Shown here piece after piece: positions 1 through 64,000 of a DNA stretch of 64,000 bases. Each line of letters begins with the position of its first letter. Position 1 is the first letter of the stretch. Below the pieces are notes generated by a model. It was given only the letters and a program-made list of their open reading frames with translations, did no database searches and was not told the origin of the DNA. The position numbers were made by a program, and so were the translations under genes. This DNA is from Macrostomum lignano. Its lineage: Eukaryota. Where the stretch lies: contig NIVC01000901.1 of the NCBI GenBank assembly GCA_002269645.1, forward strand, positions 62,001-126,000, in the 5' to 3' direction.

Positions 1-589
<589 letters not shown>

Positions 590-840
590 TCACTAATGAC
601 CTGGCTCACCTCTGAGCATCTATAAAACTCTCCAACTCAGAAACTGGCCGCTCAAAGTGCTCTCAAGCCTCTTGCCAACAGAAACGTGCTCAACTATCAG
701 TTGTTTTTCAAAATCGTCATTACTGCTTAACTGTAATCGTCCGGTAGCTCAAAGTACATATCGCACTAAGAATAAGCAAAAGTTCGTTGAGAGTCTAGAC
801 ACAGGTGAGCAAGCAGATTGGGGAAGCTGGAATGCCTCAC

Positions 841-935
841 CTGAAACATGACGATGCACAGTGGGATGCCAATCAGCGAGTAGAGCATGCAGGCCAGCTT
901 GCCCGTCAGCGTTTTCGGAGTTGAATGCCCGTAGC
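841..935 (-). CDS. KCNK3/KCNK9-like: TASK-type K2P channel, exon 3 (GYG filter and M2); gene continues beyond the left end of the window
   Basis: tttcag|GC acceptor; encodes GYGHSTPKTLTGKLACMLYSLIGIPLCIVMFQ; cag|gtgagg donor. The M3-P2-M4 exons were not found inside the window. Confidence 0.93.
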
Positions 936-949
936 CTGAAATGCGTCAG

Positions 950-1520
950 GTGTAGATTAGATTGGATAAAATAAGATTAGATTAGACTAGACTAGAGTAG
1001 ATTGGATTGGATTAGATTCGATTAGAATATATTATTTTAGATGAGAATAGAATTTGTCAGATTATCAGACAAGAGCAGACTCTAATACATGTAGATTTGA
1101 TTAGATTAGATTAGATTGGAATCGATTAGATTAGATAAGAATATATTTGATTAGAATATATTAGACTAGATCAGTTTAGATTAGATTAGATTTGATTAGA
1201 TTACGAGCGTAGATTAGATTAAATTAGATTAGATTAGATTTGATTAGATTACGAGCGTAGATTAGATTAAATTAGATTAGATTAGATTGGATTATACTAT
1301 ATTATATTATATTATATTATATTAAATTAGTCTAGATTAGATTAGATTAGACTAGATTAGATTAGACTAGATTAGACTAGATTAGATTAGATTAAATTTA
1401 ATTAGATCAGATAAGATTGGATAAGATTATTGTAGGTTAGATTAAACTAGATTAGATTAGATTAGACTAGATTAGACTAGACTAGACTAGATTAGATTAG
1501 ATTAGATTAGATTAGATTAG
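950..1520 (+). repeat. Degenerate (TTAGA)n pentamer repeat
   Basis: Direct reading. Confidence 0.9.
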
Positions 1521-2039
1521 ACATCAACATATTGGTACTTTACAAAGCTTAGAGAAAAATACTGTAAAAACAGCCTGGATTCACAGGGAAGGACACGAGC
1601 CCCCCGTCTCAGAGATAAATGGGGATGAAATGTTTGCCTTTTAGTCATCTCCCAAGCTGAGAACCCTAAGATAATAATATTGTAACACTTCTTTTCCAAG
1701 CTTTTCTGGGGAGAGCCGATGGCTAGCTCTGGGAGTTGGGCTGCGCACTCCGCATTCCCAGTGTCAGATTTCTCTCATCTGTTCCCATTTTCTGTCTCAG
1801 CTAGCTCATTTTCCCTCTAGTAGAATAATTTTCTCGGGTGCTAATTTCTTTATCCAGCGGGGGGGGGGTTGTCGGCGGCAGCCTTCATGTCCGTATCAAC
1901 AGCTGTCTCTCGATGCTTCTGGGCTTTGACTGTTTTTATCTCTTGAATTGCTACTCGTATTTGCTTGGACAGGATCGGGAATAGCGGCTTTCTACTGCCA
2001 AATTTTTGCCCAGATATCTGTAGGAGTGGGAAAGGGGGT

Positions 2040-2565
2040 GTGAAAAGGAGAGGGAGAAGGAGAAGGGGGAGAGGGAGAGGGAGAGGGAGATCAGGGAGAG
2101 GGAGAGAGAAGAGGTAGAGGAGAGTGGAGAGGGACAGAGAGAAGGAAAGGGAGGGGAGAAGGAGAGAGAGAACGAGAGAGAAGAGGGAGAGGGAGAGGGA
2201 GAGGGAGAAGGGGAAGAGGGAGAAGGAGAGGGAGGGGAGAAGGAGAGGGAGAAGGAGAGGGAGAAGGAGAGGGAGGGGAGAAGGAGAGGGAGAAGGAGAC
2301 GGGGGAGGGAGAGGGAGAAGGAGATGGAGAAGGAGACGGGGGAGGGAGAGGGAGACGGGGGAGGGAGAAGGAGACGGGGGAGGGAGAGGGAGACGGGGGA
2401 GGGAGAAGGAGACGGGGGAGGGAGAGGGAGACGGGGGAGGGAGAAGGAGACGGGGAGGGAGAGGGAGACGGGGGAGGGAGAAGGAGACGGGGGAGGGAGA
2501 GGGAAACGGGGAGGGAGAAGGAGACGGGGGAGGGAGAGGGAGACGGGGGAGGGAGAGGGAGTGGG
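2040..2565 (+). repeat. GA-rich purine tract and minisatellite
   Basis: GGGAGAAGGAGA and GGAGACGGGGGAGGGAGA units. Confidence 0.9.
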
Positions 2566-3254
2566 TAACTAGGAACTATTTAAACTGAGAAACCAATTGC
2601 AGTCATGCTTGTAAAGTGTCTAGCTATAGGGATCAGAAGATCTCTACCCTACCGACGTGTTGAGTAATTGAGATAAAAGGAAGACAAGAAGAGATATAGA
2701 GGACACACAAAAGGTGCAGGAAAACTTTGATTTCAGATAAATATATCTGAAAAAACGAGTCTTATTCAACGGGTGCCTTGTCCCATGTGGCAATTTCCTG
2801 ATTTTTAAAGGACATTCGGACACCTGCGCAACTTCAATTTGATGATTAAAAAAATCGGAAAATTTTTTTTTGTTTTTCTCCTCTAAAAGCAGAAACAATC
2901 GCGCAGTTTTGAATCCCCAGAGCGGATCTGTCGAATTAAAAAATAAACCGACAAGACAGTTCGGAGAGCCCTGGCCCCAAGGCTCCAAGCATGACTGCTG
3001 GTCAGTTAATATGCAAATTAGATTTCAGGCAACATTAATCAGGCCGAGCCTCCCCACCCCGATGGCTCCAGCTTTGAGATTGGAGGCGCTAAAAATTGCT
3101 TTTATCCCCAATCGAGGAATCGAAATTGACTAGGGGAATATAATCTCGGGATAAATTATGGATGGTGAAGGGCATGTAAAAAGTCAATATACACGTTGTC
3201 ATGTGTTAAATGTACAAAAATTAGATTTCAGAATTCTTGAATGAGTGAATGAAG

Positions 3255-3612
3255 TTACTGACAGAGTGACTGGATGAGAGACAGAGTGACCAAATGAGTG
3301 ACAGAGTGACCAGATGAGTAAAAGAGTGACCAGATGAGTTACAGAGTGACCAGATGACAGACAGAGTGACCAGATGAGTGACAGAGTGACCAGATGACAG
3401 ACAGAGTGACCAGATGAGTGACAGAGTGACCAGATGACAGACAGAGTGACCAGATGAGTGACAGAGTGACCAGATGAGTGACAGAGTGACCAGATGACAG
3501 ACAGAGTGACCAGATGAGTGACAGAGTGACCAGATGAGATACAGAGTGACCAGATGAGAGATAGAGTGACCAGATGAGAGACAGAGTGACCAGATGAGAG
3601 ACAGAGTGACTC
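3255..3612 (+). repeat. 20-bp minisatellite ACAGAGTGACCAGATGAGTG
   Basis: Direct reading. Confidence 0.93.
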
Positions 3613-4023
3613 AAATAGTGATAGTGATTGAAGGAGCAGAAAATGAGGCCCTCGCATGCACTTTTGATATCAAACCGGCTCTTCAGGAAAAAATATTTAC
3701 ATACGCAAGCCGTCACAACACCGGAGAAAAAGTGTCACCCTGGTGCGGCAGCTGTCAATATTGTGTGCAGATAATTTGACAGAACCTGCGACTCCAGTTT
3801 TATTATATTCTGTTGCGAGGTTCGGAAAAAAAGACGAAAAAGCGATACGTCTGATCCCGGATAACAGACTCCAGACAGATACTACAGAGCTGTTCTGATG
3901 AAGGAGATAAAGGAAGATGTGAGCTCAGCCAACATTGCAAACCATGGCAGACATGCAGTCAAGATTTCACTTCGAAGTCTTGAACGGCTTTTGTTTTTTG
4001 GCACAGAATCTGTGCCCTCGTGT

Positions 4024-4460
<437 letters not shown>

Positions 4461-4789
4461 TGCTGCCAGCCTGTGCGAAGGTTGCCAAGCAAGGGTTGGG
4501 AATTGAATTAAGCCAATGCCATGCATCTGCAGTTGGCTTTTTCTCCACACCGAACAGCTCTGAGGGGTGGCAGGCTGCTTCTGAGCCAGAAAATGAATAA
4601 TGTGCGCCTGTTTTTTCTGGCTTTTCTCCGGAGTTTTTATACGAATGAAATAAGGCTTTGTACGATTGAATATTTTTATTATGCGGTTAAAAATGATATC
4701 CTCCTGCAAGCCGTGGAGAAAGAGAAATATTTTGAGTTCAAATATAATTTTGGATATAAAAGTGCTTGACGTACTTGAAAGTTAGATTA

Positions 4790-5740
4790 GAGTAACTGGA
4801 GAGTTAGATTAGATCAATTTGTAAGATCAGATTAGATCAATTTGAGAGTTAGATTAGATCAATTTGAGAATGAGATTAGATCAATTTGAGAATGAGATTA
4901 GATCAATTTGAGAATGAGATTAGATCAATTGAGAATGAGATTAGATCAATTTGAGAATGAGATTAGATCAATTTTAGAATGAGATTAGATCAATTTGAGA
5001 ATGAGATTAGATCAATTTGAGAATGAGATTCGATCAATTTGAGAATTATATTAGATCAATTTGAGAATGAGATTAGATCAATTTGAGAATGAGATTATAT
5101 CAATTTGAGAATGAGATTATATCAATTTGAGAATTAGATTAGATCAATTTGAGAATGAGATTAGATCAATTTGAGAATTAGATTAGATCAATTTGAGAAT
5201 GAGATTAGATCAATTTAAGAATGAGATTAGATCAATTTGAGAATGAGATTAGATCAATTTGAGAGTTAGATTAGATCAATTTGTAAGATCAGATTAGATC
5301 AATTTGAGAGTGAGATTAGATAAATTTTTGAATGAGATTAGATCAATTCGAGAATGAGATTAGATCAATTTGAGAATGAGATTAGATCAATTTGAGAATG
5401 AGATTAGATCAATTTGAGAATGAGATTATATCAATTTGAGAATTAGATTAGATCAATTTGAGAATGAGATTAGATCAATTTGAGAATTAGATTAGATCAA
5501 TTTGAGAATGAGATTAGATCAATTTGAGAATTAGATTAGATCAATTTGAGAATGAGATTAGATCAATTTGAGAATTAGATTAGATCTATTGATATTTGAG
5601 AATGCTGTTCGATCAGTTTGAAAATGAGATTAGAACACCTGGAGAGTGAGGATAAAGAAGATTAGACCAAATGGAGAATAAGATTAGATCAATGAAGATA
5701 ATAGAGATTAGAGCACCTGGAGGGTGAGATTAGATCAACT
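4790..5740 (+). repeat. 22-bp minisatellite GAGATTAGATCAATTTGAGAAT
   Basis: Direct reading; degenerates after about 5600. Confidence 0.93.
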
Positions 5741-6164
5741 AAAAAAACATTTCTGCGATCGACTCAAACTGGGTCTCACTCTATCTGTCGTCCCCCTGAC
5801 CAGCAGATCCCGCTCCCCTCAGCATCTGAGAAGCTCCATCTCCCATTCAAAGAGGAAATGCCTTCGGACAGAAACAGACAGGCTAAGGCAACGGCAGTCT
5901 CTTGCTCTTGTCTTGCTCTTTCACCCTCTGATTCGGCCACTTGAATGATTTATGACCTGTCGAACACCCTTAGCTGTTTCTTACACTGCCTCTCGTCCAC
6001 AGCAACTCTGACGGAGAGAAATACTAAAATTTATTTTATCAGCATGGGCCAAGATGGCTTTCCCTCAACAATCAGGATGGTTCCTCTTTGAGCGGCCCTT
6101 AAACTCTGGTGAAGGTGACAATATACGATTGGCTTGATGATCCTAACTTTCTAATTTCCACATG

Positions 6165-6950
6165 ACCGTGTTTAATTCCCCGTGGATAATTCCCCTATCT
6201 TCATTCCCCTGTATTCATTCCCCTGTCATCATTCCCCTGTCTCATTCCCCTGCTTCACACCCCTGTCTTAATTCCCCTCTCTCATTCCCCTGTCTCATTC
6301 CTCTGTCTAATTCCCCTGCTTCACATTCCTGTCTTAATTCCCCTATCTTCATTCCCCTGTATTCATTCCCCTGTCATCATTCCTCTGTTTCATTCCCCTG
6401 TCTCACTCCCTGTCTGTCTTCATTCCCTGTCTCATTCCCCTGTCTCATTCCCCTGTCTCATTCCCCTGTCTCATTCCCCTGTCTCATTCCCCTGTCTCAT
6501 TCCCCTGTCTCATTCCCCTGTCTCATTCCCCTGTCTCATTCCCCTGTCTCATTCCCCTGTCTCATTCCCCTGTCTCATTCCCCTGTCTCATTACCCTGTC
6601 TCATTCCCCTGTCTCATTCCCCTGTCTCATTCCCCTGTCTCATTCCCCTGTCTCATTCCCCTGTCTCATTCCCCTGTCTCATTACCCTGTCTCATTCCCC
6701 TGTCTCAGTCCCTGTCTGTCTTCATTCCCCTGTCTCATTCCCCTGTCTCATTCCCCTGTCTCATTACCCTGTCTCATTCCCCTGTCTCAGTCCCTGTCTG
6801 TCTTCATTCCCCTGTCTCATTCCCCTGTCTCATTACCCTGTCTCATTCCCCTGTCTCAGTCCCTGTCTGTCTTCATTCCCCTGTCTCATTCCCCTGTCTC
6901 ATTCCCCTGTCTCATTCCCCTGTCTCATTCCCCTGTCTCATTCCCCACTC
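6165..6950 (+). repeat. 13-bp minisatellite TCATTCCCCTGTC
   Basis: Direct reading. Confidence 0.93.
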
Positions 6951-7215
6951 TAATTCCCACAGCCCGCTGCCTTACAATCTCAATCCTGATCGATTATTCT
7001 TCAATCGCATTTCCTGCAAAGCTTGCCAGCCAACATCCTTGTTATTAATGTCAGCATGCATCTGTTATCAATACCATCAGGCCCAATCTGAACGAACTTA
7101 TACAGTGCCTCAGAGTCTCTGCTCAGATGTGTTTTTGACGATGAAGTTTTTTTGTGTTGACTTTGCTGCTATCTCGAGGAGCGAATCTGCTGCAAGCCCC
7201 CTCTCTCTCTCTCTC

Positions 7216-7249
<34 letters not shown>

Positions 7250-7275
7250 CCTCTCTCTCTCGTTCAGAGCCTCAC

Positions 7276-7442
7276 CAATTGTTGTTATCAGAGTCGTGGA
7301 GAAATAGAAGGCATTGACGAAACTCCATTGATTTCCGCCAGCTTTGTAAGGCTTCGTCTGGAGTATGAGCTCGGTGATGTTCTCGTAGTCAGCTTCCGTG
7401 ATGTTGTACAAAACCTTCCAAGCTCTCTCTTTGTATTCGAGT
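7276..7442 (-). CDS. KCNK3/KCNK9-like: TASK-type K2P channel, exon 2 (cap helices and pore helix 1)
   Basis: ccag|A acceptor completes the phase-2 codon; encodes LEYKERAWKVLYNITEADYENITELILQTKPYKAGGNQWSFVNAFYFSTTLITTI; G|gtgagg donor. 167 nt, frame-consistent with both neighbours. Confidence 0.93.
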
Positions 7443-7504
7443 CTGGAAGGTGGTCGAGCGGTTGGCTAAAGTTTTGGATTAAGGATTCTTAATTCCTTAA
7501 AAAT

Positions 7505-7770
7505 TGAGAGAGAGAAAGACGAGGGTGAGAGGGGAGGGGAGAGGGAGGGTGAGAGGGGAGGGTGAGAGGGAGGGTGAGAGGGGAGGGTGAGAGGGAGGGT
7601 GAGAGGGGAGGGTGAGAGGGGAGGGGGAGAGGGGAGGGTGAGAGAAGAGGGGTAGAGGAGGTGGAGAAAGAGGGGTAGAGGAGGTGGAGAAAGAGGGGTA
7701 GAGGAGGTGGAGAAAGAGGGGGAGAGGAGGGGAGGGGAGAGAAGGGAGTGAGAAGAGAGGAAGGAGGGAG
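7505..7770 (+). repeat. GA-rich degenerate repeat in K2P intron 1
   Basis: GAGGGTGAGAGGG and GAGGAGGTGGAGAAAGAGGGGTA units. Confidence 0.85.
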
Positions 7771-8748
7771 ATATGCGGGAATGCAGAATACTGTTAATTT
7801 CTGACACTCAGCGCCTGGAAAACAATCGTCTGTTCAGAAAAAAACACGCATTGTACTCGTAAAACGTTGCACAATCGCAGGAACTCAACTTGAAGCAAAT
7901 AAATGCTCAAGAATCTCCAATCCCTTGATTACAATTTTTCCTCTTTCCCATTTCTTGATCTGCTCTCTCCGTTTTCGCCTAGAACAAGAAGAAGACGTTT
8001 GGGAAGACTTAAAAAGCAGCACTGATCCCCGCGCGGCGGCCTACGGCAAATATTCCGGCAAGTCGCTCGCTTGAGGTCAGACAGCTCCAGGGACGCGAGC
8101 TGGGAAAGGGGGGGGGGCTGTTTTGGGGAGAAGCCGACTCTGAGCACGAACGGTGCGAGACGAGCTCCGCATTTATTGATTTTTACAGCGCAACGGGAGG
8201 GGTAGGGGATCGGGTCCTCATTCCTTTTTTAATTTTTATAGCTTGTTGGTTGCTGTAAAACTGAGGGTGGTGTGGGGTGAGGATTGGAGCCCGCTTTCAC
8301 TGCGACTGACTGGGAATTTCAATGACTCCGTGTTTGACTTGTGCTCTCCTTGCTGTCTGCTGTCCTCTCTCGCTTCTTCTCTTTCTATTCGCTCTTGTCT
8401 CATATATGTCCTATCTAATCCCTAATCTGTAATCTCTTCTCTCTCTCTCCTCTCTAATCTCTTAGCACTAATCTCGAATCACTTCTCCTTTATCTTCAAT
8501 CTCTCTCTTTCCCTCTCTCATCTATTATGTCTCATCTCTCATCTCTAATAAATAATCTCTCGTCGCTCCTCTCTTTTGTCTAGTCGCTAATCTCTATAAT
8601 ATCTCTTATCTCTCATTTCTCATTTCAAATCCATAATATCTCACCGCTAGCTTCACTCTTTTCTCATCAATTTTCTATCTACTTTTTTTTCATTCCTTCT
8701 CCCTCCACCCTCACCTATCATATTTCACCGGTTTCATATCTCATATCT

Positions 8749-8784
<36 letters not shown>

Positions 8785-9159
8785 TCTTTCCTACTTTCCC
8801 CATAAAAATTATTATTTTAACCCATCCAGATCGTCGTCGAAGCACTTAATAAAATCGCTTTTTATAGAACAGCTACCGGGGGTGTCGCTGTAAAACAAAA
8901 AAGAAATAAATCGACATTAAAAATTCAAATATAGGGACAAATTAGATTTTTAAAAAAAATTTTTATATTTTTATGATCTCCCACTGTCTGCTTGATGATT
9001 TTTCATAGCGAAAAAAAGGTTTTAACGCGGAAAAATCTTTTATTTAAATCTGTAACGGTCGAACAGAACACAGAACAGAATTAACCGCTATAATGATATA
9101 CCAACTGGACGACAAAGACTTGAGACTATATGACCCAATAAAGTCTATGAGTATAAACC

Positions 9160-9492
9160 ACAAAGACTACACAAAATGACCAACAAAGACTACACAAAAT
9201 TACCAACAAAGACTACACAAAATGACCAACAAAGACTACACAAAATGACCAACAAAGACTACACAAAATGACCAACAAAGACTACACAAAATGACCAACA
9301 AAGACTACACAAAATGACCAACAAAGACTACACAAAATGACCAACAAGGACTACACAAAATGACCAACAAAGACTACACAAAATTACCAACAAAGACTAC
9401 ACAAGATGACCAACAAAGACTACACAAAATGACCAACAAAGACTACACAAAATGACCAACAAAGACTACACAAGATGACCAACAAAGACTAC
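9160..9492 (+). repeat. 23-bp minisatellite AAAGACTACACAAAATGACCAAC
   Basis: Direct reading; starts just downstream of the K2P exon 1 donor. Confidence 0.95.
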
Positions 9493-9520
9493 GAAACGAA
9501 CAACAATAAACAAAGACTCA

Positions 9521-9682
<162 letters not shown>

Positions 9683-10009
9683 TTAGAAATTAAAATTCGA
9701 CGATCATAACGTCAACCTGCAAAAAAGACAAAGGAAAAATTAATAAGAAATTTAAAAAAAATTAACATAAAGGCCGAGAAGATTTGGTTGCTATGGAAAC
9801 AGTGACGCCTTTCCAGGTGCAGCTTGGAACTCAAATCCAACAATGAAGGATTAGTTCCTCTTCCGTATAGGGAATATTTAAACAAAAAAACAAATAAGTA
9901 AAGAGATGAGACTGAGATGCCGACATGACAATGTATTTTGTAACAGAATTTGCAATAGAGAAATTTCATAAGTACCAACTTGTAAGTTGAGGCTTTCTTT
10001 TCGAAAAGA

Positions 10010-10885
10010 AGACAGGGAGGCAGACAGGGTGAGAGGGAGACAGACAGGGTGAGAGGAAGACAAAGAGAGTGAGAGGGAGACAGACAGTGTGAGAGGGAGA
10101 CATAAAGGGTGAGAAGGAGACATAAAGGGTGAGAGGGAGACATAAAGGGTGAGAGGGAGACATAAAGGGTGAGAGGGAGACATAAAGGGTGAGAGGGAGA
10201 CATAAAGGGTGAGAGGGAGACATAAAGGGTGAGAGGAAGACAGACAGGGTGAGAGGGAGATAGACAGGTTGAGAGGGAGACAGACAGGGTGAGAGGGAGA
10301 CAGACAGGGTGAGAGGAAGACAAAGAGAGTGAGAGGGAGACAGACAGTGTGAGAGGGAGACATAAAGGGTGAGAAGGAGACATAAAGGGTGAGAGGGAGA
10401 CATAAAGGGTGAGAGGGAGACATAAAGGGGGAGAGGGAGACATAAAGGGTGAGAGGGAGACATAAAGGGTGAGAGGGAGACATAAAGGGTGAGAGGAAGA
10501 CAGACAGGGTGAAAGGGAGATAGACAGGTTGAGAGGGAGACAGACAGGGTGAGAGGGAGACAGACAGGGTGAGAGGGAGACAGACAGGGTGAGAGGGAGA
10601 TAGACAGGGTGAGAGGTAGATAGACAGGGTGAGAGGGAGACAGACAGGTTGAGAGGGAGATAGACAGGGTGAGAGGGAGACAGACAGGGTGAGAGGGAGA
10701 CAGACAGGGTGAGAGGGAGACAGACAGGGTGAGAGGGAGACAGACAGGGTGAGAGGGAGACAGACAGGGTGAGAGGTAGATAGACAGGGTGAGAGGGAGA
10801 CAGACAGGGTGAGAGGGAGACAGACAGGGTGAGAGGGAGACAGACAGGGTGAGAGGGAGACAGACAGGGTGAGAGGGAGACAGAG
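10010..10885 (+). repeat. 20-bp minisatellite GAGAGGGAGACAGACAGGGT
   Basis: Direct reading. Confidence 0.95.
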
Positions 10886-11464
10886 CACCGCATATCTCAC
10901 ATCCAGACACAATGAAACCATACACAGGCCAGCACAAGCTTAGCCCAGTAATTTCGCTTCATCACTAACACAGAATCCATATACAAGCGCAGTCTGTGAC
11001 CGATTTGCGCACTGGATTATCCCATTAAAGTACACGCGACCCTACCGTAGGATATAGGCGCGCATATGATTTCCCAGATTTTCTACGCTGCACTGACTGT
11101 GCGCGGAACCTCATCTATCCGGGGGGCAACATCCAACTCGTTCAAGGATTTCCCTCTTGGCCTCTGAATCATACCCAGGCCTGTCCTGCCTGTCCCGAAC
11201 TGAAAACTAAAAGGCGTTGAAAACTAAAAGTTACACAAAAGAAGCAACAGAGATTTTCTGTTGCAGAAATTGCTTCAGCAGAAATTGCTTACACTGGGGC
11301 TGGGGGGTTGGCCATGACACACCCTCCATCCCACTTGACCTTCCCTGTCATTCACTCTGCGCAGCCGGTCTGGGAATGAGGCGTTCTGATTTCAAACGCA
11401 ATTTCTACTTTTCCAGGCTGCTTCTCACGCTTCCATCTCCTTCTAGAAGCTCCCCTCACACGGT

Positions 11465-12030
11465 CCATCTCCCTCTCACCCTCCATTGCCCTCTTTTCCT
11501 CTCTGTCTCCCCCCATCCTCTCTGCCTTCCCCATCACCCTCTCTATCTCCCTCTCACCCTCTCCATCTCCCTCTCTTCCTCTCTGTCTCCCTCTCACCGT
11601 ATTTGTCTCCCTCTCACCCTCTCCATCTCCCTCTCTTCCTCTCTGCCTCCTTCTCACCTTTTTGTCTTTCTCTCACCCTCTCCATCTCCCTCCTTTCCTC
11701 TCTATCTCCCTCTCACCCTCTCCATCTCCCTCTCTTCCTCTCTGTCTCCCTCTCACCATATTTGTCTCCCTCTCACCCTCTCCATCTCCCTCTCTTCCTC
11801 TCTGTCTCCCTCTCACCATATTTGTCTCCCTCTCACCCTCTCCATCTCCCTCTCTTCCTCTCTGCCTCCTTCTCACCTTTTTGTCTTTCTCTCACCCTCT
11901 CCATCTCCCTCCTTTCCTCTCTATCTCCCTCTCACCCTCTCCATCTCCCTCTCTTCCTCTGTCTCCCTCTCACCCTCTGTATTTCCATCATCCAATCCTC
12001 TCTGTCTGCCTCTCACCCTTTCACTTCTTC
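11465..12030 (+). repeat. CT-rich minisatellite (CCCTCTCACCCTCTCCATCTCCCTCTCTTCCTCTCTGTCT-like)
   Basis: Direct reading. Confidence 0.9.
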
Positions 12031-12729
12031 CCCGGACAAAATATTTCACTAGCACACCTCAATCATAGTGTCTGAAACAAACAAAAGACTGAAGTGCGAG
12101 AAACATTTATCTTCGGTGTCCGCTGCAACTGCAGTGCGTCCTGCATCTCCATCTGCCCTGCCGCTTTCAAAGCGCGCGATTGTACACCGCGGCCTGAAGA
12201 GGGCGGGTAAGTCAGGCAGACAGACACTCGCTCTCTGAGGCCGGCCTTGGATTGCAGATTGCATCCGCTGCATGGGCAGCTTTATCCCAGCCTCTACCAG
12301 CGATTTCTGCCCCAGTTTCCCAGCCTCATCATATACATCCAGCTAAAGCTTTGAGGCGGGGGGGCTTGTGCTGGCTGACGCATCCAGCCTCCGTGTTGCT
12401 GGGAATTGAAAAGAAAGATTTTCTAGAATTCGGGAATCAGTTTTAATCGAATGTTTATTCTATCGATAGAGACTATTCAGATTAGAGGCGACAATTTCTC
12501 ATCAGGGGATTAATATTCGCTGATTTCATGAAATTTTCAAAGCCTGAATCTGATTTTAATAAAGGCTTTGCGAAATTCTGCTTGGGCAACAGACAATGCA
12601 ACTCGGTTTGATAGCCGCAAAATTTCAGACGATTATTTTTCTACAGTCCAAAAATTGTTTCATTTTTCACCTGCGTCAGTACAATTACCCGAAATTTCAG
12701 TCTGTGAGATTTCGGCCTGAAAATTGAGC

Positions 12730-14662
<1,933 letters not shown>

Positions 14663-15021
14663 AAATAAACACATACATACACAGAGCTATCCCAGCGAGC
14701 TAATCAGATTTGGTGGCCACTCGATCAGCCCCTCTCCCTTTTCCCTCACTCTCAAAGCCGCAGCAAGCCCGGAGCAGCTCCAGCCCCCAGCCCATACATC
14801 AAGCCCAGAGCATAATACTCAGGTTTGACGCACCGCAGTATGACTCACTTCGGCAGGCTGAGCTGCTTGGCAACACAGCCACTTCCTGGCGCAATTTATT
14901 TATTGTGCAAAGGGGGCTCTGGGGTAGCGGTATAGGTGAAGGAATGCGATCTGTGCCACCACTTCAAGCCCAACTTCACCCCGCACTTGTTGCAGCAATT
15001 TATAACTTGAGTGAGTAGCGA

Positions 15022-15225
15022 ATCTCACCCTTCCTCTCACAATCTCTCCTAGATCTCACCCTTCCTCTCACAATCTCTCCTAGATCTCACCCTTCCTCTC
15101 ACAATCTCTCCTAGATCTCACCCTTCCTCTCACAATCTCTCCTAGATCTCACCCTTCCTCTCACAATCTCTCCTAGATCTCACCCTTCCTCTCACAATCT
15201 CTCCTAGATCTCACCCTTCCTACCG
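15022..15225 (+). repeat. 31-bp minisatellite CTCACCCTTCCTCTCACAATCTCTCCTAGAT, about 6 copies
   Basis: Direct reading. Confidence 0.93.
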
Positions 15226-15436
15226 CAGTCTCTTGTAGATCGTAAATAAAGATTTTTTCTAGCAAATAATGTCCATATATAATCAAAGCAAAGTGCACAA
15301 TCTTACCGGTAATATTGTCTGTCCTTTGCGAGAAATTCGATATCTTTATCAACTATAGAAAATTACTTTCTTTCATAAATATATTGAACTGGAGTCCTCT
15401 TTGAAGTTGTTACACAGCATGTGTGTAACCCTTCCG

Positions 15437-15438
15437 GC

Positions 15439-15471
<33 letters not shown>

Positions 15472-15502
15472 TAGTGTCTGCCTATCTGTCTGTCTGTCTG
15501 AG

Positions 15503-15582
<80 letters not shown>

Positions 15583-15586
15583 AGAG

Positions 15587-15657
<71 letters not shown>
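15437..15657 (+). repeat. (CTGT)n microsatellite
   Basis: Direct reading. Confidence 0.96.
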
Positions 15658-15658
<1 letters not shown>

Positions 15659-16379
15659 AAGAGCTGTTCAAAGAGCTGCACAGAACTGCTTACTGGGCAC
15701 GTGAACTCTTTATCTATATATAGCGCGACTTGGGTCCACTTTTACGATCTGTTGGGTGCCGGGAGTGATTCGGTCGAGCGTTCAATGCGACTGACTTTCT
15801 GGGCGACTTTTAGACACCCCTGCCGCTAATCCTACGCGTGCGCCGCGCTAACTGGTTGGTTCGGTTTCAACCAATCAGAATTCAGCTGCCAGTCGTGCGA
15901 CTGGACTCAGCTTTAGTCCAGAAGCAGCGTGGGATTTTGCATATCTAGAAAGCGCACGACCCGCATGCGCTGCTACCCAGGGGCAGAAATTTCGGAGCAG
16001 TCGGAGACACGCAGTAGCTGAGTTGGGGGTTCGGGGAAGAGTGGCGAGCTTTGCTGAGATACAGGTGGGGGTGGGGGGAGGGGTCGAAAATAGATGAGTA
16101 AACAAATCGACAGGATTAAGAGCCGGGGGCAGCCCCCGGTAGGAAGATTATGGGCGCTCAAGAATTGTAGCGCCCACCCAGCCTACACCCGCATTAAGAA
16201 GATTGCTTGGAGGCGAAAAAGCGCGAGAGCAGCGGAGGTGGTAGAACCCGATGCTCTGTCAGATTCTTCTTCAACTTGCCCTGATCTACAGGTGAAAGAG
16301 AAAGCGTTACTCTTAACAATTACTGACAAATTGGGATGAATATCAGAGGAGCATAGCAATTGACTGCCAACTATTTTGA

Positions 16380-17061
16380 GTTGGGTTTAGGATTGGGTTT
16401 AGGATTGGGTTTAGGATTGGGTTTAGGATTGGGTTTAGGATTGGGTTTAGGATTGGGTTTAGGATTGGGTTTAGGATTGGGTTTAGGATTGGGTTTAGGA
16501 TTGGGTTTAGGATTGGGTTTAGGATTGGGTTTAGGATTGGGTTTAGGATTGGGTTTAGGATTGGGTTTAGGATTGGGTTTAGGATTGGGTTTAGGATTGG
16601 GTTTAAGATTGGGTTTAGGATATGGTTTAGGATTGGGTTTGGGATTGGGTTTAGGATTGGGTTTAGGATTGGGTTTAGGATTGGATTTAGGATTGGGTTT
16701 AGGATTGGGTTTAGGATTGGGTTTAGGATTGGGTTTAGGATTGGGTTTAGGATTGGTTTAGGATTGGGTTTGGGATTTGGTTTAGGATTGGGTTTAGGAT
16801 TTGGTTTAGGATTGGGTTTAGGATTGGGTTTAGGATTGGGTTTAGGATTGGGTTTAGGATTGGGTTTAGGATTGGGTTTAGGATTGGGTTTAAGATTGGG
16901 TTTAGGATATGGTTTAGGATTGGTTTGGGATTGGGTTTAGGATTGGGTTTAGGATTTGGTTTAGGATTGGGTTTAGGATTGGGTTTAGGAATGGGTTTAG
17001 GATTGGGTTTAGGATTGGGTTTAAGATTGGGTTTAGGAATGGGTTTAGGATTTGGTTTAGG
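16380..17061 (+). repeat. Telomere-like 12-bp satellite (TTTAGGATTGGG)n
   Basis: About 55 units made of alternating TTTAGG and ATTGGG hexamers. Confidence 0.95.
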
Positions 17062-17064
17062 AAG

Positions 17065-17360
17065 ACAATAAGAGAGAGAGGTAGACAGTAAGAGAGGGAT
17101 AGACAGTAAGAGAGAGAGATGGACAGTAAGAGAGAGAGGTAGACAGTAAGAGAGAGAGATAGACAGTAAGAGAGAGAGGTAGACAGTAAGAGAGAGAGGT
17201 AGACAGTAAGAGAGAAAGGTAGACAGTAAGAGAGAGAGGTAGACAGTAAGAGAGAGGTAGACAGTAAGAGAGAGGTAGACAGTAAGAGAGAGAGGTAGAC
17301 AGTAAGAGAGAGGTAGACAGTAAGAGAGAGAGGTAGACAGTAAGAAAGAGAGGTAGACAG
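17065..17360 (+). repeat. 18-20-bp minisatellite GACAGTAAGAGAGAGAGGTA
   Basis: Direct reading; abuts the telomere-like array. Confidence 0.92.
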
Positions 17361-17859
17361 CAATTCGAGTGTAAAACACATTTGACTATGTTGACGACTC
17401 ATTGATCTGTAAGTCAAAGCATGCGCAGGTTAGGGTCACAGGAAGTGTCGCAGAAACCCTCCTTGCGATACATGACGCAAAAGCTGCAACCACCCTCTAC
17501 CGCACCCCATTGTAAAAAATCTCTTTTAGTAGAATTAAGAATCAAGCGAACTTCCCATTGCGACAATATAACTGTGGGCTGTGTGGTTGCCGCAAACGGT
17601 CAAAGTTGACAGGCATAAGCCGAGCACTATTGGAGTTTGCTTACAGGCAGTCAATAGTCAGGGTTATAAAGACCGCGAAGAATGAAAGAGGTGCAGCGGT
17701 GTGTGTAGACCATTCCCAAGTGGAAACACCTGGCATGGCCCTTTAGTTCCCGTAGAACAGCGCTAAAATGTTTTGTTTTGCAAAAGGCAACGTTTTCTCT
17801 GTGAAATTTATGTGCAAGCAGAACAGAATAACAATCAACTCACTGACTTGTGCAGAAAT

Positions 17860-19370
17860 ATAGACCAGGTTGCAAATCTGCTTCCGGTTGATTCTAAAAT
17901 TGCAGTATAGATCAGGTTGCAAATCTGCTTCCGGTTGATTCTAAGATTGCAATTATAGATCAGGTTGCAAATCTGCTTCCGGTTGATTCTAAGATTGCAA
18001 TTATAGATCAGGTTGAAAATCTACTTCCAGTTGATTCTAAAATTGCAGTATAGATCAGGTTGCAAATCTAATTCCGGTTGATTCTAAGATTGCAATTATA
18101 GATCAGGTTTCAAATCTACTTCCGGTTGATTCTAAGATTGCAATTATAGATCAGGTTTCAAATCTGCTTCCGGTTGATTCTAAGATTGCAATTATAGATC
18201 AGGTTGCAAATCTGCTTCCGGTTGATTCTAAGATTGCAATTATAGATCAGGTTGCAAATGTGCTTCCGGTTGATTCTAAGATTGCAATTATAGATCAGGT
18301 TTCAAATCTGCTTCCGGTTGATTCTAAGATTGCAATTATAGATCAGGTTGCAAATCTGCTTCCGGTTGATTCTAAGATTGCAATTATAGATCAGGTTGCA
18401 AATCTGCTTCCGGTTGATTCTAAGATTGCAGTTATAGATCAGGTTGCAAATCTGCTTCCGGTTGATTCTAAGATTGCAATTATAGATCAGGTTGCAAATC
18501 TGTTTCCGGTTGATTCTAAGATTGCAATTATAGATCAGGTTGCAAATCTGCTTCCGGTTGATTCTAAGATTGCAATTATAGATCAGGTTGCAAATCTGCT
18601 TCCGGTTGATTCTAAGATTGCAATCATAGATCAGGTTGCAAATCTGCTTCCGGTTGATTCTAAGATTGCAATTATAGATCAGGTTGCAAATGTGCTTCCG
18701 GTTGATTCTAAGATTGCAATCATAGATCAGGTTGCAAATCTGCTTCCGGTTGATTCTAAGATTGCAATTATAGATCAGGTTGCAAATCTGCTTCCGGTTG
18801 ATTCTAAGATTGCAATCATAGATCAGGTTGCAAATGTGCTTCCGGTTGATTCTAAGATTGCAATCATAGATCAGGTTGCAAATGTGCTTCCGGTTGATTC
18901 TAAGATTGCAATCATAGATCAGGTTGCAAATCTGCTTCCGGTTGATTCTAAGATTACAATTATAGATCAGGTTGCAAATCTGCTTCCGGTTGATTCTAAG
19001 ATTGCAATTATAAATCAGTTTGCAAATCTGCTTCCGGTTGATTCTAAGATTGCAATTATAGATCAGGTTTCAAATCTACTTCCGGTTGATTCTAAGATTG
19101 CAATTATAGATCAGGTTTCAAATCTACTTCCGGTTGATTCTAAGATTGCAATTATAGATCAGGTTTCAAATCTACTTCCGGTTGATTCTAAGATTGCAAT
19201 TATAGATCAGGTTGCAAATGTGCTTCTGGTTGATTCTAAGATTGCAATTATAGATCAGGTTTCAAATCTGCTTCCGGTTGATTCTAAGATTGCAATTATA
19301 GATCAGGTTTCAAATCTACTTCCGGTTGATTCTAAGATTGCAATCATAGATCAGGTTGCAAATCTGCTTA
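17860..19370 (+). repeat. 48-bp minisatellite ATAGATCAGGTTGCAAATCTGCTTCCGGTTGATTCTAAGATTGCAATT, about 31 copies
   Basis: Direct reading; one frame is open and gives a 16-aa repeat. Confidence 0.95.
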
Positions 19371-20154
19371 CTGCAAAAATTCCGCATAATTTGTGATTGA
19401 ACCTAATACATAAACATAATTTCGTTCGCAGGGATGTCGTAAATGTTTAACAGTCTGTTTCCAGTTGGATTTGGCGGCAAGATCAAACGCGCGAATTAGG
19501 TTGACTAATTTATAGAAAGGGAACTAATAAGCTTACGCACCCTGATCTGCTAGATTGCACTCTCATTATACGACCACGGCGACACGGAAGTAAACCAGGT
19601 GAGCATAAGGATATAATAACATTTATGTATTTATGTATAAAATTCATGCTGCTCTGCCAAGAGACTAAACTGACGATAGTGTAGATACTGCAATGCAGGT
19701 TGAAGTGAGTTTATGGCGTGACCTTGACTGAACTCACCGGTGTTATGGTTTAGAATCTTCGGAGCTCAGGCTAGTTTTGGATCGCCAACCGGAGACTTTA
19801 AAGGGTTTAAGATCACTTTCGGAGACTACAAACGGCTATGGGTCTCCGAGATCCCGAGATCCTAAACCCGATCTGTTGTCGCCTCGGAGATCTCCGTCAC
19901 TAGTGCAAAAACCAAGTTTTAATTTTGTTTTATTAAGTTGAAAATTATTATCTTTTTATTGTGTATAGTTAACTTCTCCTAACAATTTAACAATGTTCAT
20001 TGAAGCATACATGTAAATGGTTGGTAAAAATCGCTAAAAACGTCAATAACTTTGTTCATTTGAATTGACATTTTCCACATGAGAAAATAAAGTTCTTCAC
20101 TGTAGCTGGTACATTTCGCGGCCGTCATGCATCAGATCAGGGAAAAATAACTCG

Positions 20155-20440
20155 ATCGTACAGGGCCTCGGTCCCGACGCTCTCGTCAGGTCGAAAGGCC
20201 GCACGGAGCAACCCTGAGTCCAACTGCCGCTCCAGCACAGCCGTCAGCGTCCACGTCTCGGCGTTGTAGAGCAGGACGGTTTCGACCACCGCCTGCCACA
20301 GCCGAGCCCTCTGGCGGGGCAGCGCTTCGGACTGGAGGACGGCCCGGATCGAATGGAAGGCCGCCCAGTCAAGTCCTCTGCGCGACGCCGGAGGCCCTCC
20401 TCCATACGGGGCACCAGACCGCCGAGGTAGGTGAACCGTT
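20155..20440 (-). mobile_element. Fragment of an RTE-like non-LTR retrotransposon (region C-terminal to RT)
   Basis: WAAFHSIRAVL...RARLWQAVVETVLLYNAETWTL...ERQLDSGLLRAA resembles the post-RT motif VLLYGxETW of RTE-clade LINEs; no RT core is present. Confidence 0.65.
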
Positions 20441-21905
20441 GTCAATCCATAATTCCGCATACAGTTCCAATAAAAAACTGGAGATTCCCTCCAATTCCAA
20501 GTAAGAAAATCGCAAATTGACTTGACTGTCGCGTGCAAATCATTCGACTTGTGTACAGAGAGACGAAAAATGATGCACAAGTCTGACCATGCAACCCTAA
20601 ATTTAGCCCTACTTGATTGATGGCTGTATGAGCATACAAGGCATGGGAATGTACTATGTACTATTAGATAGATAAGCTTTTAAGCTGCGCTAGAAGTAAG
20701 CTTCTAAGATAAAACACTCCGAAGAGTCTAGGATGCGGCGATCTCTAACCTTATCTTATTTCGTGGTTGCTGATATCCGTGCAGGCGATCGTAAAATCCC
20801 GTAATTTTCCGTGTTGGATCTCCGGGCCGGAGATCTTGACTCCAGAGAACAGAAACCCTAACACAGAGATCTGTGCCCCCGCCCGCTCTCCTGGTGCAGA
20901 ATCTCCGGGTGTCCAGACATGTCCAGACGGGGGGGCAGGTTCAAGCGGTTGAAAGGTGCGCGAGCGAGGGGCCAGGGTTCCCGGGAGCGACGGCAGAAAC
21001 TTGTAAGCGCGGAGTGACGCCAGCTAGAACGCACAATGCGATGAGGCGTGGTTCCTAGGGCGGCCAGACTCGCCGGGTGGATGACCGGCTGGCGAAGGGC
21101 GCGCGCTCGAGGCTGGTGACGATCGGGCGGTTGCTGGTGGTGCGGTATAGGTAGAGAAGCCCACTTCCGCGTGCACGGAGGAGCATGCGATTGCGGCCTA
21201 GAACCCGGCGGGTGACCTCCGTCGTCACATGTCTGGAGAAAGACAGGACGCGGTCCAGACAGATTAGCGTTGAAGGGCATTCGGCAATTATCTATGACAA
21301 CAGACGGTTGCAAGGCAGCTTCCTGACTCGCGATGGAGAAGAAGCCACTTCGATTGTTAGCAGCATCTTGCGGGAGTTTCTCTAGTCGGCGACCGCCGAC
21401 ACGGCGTTTTGAAGCTTGCGGGCAGCGTTGGCCTTGTCCGTGTGCTGTGCCAAGAGGGCAACCTCGTCTCAATTACTATATTCATGTTGTTGATGTCATT
21501 GATGTCGAGTAGGAAGAGGATCTGGGGCCAGGACGCGCACCCTGGCGCAGCTACTGTACACAGTCCGATTTTACAATAAGTTTCACTTACTAAGATAGAA
21601 TTCTAATAATTATACGAGCGTATTTAGTGGGCATCTCGTCAAATGACCCAATCTCTGGGGTTCATAGTGAAGTCGAGCATCGTTTCCACTTTTGAATGCC
21701 TTTCATCTGTTCTCATTTGCTTTAAAACGCATATCGTCTCTGATTTCGAACAAGTGCAAAGCTTCAATATTAGATTTGTTTTCTTTTAAAAAACTCGATA
21801 TTAACCGATATTAAATTGGGAGTCCTTTATACTCTCCGATTATTAGGCGTGCACTGAACGTGGCTCTGGAAACTCAAGCACTTCTTTGTAAGACATGACT
21901 GCCAC

Positions 21906-22420
21906 TGCAAGCCTCCCAGATCCTCAGTTGCTGGGCCAGCCTCCCACATCCTCAGTTGCTGGGCCAGCCTCCCAGATCCTCAGTTGCTGGGCCAGCCTCC
22001 CACATCCTCAGTTGCTGGGCCAGCCTCCCAGATCCTCAGTTGCTGGTCAGCCGCCTCCCAGATCCTCAGCTGCTGGGTCAGCCTCCCAGATCCTCCTTTG
22101 CTGGGCCAGCCTCCTAGATCCTCAGTTGCTGGGTCAGCCGCCTCCCAGATCCTCATTTGCTGGGCCAGCCTCCCAGATTCTCAGTTTCTGGGCCAGCCTC
22201 CCAGATCCTCAGTTGCTGGGCCAGCCTCCCAAATCCTCAGTTGCTGCTCCAGCCTACCAGATCCTCAGTTGCTGGGCCAGCCTCCCAGATCTTCAGTTGC
22301 TGCTTCAGCCTACCAGATCCTCAGTTGCTGGGCCAGCCTCCCAAATCCTCAATTGCTGGGCCAGCCTCTCAGATCCTCAATTGCTGGGCCAGCCTCAGCT
22401 CCTCAGTTGCTGGGCCACCA
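21906..22420 (+). repeat. 28-bp minisatellite GCTGGGCCAGCCTCCCAGATCCTCAGTT, array 1 (forward)
   Basis: Direct reading. Confidence 0.95.
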
Positions 22421-23195
22421 GATGCAGGTAAGCTGCATGCAAGGCCTAATAACCACAGCCAATTAAAAAGCGAATTGAACCCATTTGGCCTTTCTGCAGT
22501 AAGCTGGAAACTGAGGGGCCAACGCTGCAGCAGACAGACATGCAGTTTCCCTGCTGTCCTGTCTACTTTGCATCGCATTCATCTCCAAGTTACATCAACG
22601 CGCGTTTGCAATCATCTTAGCGACTATTTCTGTCACGTAAGGCGGCGAGGCCACGGTGGCAGACAGCTGATCATTTTCGCTAATTCGACCGGCTTAGCTC
22701 GATCTTTCAAGGAAACACCGACTGGATGTTTTTTATTTTTTGTTTCAGAACCTCTTCTTTTTTTAACAAACAGTTGCTTCAATTCATTATTTTTTATCTT
22801 GCAAGCTTAGTTTTCTGAATTGCGCATGCACTGCATTCTGTCTGCGCGACCTTGCAGAGACATTTTCCTTTCTTTTTAAATGTCGAATTTATTTTTTCCA
22901 GAAGCCGAAGAGACGCAAACGACCGGTAGATTGTCAAAACTAAATCTAAAATAAAAGTACACCATCAATACCATGCTCTGGTTCACTATATGGCCACCGC
23001 AGTAATCGAGACAGATCGTGACTAAATCGTTGTTTTACGTGCATTATTCTGAGAACTGCTGAAAATGGCGCCAACTCTAACCCTTAGAAAATTAACTTCA
23101 TTTTTATCGCTCCGTGCAGCCTTTGCAGTCATACAGCTGTGCACTGTACGAGAATCTGCTTTTGACACTATATTCATTTACGTATATTCAAGGCG

Positions 23196-24290
23196 CCAAA
23201 ACAAGACCTGATGGCGAAAAATTGAGATCGAATGGCGCCAAAGACACGACGGCGACAAAGTAAAATCCAATTGAGCCAGACAAAATGGCGACAAAGTAAG
23301 ATCCAATGGCGCTAAAGACACAATGGCGACAAAGATCTAATGGCGCCAAAGACACAATGGCGAAAAAGTAAGATCCAATGGCGCCAAAGACACAATGGCG
23401 AAAAAGTAAGATCCAATGGCGCCAAAGACACAATGGCGACAAAGTAAGATCCAATGGCGCCAAAGACCCAATGGCGACAAAGTAAGATCCAATGGTGCCA
23501 AAGACACAACGGCGACAAAGACACAATGGCGCCAAAGACACAATGGCGACAAAGTAAGACCCAATGGCGCCAAAGACACAACGGCGACAAAGTAAGATTC
23601 AATGGCGCCAAAGACCCAATGGCGACAAAGTAAGATCCAATGGCGCCAAAGACACAATGGCGACAAAGTAAGACCCAATGGCGCCAAAGACACAATGGCG
23701 ACAAAGTAAGATCCAATGGCGCCAAAGACACAATGGCGACAAAGTAAGACCCAATGGCGCCAAAGACACAATGACGACAAAGTAAGATCCAATGGCGCCA
23801 AAGACACAATGGCGACAAAGTAAGATCCAATGGCGCCAAAGACACAATGACGACAAAGTAAGATCCAATGGCGCCAAAGACCCAATGGCGACAAAGTAAG
23901 ATCCAATGGCGCCAAAGACACAACGACGACAAAGACACAATGGCGCCAAAGACACAATGGCGCCAAAGACACAATGGCGACAAAGTAAGATCCAATGGCA
24001 CCAAAGACCCAATGGCGACAAAGTAAGATCCAATGGCGCCAAAGACACAATGGCGACAAAGTAAGATCCAATGGCGCCAAAGACACAATGGCGCCAAAGT
24101 AAGATCGAATGGCGCCAAAGACACAAAGGCGACAAAGTAAGATCCAATGGCGCCAAAGACACAATGGCGACAAAGTAAGATCCAATGGCGCCAAGGACCC
24201 AACGGCGACAAAGTAAGATCCAATGGCGCCAAAGACCCAATGGCGCCAAAGACACAATGACGACAAAGTAAGATGCCAAAGACCCGATGG
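23196..24290 (+). repeat. 38-bp dimeric minisatellite CAATGGCGCCAAAGACACAATGGCGACAAAGTAAGATC
   Basis: Direct reading; unit consists of two related CAATGGCG(C/A)CAAAG halves. Confidence 0.95.
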
Positions 24291-24941
24291 TGACAAACTA
24301 GGATGTCCATGCAGTACTTATAACATAAAAGTACACAATGTACCACACGCTGATGATGAGGTGATAACGTCGAAAATTCAAGCCAGAAGAGGTGGCGAAA
24401 TTGTTCTAAAAAAGGTTAAAAGCCATCCCCAGGACCCGATTCAACTAGCAACCCATGCGACTGGAATCTCTTTGAGGAAAATCCAATTGGCCCAAGCAAC
24501 TGGGCACGGCTCTACGCCTGATTGCAGCCCTGATGGGGGATTAGGAAGCATATATCCCATCGCTCCACTAGAATCCAGATGGGAAAACCCGGGACCGACC
24601 CGATGAGCCGAGCTAGAAATCGCGCGGGGAGAAGCCGAGACAGAGGAAGATCGGGGATCAAAGCCTGGTAGTATTAACTAATATATGATGGCAAATAGTT
24701 CACTGTATAATAATAAAATAATGCATATGAACTACGAGCGTATAACTAGCAATATTCAATCTTCCGGTTCTATAGTCGAAAGTCTTTTATTATGGCGGCA
24801 AATACGGAACCCACACTGCACTTGACTGCACCCCGAATACTCGCTAGAATTGATGAAGAATAGATGCGTGCGAGTGAGACAGTAGAGATGCCAAAGAGAG
24901 GAAAAGGTCAAAGATGAGATTGAGGACCTAGTAGGGTGGCA

Positions 24942-26524
24942 TTGGCCCAGCAACTGAGGATCTGGGAGGCTGGCCCAGCAACTGAGGATCTGGGAGGCTG
25001 GCCCAGCAACTGAGGATCTGGGAGGCTGGCACAGCAATTGAGGATCTGGGAGGCTGGCACAGCAATTGAGGATCTGGGAGGCTGGCACAGCAATTGAGGA
25101 TCTGGGAGGCTGGCACAGCAATTGAGGATCTGGGAGGCTGGCACAGCAATTGAGGATCTGGGAGGCTGGCACAGCAATTGAGGATCTGGGAGGCTGGCTT
25201 AGCAACTGAGAATCTGGGAGGCTGGCTTAGCAACTGAGGATCTGGGAGGCTGGCCCAGCAACTGAGGATCTGGGAGGCTGGCTTAGCAACTGAGGATCTG
25301 GGAGGCTGGCTTAGCAACTGAGGATCTGGGAGGCTGGCCCAGCAACTGAGGATCTGGGAGGCTGGCATAGCAACTGAGGATCTGGGAGGCTGGCCCAGCA
25401 ACTGAGGATCTGGGAGGCTGGCCCAGAAACTGAGGATCTGGGAGGCTGGCCCAGCAACTGAGGATCTGGGAGGCTGGCACAGCAATTGAGGATCTGGGAG
25501 GCTGGCACAGCAATTGAGGATCTGGGAGGCTGGCTTAGCAACTGAGGATCTGGGAGGCTGGCTTAGCAACTGAGGATCTGGGAGGCTGGCTTAGCAACTG
25601 AGGATCTGGGAGGCTGGCCCAGCAACTGAGGATCTGGGAGGCTGGCTTAGCAACTGAGGATCTGGGAGGCTGGCTTAGCAACTGACACTCTGGGAGGCTG
25701 GCCCAGCAACTGAGGATCTGGGAGGCTGGCCCAGCAACTGAGGATCTGGGAGGCTGGCCCAGCAACTGAGGATCTGGGAGGCTGGCCCAGCAACTGAGGA
25801 TCTGGGAGGCTGGCTTAGCAACTGAGGATCTGGGAGGCTGGCCCAGCAACTGAGGATCTGGGAGGCTGGCCCAGCAACTGAGGATCTGGGAGGCTGGCCC
25901 AGCAACTGAGGATCTGGGAGGCTGGCACAGCAATTGAGGATCTGGGAGGCTGGCACAGCAATTGAGGATCTGGGAGGCTGGCACAGCAATTGAGGATCTG
26001 GGAGGCTGGCACAGCAATTGAGGATCTGGGAGGCTGGCACAGCAATTGAGGATCTGGGAGGCTGGCACAGCAATTGAGGATCTGGGAGGCTGGCCTGCAA
26101 CTGAGAATCTGGGAGGCTGGCTTAGCAACTGAGGATCTGGGAGGCTGGCCCAGCAACTGAGGATCTGGGAGGCTGGCTTAGCAACTGAGGATCTGGGAGG
26201 CTGGCTTAGCAACTGACACTCTGGGAGGCTGGCCCAGCAACTGAGGATCTGGGAGGCTGGCCCAGCAACTGAGGATCTGGGAGGCTGGCCCAGCAACTGA
26301 GGATCTGGGAGGCTGGCCCAGAAACTGAGGATCTGGGAGGCTGGCCCAGCAACTGAGGATCTGGGAGGCTGGCACAGCAATTGAGGATCTGGGAGGCTGG
26401 CACAGCAATTGAGGATCTGGGAGGCTGGCACAGCAATTGAGGATCTGGGAGGCTGGCCTGCAACTGAGAATCTGGGAGGCTGGCCCAGCAACTGCATGAG
26501 GATCTGGGAGGATGGCACAGCAAC
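24942..26524 (-). repeat. 28-bp minisatellite, array 2 (reverse complement of array 1)
   Basis: Unit AACTGAGGATCTGGGAGGCTGGCCCAGC on the plus strand. Confidence 0.96.
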
Positions 26525-27817
26525 TGGGGGTGTATACAGAGTGCTGATGGAGTTACGGAAATTATTCTGCACTCTATGGAACACACAATCGCTCAGATAA
26601 AAGAAATCAGACCAGAAGATTAAAGGCAGCTTCACAAAAATCAATTACAGAATTTCATGTTTACAAAACACACCTGCATTTTTATTCTAACAAAACCCGC
26701 TGGCCGAGCTGAACAAAGTCAGGCATAACTGTCCACTAAGAAAGAGTAGCAGACAATATTACGATTCATAGCAAACATAATAGAGTAAAATGTTACAATA
26801 AAAATGACACACAAAGTTATGAAAACATGCAGGTATTTAAAAAACTGCTACATATCGTGATTGATTTTATTACAATAGAAAACTCATGCTTATTAAACAG
26901 TGCTTAAAGACATACAAGGCAAATGCAGCAGAATTATTAGAACAAGAAATTCCCCCCTCCCAGTCAATTGAAGCGCTCGAGTGTGCGCTTCAGGAAATTG
27001 AAGGCAATTTGTTGGAACTTTTACTCTTCCAGAATCCTTCCTTCTTCTTCATCATTATTAGCGGGAGTACCTGGATTTGCGCACAGACTGGGCTGCGCTG
27101 GCAATTACCGTGGAAAAAAATTTCCTCTGGTAAAAATCTCTTCTCAATCTTCTCCAAAAAAGCAGATCGGCTCGGCCTTGAAGCCAGTTCTCCAGTCTTT
27201 CAATCTAGACTAGAAAATTGCGACAAATTGCCAGAGACAGAGAAATTCGAGTGGCCAGCAGAAGCGACAAGACAAGACTTGAAGCACTTTTGCATTTCTA
27301 AAGACGAGAGAGCACAAGATTTTCTACGCAGTTAAGCGCGAGAAGAGAAATTTAAACAACAAAGCAAATCATACTACTTGTAGCAGCAGAAATTGAATTT
27401 TATAATATTTTTCTGCAAGGGATTTTAAGACTAAGACGAGATGTTGTCAATCGAAAAAATCCTATTTTAGAGAACAAGCGTGCAGTGGACAGAAGTCAAG
27501 CCTAAGAGCGACTGGCGATTTCCTTCTTTCTCTGATCTTTACAACATCGAAAACCTACATGTATAGAATGCTTTTCTCAGGATGTGTTGCTCGATTTCAA
27601 GACATTGCATCGGCATGAACACTTGTCGGACTTACAGGACTAAACATTTCGTTCCTTTGCAGTCTTACCTAAAAAGCTAACTAGCAAAAATATTTTTTTT
27701 CTCTTACGAGTATACACTGTTAACTACTCTTAGTAGAACCACATAGAAATAAAGAGAGCGAATGAAGCAACACAGGAAAACTGATGCGTGTCTTTTTAAA
27801 AAAAACAATAGTTGCAG

Positions 27818-28640
27818 CGGCCCAGCAACTGAGGAGCTGGGACGCTGGCCCAGCAACTGAGGATCTGGGAGGCTGGCCTAGCAACTGAGGATCTGGGAGG
27901 CTGGCCTAGCAACTGAGGATCTGGGACGCTGGCCCAGCAACTGAGGATCTGGGAGGCTGGCCTAGCAACTGAGGATCTGGGAGGCTGGCCCAGCAACTGA
28001 GGATCTGGGAGGCTGGCCCCAGCAACTGAGGATCTGGGAGGCTGGGCCAGCAACTGAGGATCTGGTAGGCTGGCCCAGCAACTGAGGATCTGGGAGGCTG
28101 GCCCAGCAACTGAGGATCTGGGAGGCTGGCCCAGCAACTGAGGATCTGGGAGGCTGGCCCAGCAACTGAGGATCTGGGAGGCTGGCCCAGCAACTGAGGA
28201 TCTGGGAGGCTGGCCCAGCAACTGAGGATCTGGGAGGCTGGCCCAGAACTGGGGATCTGGGAGGCTGGCTCAGCAACTGAGGATCTGGGAGGCTGGCCCA
28301 GCAACTGAGGATCTGGTAGGCTGGCCCAGCAACTGAGGATCTGGGAGGCTGGCCCAGCAACTGAGGATCTGGAAGGCTGGCCCAGCAACTGAGGATCTGG
28401 GAGGCTGGCCCAGCAACTGAGGATCTGGGAGGCTGGCCCAGAACTGGGGATCTGGGAGGCTGGCTTAGCAACTGAGGATCTGGGAGGCTGGCCCAGCAAC
28501 TGAGGATCTGGTAGGCTGGCCCAGCAACTGAGGATCTGGGAGGCTGGCCCAGCAACTGAGGATCTGGGAGGCTGGCACAGGAACTGCGCGAGGATTTTGG
28601 AGGCTGGCCCAGCAACTGAGGATTTGGGAGGCTGGCCCAG
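27818..28640 (-). repeat. 28-bp minisatellite, array 3 (same orientation as array 2)
   Basis: Direct reading; ends about 110 bp from the ALKBH3-like stop codon. Confidence 0.96.
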
Positions 28641-28750
28641 CCGCTCGCTGTCATTTTGATAGAATCACGCCTGTCAGCAACACCCCCACCCACTCTATCA
28701 TCGCGCCAGCTCTCTCGCTTTGCATCCCAGACAGACAACAATCGGCCAGT

Positions 28751-29114
28751 TCATTTCCCAGTCCGTTTCGAACCGCCCGACCCGGTCACAATGGTGCGGA
28801 AAGTGAGATTAATCCTGGGTCCGCAACTGGCGGACTGCCGGCCGATCCTGTGCTGCCAGTCCTTCTGGATGGAGCCGCAGGTGTACAGCAGAGAGCCGGC
28901 AGACAGGGGCACGTGGACGGAGCGGAATCCTTGAATCTGTTGGCCGAAGACCACTCCGCCGATGCCGCCGCCACCGCCGAAGCCCTGCTGAGCGACGTCA
29001 AATCGGCGCAACTCAAAGAGTCGACTGGCGCCGAAACTGACGCTGGCGATGGCCGGATTCGAACCCATCTCGCGTTCGTTGTCGGAGTGCCACGGCATCG
29101 AGTCGTTGTGGTCT
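28751..29114 (-). CDS. ALKBH3-like: C2H2 zinc finger-ALKBH3-like fusion protein, exon 3 (catalytic 2OG-Fe(II) core)
   Basis: ctcag|A acceptor; DHNDSMPWHSDNEREMGSNPAIASVSFGASRLFELRR...WQHRI...RINLTFRT gives the HxD...H triad and R-x5-R motif of the AlkB family; TGA at 28751-28753. The three exons sum to 1404 nt = 467 aa plus stop. Confidence 0.92.
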
Positions 29115-29119
29115 CTGAG

Positions 29120-30062
29120 GTGTGTTTATCAGGGTGTTTATCAGAGACTAGCGAGTTTTGGGGTGTTTATCAGAGACTAGCTAGTTTTGGGGTGTTTATC
29201 AGGGATTATCGAGTCAGGTGTTTATCTGGGATTATCGAGTTTTGGAGTGTTTATTGGGGATTAATGAATTTTGAGGTGTTAATCTGGGATTAGCGAGTTT
29301 TGGAGGTGTTTTTCTGGGATTAGCGAGTTTTGGGGGGTGTTTATCTGGGATTAGCGAGTTTTGGAGTGTTTATTGGGGATTAATGAGCTTTGAGGTGTTT
29401 ATCTAGGATTAGCGAGTTTGGAGGTGTTTATCTAGGACTAGCGAGTTTTGGAGGGTGTTTATCTGGGATTAGCGAGTTTTGGGGTGTTTTTCTGGGATTA
29501 GCGAGTTTTGGAGAGTTTATTGGGGATTAATGAGTTTTGAGGTGTTTATTGGGAATTAATGAGTTTTGAGGTGTTTATCTGGGATTAGCGAGTTTTGGAG
29601 GTGTTTATCTAGGACTAGCGAGTTTTGGGGGGTGTTTATCTGGGATTAGCGAGTTTTGGAGTGTTTATTGGGGATTAATGAGTTTTGAGGTGTTTATTGG
29701 GAATTAATGAGCTTTGAGGTGTTTATCTAGGATTAGCGAGTTTGGAGGTGTTTATCTAGGACTAGCGAGTTTTGGAGGGTGTTTATCTGGGATTAGCGAG
29801 TTTTGGGGTGTTTTTCTGGGATTAGCGAGTTTTGGAGAGTTTATTGGGGATTAATGAGTTTTGAGGTGTTTATTGGGAATTAATGAGTTTTGAGGTGTTT
29901 ATCTGGGATTAGCGAGTTTTGGAGGTGTTTATCTAGGACTAGCGAGTTTTGGGGGGTGTTTATCTGGGATTAGCGAGTTTTGGGGTGTTTTTCTGGGATA
30001 AGCGAGTTTTGGGGGTGTTTATCTGGGATTAGCGAGTTTTGGGGGGTGTTTATCTGGGATTA
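29120..30062 (+). repeat. About 29-30-bp minisatellite GTGTTTATCTGGGATTAGCGAGTTTTGGAG filling intron 2 of the ALKBH3-like gene
   Basis: Direct reading. Confidence 0.93.
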
Positions 30063-30115
30063 TCAGCGCTGTTTGAGGAACGATGTAGTTAGCCACCCTG
30101 TCTCCTCATACTCAC

Positions 30116-30960
30116 CTGTACAGAATTGCCAAGCAGGCGTTAAACGTCACTTTATCCTCAAGCGCCCGTTCAACATCCTGTTTAATCTGCATCAGCGCTG
30201 GATGCCAATTAGAATTCTCGGGCAGGTGCACCGAGCCGTAGGAATATTTCGGCCCAACCCAGTACGTCATCCTTGGCTCAGTGGATTCGCCTTTGCCACC
30301 TGGCTTGGGCCGAGTTTTCAGCTGCTCCCACGCCAGTTCAGTGGCCAGAGTATTAAAAGTTTGGCTGGCAGCTTCAGACGAATAGAATGCCGGATCGAAC
30401 CGAAGCCGAGCCTCTAAGCCGCCTCGGCTAACGCTGATGACGTAATCGCCCTTATCTCGGACAACCAGATCCGGCTGCATCACGCCGCCAAACTGCTGTT
30501 GCCGAACTCCTTGACCTTGGCTCCAGTTCGGCCGCAATCGTTTCTGCATCAAATGCACCGGCTGCATCGGGCCACCGATTGGGCGACGGTTGAACCCCGG
30601 CTGCATCAGCGAGACTGCTGACGATTGGCCACCGGCTCCGAATTGGCGTTTGCGACTGAACTGCTGCTGGTGATGCTTCATCTGCTGGTTATTGGTGTTC
30701 TTCTCGCTAGCCCAGGCTCGCTTCCCACCGCCGACAGAGCCGGCGTTAGTTGTCCACTTTGTTGAGAATTCCTCATCTCTGCTGTAGTCAGTGCCATCGG
30801 CGCCTGTTGCAGCCTCCTCTTCATCAATGTCAGCTTCCTCTTGCTTTTGTTGCTGCTCTTCATCATCGCCATTGTCGCTGTCTGTTCGGCAGTTCAGAAA
30901 TAATTCTTCCACTTTTTGAATGACCACAGTCTTGTCCGGGTGGTGAACTTCGCTGTGCTC
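30116..30960 (-). CDS. ALKBH3-like: C2H2 zinc finger-ALKBH3-like fusion protein, exon 2
   Basis: Pyrimidine-rich cgcag|GAG acceptor supplies EHSEVHH that completes finger 2; then acidic and Q/G-rich linker; then the ALKBH3-like segment EPRMTYWVGPKYSY...NWHPALMQIK...TFNACLAILYR; AG|gtgagt donor. Confidence 0.88.
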
Positions 30961-31049
30961 CTGCGCGGTGAGGAGGGAGCGGGGCCCGAATAGTGTCCTG
31001 AGTTCGATTCCTAGTCTACTCACTTTTGTAAGATTCTGAGGGACCATTA

Positions 31050-31880
31050 CTTTGAGTCTGAGAGTCCACTATTGTGAGTCTGAAAGTCCTCCATTGAGAG
31101 ATTCTTAGTCCACTATTGAGATGCTGAGTCCACTATTGTCAGATTTAGAGAGTCCAATATTGTGACATTTTAAGAGTCCACTATTGAGATTCTGAGAGTC
31201 CATTGTGAGATTCTGAGAGTCTACTGTTGTGAGATTCTGAGAGTCCATTCTCGAGATTCTGAGAGTCCACTATTGTGCGATGCTGAGTGTACGCTATTGA
31301 GATGCTAAGAGTCCACTATTGAGATGCTGAGAGTTCACTATTGAGAAGCTGAGAGTCTACCATGGAGATACTGGGAGTCCACTATTGAGATACTGGGAGT
31401 CTACTATTGAGATGCTGAGAGGCTACTATTGATATGCTGGGAGTCTACTATTGAGATGCTGAGAGGCTACTATTGAGATGCTGAGAGGCTACTATTGAGA
31501 TGCTGGGAGGCTACTATTGAGATGCTGAGAGGCTACTATTGAGATGCTGGGAGTCTACTATTGAGATGCTGAGAGGCTACTATTGAGATGCTGAGAGGCT
31601 ACTATTGAGATGCTGAGAGGCTACTATTGAGATGCTGAGAGGCTACTATTGAGATGCTGAGAGGCTACTATTGAGATGCTGAGAGGCTACTATTGAGATG
31701 CTGGGAGTCCACTATTGTGGGATTCTCAGTGTCCAATGTTGTTACATTCTGAAAATCCGCTATTGAGATGCTGATGATCTACTATTGAGATTCTGAGTGT
31801 CCGCTATTGCTGAGAGTCGACTATTGTAACATTCTCAGAGTCCACTGTTGTGAGATTCCGAGAGTCCACTGTAGAGATAT
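31050..31880 (+). repeat. 22-bp minisatellite CTACTATTGAGATGCTGAGAGG in intron 1 of the ALKBH3-like gene
   Basis: Direct reading; homogeneous centre, degenerate edges. Confidence 0.92.
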
Positions 31881-32006
31881 CTTGAGTCCTAATTCTAACT
31901 CTATTAAATTTGAAATATTACAGTAAAGCAACCAGTATTCAGCGACCCACAAAAAGCAACAATACGGCTACGAGCAAAAAAGCAGAAAAGTACACAGAGC
32001 ACTAAC

Positions 32007-32201
32007 TTGAAGCAGATACTCGCTAGAGCAGAGCAGCTCGCACTCGCTGCATTTGTACACTACAAACTCGATGTCCCGCTCGGGATGGCCTATGGCATGC
32101 TCGGATAGGCGTGAGAAATAAGTAGTAAAAAATTTGCACAAAGGACAATCGAATAGCAGAACTCGCTCTGGCTCGAAATTGATGTCGCTCTCAGCTTCCA
32201 T
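32007..32201 (-). CDS. ALKBH3-like: C2H2 zinc finger-ALKBH3-like fusion protein, exon 1 (finger 1 and most of finger 2)
   Basis: First ATG after an in-frame upstream stop; CPLC-x12-H-x3-H, then CSEC-ELLCSSEYLLQ ending at a CAA|gttagt donor (phase 0). Confidence 0.8.
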
Positions 32202-33307
32202 GATGAAGACGGCGTAATGCGCTGATGAATCTCGAACTTAATAGTTGAAAAGTGAGTTGTTTCGAGAGAAAGCAAAATTTCGGGATTTCGCTGTGAGCTG
32301 AAGATGAAACAAATTTGAATTGGCGCCAGAATGTTATTTCTGTATTTGTTTAACCGGTTTGTTACGGATTGAAGCCGGAGAGATTCTTACTGGGGGGGGG
32401 GGCGCGCACTTCACTTTCTATTTTAGTCTAAGCAATAACAATTTGAATTGGCGCCAAAATTCTCAATTCGATAGTTTGTTAAAATAGTTAACTAATTTGT
32501 TTAAACCCGGAGAAATTCCCTATTTGAAAATAGTTTGACCCGGGGCCCTTGAGTGTGTCTTGTTATAATGATAAGTTTGAATTGATGCTAAATATTGCTA
32601 TTTTGTTTAACCGACTGACTAAAAAAACCCAGAGAAAAATTCTATAGAGTTGTGAGCACTTGGCTTTATTAAAGTGGAGCTATTATTCATGTTAAAGTTT
32701 TCTTAATGACTTTTGCTATAGGCTGGCTAACTAAAATTATAACAAAATATTCTAACAAATTTCCTACCAAAACATGCATTTCTTACTACTCAGTGAAAGT
32801 CTACTAAGTAGTAGGACGCTGGACATTCCGTGCTATTTAGCCATATTTAATTGGGTTATCATCGTTTTCAGTGGGAGTTTTTTTATGTTGTCCATCATTT
32901 TTGCTCACAATTAGGCACACACACACAGACAGACAGATAGGTTAATGTAACAATTGCAAACTTTGCGCTAGTCAAGCAGTTGTTGTTTGTTTCTAACAAA
33001 AAAACTAAATTAAAAACACAAAGAAACCCTAGTAGACATTGGGGACAAAAACTGACCTGGGCAGTTTCTTAACTGACAAAGCCAATATGATAAGATCATA
33101 GATGGATCAGAATTGCAAGCAATAAATCCACACAAACTTATTCAATGGAAACCAATAGGAATGCGACTACATTATATAACAATAAAAAATAGTGACGATA
33201 TAACACTTAGTAATTAAATTTAATAATATAGAATTAATAGAAGGGGATGGAACACACACAGACACATTTATAATATGGAGATTGCAGCAGCACAAAGAGT
33301 CAAAAAT

Positions 33308-34091
33308 TCAAACTGGTCTCCAACGGTTCATTGCGGGCTGGCCTGATTCAAACATTGTCGGCCTTGGCGGAGGCGGCTGCTGCTGCTGATGATGCTGCAT
33401 GGGTCCTTGAGGAGGCGGCGGAGCAGCATGACGATAGGGTGAGAACACTTGCTGCTGTTGCATAAACTGCTGCTGCTGCTGCTGCTGCTGCCGGAAGGCC
33501 GGGAAAAACGGAGGCGGAGGCGGCAACGGAGGAGGCGGTCGAACCCCGCCACCTGTTGGCGACGTAGCCGCTGGCTGACTACTACTAACACTACTGTTAG
33601 TATTACTATGATTACTACTCATACTCATAATAGATGCATTGTTGCCGCTATTATTCAGCGAGTTCATTGACGGCATCGGCAGTGGCGGTGGCGGCAGAGG
33701 CGGAGGCTGCAGTCGAGGCCGCCAGACCGGCAGGTGCTGCGGCATCCAGCTGTCGATGGAGCTGGCCGTGATTGGCAGCTGGTGGCCGGGCGCCGAGACG
33801 GCGGCAGTGGTGACGGCGGTGGCAGCGGTGGCCCCGCCAATGCGCTCATCGAGAGTTGGAGTGGCGCTCCGGCCGGATTGCTGCTTTTGCTGCTTCTGCG
33901 GCTGCTGATGCTGGTGAGCAGCAGACCGAGGCGGCGGCGGACTGTCGGAGCCGATGGCGATCTCGTGGCGATGGTGCTGCTGATGATGATGATGATGATG
34001 CTGGTGCTGGTGATGCTGAGTTGATGAAGAGTGCCGATGAGCGCTGCCTTCTCGGCCGCTGCTGATGGAACGTGACGGACTGCGAGAGGAT
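33308..34091 (-). CDS. RPRD2-like: RPRD2-like protein, exon 6 (S/R-, His-, Gln- and Pro-rich low-complexity tail)
   Basis: cacgcag|A acceptor completes the phase-2 codon and enters the frame of ORF 33308-34276; TGA at 33308-33310. The six exons sum to 1887 nt = 628 aa plus stop. Confidence 0.8.
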
Positions 34092-34174
34092 CTGCGTGGG
34101 GATTTCAGATGCGAATGATTTGATGTCTTTTGCTCCGCTTTTTGACACGGCATGGATATAGGGAGGGTAGTGCA

Positions 34175-35005
34175 ATAAAAACACCCTGGGAAACAGGGTG
34201 GTCCAAAAACTCCTTGAGCTTTGGTGGTCCAGTAAAAATATAATGGAAAGTAGGGTAGGGTGGTACAAAAACACACCTTCTAGGAAATAGGGTGGACAAA
34301 AATAATACGAGCGTAAAAAAAACGATAGAAAACAGGTTGGTCCAATAAAAGCACCCTCGGAAAAGGGTGGTCCATAAAAAACCCTGGGAAAAAGGATGGC
34401 CCAATAAAAACACCCTGGGAAGCAGGGTAGTCCAATAAAAACACCCTGGGAAGCACGGTGGTCCAAAAACTCCTTGAGCTTTGATGGTCCAGTAAAAATA
34501 TAATGGAAAGTAGGGTAGGGTGGTACAAACACATACCTTCTAGGAAATAGGGTGGACAAAAATAATAAAAATAACCGATAGAAAACAGGGTGGTCCAATA
34601 AAAACACCCGGGGAAACAGGGTGGTCCAATAAAAACACCCGGGGAAAAAGGGTGGTCCAATAAAAACACCCGGGGAAACAGGATGGTCCGATAAAAAACC
34701 CAGGGAAAAAGTATGGTCTAATAAAAACACTATGGGAAAAGGGTGGTCCAATAAAAACACCCTGGGAAGTAGGGTGGTCCAATAAAAACACCCTGGGAAG
34801 CAGGGTGTTCCAATAAAAACACCCTGGGAAGTAGGGTGGTCCAATAAAAACACCCTGGGAAGCAGGGTGGTCCAATAAAAACACCCTGGGAAACAGGGTG
34901 GTTCAATAAAAACACCCTGGGAAGCAGGGTGGTCCAATAAAAACACCCTGGGAAGTAGGGTGGTCCAATAAAAACACCCTGGGAAGTAGGTAACAAATAA
35001 AAACA
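34175..35005 (+). repeat. 32-bp minisatellite AAAAACACCCTGGGAAGCAGGGTGGTCCAATA in RPRD2-like intron 5
   Basis: Direct reading; includes a duplicated block of about 250 bp. Confidence 0.92.
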
Positions 35006-35132
35006 CCATGAAATGGGTGGCGTGAAGCACAGTATGATTAAGAAGAGGGTGGCCCAATAAAAAAGACAGCAGACAAAGAAACTGTGTTTTGTTTAACACT
35101 CGTTTAGTTTTTTTTTCAATTTCAGAACCCAC

Positions 35133-35779
35133 CTAGAAGATCGCTTTCGACTGTTGCCGCTCTTGCCGCTAACCGGTGCCCGATCACGATGCCCGACGCT
35201 GCCGGCGCCTCCGCTACTTCCGCTGTGTCGCCTGTGCTTCCGGTGCCTGCGTTTGCTGCTCTGCTGCTGCTGGTGGTGCACGGCAGCCCCCTGGCCGTTC
35301 TCATCTCCGCTATCGATCTCCATCTCATCCTCGCGTCGGCTTAGAACGGCTACTTCTGCGCCAAAATCGTCGGCCGTGTCAGCTGGCGGCGACGGCGCCT
35401 CGGGCGAGTCAACAAGTCGATCTTCAACTCGTCGACGCATAAAAGCGACCATCTCGCCGTATTTTTTATAGGCTGTCACGACAACATTAACGTCGGAATA
35501 TTGAGCGGCAAAGAACATGTGAGCTTTTTCTAGTAGCGACAGTAGCGCCTCTCTACGCTCTTCCAGGCGTTCTAAATCGCGGACAAGATCTTCGAGTCGT
35601 TGGCAGGATTCTTCAAGCTGCTGACGATAGGCCTCGCCGTGGGAGCGATCTTTGATCTGGCGTACAGCAGCTGGACTGTGAATCTCTGAGGAGATCATGC
35701 AGCCTAGCTGGCGCTCCTTTGACGCCGTGTCAGTCTCCATGATGAGGAACTCTTTTAGGGCGGAGATGACCGAGTCAGG
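35133..35779 (-). CDS. RPRD2-like: RPRD2-like protein, exon 5 (coiled-coil/CREPT-like region)
   Basis: ccacag|CCT acceptor; PDSVISALKEF...FFAAQYSDVNVVVTAYKKYGEMVAFMRRRVEDRL...SPEAPSP resembles RPRD2 (EQYKEVKVVANAYK...PSP); AG|gtggg donor. Confidence 0.88.
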
Positions 35780-35854
35780 CTGTGGATTAAATATGGCGGT
35801 GAAAGATCAGAATCTTGCCTGCTTATGTCTGACTTTGACCCCTCTTCTAACTGC

Positions 35855-36180
35855 TTTCTCATTGGCTAAGCTAAATTGGGCCTGCCCCCTAGGCTGAGTT
35901 TTGTCCGTCTCTCCTTGCTGCTCTCTTATTGGCTGAGCTAGATTGGGCCTTACCCCCTAGACTGAGTTTTGTCCGTCTCTCCTTGCTGCTCTCTCATTGG
36001 CTGAGCTAGATGGGCCTGATCCCCTAGACTGAGTGAGTAATGTCCGTCTCTCCTTGCTGCTCTCTAATTGGCTGAGCTAGATTAGGCCAGACCTCTAAGC
36101 TGAGTTTTGTCCGTCTCTCCTTACTGCTGTCTCATTGGCTGAGATAGATTGGACCTGCCCATGGGCTAAATTTCGTCCGT
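35855..36180 (+). repeat. About 66-70-bp tandem repeat, 5 copies, in RPRD2-like intron 4
   Basis: Recurrent CTCTCATTGGCTGAGCTAGATTGGGCC...GAGTTTTGTCCGTCTCTCCTTGCTG. Confidence 0.85.
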
Positions 36181-36504
36181 CTTGCGTTAACTTGTGTACA
36201 CATACTTAAATGTCAACAGTTTTTTCTTAACCTCATTTGCTCCTGAGGCCGCAAACCCCAAGGAAAGGACATTTTAGCTGATACAATAAATTTAGGTGAC
36301 ACTGGGCAGACAATCTACGGGAAAAAGTAGACACACTACTCACTTTTACAACTTTGAATTGCGAATAAGCATATCTTGTTACTGTAGTATTTGTTGGTAA
36401 AAATCAAGTCAACAAGTTCACTGATTTAAAATTTAGGATAGATAGAATTCTCGTTACCTTCGACTTACTATTATTACCAGACATATTCTAAATAATTTAC
36501 TCAC

Positions 36505-36566
36505 CGAAAAGTTCTTAATCAATTCTGGATCAATTTTGGCGTCCTCAATTGCGCCTGACGATGAGC
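36505..36566 (-). CDS. RPRD2-like: RPRD2-like protein, exon 4 (62 nt linker exon)
   Basis: ttttctttatctag|GC acceptor and TCG|gtgagt donor; SSGAIEDAKIDPELIKNFS; converts the phase-1 end of exon 3 into the phase-0 start of exon 5. Confidence 0.82.
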
Positions 36567-36666
36567 CTAGATAAAGAAAAAACAAACACAATATATTTTA
36601 AATACTACTGATAAACAGTAGCATGCATGAAAAATTAAACTAAAGTACAAAAGGAAATTTACTTAC

Positions 36667-36767
36667 TTATGCCGGCAATTAGACCGCTACACACGGCACT
36701 ATCCAGGAGTTTCCTGTCTGACCAGAGTTCCAAAACGCGAACAACCTTGTCCACAATATTCGTGCCT
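36667..36767 (-). CDS. RPRD2-like: RPRD2-like protein, exon 3 (end of CID)
   Basis: ttatag|A acceptor; GTNIVDKVVRVLELWSDRKLLDSAVCSGLIAGI (CID-terminal V..vL.iW.eR motif); A|gtaagt donor. Confidence 0.88.
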
Positions 36768-36973
36768 CTATAAAAAAGAAATTTCACTTATTCTTACTAA
36801 TAATTTTATTTTTTTGGGCATCAAATTATGAAATTAAAACCATGAATGCCAAATTTCTGCTATTCATATATTATTTAGAAGTATTATTATTTCATAATTC
36901 TTAGTAGACCATAGTATTATTGTTAAAATTTTAAGACAGACCATATTAAATGATTTAAACAAATGCAACTTAC

Positions 36974-37103
36974 TTAAGCTGAGACAGTGCATTTGGTAAG
37001 ACTTTTTTGAACTCATCCTTGTAGACTGAAGCATCTTTGCGTTTGCAATTGTGCAATATTTCATTAGCCAGGTAGATGAGAGCGAGACGGAAATCAATGT
37101 TAC
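36974..37103 (-). CDS. RPRD2-like: RPRD2-like protein, exon 2 (CID core)
   Basis: ttttag|GT acceptor; NIDFRLALIYLANEILHNCKRKDASVYKDEFKKVLPNAL matches the CID signature LxxxYLANDVxQNxKRK; AA|gtaagt donor. Confidence 0.92.
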
Positions 37104-37353
37104 CTAAAATGTGTATTATAGAAATATTAATGATTGCTAATATAGATCAAGATATAAATATTATTGCCAAGATGAAACTTCATAATTTGCAAAAAATCCA
37201 ATGAAAATCAAATACTTTTCCCTGATATTTGGGCCAATTAAACATTTATATTGATGCAGTTATATAACCAAATTATAGTATTCTTGTTAATTAAAATCAA
37301 ACTTTATATATTAATTGGTAGCACTGTATAGATTTTAAACTTAAGGTTATAAT

Positions 37354-37945
37354 CCCTATTGGAATAAATGTTAAAAACCCGCGAACGCGCGCTTTAGAAA
37401 AGAGTCAAACTATTTTACCGCGCTTTAGGATTATTAGAGATGTTCCGAAGGATCTGCAGTTTTGTCGAAATCAAAATTCGCTAACTTTCCAAAATCAAAA
37501 TTGAAATTTCCCGAAATCATAATTCAGAAAAACAAAGTTTAGTATGATCAACACTCACTTTTTTACTTTCAATTTACTGCTTAAGCAAAAAGTAATACAT
37601 GTATATTTAGTAGAAAGTAGTTTATTTTTAGCAACTTTTTAGACACTGCCAAAATTTTCACTTTTAAATTTTATTTCGAAATTGAAATTCGCTCTAAAAA
37701 ATTTCAAATTTTGGAAAATTGAAATTGAATTTTCGGAACATCTCTAAGCTTAATAAATTACGAGTGTATAAGCCCCTTCAACAGAGGTATTATACCCATT
37801 TCCATGTATATGTGTTTGCTAGAGCAGCAGCCAGTAAGAAAGGGCAGCGCGCGCAGGCGCTGCGCCTGTGCGCGTGCTGCGCTTTAGAAAAATTTCAAAA
37901 GTGCACCGGACACCGTCCGCGGTTTTACAACTTTTTCCTATAGGG
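37354..37945. mobile_element. MITE family A, copy 1 (composite, carries a nested hAT-type MITE)
   Basis: Imperfect TIRs of about 33 bp (CCCTATTGGAATAAATGTTAAAAACCCGCG...CCGCGGTTTTACAACTTTTTCCTATAGGG) flanked by direct repeat GTTATAAT (37346-37353 and 37946-37953). Confidence 0.88.
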
Positions 37946-39093
37946 GTTATAATCTTAAATTATAAAGAATATGCTCCTACCTTAAAAAAACATTTTTAGT
38001 CCTGGCATATAAACATGGTTTTATACTTTTTCCCTGTAGTAGATAACTAAAACTATTTTTGTACTTGCAGATTAAAATAGAATTGAAAAGTGATTCTTGC
38101 TAATACTATTGCTGTACTAGACCTAGGGTATATTAATATAGATCTAAATTATGTTATTTAACCTATTTCTAACATAATATCCCTTTTAATAAATACTTGG
38201 TTATAATACTATCAATAGTCAATACTTCTAACATTTTATGTTAAAATTTATTTAACTAGCCCTATGTGTTAGTGAAAAATTACCTCAATGATACTTTTCA
38301 AGACTTCATTTACACTATACTTATAGTCAGGAAAGTGGTATATGTATGCCATAATTAAATTCAAGAAAAGTCCCTATGTATGCCAAGTATGTTAAAAATT
38401 GTAAATGTGACTGTTATATATGCCAAAATTTTAAAATTATGGAACTTTGTCTTTACTTTTGCATTAAAAAAATAATGGACTTTTTTCTATTGTTATGTTT
38501 GATATTTATAGATACATTATAATAAAATAAGTTGTGTCTATTTCTTTTTTATAAATAACTTGCAATAATGCAAAGTTCTATTATTTAAATTCTTTAAAAT
38601 AGCAATGTTATTATATCCAAATAATAATATTTTTTTATTTGCACTCCCATAATCCATCATCTTTTAACTCTAAAAGTTTTTTTTGAAATGCTTTTCTTTG
38701 TTATAGAAACTTGCACTTAACCTATTGCAATAAAGCTATGATTCTATAATATAGGTTTTTTTTAAATAAACTAGATTTCTATCTAACTAAAAATATTTGT
38801 ATTGTATTAGTTATCTAAAGTATAATTACTAGCAATCTAGTGCCCCCCTTTGGGGTGCCAAATAAGTAAGGAGCAAAAATTATTCATGCAAATCTATTAA
38901 AGAAGCATATTTTTTAGAACCAATTTTTTTTTCAGTTTATAGATAACCTCATTCGAGTAAAATTGTAAAATGTGAAAATTGTAAAATGAACAAAGATGTT
39001 TGCTATGAATATCTTTTGTCTAAAAAACAAAGTATACAATATTTAACATAAAGCCCTCATATAGATAATAGGCATTCCCCAGATGGCAAGCAT

Positions 39094-39539
39094 CCCTATT
39101 GGAATAAATGTTAAAAACCCGCGGACGCGCGCTTTAGAAAAGAGTCAAACTATTTTACCGCGCTTTAGGATTATTAGAGATGTTCCGAAAGATCTGCAGT
39201 TTCGTTGAAATCAAAATTTGCTAACTTTCCAAAATTTTAGCGACTTTTTAGACACTACCAAAATTTTCACTTCTAAATTTTATTTCGAAATTGAAATTTG
39301 CTCTAAAAAATTTCAAATTTTGGAAAATTGAAATTGAATTTTCGGAACATCTCTAAGCTTAATAAGCCCCTTCAACAGAGGTATTATACCCATTTCCATG
39401 TATATGTATTTGCTAGAGCAGCAGCCAATAAGAAAGGGCAGCACGCGCAGGCACTGCGCCTGTGCACGCGTTGCGCTTTAGAAAAATTTCAAAAGTGCGC
39501 CGGACACCGTCCGCGGTTTTACAACTTTTTCCTATAGGG
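39094..39539. mobile_element. MITE family A, copy 2 (internally deleted)
   Basis: Same TIRs and body as copy 1; its own flanking direct repeat GCAAGCAT (39086-39093 and 39540-39547) shows an independent insertion. Confidence 0.88.
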
Positions 39540-39959
39540 GCAAGCATTGCTCCTCTCCCCCCCCCCCCAAGATAGCAAGCATCTCTCAATAGCAAGCAAC
39601 CCCAGATAGCAAGTATCTAGTTCAACAACTTTTTCAGCTTTAAATAGGCTCCTTTATGTTTGGCATGACACTTATTTTATATATGAAATAATGTCTCTTT
39701 TATGTTTCACACAAGCTGTTGAAACCTGCAGATTTTGAACCTGGGGAATTCCAATCCCTGAAACTACTTTTGCATACATTCTGAAATCTAAGGCCATATA
39801 TAAACAAAAACTTGTTAATAGTTTGTAGGATAGAGGTAGACATAAAATGGAGCACATTTGTGTAAAATTAGGGTTTGAGGCAAACATTGATATTGTTGGC
39901 TGGGGTACTCTGAAGAAAGTCAGGCAATGTCTGTCAGACTCTAAAACATGTATTGGCAA

Positions 39960-40367
39960 ACTCTGGCCTCTCCCTGACTCTCCCTACATCTCTCAGATCC
40001 TTTAAAATTTCTATCGTCTCTTCTGTTTCCTTTCTTCTCTCTCGTCCCTTGTCTCTCCTCTCTCTTCTCTCCTCTCTCCTCTCTACTCTTCGTTTTTTCT
40101 CTTCTCTCCTCTCTACTTTTCGTTTTCTCTCTCCTCTCCTCTCTCCTCTCTTCTCTCATATCTTCCCTCATCTCTCTTCTCTTTCATCTCTCTTATCTCA
40201 TCTCTTGTCTCTTCTCTCTACTCTTTCCTTCCTCTCTCCTCTCTACTTTTCGTTTTCTTTCTTCTCTCCTTTCTCCTCTCTACTTTTCGTTTTCCCTCTC
40301 TTCTCCTCTCTCCCCCTCTTCTTTCGTCTCTTCTTTCTCCTCTCTATTCTTTTCTCTCTTCTCTTAA

Positions 40368-40446
<79 letters not shown>

Positions 40447-40990
40447 TCTCCTCTCCCATCTCTCTTCTCCTCTCTCCCCTCTTCATTCTCCTATTTCCTC
40501 TTCTCTCTACCTGTCTTTCCACTCTCCTCTAGTCTCTGTAATCTCTTCTCTCTTATCTCTCCTCTGTTCTCTCTACTCTCCCATCTCTCGTCTGTTCACC
40601 CTCATCTCTGCTCTCTTATCTGTCATCTTTACTCTCTTATACGTTCTCTCACTTATCTCCTGAGTACTCTTTTCTTTCACCTCTTCTGACTCCTCTCTTT
40701 CCGTACTCCTCTCTTCTTTTCTCTTCCCTCTTCTATACTCTCTCTCCTCTATTATCTTCTCTCGTCTCTCTGCACTCTCCTCTCACCTTTTTCATCTCTC
40801 ATCTTTACTCTCTAATCTCTCATTTCATTTGTCTCATCTCTACAATCTCATCTCTCCTTTCTCCCCTCTTCTTACACCCCTCTCTTTTCTGCTCTCTTCT
40901 CACCACTTGTCGAGAGACAATCTTCCATATTTTCTCTAATGCCCCTCTCGCCTCTCCTCTCTTCTAATAGTCTATTCCTTCTCCTTTCCA
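39960..40990 (+). repeat. CT-rich polypyrimidine low-complexity tract including (CT)n
   Basis: Direct reading. Confidence 0.9.
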
Positions 40991-41269
40991 CTCTCATCTG
41001 GCCCGCACATAAGCTGGATTCTTTATCTGGCTTTTGAAGTAAAAGTCTGCCAATCCCTACTTCGAAAGCCAGTAGCCTCTCCACGGGGGTGCAGAGAAGG
41101 CTATAAAAAGTTATTCCAAAACACTGTACATTGCCATGTACATTCAGTCCTATCGCCTGACCCTTCGTCTGGCTCTGGGGGAATGAGTGAGTGAGTGGCA
41201 CAAACAACAGAAAAAGCAGACAAATTTCACATGCTTACAGTTTCTGTTCTGATTGAGTTAGAGAGTTGA

Positions 41270-41660
41270 AACTTTTGGGGTGGCTGTCTTGCTTAAAAAA
41301 GCAGCCCAACTTTAAAAGTGCATAGCGCTGTTCAGGATTAACTTTGAGATTCGAAATTTTACACGATTGTGTCAAAATAGTTGAAGATTGTGTGTCAAAT
41401 TTGAAGAGGATTGGTAAAACTGGAGCGGCGCTATGTAGGATTTAGTGAAAAAATCGCACATTTTAAGCAGTTTTTTGCACTTTTAGGTAGGAAGACTTGA
41501 GTCTAGGAAATTTTTAGGTAGCCTAAGACATTCTCCATAGTAAGTTTAGGGTGGGTGTAAAGTTTGGTGTAATTTGGTTGAGTGGTTTGGGAGTCCATAG
41601 CGATCAAAATTGTCCACAGACAGACAGACAGAGTTTTGATTTTTATAGTTAGAGATGATG
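41270..41660 (+). mobile_element. Possible non-autonomous Helitron/Helentron-associated element
   Basis: Short GACA run followed by an A/T-rich tail ending TTTATAGTTAGAGAT and an upstream GGGTGGCTG...CAGCCC hairpin; architecture recalls DINE-1/Lep1-like elements. Only one clear copy here. Confidence 0.3.
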
Positions 41661-41679
41661 CTTCTATTGTGTTTGACCT

Positions 41680-42010
41680 GAAGCTTCTTTTATGTTGTGC
41701 ATGGTGCCTCTTTCCTGTTTTATGTGGTGCCTCTATTATACTTGACATGGTGGCTCTTTTATGTTTGAAGTTGTGTATTTTTTATGTTTGACATGGTTGC
41801 TCTTTTATGTTTGACATGGTGGCTCTTTTATGTTTGAAATAGTGGTTCCTTATGTTTGGCAGGCATGAGGCTTATTTTATGTTTGAAATGGTGTCATTTT
41901 TATGTTGGAGATGGTGCCTATTTTATGTTTAACATGGTGGCTCTTTTATGTTTGACATGGTGACTCTTTCATGCTTTACATGGTGCTACTGTTATATCAA
42001 ACATTGCACT
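41680..42010 (+). repeat. Degenerate 24-bp repeat TTTTATGTTTGACATGGTGGCTCT
   Basis: Direct reading. Confidence 0.8.
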
Positions 42011-43375
42011 TCTTTTATGGTTATCATTTTTGTGTTTAAGTTATAAAAAAAATTTTGCACTACTACTAAGATTCGAACTGAGGTTAGTACATTAGCAGTT
42101 TAGTCTATTTGCATCTAGGCTATCTTTTGTCAATTGGAAAACATGAATTGTGGCCCTTATAATTTAATACTTACAGCAAATTGGTTAGAGTAAAAGTCAT
42201 GAAATAATTAATTTCTCAATTAGCCAGTATTAGTTTCAATTTAAGTTAGCAATATAGTTACACAATTTCAATCAAGTCATGCGCTATGTTTTGACACTAT
42301 ATTTTTAACACAGCAAGGCAATAAAAGTCAGTAAATTTAGCCAATACAAACATACATGCGCAACCTCCAAAATTTGGTCGGCTGTGCGACTTAGTTTTAA
42401 CAAAATGCGACATAGTTTTTGGCTAAAAATGCAACTTACATGTAAAAAAAGCCCAAAAGCAAAATTAATGCAACTTTGGGTAAACAGCAGGAGTAACTAT
42501 GACTGTCTTATAAAGCCAAAATGCCTCGTCAGCTACTTAGTACTACCACTGGGTTTTTGGGTGGGCATTTTTTGCAACTTCCTTGGTTGGCCGACAAATC
42601 AGTCAGCTGGATTGGCTGACTTGGCTGCATGTATGAATACAAAGACAATAAATAAATACAATATGGCTACACAATCTCAATCAATTCTTATATGCTTTTT
42701 TGATATTATTTTCAACTTGTTGTAACGCAATCTTTATCAAAATCTGAATTCAATTAGGCAGTTTTTCTTTAGTATTTTTACAATGAATTTCAAGTCAAAA
42801 AGTCTGTTTAACCTTTGCAAAAAAGCATATTTTTCAAATATTTAATCCCTTTAGAATTGAGCCATTTTAGCCCCGATGCATGCCAGTATGTGGATCATGT
42901 ACCCATTTATGCTGGAAAAAATTCAGGCATCAAGGACTTTGTATGCCAGTATACGCCAAAAACAAAAAGTTGCACTAAAATGTATACGAAAAAATCCTAG
43001 AGTTTTCTAAGTAAGGCTTTTGTATGAAAAGTGTTTTTAAAATATTACAAATATTTTCAATTTGAAAAAACTTAAATTATACCTATAAAAATGATGCAAA
43101 ATTTATACTCTTAGCAAAAATTTACACTAATTTTATTTATTATTAATTTAAAAGAAGCAAAAAGTTTATCACTGACAATATAAATTTTCCTTCACTTTAC
43201 ATAAAAACATTACTTTACATTATAATTTTCATGCATGGCATGAATTTATTCACCAAAATTTGTATGCCAAAAAGTATGCGTGGCTGTGTTACTTGTGTAC
43301 GCCAATAGTGTATGCCAACAAAGCATGCCAGGGGTTGTGTATGCCAATTGTGAACACCAAGGACTTAGGGTGGCC

Positions 43376-44248
43376 TAGAGATGTTCCAAAATTTTGATTT
43401 TGATTTTGATTTTCCGAAATTCGGATTTTTTTAGAGCAACTTTCGATTTATCGGTGATATTATACAATTTTTACATGTAAAACTGTTTGAATTTGTTAAA
43501 ACTGTTCCATGCATGTAGGACATGTAACATGGTAGTTTGTACATGTGGAACTGTAAATTTTCGTAAATTTTGTTGCACTTTAAAGCTGCAAAAGCATCTG
43601 CTGATATATTGCATATTTTTTGCATTTTACAGTATATATGTGTACATTTACCATACATGTACATGCATTATTGTTTACACGATCTCAGTTATTGCTAGTC
43701 ATGCAGTACTAATACATATACATTTTAACTGTACATTTTATACATGTACAACTCAGTATACACCCTATACCCTACCGCCTAGATGGATAAAGGCAGAGAA
43801 ATTTGTTTTGTCTAGCAGGGAAAAGGCGCACTTTGCTGCCATGCTTTAATACTGTCTAGGCCTAGTAATGCAATATACGCGCCTTAGTATTTCTTTTAAA
43901 GGCACTAGTTCAAATAAATTACTTAACTAAATAATATCTCGCAAATAATATCTCATACTTACAGTATATGTAGTTTTCGCATCGAAAAATTTTTTTGTAT
44001 TTAAATGTGGCAATGAGGGATTCTACTTATTTAGTGGCCAAAAAAAACGAACTTCTGCTAAACATACATGTATTTTGTTTTGCATGAGCAGTAAATCAAA
44101 AGTAGAAAAGTGAGTGTCAGTTGTACTAAACATTGTTTTTCTAAATTACAATTTTGGAAAATTTCAATTTCGATTTTGATTTTGGTAAGTAGCGAATTTT
44201 GATTTTGATTTTGATTTTGACAGAAAATTTGCTTTTGGAACATCTCTA
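43376..44248. mobile_element. hAT-type MITE (TAGAGATGTTCC termini)
   Basis: TIR TAGAGATGTTCC...GGAACATCTCTA with a perfect 8-bp TSD GGGTGGCC (43368-43375 and 44249-44256); 8-bp TSD and TAG- termini are typical of hAT. Confidence 0.88.
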
Positions 44249-44891
44249 GGGTGGCCGTTTTGTATGCCGGAAAAGTTCCGGCGTATATGGCGAAATCCAA
44301 AAATGTGGGATAAAATGGTAAAACAAATCTGCGGACATTTGATGGAAAGTAATGTATCTAAAAAAGGTTTTTGAAAGATAGATAGGTCTTTAGAAAATAG
44401 TTCTGGATAAAAAGTATTGTTTTCATGTTTTATATTGTTGAATAAATAAGATAAAACCACAAAAAAGCATTTTGAAAGTTTGAGTTGACTGATTTGCTAT
44501 TTTTTTCTTCACTTTTTTCATTATTAAACAATTAATTTTAAGACTTGTAGGCCTTAGAGAAGGCTAATTTTTTTACTACTTACAAAACAGAAAGTAATCT
44601 GTGTTTTACTTTTTATTCAATTCAAAAAAATGAAGTATTTCTAAGGATTTCAAAGTTTTTCTAAAACCATATAAACTTGCAAAAATTCATACTAATAGAA
44701 AGTGCAAAGTTTGCCAGCAAACATCTTTCTCTAAAAGTAAATATGTCGCTAATTCCTTGTTGCAAAATAATCTTTATGTTGTTCTTTTCATTTAAATATC
44801 AATTTGCATAGTATTAGTATTTGTAATATGCCTATATTTAGACAAAAATTTTGGGTAAAAAATGGTACCACAAAATGTGAACCCGGCATAT

Positions 44892-45400
44892 AAATCAGAT
44901 GCTTACTATATGCTCATTAAGCGACGAAGAACAATGAAATTACACTAAAACATGTATCATCGCGGCATGTATGCAGGAAAAAAAATTTTCTAAATTGCTT
45001 TAGTAGAAGCTGAGTAAAATGCAATTTTTCAATCCTTATGGGAATTCCAATGTGTTACCCAGCTTCCAAATCAGATGCTTACTGTATGCTCATTAAGCGA
45101 CAAAAAACAATGAAATTACACTAAAACATGTATCATCGCAGCATGTATGCAGGAAAAAAAGAATTTTCCAAATCGCTTTAGTAGAAGCTGAGTAAAATGC
45201 AATTTTCCAATCCTTATGGGAATTCCAATGTGTTACCTGGCTTCCAAATCAGATGCTTACTGTATGCTAATTAAGCGACAAAGAACAATGAAATTATACT
45301 AAAACATGTATCATTGCGGCGTGTATGCAGGAAAAAAGAATTTTCCAAATCACTTTAATAGAAGCTGAGTAAAATGCAATTTTCCAATCCTTACGGGAAT
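44892..45400 (+). repeat. Three tandem copies of a 176-178-bp AT-rich unit
   Basis: AAATCAGATGCTTACT starts at 44892, 45068 and 45246. Confidence 0.92.
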
Positions 45401-45817
45401 TTATATGTTTAAATAATAAACTTATGTTGAATACAATTTATTGCAAACAAACTCTACAAAATACACGTTGTCAAGAGTAACGAAAGTGATAAACAAATAA
45501 ACCCTTGAAAATAATGTTAAATATGTTGTAGAATTATAGAGTGTAACATTATAAGATAGTTAAAGTTAATAAAATATATTATTATAGCTTTTCTATCATT
45601 TTCATTAGACTCATTTTAGGTCATAATTAAACTCACCATTTTAACAAATCATTTTATTAAAAATAAAGCTATATGAACATAATTTGTGCTTTAATAGACT
45701 TTTTTACCTTTTAAAAACTTGAATAAATTTATTTTATAGCTTTATTGCTTTCAAATTGCCAAAAAACGAATTTTCATAAAACTTGCCCCCAATTTTTGGA
45801 TTTCACCATATGCATAC

Positions 45818-46516
45818 CAAGGACGACTTAAGTAGAAGGACGGGAAACCTCGTTTCTTAGAAAATTTTTGAAGGCACTTTTTCCTGAAAAAAATACACTA
45901 CGGAGATAGGAAATTTTCATTTTTTCAGCACAAAAATTGCTATTACTTTTGATAGGAGGCAGATCCAGTGCTCATCTTTTGCTATGTTGTGCCTTTTTTA
46001 TTGCTCTATCGATATTTATAAAGCTTTTAGTTCAGAAAATTAGGATTCTATGTAAATTTTTTATTCTCAGTATATTTTCACGTGTCTTGTGATTGAAATA
46101 CATTAGAATGCCACAGCTCGGCTCTTTGGTTTTAGAAGTCTATTTTATCATTCTTAACTGACTGTTTAGCAAATATTCGTAACAGAGATGATAAAACAGG
46201 TTCATAAAAGCAAACATTGGAGCTGTGTCATGCATTTTTGTGATTTTCAGATATAGGAAATGTATGTAGAATAAAAAATTGACATATAATCCTAATTTTC
46301 TGAACGAAAAGCTTTATAAATATCAATAGAGCAATGAAAAAGGCACAACATATCAAAAGATGAGCACTGGATCTGCCTCCTATCAAAAGTAATAGCAATT
46401 TTTGTGCTGAAAAAATGAAAATTTCCTATCTCCGTAGTGTATTTTTTCGGGAAAAAGTGCCTTCAAAAATTTTCTAAGAAACGAGGTTTCCCGTCCTTCT
46501 ACTTAAGTCGTCCTTG
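45818..46516. mobile_element. Foldback-like MITE of 699 bp with long inverted arms
   Basis: Arms of roughly 300 bp are near-perfect reverse complements (CAAGGACGACTTAAGTAG...CTACTTAAGTCGTCCTTG); perfect 8-bp TSD ATGCATAC (45810-45817 and 46517-46524). Confidence 0.92.
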
Positions 46517-46822
46517 ATGCATACCATCTACAACCTAGGATGCATGTACTGTCAAGAAAATTTTTGATCAAATGGTGCAAGTTTGAAAAAAATTGGTTCA
46601 GCTTTTTTTTTCTAATCAATAGCATACCCATATACATACAAACAACTCATTTTTAGTATATAAGAAGATAAATATAAGATTTATCTAGTGTCTAGTGACA
46701 GGGTCTAGATTGCAAATAGTGCATGTTAGAATGCAAATCCCATCTTAGCAAAAATGACTCCTAAAAAGTCATTCATACCATCAACTTTGCAAGTTTCCTA
46801 AGAAAAAAATGAAATGCCTCAC

Positions 46823-46985
46823 CACTTTCAAAAGCACTGATCCATATTTTTACAGTCTGCTGTGCATAATCTTTGTGGTTGAAAAATGCAGTTGTCAGTC
46901 CATAAATGCTATCTTTATCATTGACGAGTGTTAGCAACTTCTGTTGAAACTTTTTTGGATCAAATTTAATAGAGCCTTTGCCCAT
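46823..46985 (-). CDS. RPRD2-like: RPRD2-like RNA Pol II CTD-interacting (CID) protein, exon 1
   Basis: MGKGSIKFDPKKFQQKLLTLVNDKDSIYGLTTAFFNHKDYAQQTVKIWISAFES resembles the CID N-terminus; G|gtgagg donor; followed by a 9.7-kb intron (37104-46822). Confidence 0.85.
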
Positions 46986-47759
46986 GACAAAGTCAAGACT
47001 CAAGAATTCGAATTTTTTCAACTACCACAAATAAATACTGCTAATTGTTTAACACAAATTTAATTTTAAGTCAAGGGTCGATACAGACGACACTTAATAA
47101 GAAACAGAACAGTGGCAAAACTACACAAGTGATGTCCGTCGCGATCACTGCAATCAATTAGGTTTGACACGACGATGATCTCAGCGTTTATAAGTAATAA
47201 AAAAACACAACAGACTTTAAATGTTTTCACTAGTATTAACAAATCTTTAAGTTTTGCTAGTGCTCAAAATGTTTCTCTTAATCCTAAGGCTAAATTGTGC
47301 AGCAAAAACAAATTTAAAGCTAATATGAAAGTTAAACCTTAAATATGTTTTTTTCCGAAGTTTTTTTGAGTTTTTTTGATTTTTGAGTTATGTTTAATCT
47401 GGGCCTGTACGTGCATTTAGGTACATTACGTACATTTACTTAAGTTATTGACTCTTAAGTCTTATGCAGGCTACACCTGAAACGGCGACACATGAAATTA
47501 TTATTACTTTAGTGCTTTCAATTTTTACTACTATACATATATTAAAAACACTAACACGTTACGCGTTATGTAGTTATGTAGTTACGCGTATCCACCTTTC
47601 TAGAAATTTCCGTATAAAAGACATTTTAAATTAGGCAATGTAAACTCCGCGCACATGCTTTCCGAATACTCCCGAACTCTAGAATTTTCTATGAAATTAT
47701 TATAAAAAGCATGTATAGCAGCTAGCGCATCCCCGACATTGTACTCGTAATTGATCAGT

Positions 47760-48620
47760 AGCTTTTCCATGCGTAAAGCTGTTGAACAAACACTAACCCG
47801 AAGAACAACCGCCTCTATATCTCATTCATTTCAGCTCACTACAATAGTACAGCCTCGAGCTGCTGAAGGTAAATTCTTCCTCGGACTTTTGAGTAAACCA
47901 TATGCAAGAGGGCCGGGTCATCGAGAGGTAACGGCAAACCGGCCATACTGTACATGCATGGCAGGCAGTGCAGTCCTCAGGTAATGTAATAATGAGTCGA
48001 TGAAACGCTGAAAAACTTTTGCGTCATTTCGGAGCCCAAGGGCATATCGAGTCTATCAGATACATTTACTTTAAAAAGACCGAAAGGTGTGTTGATTGCT
48101 GTCCTTGGAAATTGTGATTACATGTAGATGCTCGCACTAGGAATTTAGACCAGTTTCCTTGAGGTCGCGTTGAGCAGTGCGAATATAGCAAGTGAAGCTC
48201 TGAATTTTCAGTACTGCATGGGTAGTGTAGCTATCTTGTTAAGGGCGCGGTAGTCGCCACATGGTCGCGCCATTTTCCCGTTGTGTCTGCCGTCCGACTT
48301 TTTTGGTTACCATGTGGAGTGGTACATGATGCCCACGAGTTCTTGGATAGTCAAATATAGCCGGCGTCGATCAGCTATTGGAATTCTTCTCCAGCTGCAG
48401 CTGCTGGTGGGGTCTGGCGTGTAGGCCGGTTGTTGGTTGCTGGTGTCGATTCGATGCACTGTGCGATCGTGCTAAACCATATATCGGCAGGCGGGAGTCG
48501 GCTTCCCTCCACGTAGGCGAAGGTGTCCAGAAAGCGGTAGATCAACTGCCTGATTATTGTGCCGCAGTCTGCCGGGATAGACTGGTGTGACGGTCGGTAA
48601 AAGATGGAATGCTGCCGAGG
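47760..48620 (-). mobile_element. Decayed Ty3/Gypsy reverse transcriptase remnant
   Basis: Reverse strand, across frameshifts, gives WRPCGDYRALNK (about 48235-48272) and MPLGLRNDAKVFQRFIDSL (about 47990-48046), diagnostic Gypsy RT motifs. Outer limits approximate; no LTRs seen. Confidence 0.8.
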
Positions 48621-49264
48621 ATGGTCACAATTCTGGCGTATGGAGTTACGTCACAGCCCGCGGACACTTTCTACTTAAACAAATTACTAATTAATTAAGT
48701 GATGATCAAACAATTTAGTAGCTACAGATTCCATACAATTAGAAGAGCGCACCTGTATTTCGGTACAATTGCATGTATGACTTACTTAAAAAATTAACAC
48801 ACTATAGCTACTATAATGATCTTTCCCCGTGAATTGATTATGCATGGTTATGCAACCATGCTAATTAACCTACATGTTTGAACCGTTAGATTGACGCATG
48901 AGTGCTGAACATTGTACTGAGAACCTATAGCGAAAGTCAAGCAATTTATGAAAAATTGATGCACTGTTTCAGCAGTGGAAATTCTTTAGAAAATTTTGAG
49001 CGGGTCTCTTCAAATGTTAAATAAAGTAGTGATTCCTTGCAAATACTGTAGCTGCAGCTAACCAGTGTTTAGACAGCTGTGCAACAGGTTTTCAGTTCTC
49101 TTGTTTACCAAAGGTAAACTGAAAGGAAGTTTCTTAGTCAAGTGCTCGAAGTATTTACCTAGTAAACAAGGATATAGGAGCCTACATACACTTAAAACTA
49201 GGAGGAGATGTAAATTCTGAAGAATTCTGAAAAAACTTTGTAATGTACATGTATGCGATGCATC

Positions 49265-49632
49265 TGCTAAAGCCCCTTGGTGCTAAAGCCCCTTGGTGCT
49301 AAAGCCCCTTGGTGCTAAAGCCCCTTGGTGCTAAAGCCCCTTGGTGCTAAAGGCCCTTGGTGCTAAAGCCCCTTGGTGCTAAAGCCCCTTGGTGCTAAAG
49401 CCCCTTGGTGCTAAAGCCCCTTGGTGCTAAAACCCCTTGGTGCTAAAGCCCCTTGGTGCTAAAGCCCCTTGGTGCTAAAGCCCCTTGGTGCTAAAGCCCC
49501 TTGGTGCTAAAGCCCCTTGGTGCTAAAGCCCCTTGGTGCTAAAGCCCCTTGGTGCTAAAGCCCCTTGGTGCTAAAGCCCCTTGGTGCTAAAGCCCCTTGG
49601 TGTTAAAGCCCCTTGGTGCTAAAACCCCTTGG
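49265..49632 (+). repeat. 16-bp minisatellite TGCTAAAGCCCCTTGG, 23 copies
   Basis: Direct reading; highly homogeneous. Confidence 0.97.
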
Positions 49633-49943
49633 CCCTCTCAATATCCGTTATAATCTTTGTTCAGAATGAAAAGCCTGCGCACAGAAATACGAGCGTATGT
49701 TGTCATGCAGAGCGTTCTAACAAATAGATCGATGCTGCAATTCTAACAAAGTATACTTTTGTTAGAACGTTGAACTCCCAATTTGATTGGCTGAGACGGA
49801 ACAGGCCCCTATTTTCAGTTTTAGAGTGGGTATATATCTCCAGTCCATGTAAAGTTAACATCCTGCTCAAGCTGAACGGGAACAATTAATTATAGCCATC
49901 CTCCGATTTTTGAGCACACACCACACAAAATCGTTATTGAGTT

Positions 49944-51197
49944 ATGTCGCACAGCCGATTTTGGTTAATGCTTTCTGTTACCATGGTAATACTCAATCAA
50001 TCTGTTCATTCCAAGAGAGATTATCAAATAGAATTGATGAAGTATCTGAAGAACAACATCACGGACTACAGTCCGATAGTTCGGCCAGTGTTGGACCCGG
50101 ACCAGGTGATGCTATTCAATTTCACCTTTCTGCTCAGCCAAATTGTAGCTGTGGACAGCGCTAAGCAGACTGTCAAGATATCCGCTTACCTTCAGGCTGG
50201 CTGGACCGAGGAGCGGCTGGTCTGGGATCCGGCCGATTTTGGAAACGTGACTGTCATGGACTGGGACTCCAGTCAAATCTGGTTCCCCGTGATTCTCATT
50301 TACAATGGCGTAGGCGACAACCAGCTGCTCAAGCCGCAGTTTCCCATAATCCTCACTTCCAGTTCGCCCAGGGCAACAGTTGCAGAGACAACCTGAGAGC
50401 AGGAATGGGAGTTCTCCTGCAAATTCGACATGAGCCTATTTCCATTCGACAAGCACGTCTGCGACATGGAACTGTTCTGCAGCGACCAAGGTCGGGGTCA
50501 CCATCTTCTCCAGCCTGCCATTGGCAACCCAATGAACAATGAGCTGGCGATTTACGTCGTTAATAGCGAGTGGAGACTATTGAATCTGAGCACATTCGTG
50601 CATCTGAGGTACTACGAGATGCTCAAGGGCCAGCCAAAGTTGCCGCTGCCAAGCTACGTTATTCGCATGACTGTCGAGCGCGTGTCCAACTACTATCTGC
50701 TGAACGTGGTGGCTCCCCTGCTGCTGCTAACGCTGCTCCAGTTGCTGATTTTCATCGTGCCAGTCGAGTCCGGAGAGAAGCTGGGCTTCGGCATCACCAT
50801 CATGCTGAGCTACACGGTGTTCCTGCTGCTGCTGGACGGCCTGCTGCCCAAGTCGCAGTCAATGCCGGCCGTGGCGTCCTTCATCACGGCGGCCATGGTG
50901 CTGTCGTCGCTGTCCCTGCTGCTCACGTCCGTCGTGATTCGATTCCACTTCGCTGCGGACACCCAGTCGATGCCGCCGTGTCTCCGTCTCGTGTTCGTGA
51001 CCTGCCTGGGACGCCTGCTGTGCACCTCCACCAGCGACTCGAAGGTGGACGTCGGTGTCGAGGGCGCTCATCGACCGAGCCGCTCCGACTGGGTGGTGGC
51101 GGCGCTGGCCCTGGAGAGGCTGATGGCTTTGGTTGGCAGCGTTGCCATCGTTGTCATCTTTCTTGGGTATCTGCTGGCTCCGTTCGCAACTCACTGA
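49944..51197 (+). CDS. Intronless divergent Cys-loop ligand-gated ion channel subunit (nAChR-like, non-alpha) interrupted by one in-frame TGA at 50394-50396; possible pseudogene, read-through gene or sequencing error
   Basis: ORFs 49944-50396 and 50430-51197 are in the same frame, separated only by the TGA. Signal peptide, SPIVRPV, WFPVILIYN (loop A), C-x13-C loop CKFDMSLFPFDKHVC, four TM helices, SGEKLGFGITIML at M2, MX and MA-like helices. Confidence 0.9.
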
Positions 51198-52310
51198 GCT
51201 GCACCTCCAAGCGCAGCTTTGGGCAGAACTTCACTATTCAAAATTAAATTTAACTTCGCACCAAGTCGTTAATTGGTCGCAAACTTTAAATTGTCAATTT
51301 AGCAATACGTATTTTCAATTCGAAACCTAATATGCAGACCCTGGGAAGTACTTTCCCCGATCAAGAAGTTTATTAGAATTGAAAAAAAGTTTCTCTAAAA
51401 TTTTGAGCTTATATTTGTTAATTGTTCGACACATTTTTAGCCACTAGCTGCTATTGTGGTGAATCACTCTTATGCCTACATTATACCTAATGTTTCTTTT
51501 TATCTTATAAACATTTTATAACAATTTGCTATATCCTGTTCTTACTTTTACTGAATCATTTCTGCAGGCTATTTTAGTTTTTTATGTTGTTCAGTAATTT
51601 ATTCTTGGTCACATGGACACCTCAGTAATTTTATGACGAATCGAAGCTACTATAGTGAGTTGCAGTAAGTTGTAAGTTGCTGCGATCGTGCGGAATAGAC
51701 AATAATCTCTGCGAATAGAAAAAATAAGCACATTTTGAAGGAATTGATTTAACAAAATTAATAATTGCCAACCGGCGAAGGTCGAATTACTGCATGCCCA
51801 TTCCGCCGACTCCCCTGAGCAGGCACACAAGCGTGCGGATACGTACGCAGCCATAGCTACGCACAGGCACACACTCACACAGGAGTTATAGCGGCTTATT
51901 GCACGAGCAGAGCCAAGCCGAGATTCCAATTTAGCCACAAATGTAAGTGACTGCAGTTGGAATCGAACCTGGGCCACTGGCCGCTTGATTATTCGAATTC
52001 AAACAAACAATCTTTTAGTTTAAATTCACGTTCAAATTTTCCCGGCCACAGGTAAATTAATTAATCCTTTCACTTTTCGCAAGGCTGCTAGAGGCTGCTA
52101 AGGAAATGGGGTTCCGTCCAATAGAAAGTCTGTGCCAGAAAAATACAATTTCTCGAGTACTCTAGATAGTAGCTATGCAGAGACTTCTATAGCTATCTAG
52201 AGCTGCTAAAAATTGAGTCAGGAATTCTTTGATGCTGGTCACTGTAAGCCAGTCGTTAGAAGGTTTAATTCAGCCTTTACCATGCGTCACAGTCAGAGAC
52301 AAGAACAGGA

Positions 52311-52853
52311 GCTTTAGCACCAGGGGCCTCAGCACCAGGGGCTTTAACACCAGGGGCTTTAGCACCAGGGGCCTCAGCACCAGGGGCTTTAGCACCAGGG
52401 GCTTTAGCACCAGGGGCTTTAGCACCAGGGGCCTCAGCACCAGGGGCTTTAGCACCAGGGGCTTTAGCACCAGGGGCCTCAGCACCAGGGGCTTTAACAC
52501 CAGGGCTTTAGCACCAGGGGCCTCAGCACCAGGGGCTTTAGCACCAGGGGCTTTAGCACCAGGGACCTCAGCACCAGGGGCTTTAACACCAGGGGCTTTA
52601 GCACCAGGGGCCTCAGCACCAGGGACTTTAACACCAGGGGCTTTAGCACCAGGGGCCTCAGCACCAGGGGCTTTAGCACCAGGGGCTTTAGCACCAGGGG
52701 CCTCAGCACCAGGGGCTTTAACACCAGGGGCTTTAGCAGCAGGGGCTTTAGCACCAGGGGCTTTAGCACCAGGAGGCTTTAGCATCAGGGCCGCCAGCAC
52801 CAAGGGGGCGCCCAACACCAGGGGCGCCAGAGCACCAGGGGCGCCAGCACCAC
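52311..52853 (-). repeat. 15-bp minisatellite (reverse complement TGCTAAAGCCCCTGG)
   Basis: Plus strand reads CCAGGGGCTTTAGCA repeats; degenerates after about 52790. Confidence 0.96.
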
Positions 52854-53835
52854 GGGTGTCAGCTTCAACCATTGATTTTGTTTGTGTCAGCCGTGTGAAC
52901 CAAATCGAGAAGCTCTGCTAGATAATAACTTAAAAGAATTTTAGCATCCAAAGTCTCAAAGTTTTACCCGAACACAAAGCGCACTGAAGGCCATGGTTAA
53001 AAATAATCTTATTATAGCAAAAGCGAAGACGATAAGCAGTGCCATATCGTATATTGATGAGTAAGAGGTGCAAAAAGCATTTACACTAAGACGCTGTAAT
53101 CTGCAAGCTGTTATTCCTATTTTAAATACAGGCCCACAGCTTCCTGACTAGACTAGACTGGACGAGGAAGTCAGTTAAATTGAAGAATAGCGGAATTTAC
53201 GGCGACAGCCAGAGGATCTAAAGTATAAAAAATTGTTGGAGATGTTTGAATTTGTCAAAATTACCAAAGTAGATGAAGCATTATAGTTATCATCATAGGA
53301 AGCAATATTTTATAGTAATTAATTTGTAATAAATTCATGGAAATTACCATTATAAAGAAAGTCGCAAGCGCTCTACTAAAAGTAGTCAAAACAGGATATG
53401 CGAGAATTTTACTACATTGAACCCTATATACTGATCATAAGTCTGTTGAAGTAGCTATTTTTTCACAAACTGCAGCCTTTTGAATGATTGACAAAAACTT
53501 TTTTAGAGAATGAATAAAACTTCTAGAGATGCTTCTGTCTGGTGATTAGATATCAACTATAAGCACTGAAAGCATTCATTGCAATAGCTTGCAAAAAGCA
53601 AAATAAATCAAGGCATTCTTGTGCACTTAAACTGCAGCTTCTAAACAATCGTCAAGAAAGAACCGCTAGAAGCTACCGTTGTGGTCAGGATGCAACGCTC
53701 AATATAAAGTACTTGGCAGCACAGAAGGTGAGATTTTGACAGATTAAGAGCGAGAGTCGTACACGTCCTCATAAAACCGGTAACTTCTGGCGGTTGCTAT
53801 CGTCAAATTAGTTCAGACAAATACCACCGTTATAG

Positions 53836-55807
53836 TTACGAACTCTGCTGAAATGGCACCAAGCAGAACAGCATGTCGGAGTTCAACAGACGAAACCCGG
53901 ACCCAGGATTGGTGATGACCACTCGCTTAGTAGTCTGCAGCTCAACGGTGCTGTAGCTGTCGCGATACCGGTACACCCCCAGCGGGAGGATGCCGTGCGA
54001 CTTGAACACGCCGGTGAACAGGTCGCCGAATGTGCCCTGCTCGTGCGGCCTCAGTCGCGGATCCAGCATGGACAATTGCATCGCTCGACATCGATGCCGA
54101 TTAGCTTGAATCTCCGGCGTCTCCTCCGTGCCATCCAGGTTGAGCCCCTCGGCCATGAGCACCTCCATCTCGGGCGTGGCGCCGCCAGTCACCAGTGTGC
54201 GAATCAGCGTCATGGCGTTCATGTTGTGAAACACGGTTGACATCAGCGAGTCCAACACCCCGGCCGTGAACGCGTTGCCGCAGGCGTACGGCTGCGAGTT
54301 GTATATCTCCTCTTCATCGGCATCATCGTCCTCCTGATCGAGGAATTGAATATTCTTACCGACGAAGATCTCGGTAAGAATGGGCACCGCCACCTTGGCC
54401 AGTAGGGACTTCGATTTGGCGTCTTTGCTCTGAAAGGCTTGCAATTGAGCCTGCACACTGGTGTCGAGACCTTCGGCAAATGACATTGCTTTGATGTTGA
54501 GCGTGCACAACACCACTTCCTTGTCCATTAAGTAGGGATCCACCTGGTCCTTCCACCTCGACTTGGCGCTCAGTATGACGCACATGTCGCACAGGTTGAT
54601 CTTGGCGCTCCGCAGGATCACGCGGTTCATTGGCGAACCGGGAAACATGTAGATTTTTGGGAAGTTCTTCAACGAACCCCATTCGCGTTGAAGGAAGTCG
54701 AGATTGCCAATAAAAACGATTGGCCTTAGCTCGTTCAGACGGAAGTTGCTGGCCCGCAGAGGCATCACGAAGCTGCGCAGTCCGATTAAAGGCGAGTCGC
54801 TATCGGCGAACACGATGACAACGTAGTGCTGCCTGAGGTCAAGTCTTGCAACGCTATTAGGCGTCAGCATAACGTCCTCAAAGTTCTTGTCCGGACACCA
54901 GTGGAACATGCCAGTGAGATCAAAGTACTCCACGGACTCTTTTCTCGGTTCGACAAATTCGCCAAAATTGTCCTCTGAGCCGAACTCGGCCTCCTTCAGT
55001 GTGGCGAGCGCCTTGTTAGACACGACTTGAATCTCTGGCCGACGAACGTTGGCACTGTTGCCGCGAAGTCTGGTCAACTCGTGCGTCTCCCCGCAGCAGT
55101 GCCCGGAATCGACTCCGGGAGCACCTGCCGAATCCTCAGCGCGTGTACAGCTGCACGCCTTGATCTGCTTCGGCTCGGTAACGTCGCTGTGACACTTCCG
55201 ACAGTACAGGTAGGCTCGTCGCACCCCCTCCTGCGAGTCGGCGATGAAAAATCCGTGGCAGCCGTGATAGATGACGGTGTCCCTGCCGCTGGGGTTGATT
55301 GACAGAAATCTGTCGCCGTCATCGCTTTTGTCCTCCATCGCAAAGAGGAGAATCCCCAGTTTGTTGAAGCTGACTTCCACTGCGTCCTGGAATGGCATGC
55401 CGACAAATGAGTCGCTGAAGTACTCGGAGTAGATCTCCATTGCGCTGCCAATCTGGTAGTCCTTCTCCCAGGTGTTGGCGCGAACTGATTTGCACATGGC
55501 TCTGGTAGAGAACAGGTTCGCCATCAGAGTAGAAAAGCCAGGCGCCAGGCAGCTCTGCGCCAGGAAGCCCTGCTTGAGCTCGGCGAGGCAAACGCATTCG
55601 TCACCGAATCGCCAATCCCAGTTCGGTATGTTCAGCAAGTAGCCTTTGTTGTGATACTGCAGCAGCTGGATGATGCAGCGAGTTGTTGGCGAGGCATTTT
55701 TTATCGAAATGACACGCATGATGTTTGAAGCGTCCTCTGCGTCCGGGTCCTCGGTGTGCTTGTTGCCGAGGACGATCACGGCTGAGGCTGACTCAAGATC
55801 GACTCGT
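53836..55807 (-). CDS. slo (KCNMA1-like): Slo1/BK-type channel, exon 3 (rest of RCK1, RCK2, Ca2+ bowl)
   Basis: taacag|A acceptor; DPDAEDASNIMRVISIKN, AQSCLAPGFSTLMANLF, CRKCH, QFLDQEDDDADEEE-IYNSQPYACG. The three exons sum to 3363 nt = 1120 aa plus stop. Confidence 0.95.
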
Positions 55808-56889
55808 CTGTTAAGGGGGGGGGGGTTTCATTGGTGGATGTGAATTTCTTAGTGCTGAGATTAAAATCTATCGACTTTGATAAAGACAAACAAAGAAATA
55901 TTCAAACAAAAGGATAGTTCTCAGGATTCCTGTTTCGAAAATATGCTGTACTTTTTCTTGACTTGATCCGTCTCCAATAACTACATCTTTTCCCATTCTA
56001 CGAGCGTGGACCTGAAAAATCGTTAAATGTGTCGCTTTAGAAGGCGTGGTTCCCGGAACTGAATGCACATTGTACGAAACGCTACCACCATAACCGTCTG
56101 AACCGAATTAAAATATTTCAACTATGACGGATAACATAACAAAGTAGACTGGAAAAGATGTGCAGTACTTTTAAAAAACTTTAAATCGGTACACCTTCAA
56201 TCAACAAGGTTAATTAATAATTCAAGACATTATTAATTTTGTATACCAGCGTATTTTTGCTTACAACCAGTTTTGCAACTATCTAATGCATTGACAGTAG
56301 CAGTTCAGTCTGCATAGCTTGTATAGCGATGGAACAGGATTCCAGCAGTGTAATTAGGCCCACGTAAACCATGGGTTTAGAATCCACAGCAGCCAATTCA
56401 AGGAAAAAGTACAATTGGAAATATTCCCCTATTAGAAGCAAAAATCGGTCAGACGCAGGTTTGAATGATATGCCTTTTGGATTGATTTCCCCCCTCCGAG
56501 GGAGTAGTTTGAAGCTTACATCCTCCACTATGCGTCGTTTTTCATTTGCTCTGACTAGAAGCAATTCTAAACCCAAGACGCTCTATGGGGGCGGCGGCTT
56601 CCAAACCAGGTAAGCGCCCATTAGTATCCGCGTGGTAACTGCAGCTGTCGCTTGTAATTGGAGCTACATGTATTGTAGAACTACGAGTACCTAGAATTAG
56701 GCATGCCATTTGCGCATACCAACAAGCTATAAGTTCCGGTAAGGTTTGCCTTTCTTTAACTTCAAAGCATAATTTATTCTTCTTTCACATTCTGTGCACT
56801 CATAGATCAATATATTGATTACTACGTGCGCTTGCTTTTCTAGCTCTTGATGTCCTGCTTTGATAATTTAGGTAGAATTGGGTTGACTT

Positions 56890-57622
56890 AGGTGAGGAGT
56901 GGGGTGAGGAGTGGGGTGAGGAATAAGGTGATGAGTAGGGTGAGGAGTGGGGTGAGGAGTGGGGTGAGGAATGGGGTGATAAGTAGGGTGAGGAGGGGGT
57001 GAGGAGTGGGGTGAGGAATGGGGTGATGAGTGGGGTGAGGAGTGGGGTGAGGAGTGGGGTGAGGAATGGGGTGATGAGTAGGGTGAGGAGTGGGGTGAGG
57101 AGTGGGGTGAGGAATGGGGTGAGGAATGGGGTGATAAGTAGGGTGAGGAGGGGGTGAGGAGTGGGGTGAGGAATGGGGTGATGAGTGGGGTGAGGAGTGG
57201 GGTGAGGAGTGGGGTGAGGAATGGGGTGATGAGTAGGGTGAGGAGTGGGGTGAGGAGTGGGGTGAGGAATGGGGTGATGAGTGGGGTGAGGAATGGGGTG
57301 ATGAGTGGGGTGAGGAATGGGGTGATGAGTAGGGTGAGGAGGGGGTGAGGAGGGGGTGAGGAGTGGGGTGAGGAATGGGGTGATGAGTGGGGTGAGGAGT
57401 CGGGTGAGGAGTCGGGTGAGGAGTCGGGTGAGGAGTGGGGTGAGGAGTGGGGTGAGGAGTGGGGTGATGAGTGGGGTGAGGAGTGGGGTGAGGAGTCGGG
57501 TGAGGAGTGGGGTGAGGAATGGAGTGAGGAGTGGGGTGAGGAGTGGGGTGAGGAGTCGAGTGAGGAGTGGGGTGAGGAGTGCGGTGAGAAGTGAAGTGAG
57601 AAGTGAGGTGAGGAGTGGGGTG
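56890..57622 (+). repeat. G-rich 12-bp minisatellite GGGGTGAGGAGT in Slo intron 2
   Basis: Direct reading. Confidence 0.95.
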
Positions 57623-57815
57623 TGAGATAGGGTATGGAGTACTTAGGCCTGAAAGTATTAATCGTGAAGTGGATGATGGTTGGGGATAGAAAGGTTGACT
57701 TCGACTTGGACTATGCGGTTGTTTAGATGGCTCAGAGAGAAATGGAATTTCCAAGCAAATGCTTGCAGTTTGTGAATCTCAAAGTACTCAAAGCAAGGTT
57801 TGCCCAGTCACTCAC

Positions 57816-58240
57816 TGGCAATCAGCCGGACTCAGCACCGTCCCGGTAAAGTACACAACTCGACCGAAGTTTCTCTTCAGCAATCCTTGAAACTCCAAGT
57901 TCGGCTCCTTCTTGTTGATGCAAACCACTTCAACGTCAGTCTCCTGCCGGTCCTCGTGCAGAAAGTCGCTGAGGAAGCTCTCAATTGAGTCGAATGTCAC
58001 GGCGCCGCAGACGATGACGTGCTTCCTGCCGTGCTCTTTCTTGTAGCTGCCGGCGTACGGGCTCCTGCTGGTGATGATCTCAGCAATCTCCGGGATGAAG
58101 GAGGCGAAAATACCCAAGGCGAACATGATGTAGATTGAGATAAAGAACTTGCCCCAGCTGGTCTTGGGCGAGATATCGCCAAAACCAACTGTGCTCATTG
58201 TCACGATGGTGAAATACAGACAGTCTCCGAAGCTTATCGG
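57816..58240 (-). CDS. slo (KCNMA1-like): Slo1/BK-type channel, exon 2 (pore, S6, start of RCK1)
   Basis: ttgcag|CCG acceptor; CLYFTIVTMSTVGFGDISPKT, FASFIPEIAE, RKHVIVCG, DFLHEDR; CA|gtgagt donor. Confidence 0.93.
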
Positions 58241-58374
58241 CTGCAAATTAGATTGGTATCACGTGACGTCAGCATTATTATGTCTCGACTGTGTTATGGA
58301 GTAGAGCCTTACTATGAAAGTGCGTGGATTAGCACCTGCACTCTACATGTAGCTTGAGGGGTTCCATTCAAGGT

Positions 58375-59230
58375 TTAATAAGCACCCCTCTAGATGTAAT
58401 AAGCGTCTCTATAGTGTAATAAGCACCTGTCCAGGAGTAATAAGCGTCTCTATAGTGTAATAATCACCCGTACCCCTCTAGGTGTAATAAGCGTCTCTAT
58501 AGTGTAATAAGCACCTCTCTAGGTGTAATAAGCGTCTCTATAGTGTAATAAGCACCTGTCCAGGTGTAATAAGCGTCTCTATAGTGTAATAAGCACCTGT
58601 CCAGGTGTAATAAGCGTCTCTATAGTGTAATAAGCGCCACTCTAGGTGTAATAAGCGTCTCTATAGTGTAATAAGCGTCTCTATAGTGTAATAAGCGTCT
58701 CTATAGTGTAATAAGCGTCTCTATAGTGTAATAAGCACCTGTCCAGGTGTAATAAGCGTCTCTATAGTGTAATAAGCGTCTCTATAGTGTAATAAGCGTC
58801 TCTATAGTGTAATAAGCACCTGTCCAGGTGTAATAAGCGTCTCTATAGTGTAATAAGCGCCACTCTAGGTGTAATAAGCGTCTCTATAGTGTAATAAGCG
58901 TCTCTATAGTGTAATAAGCGTCTCTATAGTGTAATAAGCGTCTCTATAGTGTAATAAGCACCTGTCCAGGTGTAATAAGCGTCTCTTTAGTGTAATAAGC
59001 GCCACTCTAGGTGTAATAATCGTCTCTATAGTGTAATAAGCGCCACTCTAGGTGTAATAAGCGTCTCTATAGTGCAATAAGCACCTGTCCAGGTGTAATA
59101 AGCGTCTCTATAGTGTAATAAGCGCCACTCTAGGTGTAATAAGCGTCTCTATAGTGTAATAAGCACCTCTCTAGGTGTTGTAAGTGTCCCTCTAGGTGTA
59201 GTTAGCGCCACTTCAGGTGTAATAAGTATC
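58375..59230 (+). repeat. 20/21-bp modular minisatellite with constant GTGTAATAAGC core in Slo intron 1
   Basis: Core followed by GTCTCTATA, ACCTGTCCAG, GCCACTCTAG or ACCTCTCTAG. Confidence 0.94.
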
Positions 59231-59887
59231 AGTTAGCTCGTGACTGATTAGGTAATATACAGTGTAATATGCAGCTAGTGTATTATACACTGCATAGTGA
59301 GTTACTGCCCTGCAAAGTCAATCCTTCTTCAACCGCGACAATCAACGGTTTACACATGATTAAAGGGTTTGGGCGACGGATGGAAAGGAGGTTCTAAGAA
59401 AGTACGCTTCTTTCTATTCATTTTTTCGCTAGTTTTTTTCTCACTCTCCTCACTCTCTCGTCTCGAGCGCTCTATCAAGTTCAACTCTTAGTAAGACAGC
59501 GCATCTTTGCCTTCCCTCCTCCCCATGTTTTATTAGTTTCCACGAGCTATTTGAAAAGGCATCCATTACTCTCCTGCAAAATTGTCCGGTAACCAGTGCG
59601 GCAGAGAGGGGCTTGGTAACTGGGACAATTTATATTGCACCGGCGGCTAAATAACATCAGAAGCTGCGCTTAAGGTTTGCACTTTTTTTCGTTCAACTGG
59701 CTGCCGATAAGTCGCTTGCAGATTAGGAAAAAAACTTTTTTTACTTGGCGGCGGTCTGGAAGCAATAAATCATGTGCATTTTTTCCCCTGGCTAATACCT
59801 GCAGGTAAACTTATCCACTGAGGACAGAAATGGCCCAATAAAGACCGTCTGGGTTCCGCTGCTGGATGCAATGAGTATTGGCTATGT

Positions 59888-60069
<182 letters not shown>

Positions 60070-60518
60070 AAGTCAGAAGGATGCTTCAGTAAGCAGAATG
60101 TTGATTGGAGCAATGAAGAATTTTTTCATTAGCTAAGTGAAAGCTGCTTGAGGCCCAAGGCGGCGTCAGGGCAGGAGAGTCCATCGTAAAGAAAATCCAA
60201 TCATTTTCCAAGCTGCATTTTCAGCTGTTTGCTTCCACAAGCTCACCATGGCTGCCCCAGAGCATCTTTGCGCATAATTGGATTTTCTGGCAACCCAGCC
60301 TCTAAAAAGTGCACCTCCTTCTTCACTTCCTCTGCCTTGGGAGTAAACAGAAGCAGAAATGCAAGTAGATCATTTGTACGACGTCCTACCATTTGGAATA
60401 TTTAAGTTCTGTTTTCCTTTTTTACCCATCGCGGTTTGCGTAGCGTTGGTTTTTATGCAAATCGGGGTGTCAGCGTCCTCCAACGATAATAAATTACGCA
60501 CAAAACTTTGCAACTCAC

Positions 60519-61484
60519 ATTCGGATTGCTGTAGTCACTCTGCGGATCTCCCGTGTTCTCAAACAGGTGCGTGACCCCGGCTCCGATAAGCCAGACGCTC
60601 AGGAAGATTGTGATCATCTGCAGGGAGCGGATGATGGCTCCAGACTTGACGGCGCTGACGCTCTGCAGCACGTCTGGCAGCGTCATGACTCTCAGGCTGC
60701 GCATGAACCGGAGTCCCAGCCAGGACTGGCTGAGGCACAGGCTCACGAAGGCTGGCGGTACAGTGCAGTAGTCCACCACCGAGTAGAGCTCCAGCCAGAA
60801 CCAGAACTTGTCCTGCGCAGCCAGAAACCTGATGCAGAAAAACAACAAGAAGACGGTATTGAAAGCCAGGTCAGCCTGACTGAGTGGATTCCGCGACCAG
60901 GGCGTGCAGTTCTCAGTGGACCCGATTAGCTGGTTGGCCTCAATGATGTAGATTCCTGCCGACGAGATGCTCAGAACAAAGACTAGCACGGCTAGGATTC
61001 GACCGCTGACGCTTTGTGCGCTGATCAAATCGCTGGCCCAGTCGCGAATGGCTGAACTGCCGCTCGCTACGGAGCTGCCAGTTCGAGTGGCGTTGGGCGC
61101 GATTGCGACGCCGTCTTGTTGCTGCTGCTGCTGCTGCGAGCTTGTTGCTGCGGCTCCTGGCGCGATAAGCGCGCCCCCGCTGCTAGCGCTTCCGCTTCTC
61201 AGTGACTTCTGCTGCTCGTGCACCTCGTACTGATGATGATGGTTGCCGCCAGTCCCGGGGCGACCGCGCTGACGCCGTTGAAAGAGTTTGATCAGCCGGT
61301 TAACTACTCGGTAGAGCACGAGAAAGAGCAGTCCGCCCAGGAAGGCCAGGGCTGTCGAGGCCAGATGGTAATGCCATCGGCGCTCCGTGCAGGCTTGGAC
61401 GCTGCCAGGGGCTGTCGGCAGGACGGGAGCGGACCTGGTTGCAACGTTTGACGTATCGTTGAAAGCGGCAATTGTTGCGACCAT
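60519..61484 (-). CDS. slo (KCNMA1-like): Slo1/BK-type Ca2+- and voltage-activated K+ channel, exon 1 (S0-S5)
   Basis: S0-like WHYHLASTALAFLGGLLFLVL, RDWASDLISAQSVSGRIL, S4 WLGLRFMRSLRV, HLFENTGDP; AAT|gtgagt donor (phase 0). Start ATG at 61484 is the first in-frame ATG and is inferred. Confidence 0.9.
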
Positions 61485-63337
61485 GTCGGCTCCAGTTGGC
61501 AGAAATGATTTCGGCTGCAGCTCCAGCAACGCGTGGCCTGTTGCGCGCTCTGTTGCGATGCGAATCTCCCTTGGATTTTTTGAATTAAGACCGGGCCCCT
61601 CTTCTATAGTTGGGAGGCTTGCAGTGCGCGCCCAACCAACCTTCGTAATGCCCTGCTAGCTCTCTGTCTCTCTGCCTCTCTTACCCTTTTCCAGTATTTT
61701 CTCCTCCTCCTCCTAGAAGCCTTGAAGCAGACAGCAAATGAAAGATCAGAAGGAGAGAGAAAGAGGGTTGGGAGCCGAGAGGGAGAGGGAGCGCAAGGAG
61801 TACGCAACACGTTCAAATAGCTACACACGCACACACTATACGATGCCCTCCCGAACTATACCATAGCAAGCTGACACTTCCTGGTTGAAGGCTACCTGGA
61901 ATTGTAATATTTCTTTCCTAGATTTTTCAGTAACATATTTCCAGCAATATATTTATTTAATCAGCTTGGTTGGCAACGCTAAAATATACAATGGTCAATG
62001 GGGACACTAAATGCGTCCACTTCCTTATGGTTAGTGCGTTAATGCTCAGAACGTGTTGTTTAAAACTTTACCTATCCAAAAATGACGGATGTAGCTAGGG
62101 CCAGCTATGGGTTCTACCTTCCCATTATCAGTGCTACATTTCCCCAGCGCGTGCATTCTCGTATCTGCATCGGTCGCCACACACCAAACATCCCTTGGGC
62201 AGATTCAAATCCGCACACACTCCAACGAAGCCATTATTGCATTCCGATGTTAAATATCAATAGAGCCAGTAGAGCGCCCACAAGAACTACCGCATGTTTG
62301 AAATTGGAAAGGTTATTCAACATGTACGAGTTAAGTACCAAGTACGCGCAGGGCCATCCAAGAGCCCAAGCTTGAATGCAATGCAGATTACTATCCGAAG
62401 GAAAAAACTTTCACGGACGGACGGAAGATGTTAACTGAGATCAGGAAATTACAGCTCACTAAATAACTTTCGGATCAACAGTGAATAAATGCGGGGTGCT
62501 ACTCACCTATATGAAGCGACATTGTTCAGGATATTAAATCATTTTGCGATCACCTGTTTCCTGAAGATATTTATTGAGTAATACACTGTACACTTCTCTA
62601 TTAAGGCGCTGCGAACCATGGTGGTCAGGAGGAACAAGACCGTGCTCCATGTCAGGTGGAATGTTTTTCCACTGTAAACCACAATTGGAGAAAATATTCG
62701 CAAAAGAGTTGCAGACACCCTGGCGCAACGCCTTCTGGATAGCTCTGCCCACTCAGCGGACTCCTGTGCTCACCAGCGCGCCAGCACGCAGATAGTGTTT
62801 GCCAGCACGTCTGCGAAAGTCGGACTCGTTTACGTCTGAGCTCAGAATCAAGCGTTAACAAACAAACGTTTAATGGATTACGTTTATGCGCGGGATATGA
62901 GTAGATTTTCTACTGTTACTAACCATGCCCTTCATTAATTATTCCCTCAACGCAAAAACCCCAGAAATGTAAATTCCGCGCATACATCAAGACGATTGCA
63001 TGGTGGGAAAACTGCACTTCAATGCCAGAAGTTGTAAACAGTGCAGTTCCACTTCACCTTATCCGCGTTCCTTGTTTGCAAATACAAGCGGAGCACCCTC
63101 AGCGCTTTCGGGCTGTCTTTCTATGATAAGAGCAAAAAACTGTGGATCGGTTCCTTGTCAACACGAGAAATTCATATTTACCTGGTGCGCCAGAATCTTG
63201 AGGGCTTAGAACCACCGATGTTTTTATCGGCAAGCTATGTTGAATACATTATGCAAATACATATTTAGGAGTAAATTAAATGAAAAGTTATGGTCTTAGA
63301 AAAAATGTGTTTCCATAGCGACCATGAAAAGCTAGGA

Positions 63338-63500
63338 GGGGGGCATTTGTAGCCTAGTGGTGAGAGCGTCAGACTCACGACGAAAGGTCGGGGGTTCGAT
63401 TCTCAAGCAAACTCGGAAAAATTTGTCCTTGAGCAATACACTTAACTCTGCATTGCTTCAGATCACCCAGCTGTAAAATGGGTGCCAGCATTAATTGGGG
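63338..63500 (+). mobile_element. tRNA-derived SINE with a CORE-like central domain
   Basis: Pol III A box TAGCCTAGTGG and B box GGTTCGATTC, followed by GTCCTTGAGCAATACACTTAAC...CTGTAAAATGGG, resembling the MIR/CORE block. 3' boundary uncertain. Confidence 0.7.
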
Positions 63501-64000
63501 CAATTGAGGGTGCGTGTGGCGACCCCCAGTCCTTGGACTGAACAGCCGTACGCAGCCTTTAGATATGCGCGCAACAGATAGCTGCGCTCCTGTTTAAAAA
63601 ACGTATCAACAAAAAACGCACTGGAAAACAAAAGAACACAAACAGACGAAGCATCAGATTGATGGAAAGGATGCAAAGTAAGCAACTTACAAGAACAACA
63701 AATAGTTACAGAAAAAGTACTTATTTCGTTTTGTTTGCGCAATGGAACAAATATTACTGAGAATTTTACAACTGTGTATGTGAAAAAATACGAGAAAACT
63801 TGTAATACTTTAGCGATTGCTGCATGGTTTACAAGCGGTCTGTGCCGACAACTGTAACAAATATTAAATAAACTAAAGCATTTTTGACGATCATCTTATC
63901 GAGACAGTTTTCACTGCTTGTTAAACGATGTCCAACAAAATCGTTGAAACCGACGCCAACGGCCGCGTGATTGTAACGCGCGTTACGTAAGTGATAGTAC

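What the first reader, a model, noticed from the sequence alone, without database searches (positions are those of the whole stretch)
28751..32201. C2H2 zinc finger pair fused to an ALKBH3-like demethylase through a disordered linker
Seen in sequence: three exons join in frame, and the second zinc finger is only complete after splicing (CSEC-ELLCSSEYLLQ|E-HSEVH), which supports the junction. The product is ZnF-ZnF, an acidic tract (DDEEQQQKQEEADIDEEE), a Q/G/R-rich low-complexity segment, then an AlkB domain with HxD...H and R-x5-R. Established: human ALKBH2/3 are single-domain enzymes, and ALKBH3 is brought to alkylated nucleic acid by the ASCC complex. I know of no ALKBH3 carrying C2H2 fingers. 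Inference: a self-targeting m1A/m3C demethylase that uses its own fingers and a condensate-prone linker to choose DNA or RNA substrates.
Basis: partly seen in the sequence, partly recalled or inferred. Interest (0 to 1): 0.8.

Follow-up and report, generated by a model that had tools for sequence, protein, structure and literature searches.

The report
Flatworm ALKBH3 enzyme with zinc fingers
This is a real, already-annotated gene of the flatworm Macrostomum lignano in which an ALKBH3-type nucleic-acid demethylase carries a compact pair of zinc fingers at its front end; the combination is conserved in a small family of related proteins but has not been described or studied.

Summary
Three minus-strand exons (32201-32007, 30960-30116, 29114-28751) join in frame through GT/AG introns. 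The 467-aa product is 100% identical to GenBank PAA75129.1 (Macrostomum lignano BOX15_Mlig021096g1), a model derived from RNA-seq.

The C-terminal domain is an intact ALKBH3-type Fe(II)/2-oxoglutarate dioxygenase: HxD...H and R-x5-R are present, and human ALKBH3 is the best sequence and structure match.

The two N-terminal C2H2 fingers are real. AlphaFold2 predicts them as one compact domain (pLDDT 82).

The fusion is not unique. A second M. lignano paralogue group encodes fingers plus AlkB in single intron-free ORFs, and two contigs from unidentified eukaryotes encode three fingers plus AlkB. The fingers are homologous across all of these. Nemertean, snail, echinoderm and vertebrate ALKBH3 lack them.

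The finger module is acidic (pI about 5), lacks typical base-contact residues and has long linkers, so a protein-docking or adaptor role is at least as likely as nucleic-acid reading. The basic Q/G/R segment (pI about 12) is the better candidate for nucleic-acid contact.

ALKBH3 fused to other targeting domains (PHD, SRA, AT-hook) is already published. Verdict: a new variant of a known kind, of moderate interest.

The parts
32007..32201 (-). Exon 1: start codon, residues 1-65; contains finger 1 and the N-terminal two thirds of finger 2
   Evidence: in-frame TAA at 32238-32240 upstream; donor GTTAGT at 32006
32085..32147 (-). C2H2 finger 1 (C19-P-L-C22 ... H35-A-I-G-H39)
   Evidence: pattern; all four ligands invariant across five family members; beta-beta-alpha in the AF2 model
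32007..32051 (-). C2H2 finger 2, part encoded by exon 1 (C51-S-E-C54 ... Q65)
30940..30960 (-). C2H2 finger 2, part encoded by exon 2 (E66-H67-S-E-V-H71-H72); completes the finger only after splicing
   Evidence: H67 and H72 invariant in the family
30961..32006 (-). Intron 1 (1046 nt, phase 0, GT...AG), mostly a 22-nt minisatellite (31058-31878, about 37 copies)
30116..30960 (-). Exon 2: residues 66 to 347 (first two bases of codon 347)
30766..30882 (-). Acidic tract (residues about 92-130, DDEEQQQKQEEADIDEEE...)
   Evidence: segment 76-135: 20 D+E, pI 4.05
30466..30750 (-). Basic Q/G/R-rich low-complexity segment (residues 136-230, pI 12.0). It contains KRAWAS, which aligns with the (R)VQGxWA motif at the N-terminus of ordinary ALKBH3
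   Evidence: pLDDT below 50 in the AF2 model
30116..30465 (-). AlkB (2OG-FeII_Oxy_2) domain, N-terminal part (residues 231-347)
   Evidence: Pfam PF13532 88.8 bits; ALKBH3 best PDB match
29115..30115 (-). Intron 2 (1001 nt, phase 2, GT...AG), mostly a 29-nt minisatellite (29132-30062, about 32 copies, higher-order period 295-324)
28751..29114 (-). Exon 3: residues 347-467 and TGA stop; AlkB domain C-terminal part
29081..29089 (-). Fe(II) ligands H356-S-D358 (CAC TCC GAC)
28850..28852 (-). Third Fe(II) ligand H435 (CAC)
28796..28816 (-). 2-oxoglutarate-binding R447-I-N-L-T-F-R453 (R-x5-R)

Best explanation
This is a genuine, transcribed M. lignano gene (BOX15_Mlig021096g1). It encodes the species' ALKBH3-clade Fe(II)/2-oxoglutarate dioxygenase.

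**Catalytic domain.** By homology, residues about 231-458 oxidatively remove methyl groups such as m1A and m3C from single-stranded DNA or RNA. This is inferred from intact catalytic residues and ALKBH3-like sequence and fold; it has not been assayed.

**Added N-terminal module.** An ancestor of a lineage that includes Macrostomum added a compact domain of about 80 residues built from two non-classical C2H2 fingers. It was placed in front of an otherwise complete ALKBH3, including that enzyme's basic N-terminal tail. The module has been kept through at least one ancient gene duplication, so it is functional.

**Most likely role.** I think the finger domain is a built-in recruitment or adaptor domain that works through protein contacts, or through contacts with nucleic-acid structure that do not depend on base sequence. 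It would hard-wire a targeting step that human ALKBH3 obtains in trans from the ASCC complex. The basic Q/G/R segment would supply non-specific nucleic-acid affinity.

**Shown:** gene model, architecture, conservation, intact catalytic motifs, predicted folds.
**Inferred:** enzymatic activity, substrate, and what the fingers bind.
For: **Gene model**
- Canonical junctions and an in-frame CDS.
- Identity to PAA75129.1 and about 99% identity to two other annotated copies.
- Mlig_3_7 gene models are built from RNA-seq (StringTie/TACO/TBONE), not ab initio (PMC5730564).

**The fusion is real without relying on splicing**
- Paralogue locus L006 has two intron-free ORFs (6007-7200 and 9474-10535), each encoding ZnF1-ZnF2-linker-AlkB.
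- L002 is a continuous 436-aa ORF with three fingers plus AlkB.
- L003 reconstructs with canonical introns placed elsewhere.

**The fingers are homologous across members**
- BLASTP of the N-termini alone gives E 1e-5 to 6e-11.
- Window versus L003 aligns collinearly over 444 aa at E 3e-55.
- All eight zinc ligands are invariant.

**ALKBH3 identity**
- PF13532 at 88.8 bits.
- PDB ALKBH3 E 5e-34 against ALKBH2 1e-13.
- Foldseek target-normalised TM 0.86-0.94 to ALKBH3.
- HxD...H, R-x5-R, N339 and Y346/R347 are conserved.
- The AlkB tree places the protein inside metazoan ALKBH3.

**Finger domain fold**
- AF2 mean pLDDT 82, pTM 0.70; two beta-beta-alpha units plus three extra strands.

**Protein-docking rather than base-reading**
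- Module pI 5.1-6.5 in four of five members; finger 2 net charge -4 to -5 in three of five (window, L002, L003).
- Contact positions Y/S/R/E and S/Y/L/E; 10-11-residue spacer.
- Nearest Pfam models are the ZHX, ZNF462, ZNF451 and SUZ12 types.
- Precedent: TRIP4 docks on ASCC3 through a zinc finger, in competition with ALKBH3 (PMC10076317).

**Lineage restriction**
- Nemertean, snail, nematomorph, echinoderm and vertebrate ALKBH3 are 243-443 aa and have no fingers.
Against: - I inspected no RNA-seq reads or cDNA for this locus. Transcript support is indirect, through the published annotation pipeline.
- No enzymatic data exist for any family member.
- The window protein's fingers are below Pfam thresholds.
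- The first full-length AF2 run gave pLDDT below 50 for residues 1-219. The confident N-terminal model rests on a 4-sequence alignment.
- Monophyly of the finger-bearing AlkB domains has only 35% bootstrap support.
- C2H2 fingers with neutral or acidic surfaces can still bind nucleic acid. Finger 3 of the L002 protein just passes the threshold for the dsRNA-binding 'jaz' model (23.1 bits against 22.6). The ligand of the module is therefore open.
- The source organisms of L002 and L003 are unknown, so the taxonomic breadth is not established.
Confidence: 0.6

Rival explanations
1. The two fingers directly read DNA or RNA, by sequence or structure, and so steer the demethylase to chosen substrates ('self-targeting'), helped by a condensate-forming linker.
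For: - They are C2H2 fingers, a fold most often used for nucleic-acid binding.
- The structural neighbours are all DNA-bound C2H2 arrays, although none is significant.
- Two-finger DNA binders exist, for example Tramtrack 2drp, which appears in the list.
- Finger 3 of the L002 homologue just passes the dsRNA-binding zf-C2H2_jaz threshold.
- Published ALKBH3-clade fusions are to DNA-binding modules (PMC4738411).
- The adjacent segment 136-230 is very basic.
Against: - The finger module is acidic: pI 5.1, with 11 D+E against 5 K+R.
- Finger 2 has net charge -5.
- Canonical contact positions are Y/S/R/E and S/Y/L/E rather than R/K/N/Q/H.
- The inter-finger spacer is 11 residues, not TGEKP.
- The fingers are predicted to pack against each other into one globule rather than wrap a groove.
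- The window protein lacks the third, jaz-like finger.
- Nothing in the data bears on condensates.
Confidence: 0.25
2. The protein has the architecture described but is not primarily an m1A/m3C repair demethylase. It has either drifted to another substrate (for example 6mA in DNA, or a protein) or acts mainly as a non-catalytic scaffold.
For: - Iyer et al. proposed that domain-fused AlkBH3 and AlkBH5 clade members may demethylate 6mA in DNA (PMC4738411).
- The M. lignano group B paralogues have H-C-E in place of HxD and have lost the R-x5-R spacing, which shows that the family tolerates catalytic drift.
- The window protein has a Gly-rich insertion (residues about 389-411), absent from other ALKBH3 and modelled at pLDDT below 50 over residues 392-405.
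Against: - The window protein keeps every Fe and 2OG ligand and the conserved N339, Y346 and R347.
- Its modelled core superposes on human ALKBH3 bound to 3mC ssDNA at target-normalised TM about 0.9.
- It appears to be the only catalytically canonical ALKBH3-clade gene recovered from M. lignano.
Confidence: 0.1
3. Gene-model artefact. The zinc-finger exon belongs to a separate upstream transcript (M. lignano has operons and spliced-leader trans-splicing), and the real ALKBH3 mRNA starts at exon 2.
For: - 38.8% of M. lignano genes are trans-spliced and about 7% of transcriptional units are polycistronic (PMC5730564).
- I saw no reads.
- An in-frame Met159 in exon 2 would give a 309-aa product of ordinary ALKBH3 size.
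Against: - Finger 2 is completed exactly across the junction, with the spacing conserved family-wide.
- Exon 1 alone would encode a 65-aa peptide ending inside a finger.
- The same model was derived independently at three loci.
- Homologues encode fingers and AlkB in single uninterrupted ORFs.
- A finger-less minor isoform is not excluded, but that would not make the fusion an artefact.
Confidence: 0.03

Closest known systems
Human ALKBH3 (PDB 2IUW, 8JNK, 8JNR, 9NCZ), the m1A/m3C demethylase of single-stranded DNA and RNA
   Same: - The catalytic domain is about 34-40% identical.
- HxD...H, R-x5-R and the N/Y/R 2OG-site residues are conserved.
- Best sequence hit (E 5e-34) and best fold hit (target-normalised TM 0.86-0.94).
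- A basic, disordered N-terminal tail is also present, and the KRAWAS motif aligns with (R)VQGxWA.
   Different: - The flatworm protein has about 140 extra N-terminal residues: a double C2H2 domain plus an acidic tract.
- It has a much longer basic Q/G/R segment.
- It has a Gly-rich insertion at about 389-411.
- The hairpin carrying the human R-E-D motif reads KPGGKGES here.
- The clade shares a GP-xYxY signature in place of GELPYTYS.
- Human ALKBH3 is recruited in trans by ASCC (PMC10076317).
ALKBH3-clade proteins fused to PHD fingers, SAD/SRA domains or AT-hooks (Iyer, Zhang & Aravind 2016, PMC4738411)
   Same: The principle is the same: an ALKBH3-clade dioxygenase covalently joined to a chromatin or nucleic-acid targeting module.
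   Different: C2H2 fingers are not among the reported partners. I did not inspect the taxa and sequences of those fusions. The module here is a specific, conserved double finger that pairwise BLASTP finds homologous between members.
[quoted passage not shown]
   Same: These are AlkB-family enzymes with an accessory N-terminal Zn-binding or RNA-binding domain (PMC4738411).
   Different: They belong to different AlkB clades. NMAD-1, ALKBH6 and FTO match the model only at Foldseek E about 1e-8 to 1e-10 and target-normalised TM 0.24-0.6, against 1e-22 and about 0.9 for ALKBH3.
Non-classical paired C2H2 fingers of the ZHX1, ZNF462, ZNF451 and SUZ12 types
   Same: These are the nearest Pfam models. 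They are below threshold for the window protein, but for the L002 homologue ZNF462-7th scores 35 bits and ZHX 34.5 bits against cut-offs of 27. The ZHX1 two-finger region (2ghf) appears among the structural neighbours.
   Different: No significant whole-module structural match exists (best E 0.05, TM about 0.3). The 'CxF(hydrophobic)T' finger 1, the H-P...(V/L)YKC spacer and the C-x2-C-x12-H-x4-H(P) finger 2 are family-specific.
TRIP4 zinc-finger docking onto the ASCC3 helicase (functional analogy only)
   Same: A zinc-finger domain is used to dock a factor onto the helicase that also serves ALKBH3. TRIP4 and ALKBH3 bind ASCC3 mutually exclusively (PMC10076317).
   Different: TRIP4's finger is a different zinc-finger type on a different protein. 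No evidence links the flatworm module to ASCC3.

Membership tests
AlkB family / ALKBH3 clade | 2OG-FeII_Oxy_2 (PF13532) domain above the curated threshold | tested here: met
   88.8 bits against a cut-off of 31.2, residues 255-453
AlkB family / ALKBH3 clade | Fe(II) triad HxD...H and 2OG-binding R-x5-R | tested here: met
   H356, D358, H435, R447 and R453 are conserved in alignments with 25 and 7 homologues
AlkB family / ALKBH3 clade | Closer to ALKBH3 than to any other AlkB clade in sequence, fold and tree | tested here: met
   PDB phmmer: ALKBH3 5e-34 against ALKBH2 1e-13. Foldseek: ALKBH3 1e-22 to 1e-23 against ALKBH2 1e-16 and others 1e-8 or weaker. The protein nests within metazoan ALKBH3 in the NJ tree
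AlkB family / ALKBH3 clade | Oxidative demethylation of m1A/m3C in single-stranded nucleic acid | not testable with these tools
   Needs recombinant protein and modified oligonucleotides
AlkB family / ALKBH3 clade | Conserved N-terminal basic motif K-R-x-R-x-R-V-Q-G-x-W-A of animal ALKBH3 | tested here: inconclusive
   Only K145-R-A-W-A-S150 aligns with ...QGSWA.... The match is short and lies in a low-complexity region
C2H2 zinc finger | C-x2-4-C-x12-H-x3-5-H ligand pattern with a conserved hydrophobic residue at helix position +4 | tested here: met
   Two fingers, at residues 19 and 51. Finger 2 matches PROSITE PS00028. L at position +4 in both. The ligands are invariant in five family members
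C2H2 zinc finger | Pfam C2H2-type model above the curated threshold | tested here: not met
   Window protein: best is zf-C2H2_4 at 18.7 bits against 27, and zf-C2H2 at 15.7 against 25.2. It is met in the homologous L002 protein: ZNF462-7th 35 bits, ZHX 34.5, zf-C2H2_4 27.3, jaz 23.1. UniProt labels one M. lignano copy 'C2H2-type domain-containing'
C2H2 zinc finger | Beta-beta-alpha fold | tested here: met
   AF2 on a 4-sequence alignment gives mean pLDDT 82, with strand-strand-helix at residues 14-36 and 44-71. This is a prediction only
C2H2 zinc finger | Zinc binding | not testable with these tools
   Needs metal analysis of purified protein
Classical DNA-reading C2H2 array (Krueppel/TFIIIA type) | TGEKP-like 7-residue linkers and basic or polar residues at helix positions -1, +2, +3 and +6 | tested here: not met
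   The spacer is H-PERDIEFVVYK-C (11 residues). Contact positions are Y,S,R,E and S,Y,L,E. Module pI is 5.1

The most novel reading that the evidence does not exclude
The conserved double-C2H2 domain may be a previously unrecognised, lineage-specific targeting device for an ALKBH3 eraser. It would either dock the enzyme directly onto a helicase or ribosome-quality-control factor, hard-wiring what ASCC does in trans in mammals, or recognise a particular RNA or DNA structure. In that case flatworms of this lineage would run a substrate-selective m1A/m3C (or 6mA) demethylation pathway rather than generic alkylation repair. The group B paralogues, which have an altered metal and 2OG site, would then be derived readers or decoys of the same targets.
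Probability: 0.15. Interest if true: 0.65.

Novelty: new variant of a known kind. Interest (0 to 1): 0.4.

Why it matters
How ALKBH3 finds its substrates is a live question. In human cells it depends on the ASCC helicase complex, and the enzyme has been linked both to alkylation repair and to removal of m1A/m3C from RNA.

A natural version of the enzyme with a conserved, covalently attached targeting domain offers a simple handle on that question. The partner of the finger domain, whether protein or nucleic acid, would point to the physiologically relevant substrate class.

M. lignano has working transgenesis, which makes tagging feasible. RNAi knock-down and alkylation-sensitivity tests are proposed on the basis of my own knowledge that such methods exist for this animal; I did not check that here.

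The finding also carries a methodological point. The fingers are below Pfam thresholds, and prokaryote-style gene callers had truncated the N-termini of the two homologues from unidentified organisms. A routine domain-architecture search would therefore not reveal the family.

If the module turns out to be only a generic stabilising or localisation appendage, this is an ordinary lineage-specific domain accretion.

Tried and rejected
1. **Exon versus intron divergence between the window and paralogous locus L001, as a selection test.** The copies are 97-99% identical everywhere. The three exon-1 differences are all synonymous, but the test has no power.
2. **Profile search with the finger module alone (A4).** Only 56 candidates were scored, and the single hit was the L003 finger-1 exon itself. 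Uninformative.
3. **Profile search with the mixed family alignment (A3).** It returned only M. lignano members and then generic ALKBH3/AlkB. It did not even return P0051 and P0064, so that index is incomplete for this purpose.
4. **Full-length AF2.** The N-terminal 219 residues were below pLDDT 50 because the alignment had no depth there. This was resolved by a separate N-terminal run.
5. **Foldseek of the finger module against the PDB.** Only non-significant C2H2 arrays.
6. **Identifying the source organisms of L002 and L003.** The ERZ accessions appear in no paper. The extended locus L004 is flanked only by LTR retroelements.
7. **Looking for an intron-free transcript contig encoding exactly the window protein.** Only the genome records are on file.
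8. **Literature search for the Mlig gene IDs.** Nothing found.
9. **A third loose C2H2 pattern at about 27560 on the + strand.** It lies in no meaningful ORF, so I treat it as chance.
10. **Bacterial promoter/terminator scan of the 3' end.** Irrelevant to a eukaryotic gene, and nothing was found.
11. **L003 and L006 did not sync to the scripting machine.** I read them with the sequence and ORF tools instead.


Full report
**What is in the sequence**

On the minus strand, three exons (32201-32007, 30960-30116, 29114-28751) are bounded by canonical GT...AG introns. They join into a 1404-nt reading frame of 467 codons plus a stop. A TAA lies 13 codons upstream of the ATG, in frame, so the frame starts at 32201.

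- Finger 1 (C19-x2-C22-x12-H35-x3-H39) lies in exon 1.
- Finger 2 begins in exon 1 (C51-S-E-C54...Q65) and receives its two histidines (H67, H71/H72) from the first seven codons of exon 2.
- An acidic tract follows (residues 76-135: 20 D+E, pI 4.05).
- Next comes a Q/G/R-rich basic segment (residues 136-230: 16 Q, 14 G, 13 K+R, pI 12.0).
- The protein ends with an AlkB domain carrying H356-x-D358, H435 and R447-x5-R453.

The loose C2H2 pattern occurs only three times in about 128,000 six-frame residues of the window, and one of those is finger 1. Two properly spaced fingers, one of them completed across a splice junction, are therefore not a chance pattern.

**Identity of the gene**

The window comes from the flatworm Macrostomum lignano. 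The 467-aa model is 100% identical to GenBank PAA75129.1 (BOX15_Mlig021096g1, contig NIVC01000901.1). The annotated gene span of 3451 nt equals the finding's coordinates.

Two further annotated copies are about 99% identical: Mlig015948g2 (469 aa) and Mlig016819g1 (468 aa). UniProt labels an older partial model (A0A1I8I2L6) 'C2H2-type domain-containing protein'.

The Mlig_3_7 gene models were produced from RNA-seq by genome-guided transcript assembly, with experimentally defined transcript boundaries (PMC5730564). I could not inspect reads, and no separate transcript contig is on record.

**The catalytic domain**

- Pfam finds only PF13532 (2OG-FeII_Oxy_2), at 88.8 bits against a cut-off of 31.2.
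- Against solved structures, human ALKBH3 is the best sequence match (E 5e-34 over residues 222-458). ALKBH2 is far behind at 1e-13.
- An AlphaFold2 model built on 26 aligned sequences is confident over most of residues about 230-458: most 10-residue blocks average pLDDT 76-98, with dips to about 61 at 281-290 and about 40-56 at 391-410.
- That model superposes on human ALKBH3, including the 3mC-ssDNA complexes, at target-normalised TM 0.86-0.94 and E about 1e-22. This is ahead of ALKBH2 (TM about 0.8, E about 1e-16) and well ahead of ALKBH6, FTO and NMAD-1.
- All iron and 2-oxoglutarate ligands, and the conserved N339 and Y346/R347, are retained.
- A Gly-rich insertion (residues about 389-411) is specific to this protein and is predicted to be disordered.

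By homology, the protein should be an active oxidative demethylase of the ALKBH3 type. That conclusion is inference.

**The finger module**

Pfam does not call the fingers at threshold in the window protein. The best hits are zf-C2H2_4 at 18.7 bits and zf_C2H2_ZHX at 16.1 bits, both against cut-offs of 27.

Three lines of evidence show that the fingers are real:
1. The exhaustive search of 1.84 billion representatives returned a beetle poly-zinc-finger protein that matches only residues 15-78 of the query.
2. The module is conserved in homologues (see the next section).
3. With an alignment of only four admissible sequences, AlphaFold2 predicts residues 1-89 at mean pLDDT 82 and pTM 0.70. The model has two strand-strand-helix units, and three further strands (14-18, 44-51, 79-87) pack the fingers into a single globular domain.

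Foldseek finds only C2H2 arrays as neighbours (BCL11A, Kaiso, CTCF, ZHX1, Tramtrack), and none is significant as a whole (E at least 0.05, TM about 0.3). The individual fingers are therefore classical, but their mutual arrangement has no close solved counterpart.

**The fusion is a family trait, not a one-off**

I scanned the 194 proteins retrieved up to that point, which included the top 150 hits of the representative search, for C2H2 patterns. Four further AlkB proteins with N-terminal fingers turned up.

- **Group B in M. lignano (P0076, Mlig021122g3; P0073, Mlig024840g2).** These form a second, divergent paralogue group, about 30% identical to the window protein in the AlkB domain. At the Mlig024840 locus (L006) there are two tandem, intron-free ORFs: 6007-7200 (397 aa) and 9474-10535 (353 aa). 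Each encodes finger 1, finger 2, a short linker and the AlkB domain without interruption. In that paralogue the fusion needs no splicing at all.
- **P0051.** It comes from an ENA assembly (ERZ3792534, L002). The deposited ORF was truncated by the gene caller. The frame is open from nt 80, with an upstream stop, and encodes 436 aa with three fingers and an intact AlkB domain on an intron-free contig.
- **P0064.** It comes from a 22.7-kb genomic contig (ERZ25070786, L003/L004). With canonical introns it reconstructs into a 406-aa protein with three fingers and an intact AlkB domain.

The N-terminal modules are significantly similar on their own (BLASTP E 1e-5 to 6e-11). Window versus L003 aligns collinearly from finger 1 to the end of the AlkB domain: 29% identity over 444 aa, E 3e-55. 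All eight zinc ligands, L32 and a downstream Asn (N88) are invariant. The spacer H-P...(V/L)YKC has a constant length of 10-11 residues.

A neighbour-joining tree of the AlkB domains alone groups the finger-bearing proteins together inside metazoan ALKBH3:
- The whole group has weak support (35%).
- Window plus fragment P0048 has 100% support.
- L003 plus Mlig021122 has 100% support.
- L002 joins the latter pair at 98%.

A shared GP-x-Y-x-Y signature, in place of the GELPYTYS of other ALKBH3, also marks the group. The duplication into groups A and B therefore predates the split between M. lignano and the L003 organism, and both groups kept the fingers. This is the best evidence that the module is under selection.

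The closest named finger-less relatives are ordinary ALKBH3 of 243-443 aa. They come from a nemertean, a snail, a nematomorph, echinoderms, amphioxus and vertebrates. The fingers were therefore added in a narrower lineage that includes Macrostomum.

The organisms behind L002 and L003 could not be identified. They are eukaryotic: L003 has spliceosomal introns and LTR retroelements beside the gene.

**What the fingers are likely to do**

The data do not favour simple base reading:
- The finger 1-2 module has pI 5.1 in the window protein and 5.4-6.5 in three of the four other members.
- Finger 2 has a net charge of -5.
- The canonical contact positions (-1, +2, +3, +6) carry Y,S,R,E and S,Y,L,E.
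- The inter-finger spacer is 11 residues rather than TGEKP.
- The two fingers are predicted to pack together.
- The nearest Pfam models are the atypical ZHX, ZNF462, ZNF451 and SUZ12 fingers.

The strongly basic segment 136-230 is the more plausible nucleic-acid contact. It includes a remnant (KRAWAS) of the basic N-terminal motif of ordinary ALKBH3.

In human cells ALKBH3 works with the ASCC3 helicase. TRIP4 docks on the same helicase through a zinc-finger domain, in competition with ALKBH3 (PMC10076317). This shows that a zinc finger can serve as a protein-docking device in this pathway. I therefore favour a built-in adaptor or recruitment role through protein contacts, but the ligand is open. 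Finger 3 of the L002 protein, which is absent from the window protein, just passes the dsRNA-binding 'jaz' threshold.

**Comparison with what is known**

[quoted passage not shown] They also reported that the AlkBH4 clade has an N-terminal Zn-binding domain (PMC4738411). An ALKBH3-type enzyme with a covalently attached targeting module is thus a known theme.

A C2H2 partner, and this particular double-finger domain, were not mentioned there or in any paper I could find. The proteins are in public databases as uncharacterised entries.

I class the finding as a new variant of a known kind.

**Verdict**

The architecture and ALKBH3 assignment are right, and the claim that the fusion is undescribed appears right. 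The uniqueness claim and the mechanism are not supported.
- Interest is moderate (0.4). The protein is a clean, conserved, experimentally tractable natural fusion that could tell us how ALKBH3 is targeted. It is not a new kind of system, and nothing yet shows what the fingers bind.

Noticed in passing
window 29132-30062, 31058-31878, 27819-28641, 26000-26526, 34333-34990: Both introns of the gene consist largely of minisatellites: a 22-nt unit with about 37 copies in intron 1, and a 29-nt unit with about 32 copies and a 295-324-nt higher-order period in intron 2. Related 28-nt arrays (GGGAGGCTGGC.CAGCAACTGAGGATCT) lie in the 3' flank at 27819-28641 and again at 26000-26526. A 31-nt array lies in the upstream neighbour. 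The arrays produce long spurious ORFs in several frames.
   Followed up: partly
L006 6007-7200 and 9474-10535 (M. lignano NIVC01000625.1): The group B paralogue exists as two tandem intron-free copies, which looks retrogene-like. The deposited model P0073 (292 aa, 'partial', gene 6001-10347) appears to be a mis-join across the two copies.
   Followed up: partly
L006 ORFs; P0076 residues about 630-700: Group B M. lignano proteins have H-C-E instead of the HxD iron motif and RRTSYTFSFR instead of R-x5-R. Their relative from another organism (L003) keeps HSD and RINFTFR. Group B in M. lignano may therefore be catalytically altered or inactive.
   Followed up: no
P0076 (Mlig021122g3) residues about 150-350: The 708-aa model contains a second, degenerate AlkB-like region between the fingers and the C-terminal AlkB domain (FAWSD in place of WHSD; weak BLASTP matches to L002 and L003). 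This is either an internal duplication or two merged genes.
   Followed up: no
L002 80-268; L003 2546-2661 and 2742-2795: Prokaryote-style gene calling truncated the N-termini of the two homologues from unidentified organisms and hid two of their three fingers. In addition, the fingers are below Pfam thresholds in M. lignano. A routine architecture search would therefore miss this family.
   Followed up: yes
window about 33000-36000, minus strand: The upstream neighbour on the same strand is an RPRD1-like gene (CID domain in the annotation; weak CREPT-domain hit in ORF 35093-35740, 24.5 bits against a cut-off of 29.3). The same neighbour precedes the paralogous copy in L001 and the window's own gene in record L005. 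With same-strand spacing of about 1 kb in a species with operons, co-transcription is possible.
   Followed up: no
window 53836-55779 and 60453-61529 (minus); 50430-51197 (plus): These are exons of a Slowpoke/BK calcium-activated potassium channel (RCK, Slowpoke_C, BK_channel_a, Ion_trans) and the transmembrane region of a Cys-loop ligand-gated channel.
   Followed up: no
window exon 2, codon 159 (about 30679-30681): The first in-frame Met within exon 2 (M159) would give a 309-aa product of ordinary ALKBH3 size. If the exon-2 acceptor at 30960 can also accept a spliced leader, a finger-less isoform could coexist with the fused one (trans-splicing frequency from PMC5730564).
   Followed up: no
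P0044 (Logan contig, 693 aa): An unrelated AlkB-family protein combines a NADAR (DUF1768) domain, a RanBP-type zinc finger and a C-terminal AlkB domain. This is another example of zinc-finger accretion onto AlkB enzymes.
   Followed up: no

What the first reader, a model, noticed from the sequence alone, without database searches (positions are those of the whole stretch)
49944..51197. Intronless orphan Cys-loop receptor lacking the acetylcholine-binding signature
Seen in sequence: single-exon pentameric-channel subunit with an intact Cys loop and a cation-type GEK motif before M2, but no vicinal Cys-Cys in loop C (YYEMLKGQPKLPLPSY), no loop B Trp (ELFCSD in place of KFGSW), loop D Trp replaced by Tyr, and a very short M3-M4 loop. 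Established: cephalopod chemotactile receptors are divergent nAChR-derived channels that lost the ACh site and sense other compounds. Inference: this may belong to an independent lineage-specific expansion of chemosensory Cys-loop channels. It could equally be an ordinary non-alpha accessory subunit.
Basis: partly seen in the sequence, partly recalled or inferred. Interest (0 to 1): 0.7.

Follow-up and report, generated by a model that had tools for sequence, protein, structure and literature searches.

The report
Flatworm orphan nicotinic-like channel, stop-interrupted
This is a real, intron-free gene for a nicotinic-receptor-like ion-channel subunit from a small flatworm (Macrostomum) clade that has lost the usual acetylcholine-binding residues, but this copy carries a premature stop codon and is probably a very young pseudogene or null allele.

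Summary
Window 49944-51197 (+) is one continuous 417-codon frame encoding a Cys-loop channel subunit (Pfam LBD 1.6e-26, TM 2.2e-16; best solved relative human alpha7 nAChR, 2e-46).

The frame is broken once. The TGA at 50394-50396 (codon 151, before the Cys loop) falls where all four close relatives have Trp, which implies a TGG->TGA change. The rest of the gene shows no clear decay.

The only close relatives (45-50% identity) are Macrostomum lignano proteins. Three intact intronless copies plus a fragment lie there in a 9-kb tandem array. Window plus M. lignano copies form a clade (100/100 bootstraps) with no supported sister group. The clade profile scores alpha7 above beta/delta/5-HT3; cephalopod chemotactile receptors are not among the best 60 solved matches.

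Verdict: an alpha7-derived orphan subunit of a small flatworm-restricted, tandemly duplicating clade, here with a nonsense codon. A lineage-specific expansion is supported only modestly. A chemosensory role is untested. Orphan, intronless, tandem nAChR-like genes are already well known in lophotrochozoans.

The parts
49944..51197 (+). Whole single-exon coding frame of the nAChR-like subunit (417 codons plus terminal TGA), interrupted by one internal TGA
50394..50396 (+). In-frame TGA (codon 151), in the column where all four M. lignano paralogs have Trp (WRREFEF motif). This implies TGG->TGA. It lies 8 codons before the first Cys of the Cys loop
49944..50012 (+). Predicted signal peptide (MSHSRFWLMLSVTMVILNQSVHS). 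This is inferred from the hydrophobic N-terminus and a helix in the model
   Evidence: inference
50187..50189 (+). Loop D position: Tyr82 where 83/110 relatives have Trp
50418..50462 (+). Cys loop C159-C173 (CKFDMSLFPFDKHVC), intact with FPFD
50469..50486 (+). Loop B ELFCSD: no aromatic residue at the position that is Trp in 93/110 relatives
50610..50657 (+). Loop C YYEMLKGQPKLPLPSY: first Tyr kept, Met-Leu in place of the vicinal Cys-Cys, loop 4 residues longer than in alpha7
50682..50951 (+). M1-M3 (residues 247-336), including SGEK and M2 (LGFGITIMLSYTVFLLLLDG, 9' Leu, -1' Glu). 72-77% identical to the M. lignano paralogs, with the SGEK-M2 stretch identical to three of them
50952..51083 (+). 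Short M3-M4 intracellular loop (about 45 residues; residues 364-378 low confidence in the model)
51084..51194 (+). MA/M4 helix (residues 381-417)
49831..49837 (+). TATA-like TATATAT 113 nt upstream of the ATG, with an inverted CCAAT (GATTGGCT) about 50 nt further up. A plausible promoter, weak evidence
51243..51248 (+). ATTAAA 46 nt after the stop: a plausible polyadenylation signal, weak evidence

Best explanation
The locus encodes a subunit of a pentameric, cation-selective ligand-gated channel of the nicotinic receptor family.

It belongs to a small clade known only from Macrostomum flatworms. The clade descends from alpha7-like nicotinic subunits, is intronless, and duplicates in tandem. 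It keeps the pore, the Cys loop and the gating interface, but has lost the core of the acetylcholine pocket: the loop B Trp, the loop D Trp, the loop C Cys-Cys, and by the alpha7 alignment also the second loop C Tyr. Members therefore most likely do not bind acetylcholine in the canonical way. They either respond to another, unknown ligand or serve as non-binding partners in heteromers (inference).

This particular copy carries a TGG->TGA nonsense change at codon 151, before the Cys loop and all membrane helices. As assembled it can only give a 150-residue secreted fragment. It is a very recently inactivated pseudogene or a null allele of an otherwise constrained gene.

Shown: family, clade, residues, the stop and its alignment to Trp. 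Inferred: loss of ACh gating, cation selectivity, recency of inactivation.
For: - Family: Pfam LBD and TM domains; alpha7 is the best solved relative by sequence and by fold.
- Clade: the only relatives above 30% identity are M. lignano proteins. Monophyly was 100/100 bootstraps, and the four M. lignano copies excluded the window copy in 92/100.
- Tandem intronless array in M. lignano: L001 7863-9188, 10001-11305, 12783-14105, plus a fragment at 16333-16674.
- Lost pocket residues in all five members; loop A Tyr, first loop C Tyr and the -1' Glu are kept.
- Constraint: M1-M3 averages 79% pairwise identity against 41% for the ECD, and the SGEK-M2 stretch is identical in the window and three of the four M. 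lignano copies. dN/dS is about 0.25 overall and about 0.1-0.15 in M1-M3.
- The stop aligns to Trp in all four paralogs.
- There are no other lesions. Only 19 of 133 positions that are invariant in the other four copies are changed here, against 8-17 for the others. GC3 is 0.73.
- TGA is an ordinary stop in this genome. The gene itself ends in TGA where its relatives end. The only 'stop' in the neighbouring BK gene hit is a GTGAGT splice donor. Rfam found no SECIS.
Against: - A single substitution could be an assembly error or a heterozygous variant. No reads were available to check this.
- With only one lesion, the pseudogene call rests on one base.
- dS is saturated, so constraint on the terminal branch cannot be measured.
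- No expression data were found for any clade member.
- Loss of ACh sensitivity is inferred from residues, not measured. Loop A Tyr and the first loop C Tyr remain.
- The source organism was not pinned down. The BK exon found no Macrostomum protein.
Confidence: 0.6

Rival explanations
1. The gene is functional in the animal. The internal TGA would then be a sequencing or assembly error, or one haplotype of a polymorphism. The locus would encode a working orphan channel subunit like its M. lignano relatives.
For: - The frame is otherwise intact over 417 codons.
- The SGEK-M2 stretch is identical to three M. lignano paralogs, and all family-invariant residues are kept.
- GC3 is high.
- TATA-like and ATTAAA signals are present.
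Against: Substitution errors that create exactly a stop at a conserved Trp are uncommon in polished assemblies (general knowledge). No reads or second haplotype could be examined. Neither ORF half was found in the gene-position index.
Confidence: 0.3
2. Clade members are structural or accessory subunits. They would co-assemble with canonical ACh-binding alpha subunits and contribute no binding site, in the way accessory-position subunits do in vertebrate receptors.
For: - There is no Cys-Cys, and both principal-face and complementary-face Trp are lost.
- The pore sequence is almost invariant across paralogs, which fits co-assembly constraints.
- The cation-type -1' Glu is kept.
Against: - The clade profile resembles alpha7/alpha-type subunits (165-180 bits) more than beta/delta/gamma/epsilon (114-142 bits).
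- 93 of 110 related proteins keep the loop B Trp and 83 keep the loop D Trp, so losing both is unusual among these relatives.
- Fast-evolving ECDs in tandem paralogs (41% identity) fit diversifying ligand sites at least as well.
Confidence: 0.3
3. The clade is an independent flatworm analogue of cephalopod chemotactile receptors: nAChR-derived channels expressed in sensory cells and gated by environmental compounds.
For: - It shares a syndrome with the cephalopod receptors as described in PMC11526382 and PMC10338036: nAChR descent, lost ACh signature residues and lineage-specific duplication.
- Here the ECD diverges (41%) while the pore is held constant, and M. lignano has a tandem array.
Against: - No expression or ligand data exist.
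- Only about five paralog types were found, against up to 26 in octopus (PMC11526382).
- Many lophotrochozoan nAChR-like expansions exist with no sensory role shown (PMC6896357).
- This copy is broken.
Confidence: 0.15
4. The TGA is decoded as Trp by a variant code, as selenocysteine, or by programmed readthrough, or it is removed by a tiny intron.
For: The stop sits exactly where relatives have Trp. A GT...AG pair spanning 24 nt could in principle excise it (read).
Against: - The same gene terminates at TGA where relatives end.
- The BK gene shows normal GT-AG introns and no in-frame TGA.
- No SECIS or any other Rfam hit was found.
- A 24-nt intron would delete 8 residues that align residue for residue with the paralogs.
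Confidence: 0.03

Closest known systems
Macrostomum lignano hypothetical proteins PAA92206.1 (BOX15_Mlig033226g1; UniRef A0A267H1R5), UPI0007A21CAE, A0A1I8GG98, and unannotated neighbours on NIVC01000059.1
   Same: 45-50% identity over the full length. Shared features are intronlessness, the same short M3-M4 loop, the same lost pocket residues, and an SGEK-M2 stretch identical in L001 a-c (P0002 differs at one position). Monophyletic with the window gene in 100/100 bootstraps.
   Different: The M. lignano copies are intact and have Trp where the window has TGA. They sit in a tandem array next to a GIPC-like gene. The window copy is solitary, next to a BK channel gene, so there is no synteny. 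The window copy branches outside the four M. lignano copies (92/100).
Alpha7-type neuronal nicotinic acetylcholine receptor subunits (e.g. human CHRNA7, PDB 7KOO/7EKI)
   Same: Best sequence match (2e-46; clade profile 180 bits) and best fold match (TM 0.75-0.85). Also shared: the Cys loop, the GEK selectivity motif, 9' Leu, loop A Tyr and the first loop C Tyr.
   Different: About 26-28% identity. The window gene has no loop B Trp, no loop D Trp and no vicinal Cys-Cys. Its loop C is 4 residues longer. Its M3-M4 loop is about 45 residues rather than more than 100. ACh gating is therefore doubtful (inference).
Cephalopod chemotactile receptors (octopus CRT1, squid CRB1)
   Same: nAChR-derived cation channels that lost the ACh signature residues and expanded in one lineage (PMC11526382, PMC10338036).
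   Different: A different phylum and a much smaller family here. They are not among the best 60 solved-structure matches to the clade profile, whereas alpha7 is first. No direct tree with CR sequences was built. No sensory expression or ligand is known for the flatworm clade.
Alpo4 (Alvinella pompejana) and the expanded intronless, tandem nAChR-like genes of molluscs and annelids
   Same: Orphan lophotrochozoan nAChR-like subunits, many intronless and in tandem arrays, some lacking the loop C Cys-Cys, with unknown ligands (PMC6896357, PMC10338036).
   Different: Alpo4 keeps the key aromatic binding residues (PMC10338036), whereas this clade has lost both Trp. There is no supported phylogenetic link to any mollusc or annelid group (best candidate sister in 22/60 bootstraps).

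Membership tests
Cys-loop pentameric ligand-gated ion channel superfamily | Extracellular ligand-binding beta-sandwich domain followed by a four-helix membrane domain | tested here: met
   Pfam PF02931 at 1.6e-26 and PF02932 at 2.2e-16, both above gathering scores. The AF2 model shows the strands plus four membrane helices.
Cys-loop pentameric ligand-gated ion channel superfamily | Two Cys separated by 13 residues, with the F/YPxD motif | tested here: met
   C159-KFDMSLFPFDKHV-C173. Both Cys, the Pro and the Asp are invariant in alignment A3.
Cys-loop pentameric ligand-gated ion channel superfamily | An uninterrupted reading frame giving a full-length subunit | tested here: not met
   TGA at codon 151 (50394-50396) lies before the Cys loop.
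Nicotinic acetylcholine receptor family (cationic branch) | Closer to nAChR subunits than to 5-HT3 or anionic receptors | tested here: met
   alpha7 scores 180 bits against 116 for 5-HT3A with the clade profile. All top hits are nAChR.
Nicotinic acetylcholine receptor family (cationic branch) | Cation selectivity motif (Glu at -1', GEK) and 9' Leu gate | tested here: met
   SGEKLGFGITIMLSYTVF. The -1' Glu is present in all five clade members and in 105/110 relatives. Selectivity itself was not measured.
Nicotinic acetylcholine receptor family (cationic branch) | Aromatic box for ACh: loop B Trp, loop D Trp, loop A Tyr, two loop C Tyr | tested here: not met
   The loop B Trp column is S/I/S/A/N in the clade (W in 93/110 others). 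The loop D Trp column is Y/L/I/Y/F (W in 83/110). Loop A Tyr and the first loop C Tyr are kept. The second loop C Tyr aligns to Leu.
Nicotinic acetylcholine receptor family (cationic branch) | Alpha-type vicinal Cys-Cys in loop C | tested here: not met
   Met226-Leu227 in the window. None of the five clade members has Cys-Cys, against 67/110 relatives.
Nicotinic acetylcholine receptor family (cationic branch) | Gating by acetylcholine | not testable with these tools
   This needs electrophysiology.
Macrostomum-type orphan nAChR-like clade (not named in the literature searched) | Monophyly with the M. lignano paralogs | tested here: met
   100/100 NJ bootstraps, 115 sequences, 420 columns. In 1.84 billion representatives, only M. 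lignano entries score at clade level.
Macrostomum-type orphan nAChR-like clade (not named in the literature searched) | Shared derived characters: intronless, short M3-M4 loop, invariant M2, lost Trp B and Trp D | tested here: met
Cephalopod chemotactile receptors | Placement in the cephalopod CR clade | tested here: inconclusive
   Solved CRs are absent from the best 60 PDB matches while alpha7 leads. No CR sequences were available for a joint tree.
Cephalopod chemotactile receptors | Expression in sensory epithelium and activation by hydrophobic or bitter compounds | not testable with these tools
   No expression or functional data were found.
Processed retrogene | Intronless copy with a poly(A) remnant and flanking target-site duplications | tested here: not met
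   It is intronless, but there is no poly(A) tract. The only flanking direct repeat (48979-49001 / 51386-51408, 78%) is at chance level. All clade members are intronless, so any retroposition would be ancient.

The most novel reading that the evidence does not exclude
Macrostomum flatworms have independently turned an alpha7-like nicotinic receptor into a small family of non-cholinergic, possibly chemosensory, ligand-gated cation channels. This would parallel cephalopod chemotactile receptors. The family would be turning over by tandem duplication and by recent loss, with this TGA-bearing copy as one example.
Probability: 0.15. Interest if true: 0.6.

Novelty: new member of a known kind. Interest (0 to 1): 0.3.

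Why it matters
If clade members prove to be gated by something other than acetylcholine, they would be a second, independent case of a neurotransmitter receptor recruited for another ligand. The first such case is the cephalopod chemotactile receptors. Macrostomum lignano is a tractable model with transgenesis and RNAi (general knowledge).

As it stands, the locus mainly adds one member, a broken one, to the already well-documented pattern of orphan, intronless, tandemly duplicated nAChR-like genes in lophotrochozoans. It also shows that M. lignano annotation misses at least two intact paralogs.

Tried and rejected
- TGA read as Trp: rejected. The gene's own terminator is TGA, and the apparent stop in the BK exon-2 hit is the splice donor CAG|GTGAGT.
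- Selenocysteine: no SECIS or any other Rfam family at gathering threshold in the window.
- A 24-nt GT..AG mini-intron over the stop: rejected, because the 8 residues align column for column with the paralogs.
- Retrogene hallmarks: no poly(A) tract, and only a chance-level 23-nt flanking repeat.
- Second copy in the window: tblastn with 12 relatives finds only 49944-51197.
- Synteny with the M. lignano array: none. The neighbours are GIPC-like there and BK here.
- Shared promoter motifs with M. lignano copies: only a 9-nt overlap around an inverted CCAAT.
- Exact look-ups of the two ORF halves, and of P0001 and P0002, in the gene-position index: not on record.
- Organism identification through the BK channel: the 647-aa exon gave nothing above about 51% identity and no Macrostomum hit. 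A 145-aa exon query returned nothing at all, which wasted the third search. The best clue is a non-coding dispersed repeat shared with M. lignano at 84-91%.
- High-scoring long proteins in the representatives search (bivalves, hemichordate): these are multi-domain fusions whose scores add up, not closer relatives.
- NJ sisters P0254 and P0250: only about 25% identical, and recovered in 22/60 bootstraps. They are treated as long-branch neighbours.
- Terminal-branch dN/dS: not attempted, because dS is saturated at 1.5-2 or more.
- Literature: no paper was found on this clade or on gene Mlig033226.

Full report
**1. The observation**

Window 49944-51197 on the + strand reads as one frame of 417 codons, from an ATG to a terminal TGA.
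- It carries both Pfam domains of Cys-loop receptors: Neur_chan_LBD at 1.6e-26 and Neur_chan_memb at 2.2e-16.
- Its best match among solved structures is human alpha7 nAChR at 2.4e-46.
- An AlphaFold model built on a 12-sequence alignment has mean pLDDT 80, with the expected beta-sandwich and membrane helices. Its best structural match is again alpha7 (Foldseek 1.6e-30, TM 0.75-0.85).

This is far beyond chance.

- The Cys loop is C159-C173 with FPFD.
- SGEK precedes M2, with a 9' Leu.
- Loop C is YYEMLKGQPKLPLPSY, with Met-Leu where alpha subunits have Cys-Cys.
- Loop B is ELFCSD, without the Trp.
- Loop D has Tyr82 in place of Trp.
- The M3-M4 loop is about 45 residues.

I took 110 other nAChR-like proteins from an exhaustive profile search and counted residues in these columns.

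| Column | 110 relatives | Five clade members |
|---|---|---|
| Loop B Trp | W in 93 | S/I/S/A/N |
| Loop D Trp | W in 83 | Y/L/I/Y/F |
| Loop C Cys-Cys | CC in 67 | none |
| Loop A Tyr | Y in 71 | kept in all five |
| First loop C Tyr | Y in 82 | Y in four, F in one |
| -1' Glu | E in 105 | kept in all five |

**2.

The frame has one internal stop, TGA at 50394-50396 (codon 151), eight codons before the first Cys of the Cys loop. In the alignment with its closest relatives this codon sits in a column that is Trp in all four (motif WRREFEF; the window has *EQEWEF). The simplest reading is a single TGG->TGA transition.

Alternatives were checked and set aside:
- The gene's own terminator is TGA, at the point where relatives end.
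- The neighbouring BK gene has canonical GT-AG introns and no in-frame TGA. The one apparent stop there is the donor CAG|GTGAGT.
- Rfam finds no SECIS.
- A 24-nt GT..AG excision would remove eight residues that align one to one with the paralogs.

As assembled, the gene can only yield a 150-residue N-terminal fragment.

**3. Relatives**

A word-indexed search of 5.8 billion proteins gave two hits at 50% and 45% identity, with everything else below 33%. One of the two is Macrostomum lignano PAA92206.1.

An exhaustive HMMER search with the three-sequence profile against 1.84 billion representatives found clade-level scores only for M. lignano entries (P0002, P0133, P0139). The next scores, from long bivalve and hemichordate proteins, are sums over fused tandem domains.

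The M. lignano contig NIVC01000059.1 carries a head-to-tail array within 9 kb: three intact intronless paralogs (L001 7863-9188, 10001-11305, 12783-14105) and a truncated fourth (16333-16674). Only the second is annotated.

I built a neighbour-joining tree of 115 sequences over 420 columns:
- The window gene plus four M. lignano paralogs are monophyletic in 100/100 bootstraps.
- The M. lignano four exclude the window copy in 92/100.
- No sister group is supported (best 22/60).

The clade profile scores alpha7 at 180 bits, alpha3/alpha4/alpha1 at 165-175, beta/delta/gamma/epsilon at 114-142 and 5-HT3A at 116. Cephalopod chemotactile receptors and Alpo4 are not among the best 60. The clade therefore looks like a derivative of alpha7-like subunits rather than of beta-type subunits. 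It is independent of the cephalopod receptors as far as I could test; I had no CR sequences for a joint tree.

**4. Constraint**

- Among the five clade members, M1-M3 averages 79% identity and the ECD 41%. The stretch SGEKLGFGITIMLSYTVFLLLLDG is identical in the window and three M. lignano copies.
- Nei-Gojobori dN/dS is about 0.25 overall and 0.1-0.15 in M1-M3, but dS is saturated at 1.5-2 or more, so the terminal branch cannot be isolated.
- The window copy changes 19 of 133 positions that are invariant in the other four. The others change 8-17, and the window copy is the outgroup.
- It has no frameshift or second stop, GC3 is 0.73 in an AT-rich neighbourhood, and it has TATA-like and ATTAAA signals.

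If the TGA is real, inactivation is very recent. It could also be a segregating null allele or an assembly error. Only reads can tell.

**5. Context and source**

The gene is solitary in the window. It lies about 2.6 kb from the 3' end of a convergently oriented slowpoke/BK channel gene, whose exons are at about 61391-60519, 58249-57806 and 55806-53836 on the - strand.

One BK exon is 647 codons long. Introns are therefore sparse in this genome, which weakens 'intronless' as a special mark.

The window is packed with micro- and minisatellites. Two of them, reverse complements of each other, bracket the receptor gene.

A non-coding dispersed repeat at 41510-41653 matches M. lignano L001 at 84-91%. 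Together with the receptor's relatives, this points to Macrostomum or something very close. However, the BK exon found no Macrostomum protein, so the species is not settled.

**6. Mechanism, best reading**

The gene encodes a cation-selective pentameric channel subunit with intact gating elements: the Cys loop, the pre-M1 Arg, the M2-M3 prolines, 9' Leu and the -1' Glu. Its orthosteric pocket can no longer hold acetylcholine by the usual cation-pi contacts.

The clade's function is one of two options, both inferred:
- gating by an unknown ligand;
- a non-binding partner in heteromers.

This copy is null as assembled.

**7. Comparison with what is known**

Orphan nAChR-like genes that are intronless, tandemly arrayed and divergent are well documented in molluscs and annelids (PMC6896357). 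Alpo4 is a solved orphan without the Cys-Cys (PMC10338036). Cephalopod chemotactile receptors are nAChR derivatives gated by hydrophobic compounds, with up to 26 genes in octopus (PMC11526382). Flatworm LGIC surveys list M. lignano nAChR-like genes without singling out this clade (PMC6881066), and I found no paper on it.

The finding is therefore a new, and broken, member of a known kind. The chemosensory idea remains open but untested.

**8. Verdict**

Interest is modest (0.3). The most novel reading not excluded is an independent flatworm analogue of chemotactile receptors, at about 0.15 probability.

Noticed in passing
window 49265-49632 and 52306-52856: Two minisatellite arrays bracket the receptor gene. 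One has a 16-nt unit (TGCTAAAGCCCCTTGG) and the other a 15-nt unit (CAGGGGCTTTAGCAC). They are near reverse complements of each other. The long ORFs on both strands at 52229-52921 are just this repeat.
   Followed up: partly
window 21910-22417 vs 24943-26526 and 27819-28641: A 28-nt minisatellite occurs once in one orientation and twice as its reverse complement. This is the same inverted-array pattern as around the receptor gene. The first 36 kb of the window is largely micro- and minisatellites, which accounts for many of the long ORFs listed there.
   Followed up: no
window 53836-61391 (- strand): A slowpoke/BK calcium-activated potassium channel gene in only three visible exons (about 61391-60519, 58249-57806, 55806-53836). 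One exon is 647 codons long. The introns carry 12-nt and 20/41-nt minisatellites (56891-57622, 58376-59226). The best protein matches are only about 48% identical (molluscs, arthropods).
   Followed up: partly
window 41510-41653; L001 17537-17664 and 18478-18512: A non-coding dispersed repeat is shared with a Macrostomum lignano contig at 84-91% identity. In M. lignano it is split by about 800 bp. It is probably a transposon or SINE-like fragment, and it is the best clue to the source organism.
   Followed up: partly
L001 (M. lignano NIVC01000059.1) 7863-9188, 12783-14105, 16333-16674: Two intact intronless paralogs and one truncated copy in the M. lignano tandem array are not among the called genes at this locus. 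Only the middle copy (PAA92206.1) is.
   Followed up: yes
L002 (ENA ERZ26273219, ctg29322) 10001-11242 and 14106-15611: An unidentified eukaryotic contig carries two adjacent intronless divergent Cys-loop genes. One is 413 aa with a short M3-M4 loop and no loop C Cys-Cys; the other is 501 aa. The first is only about 25% identical to the window protein and is a weak NJ neighbour.
   Followed up: no
window 49712-49770: A 13-nt perfect palindrome pair, CGTTCTAACAAA...TTTGTTAGAACG, lies about 180-230 nt upstream of the ATG, just after the upstream minisatellite. Its significance is unknown.
   Followed up: no
window 44892-45401: A 178-nt tandem repeat, 2.9 copies at 93% identity, lies in the AT-rich (about 30% GC) gene-poor stretch upstream of the receptor gene.
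   Followed up: no
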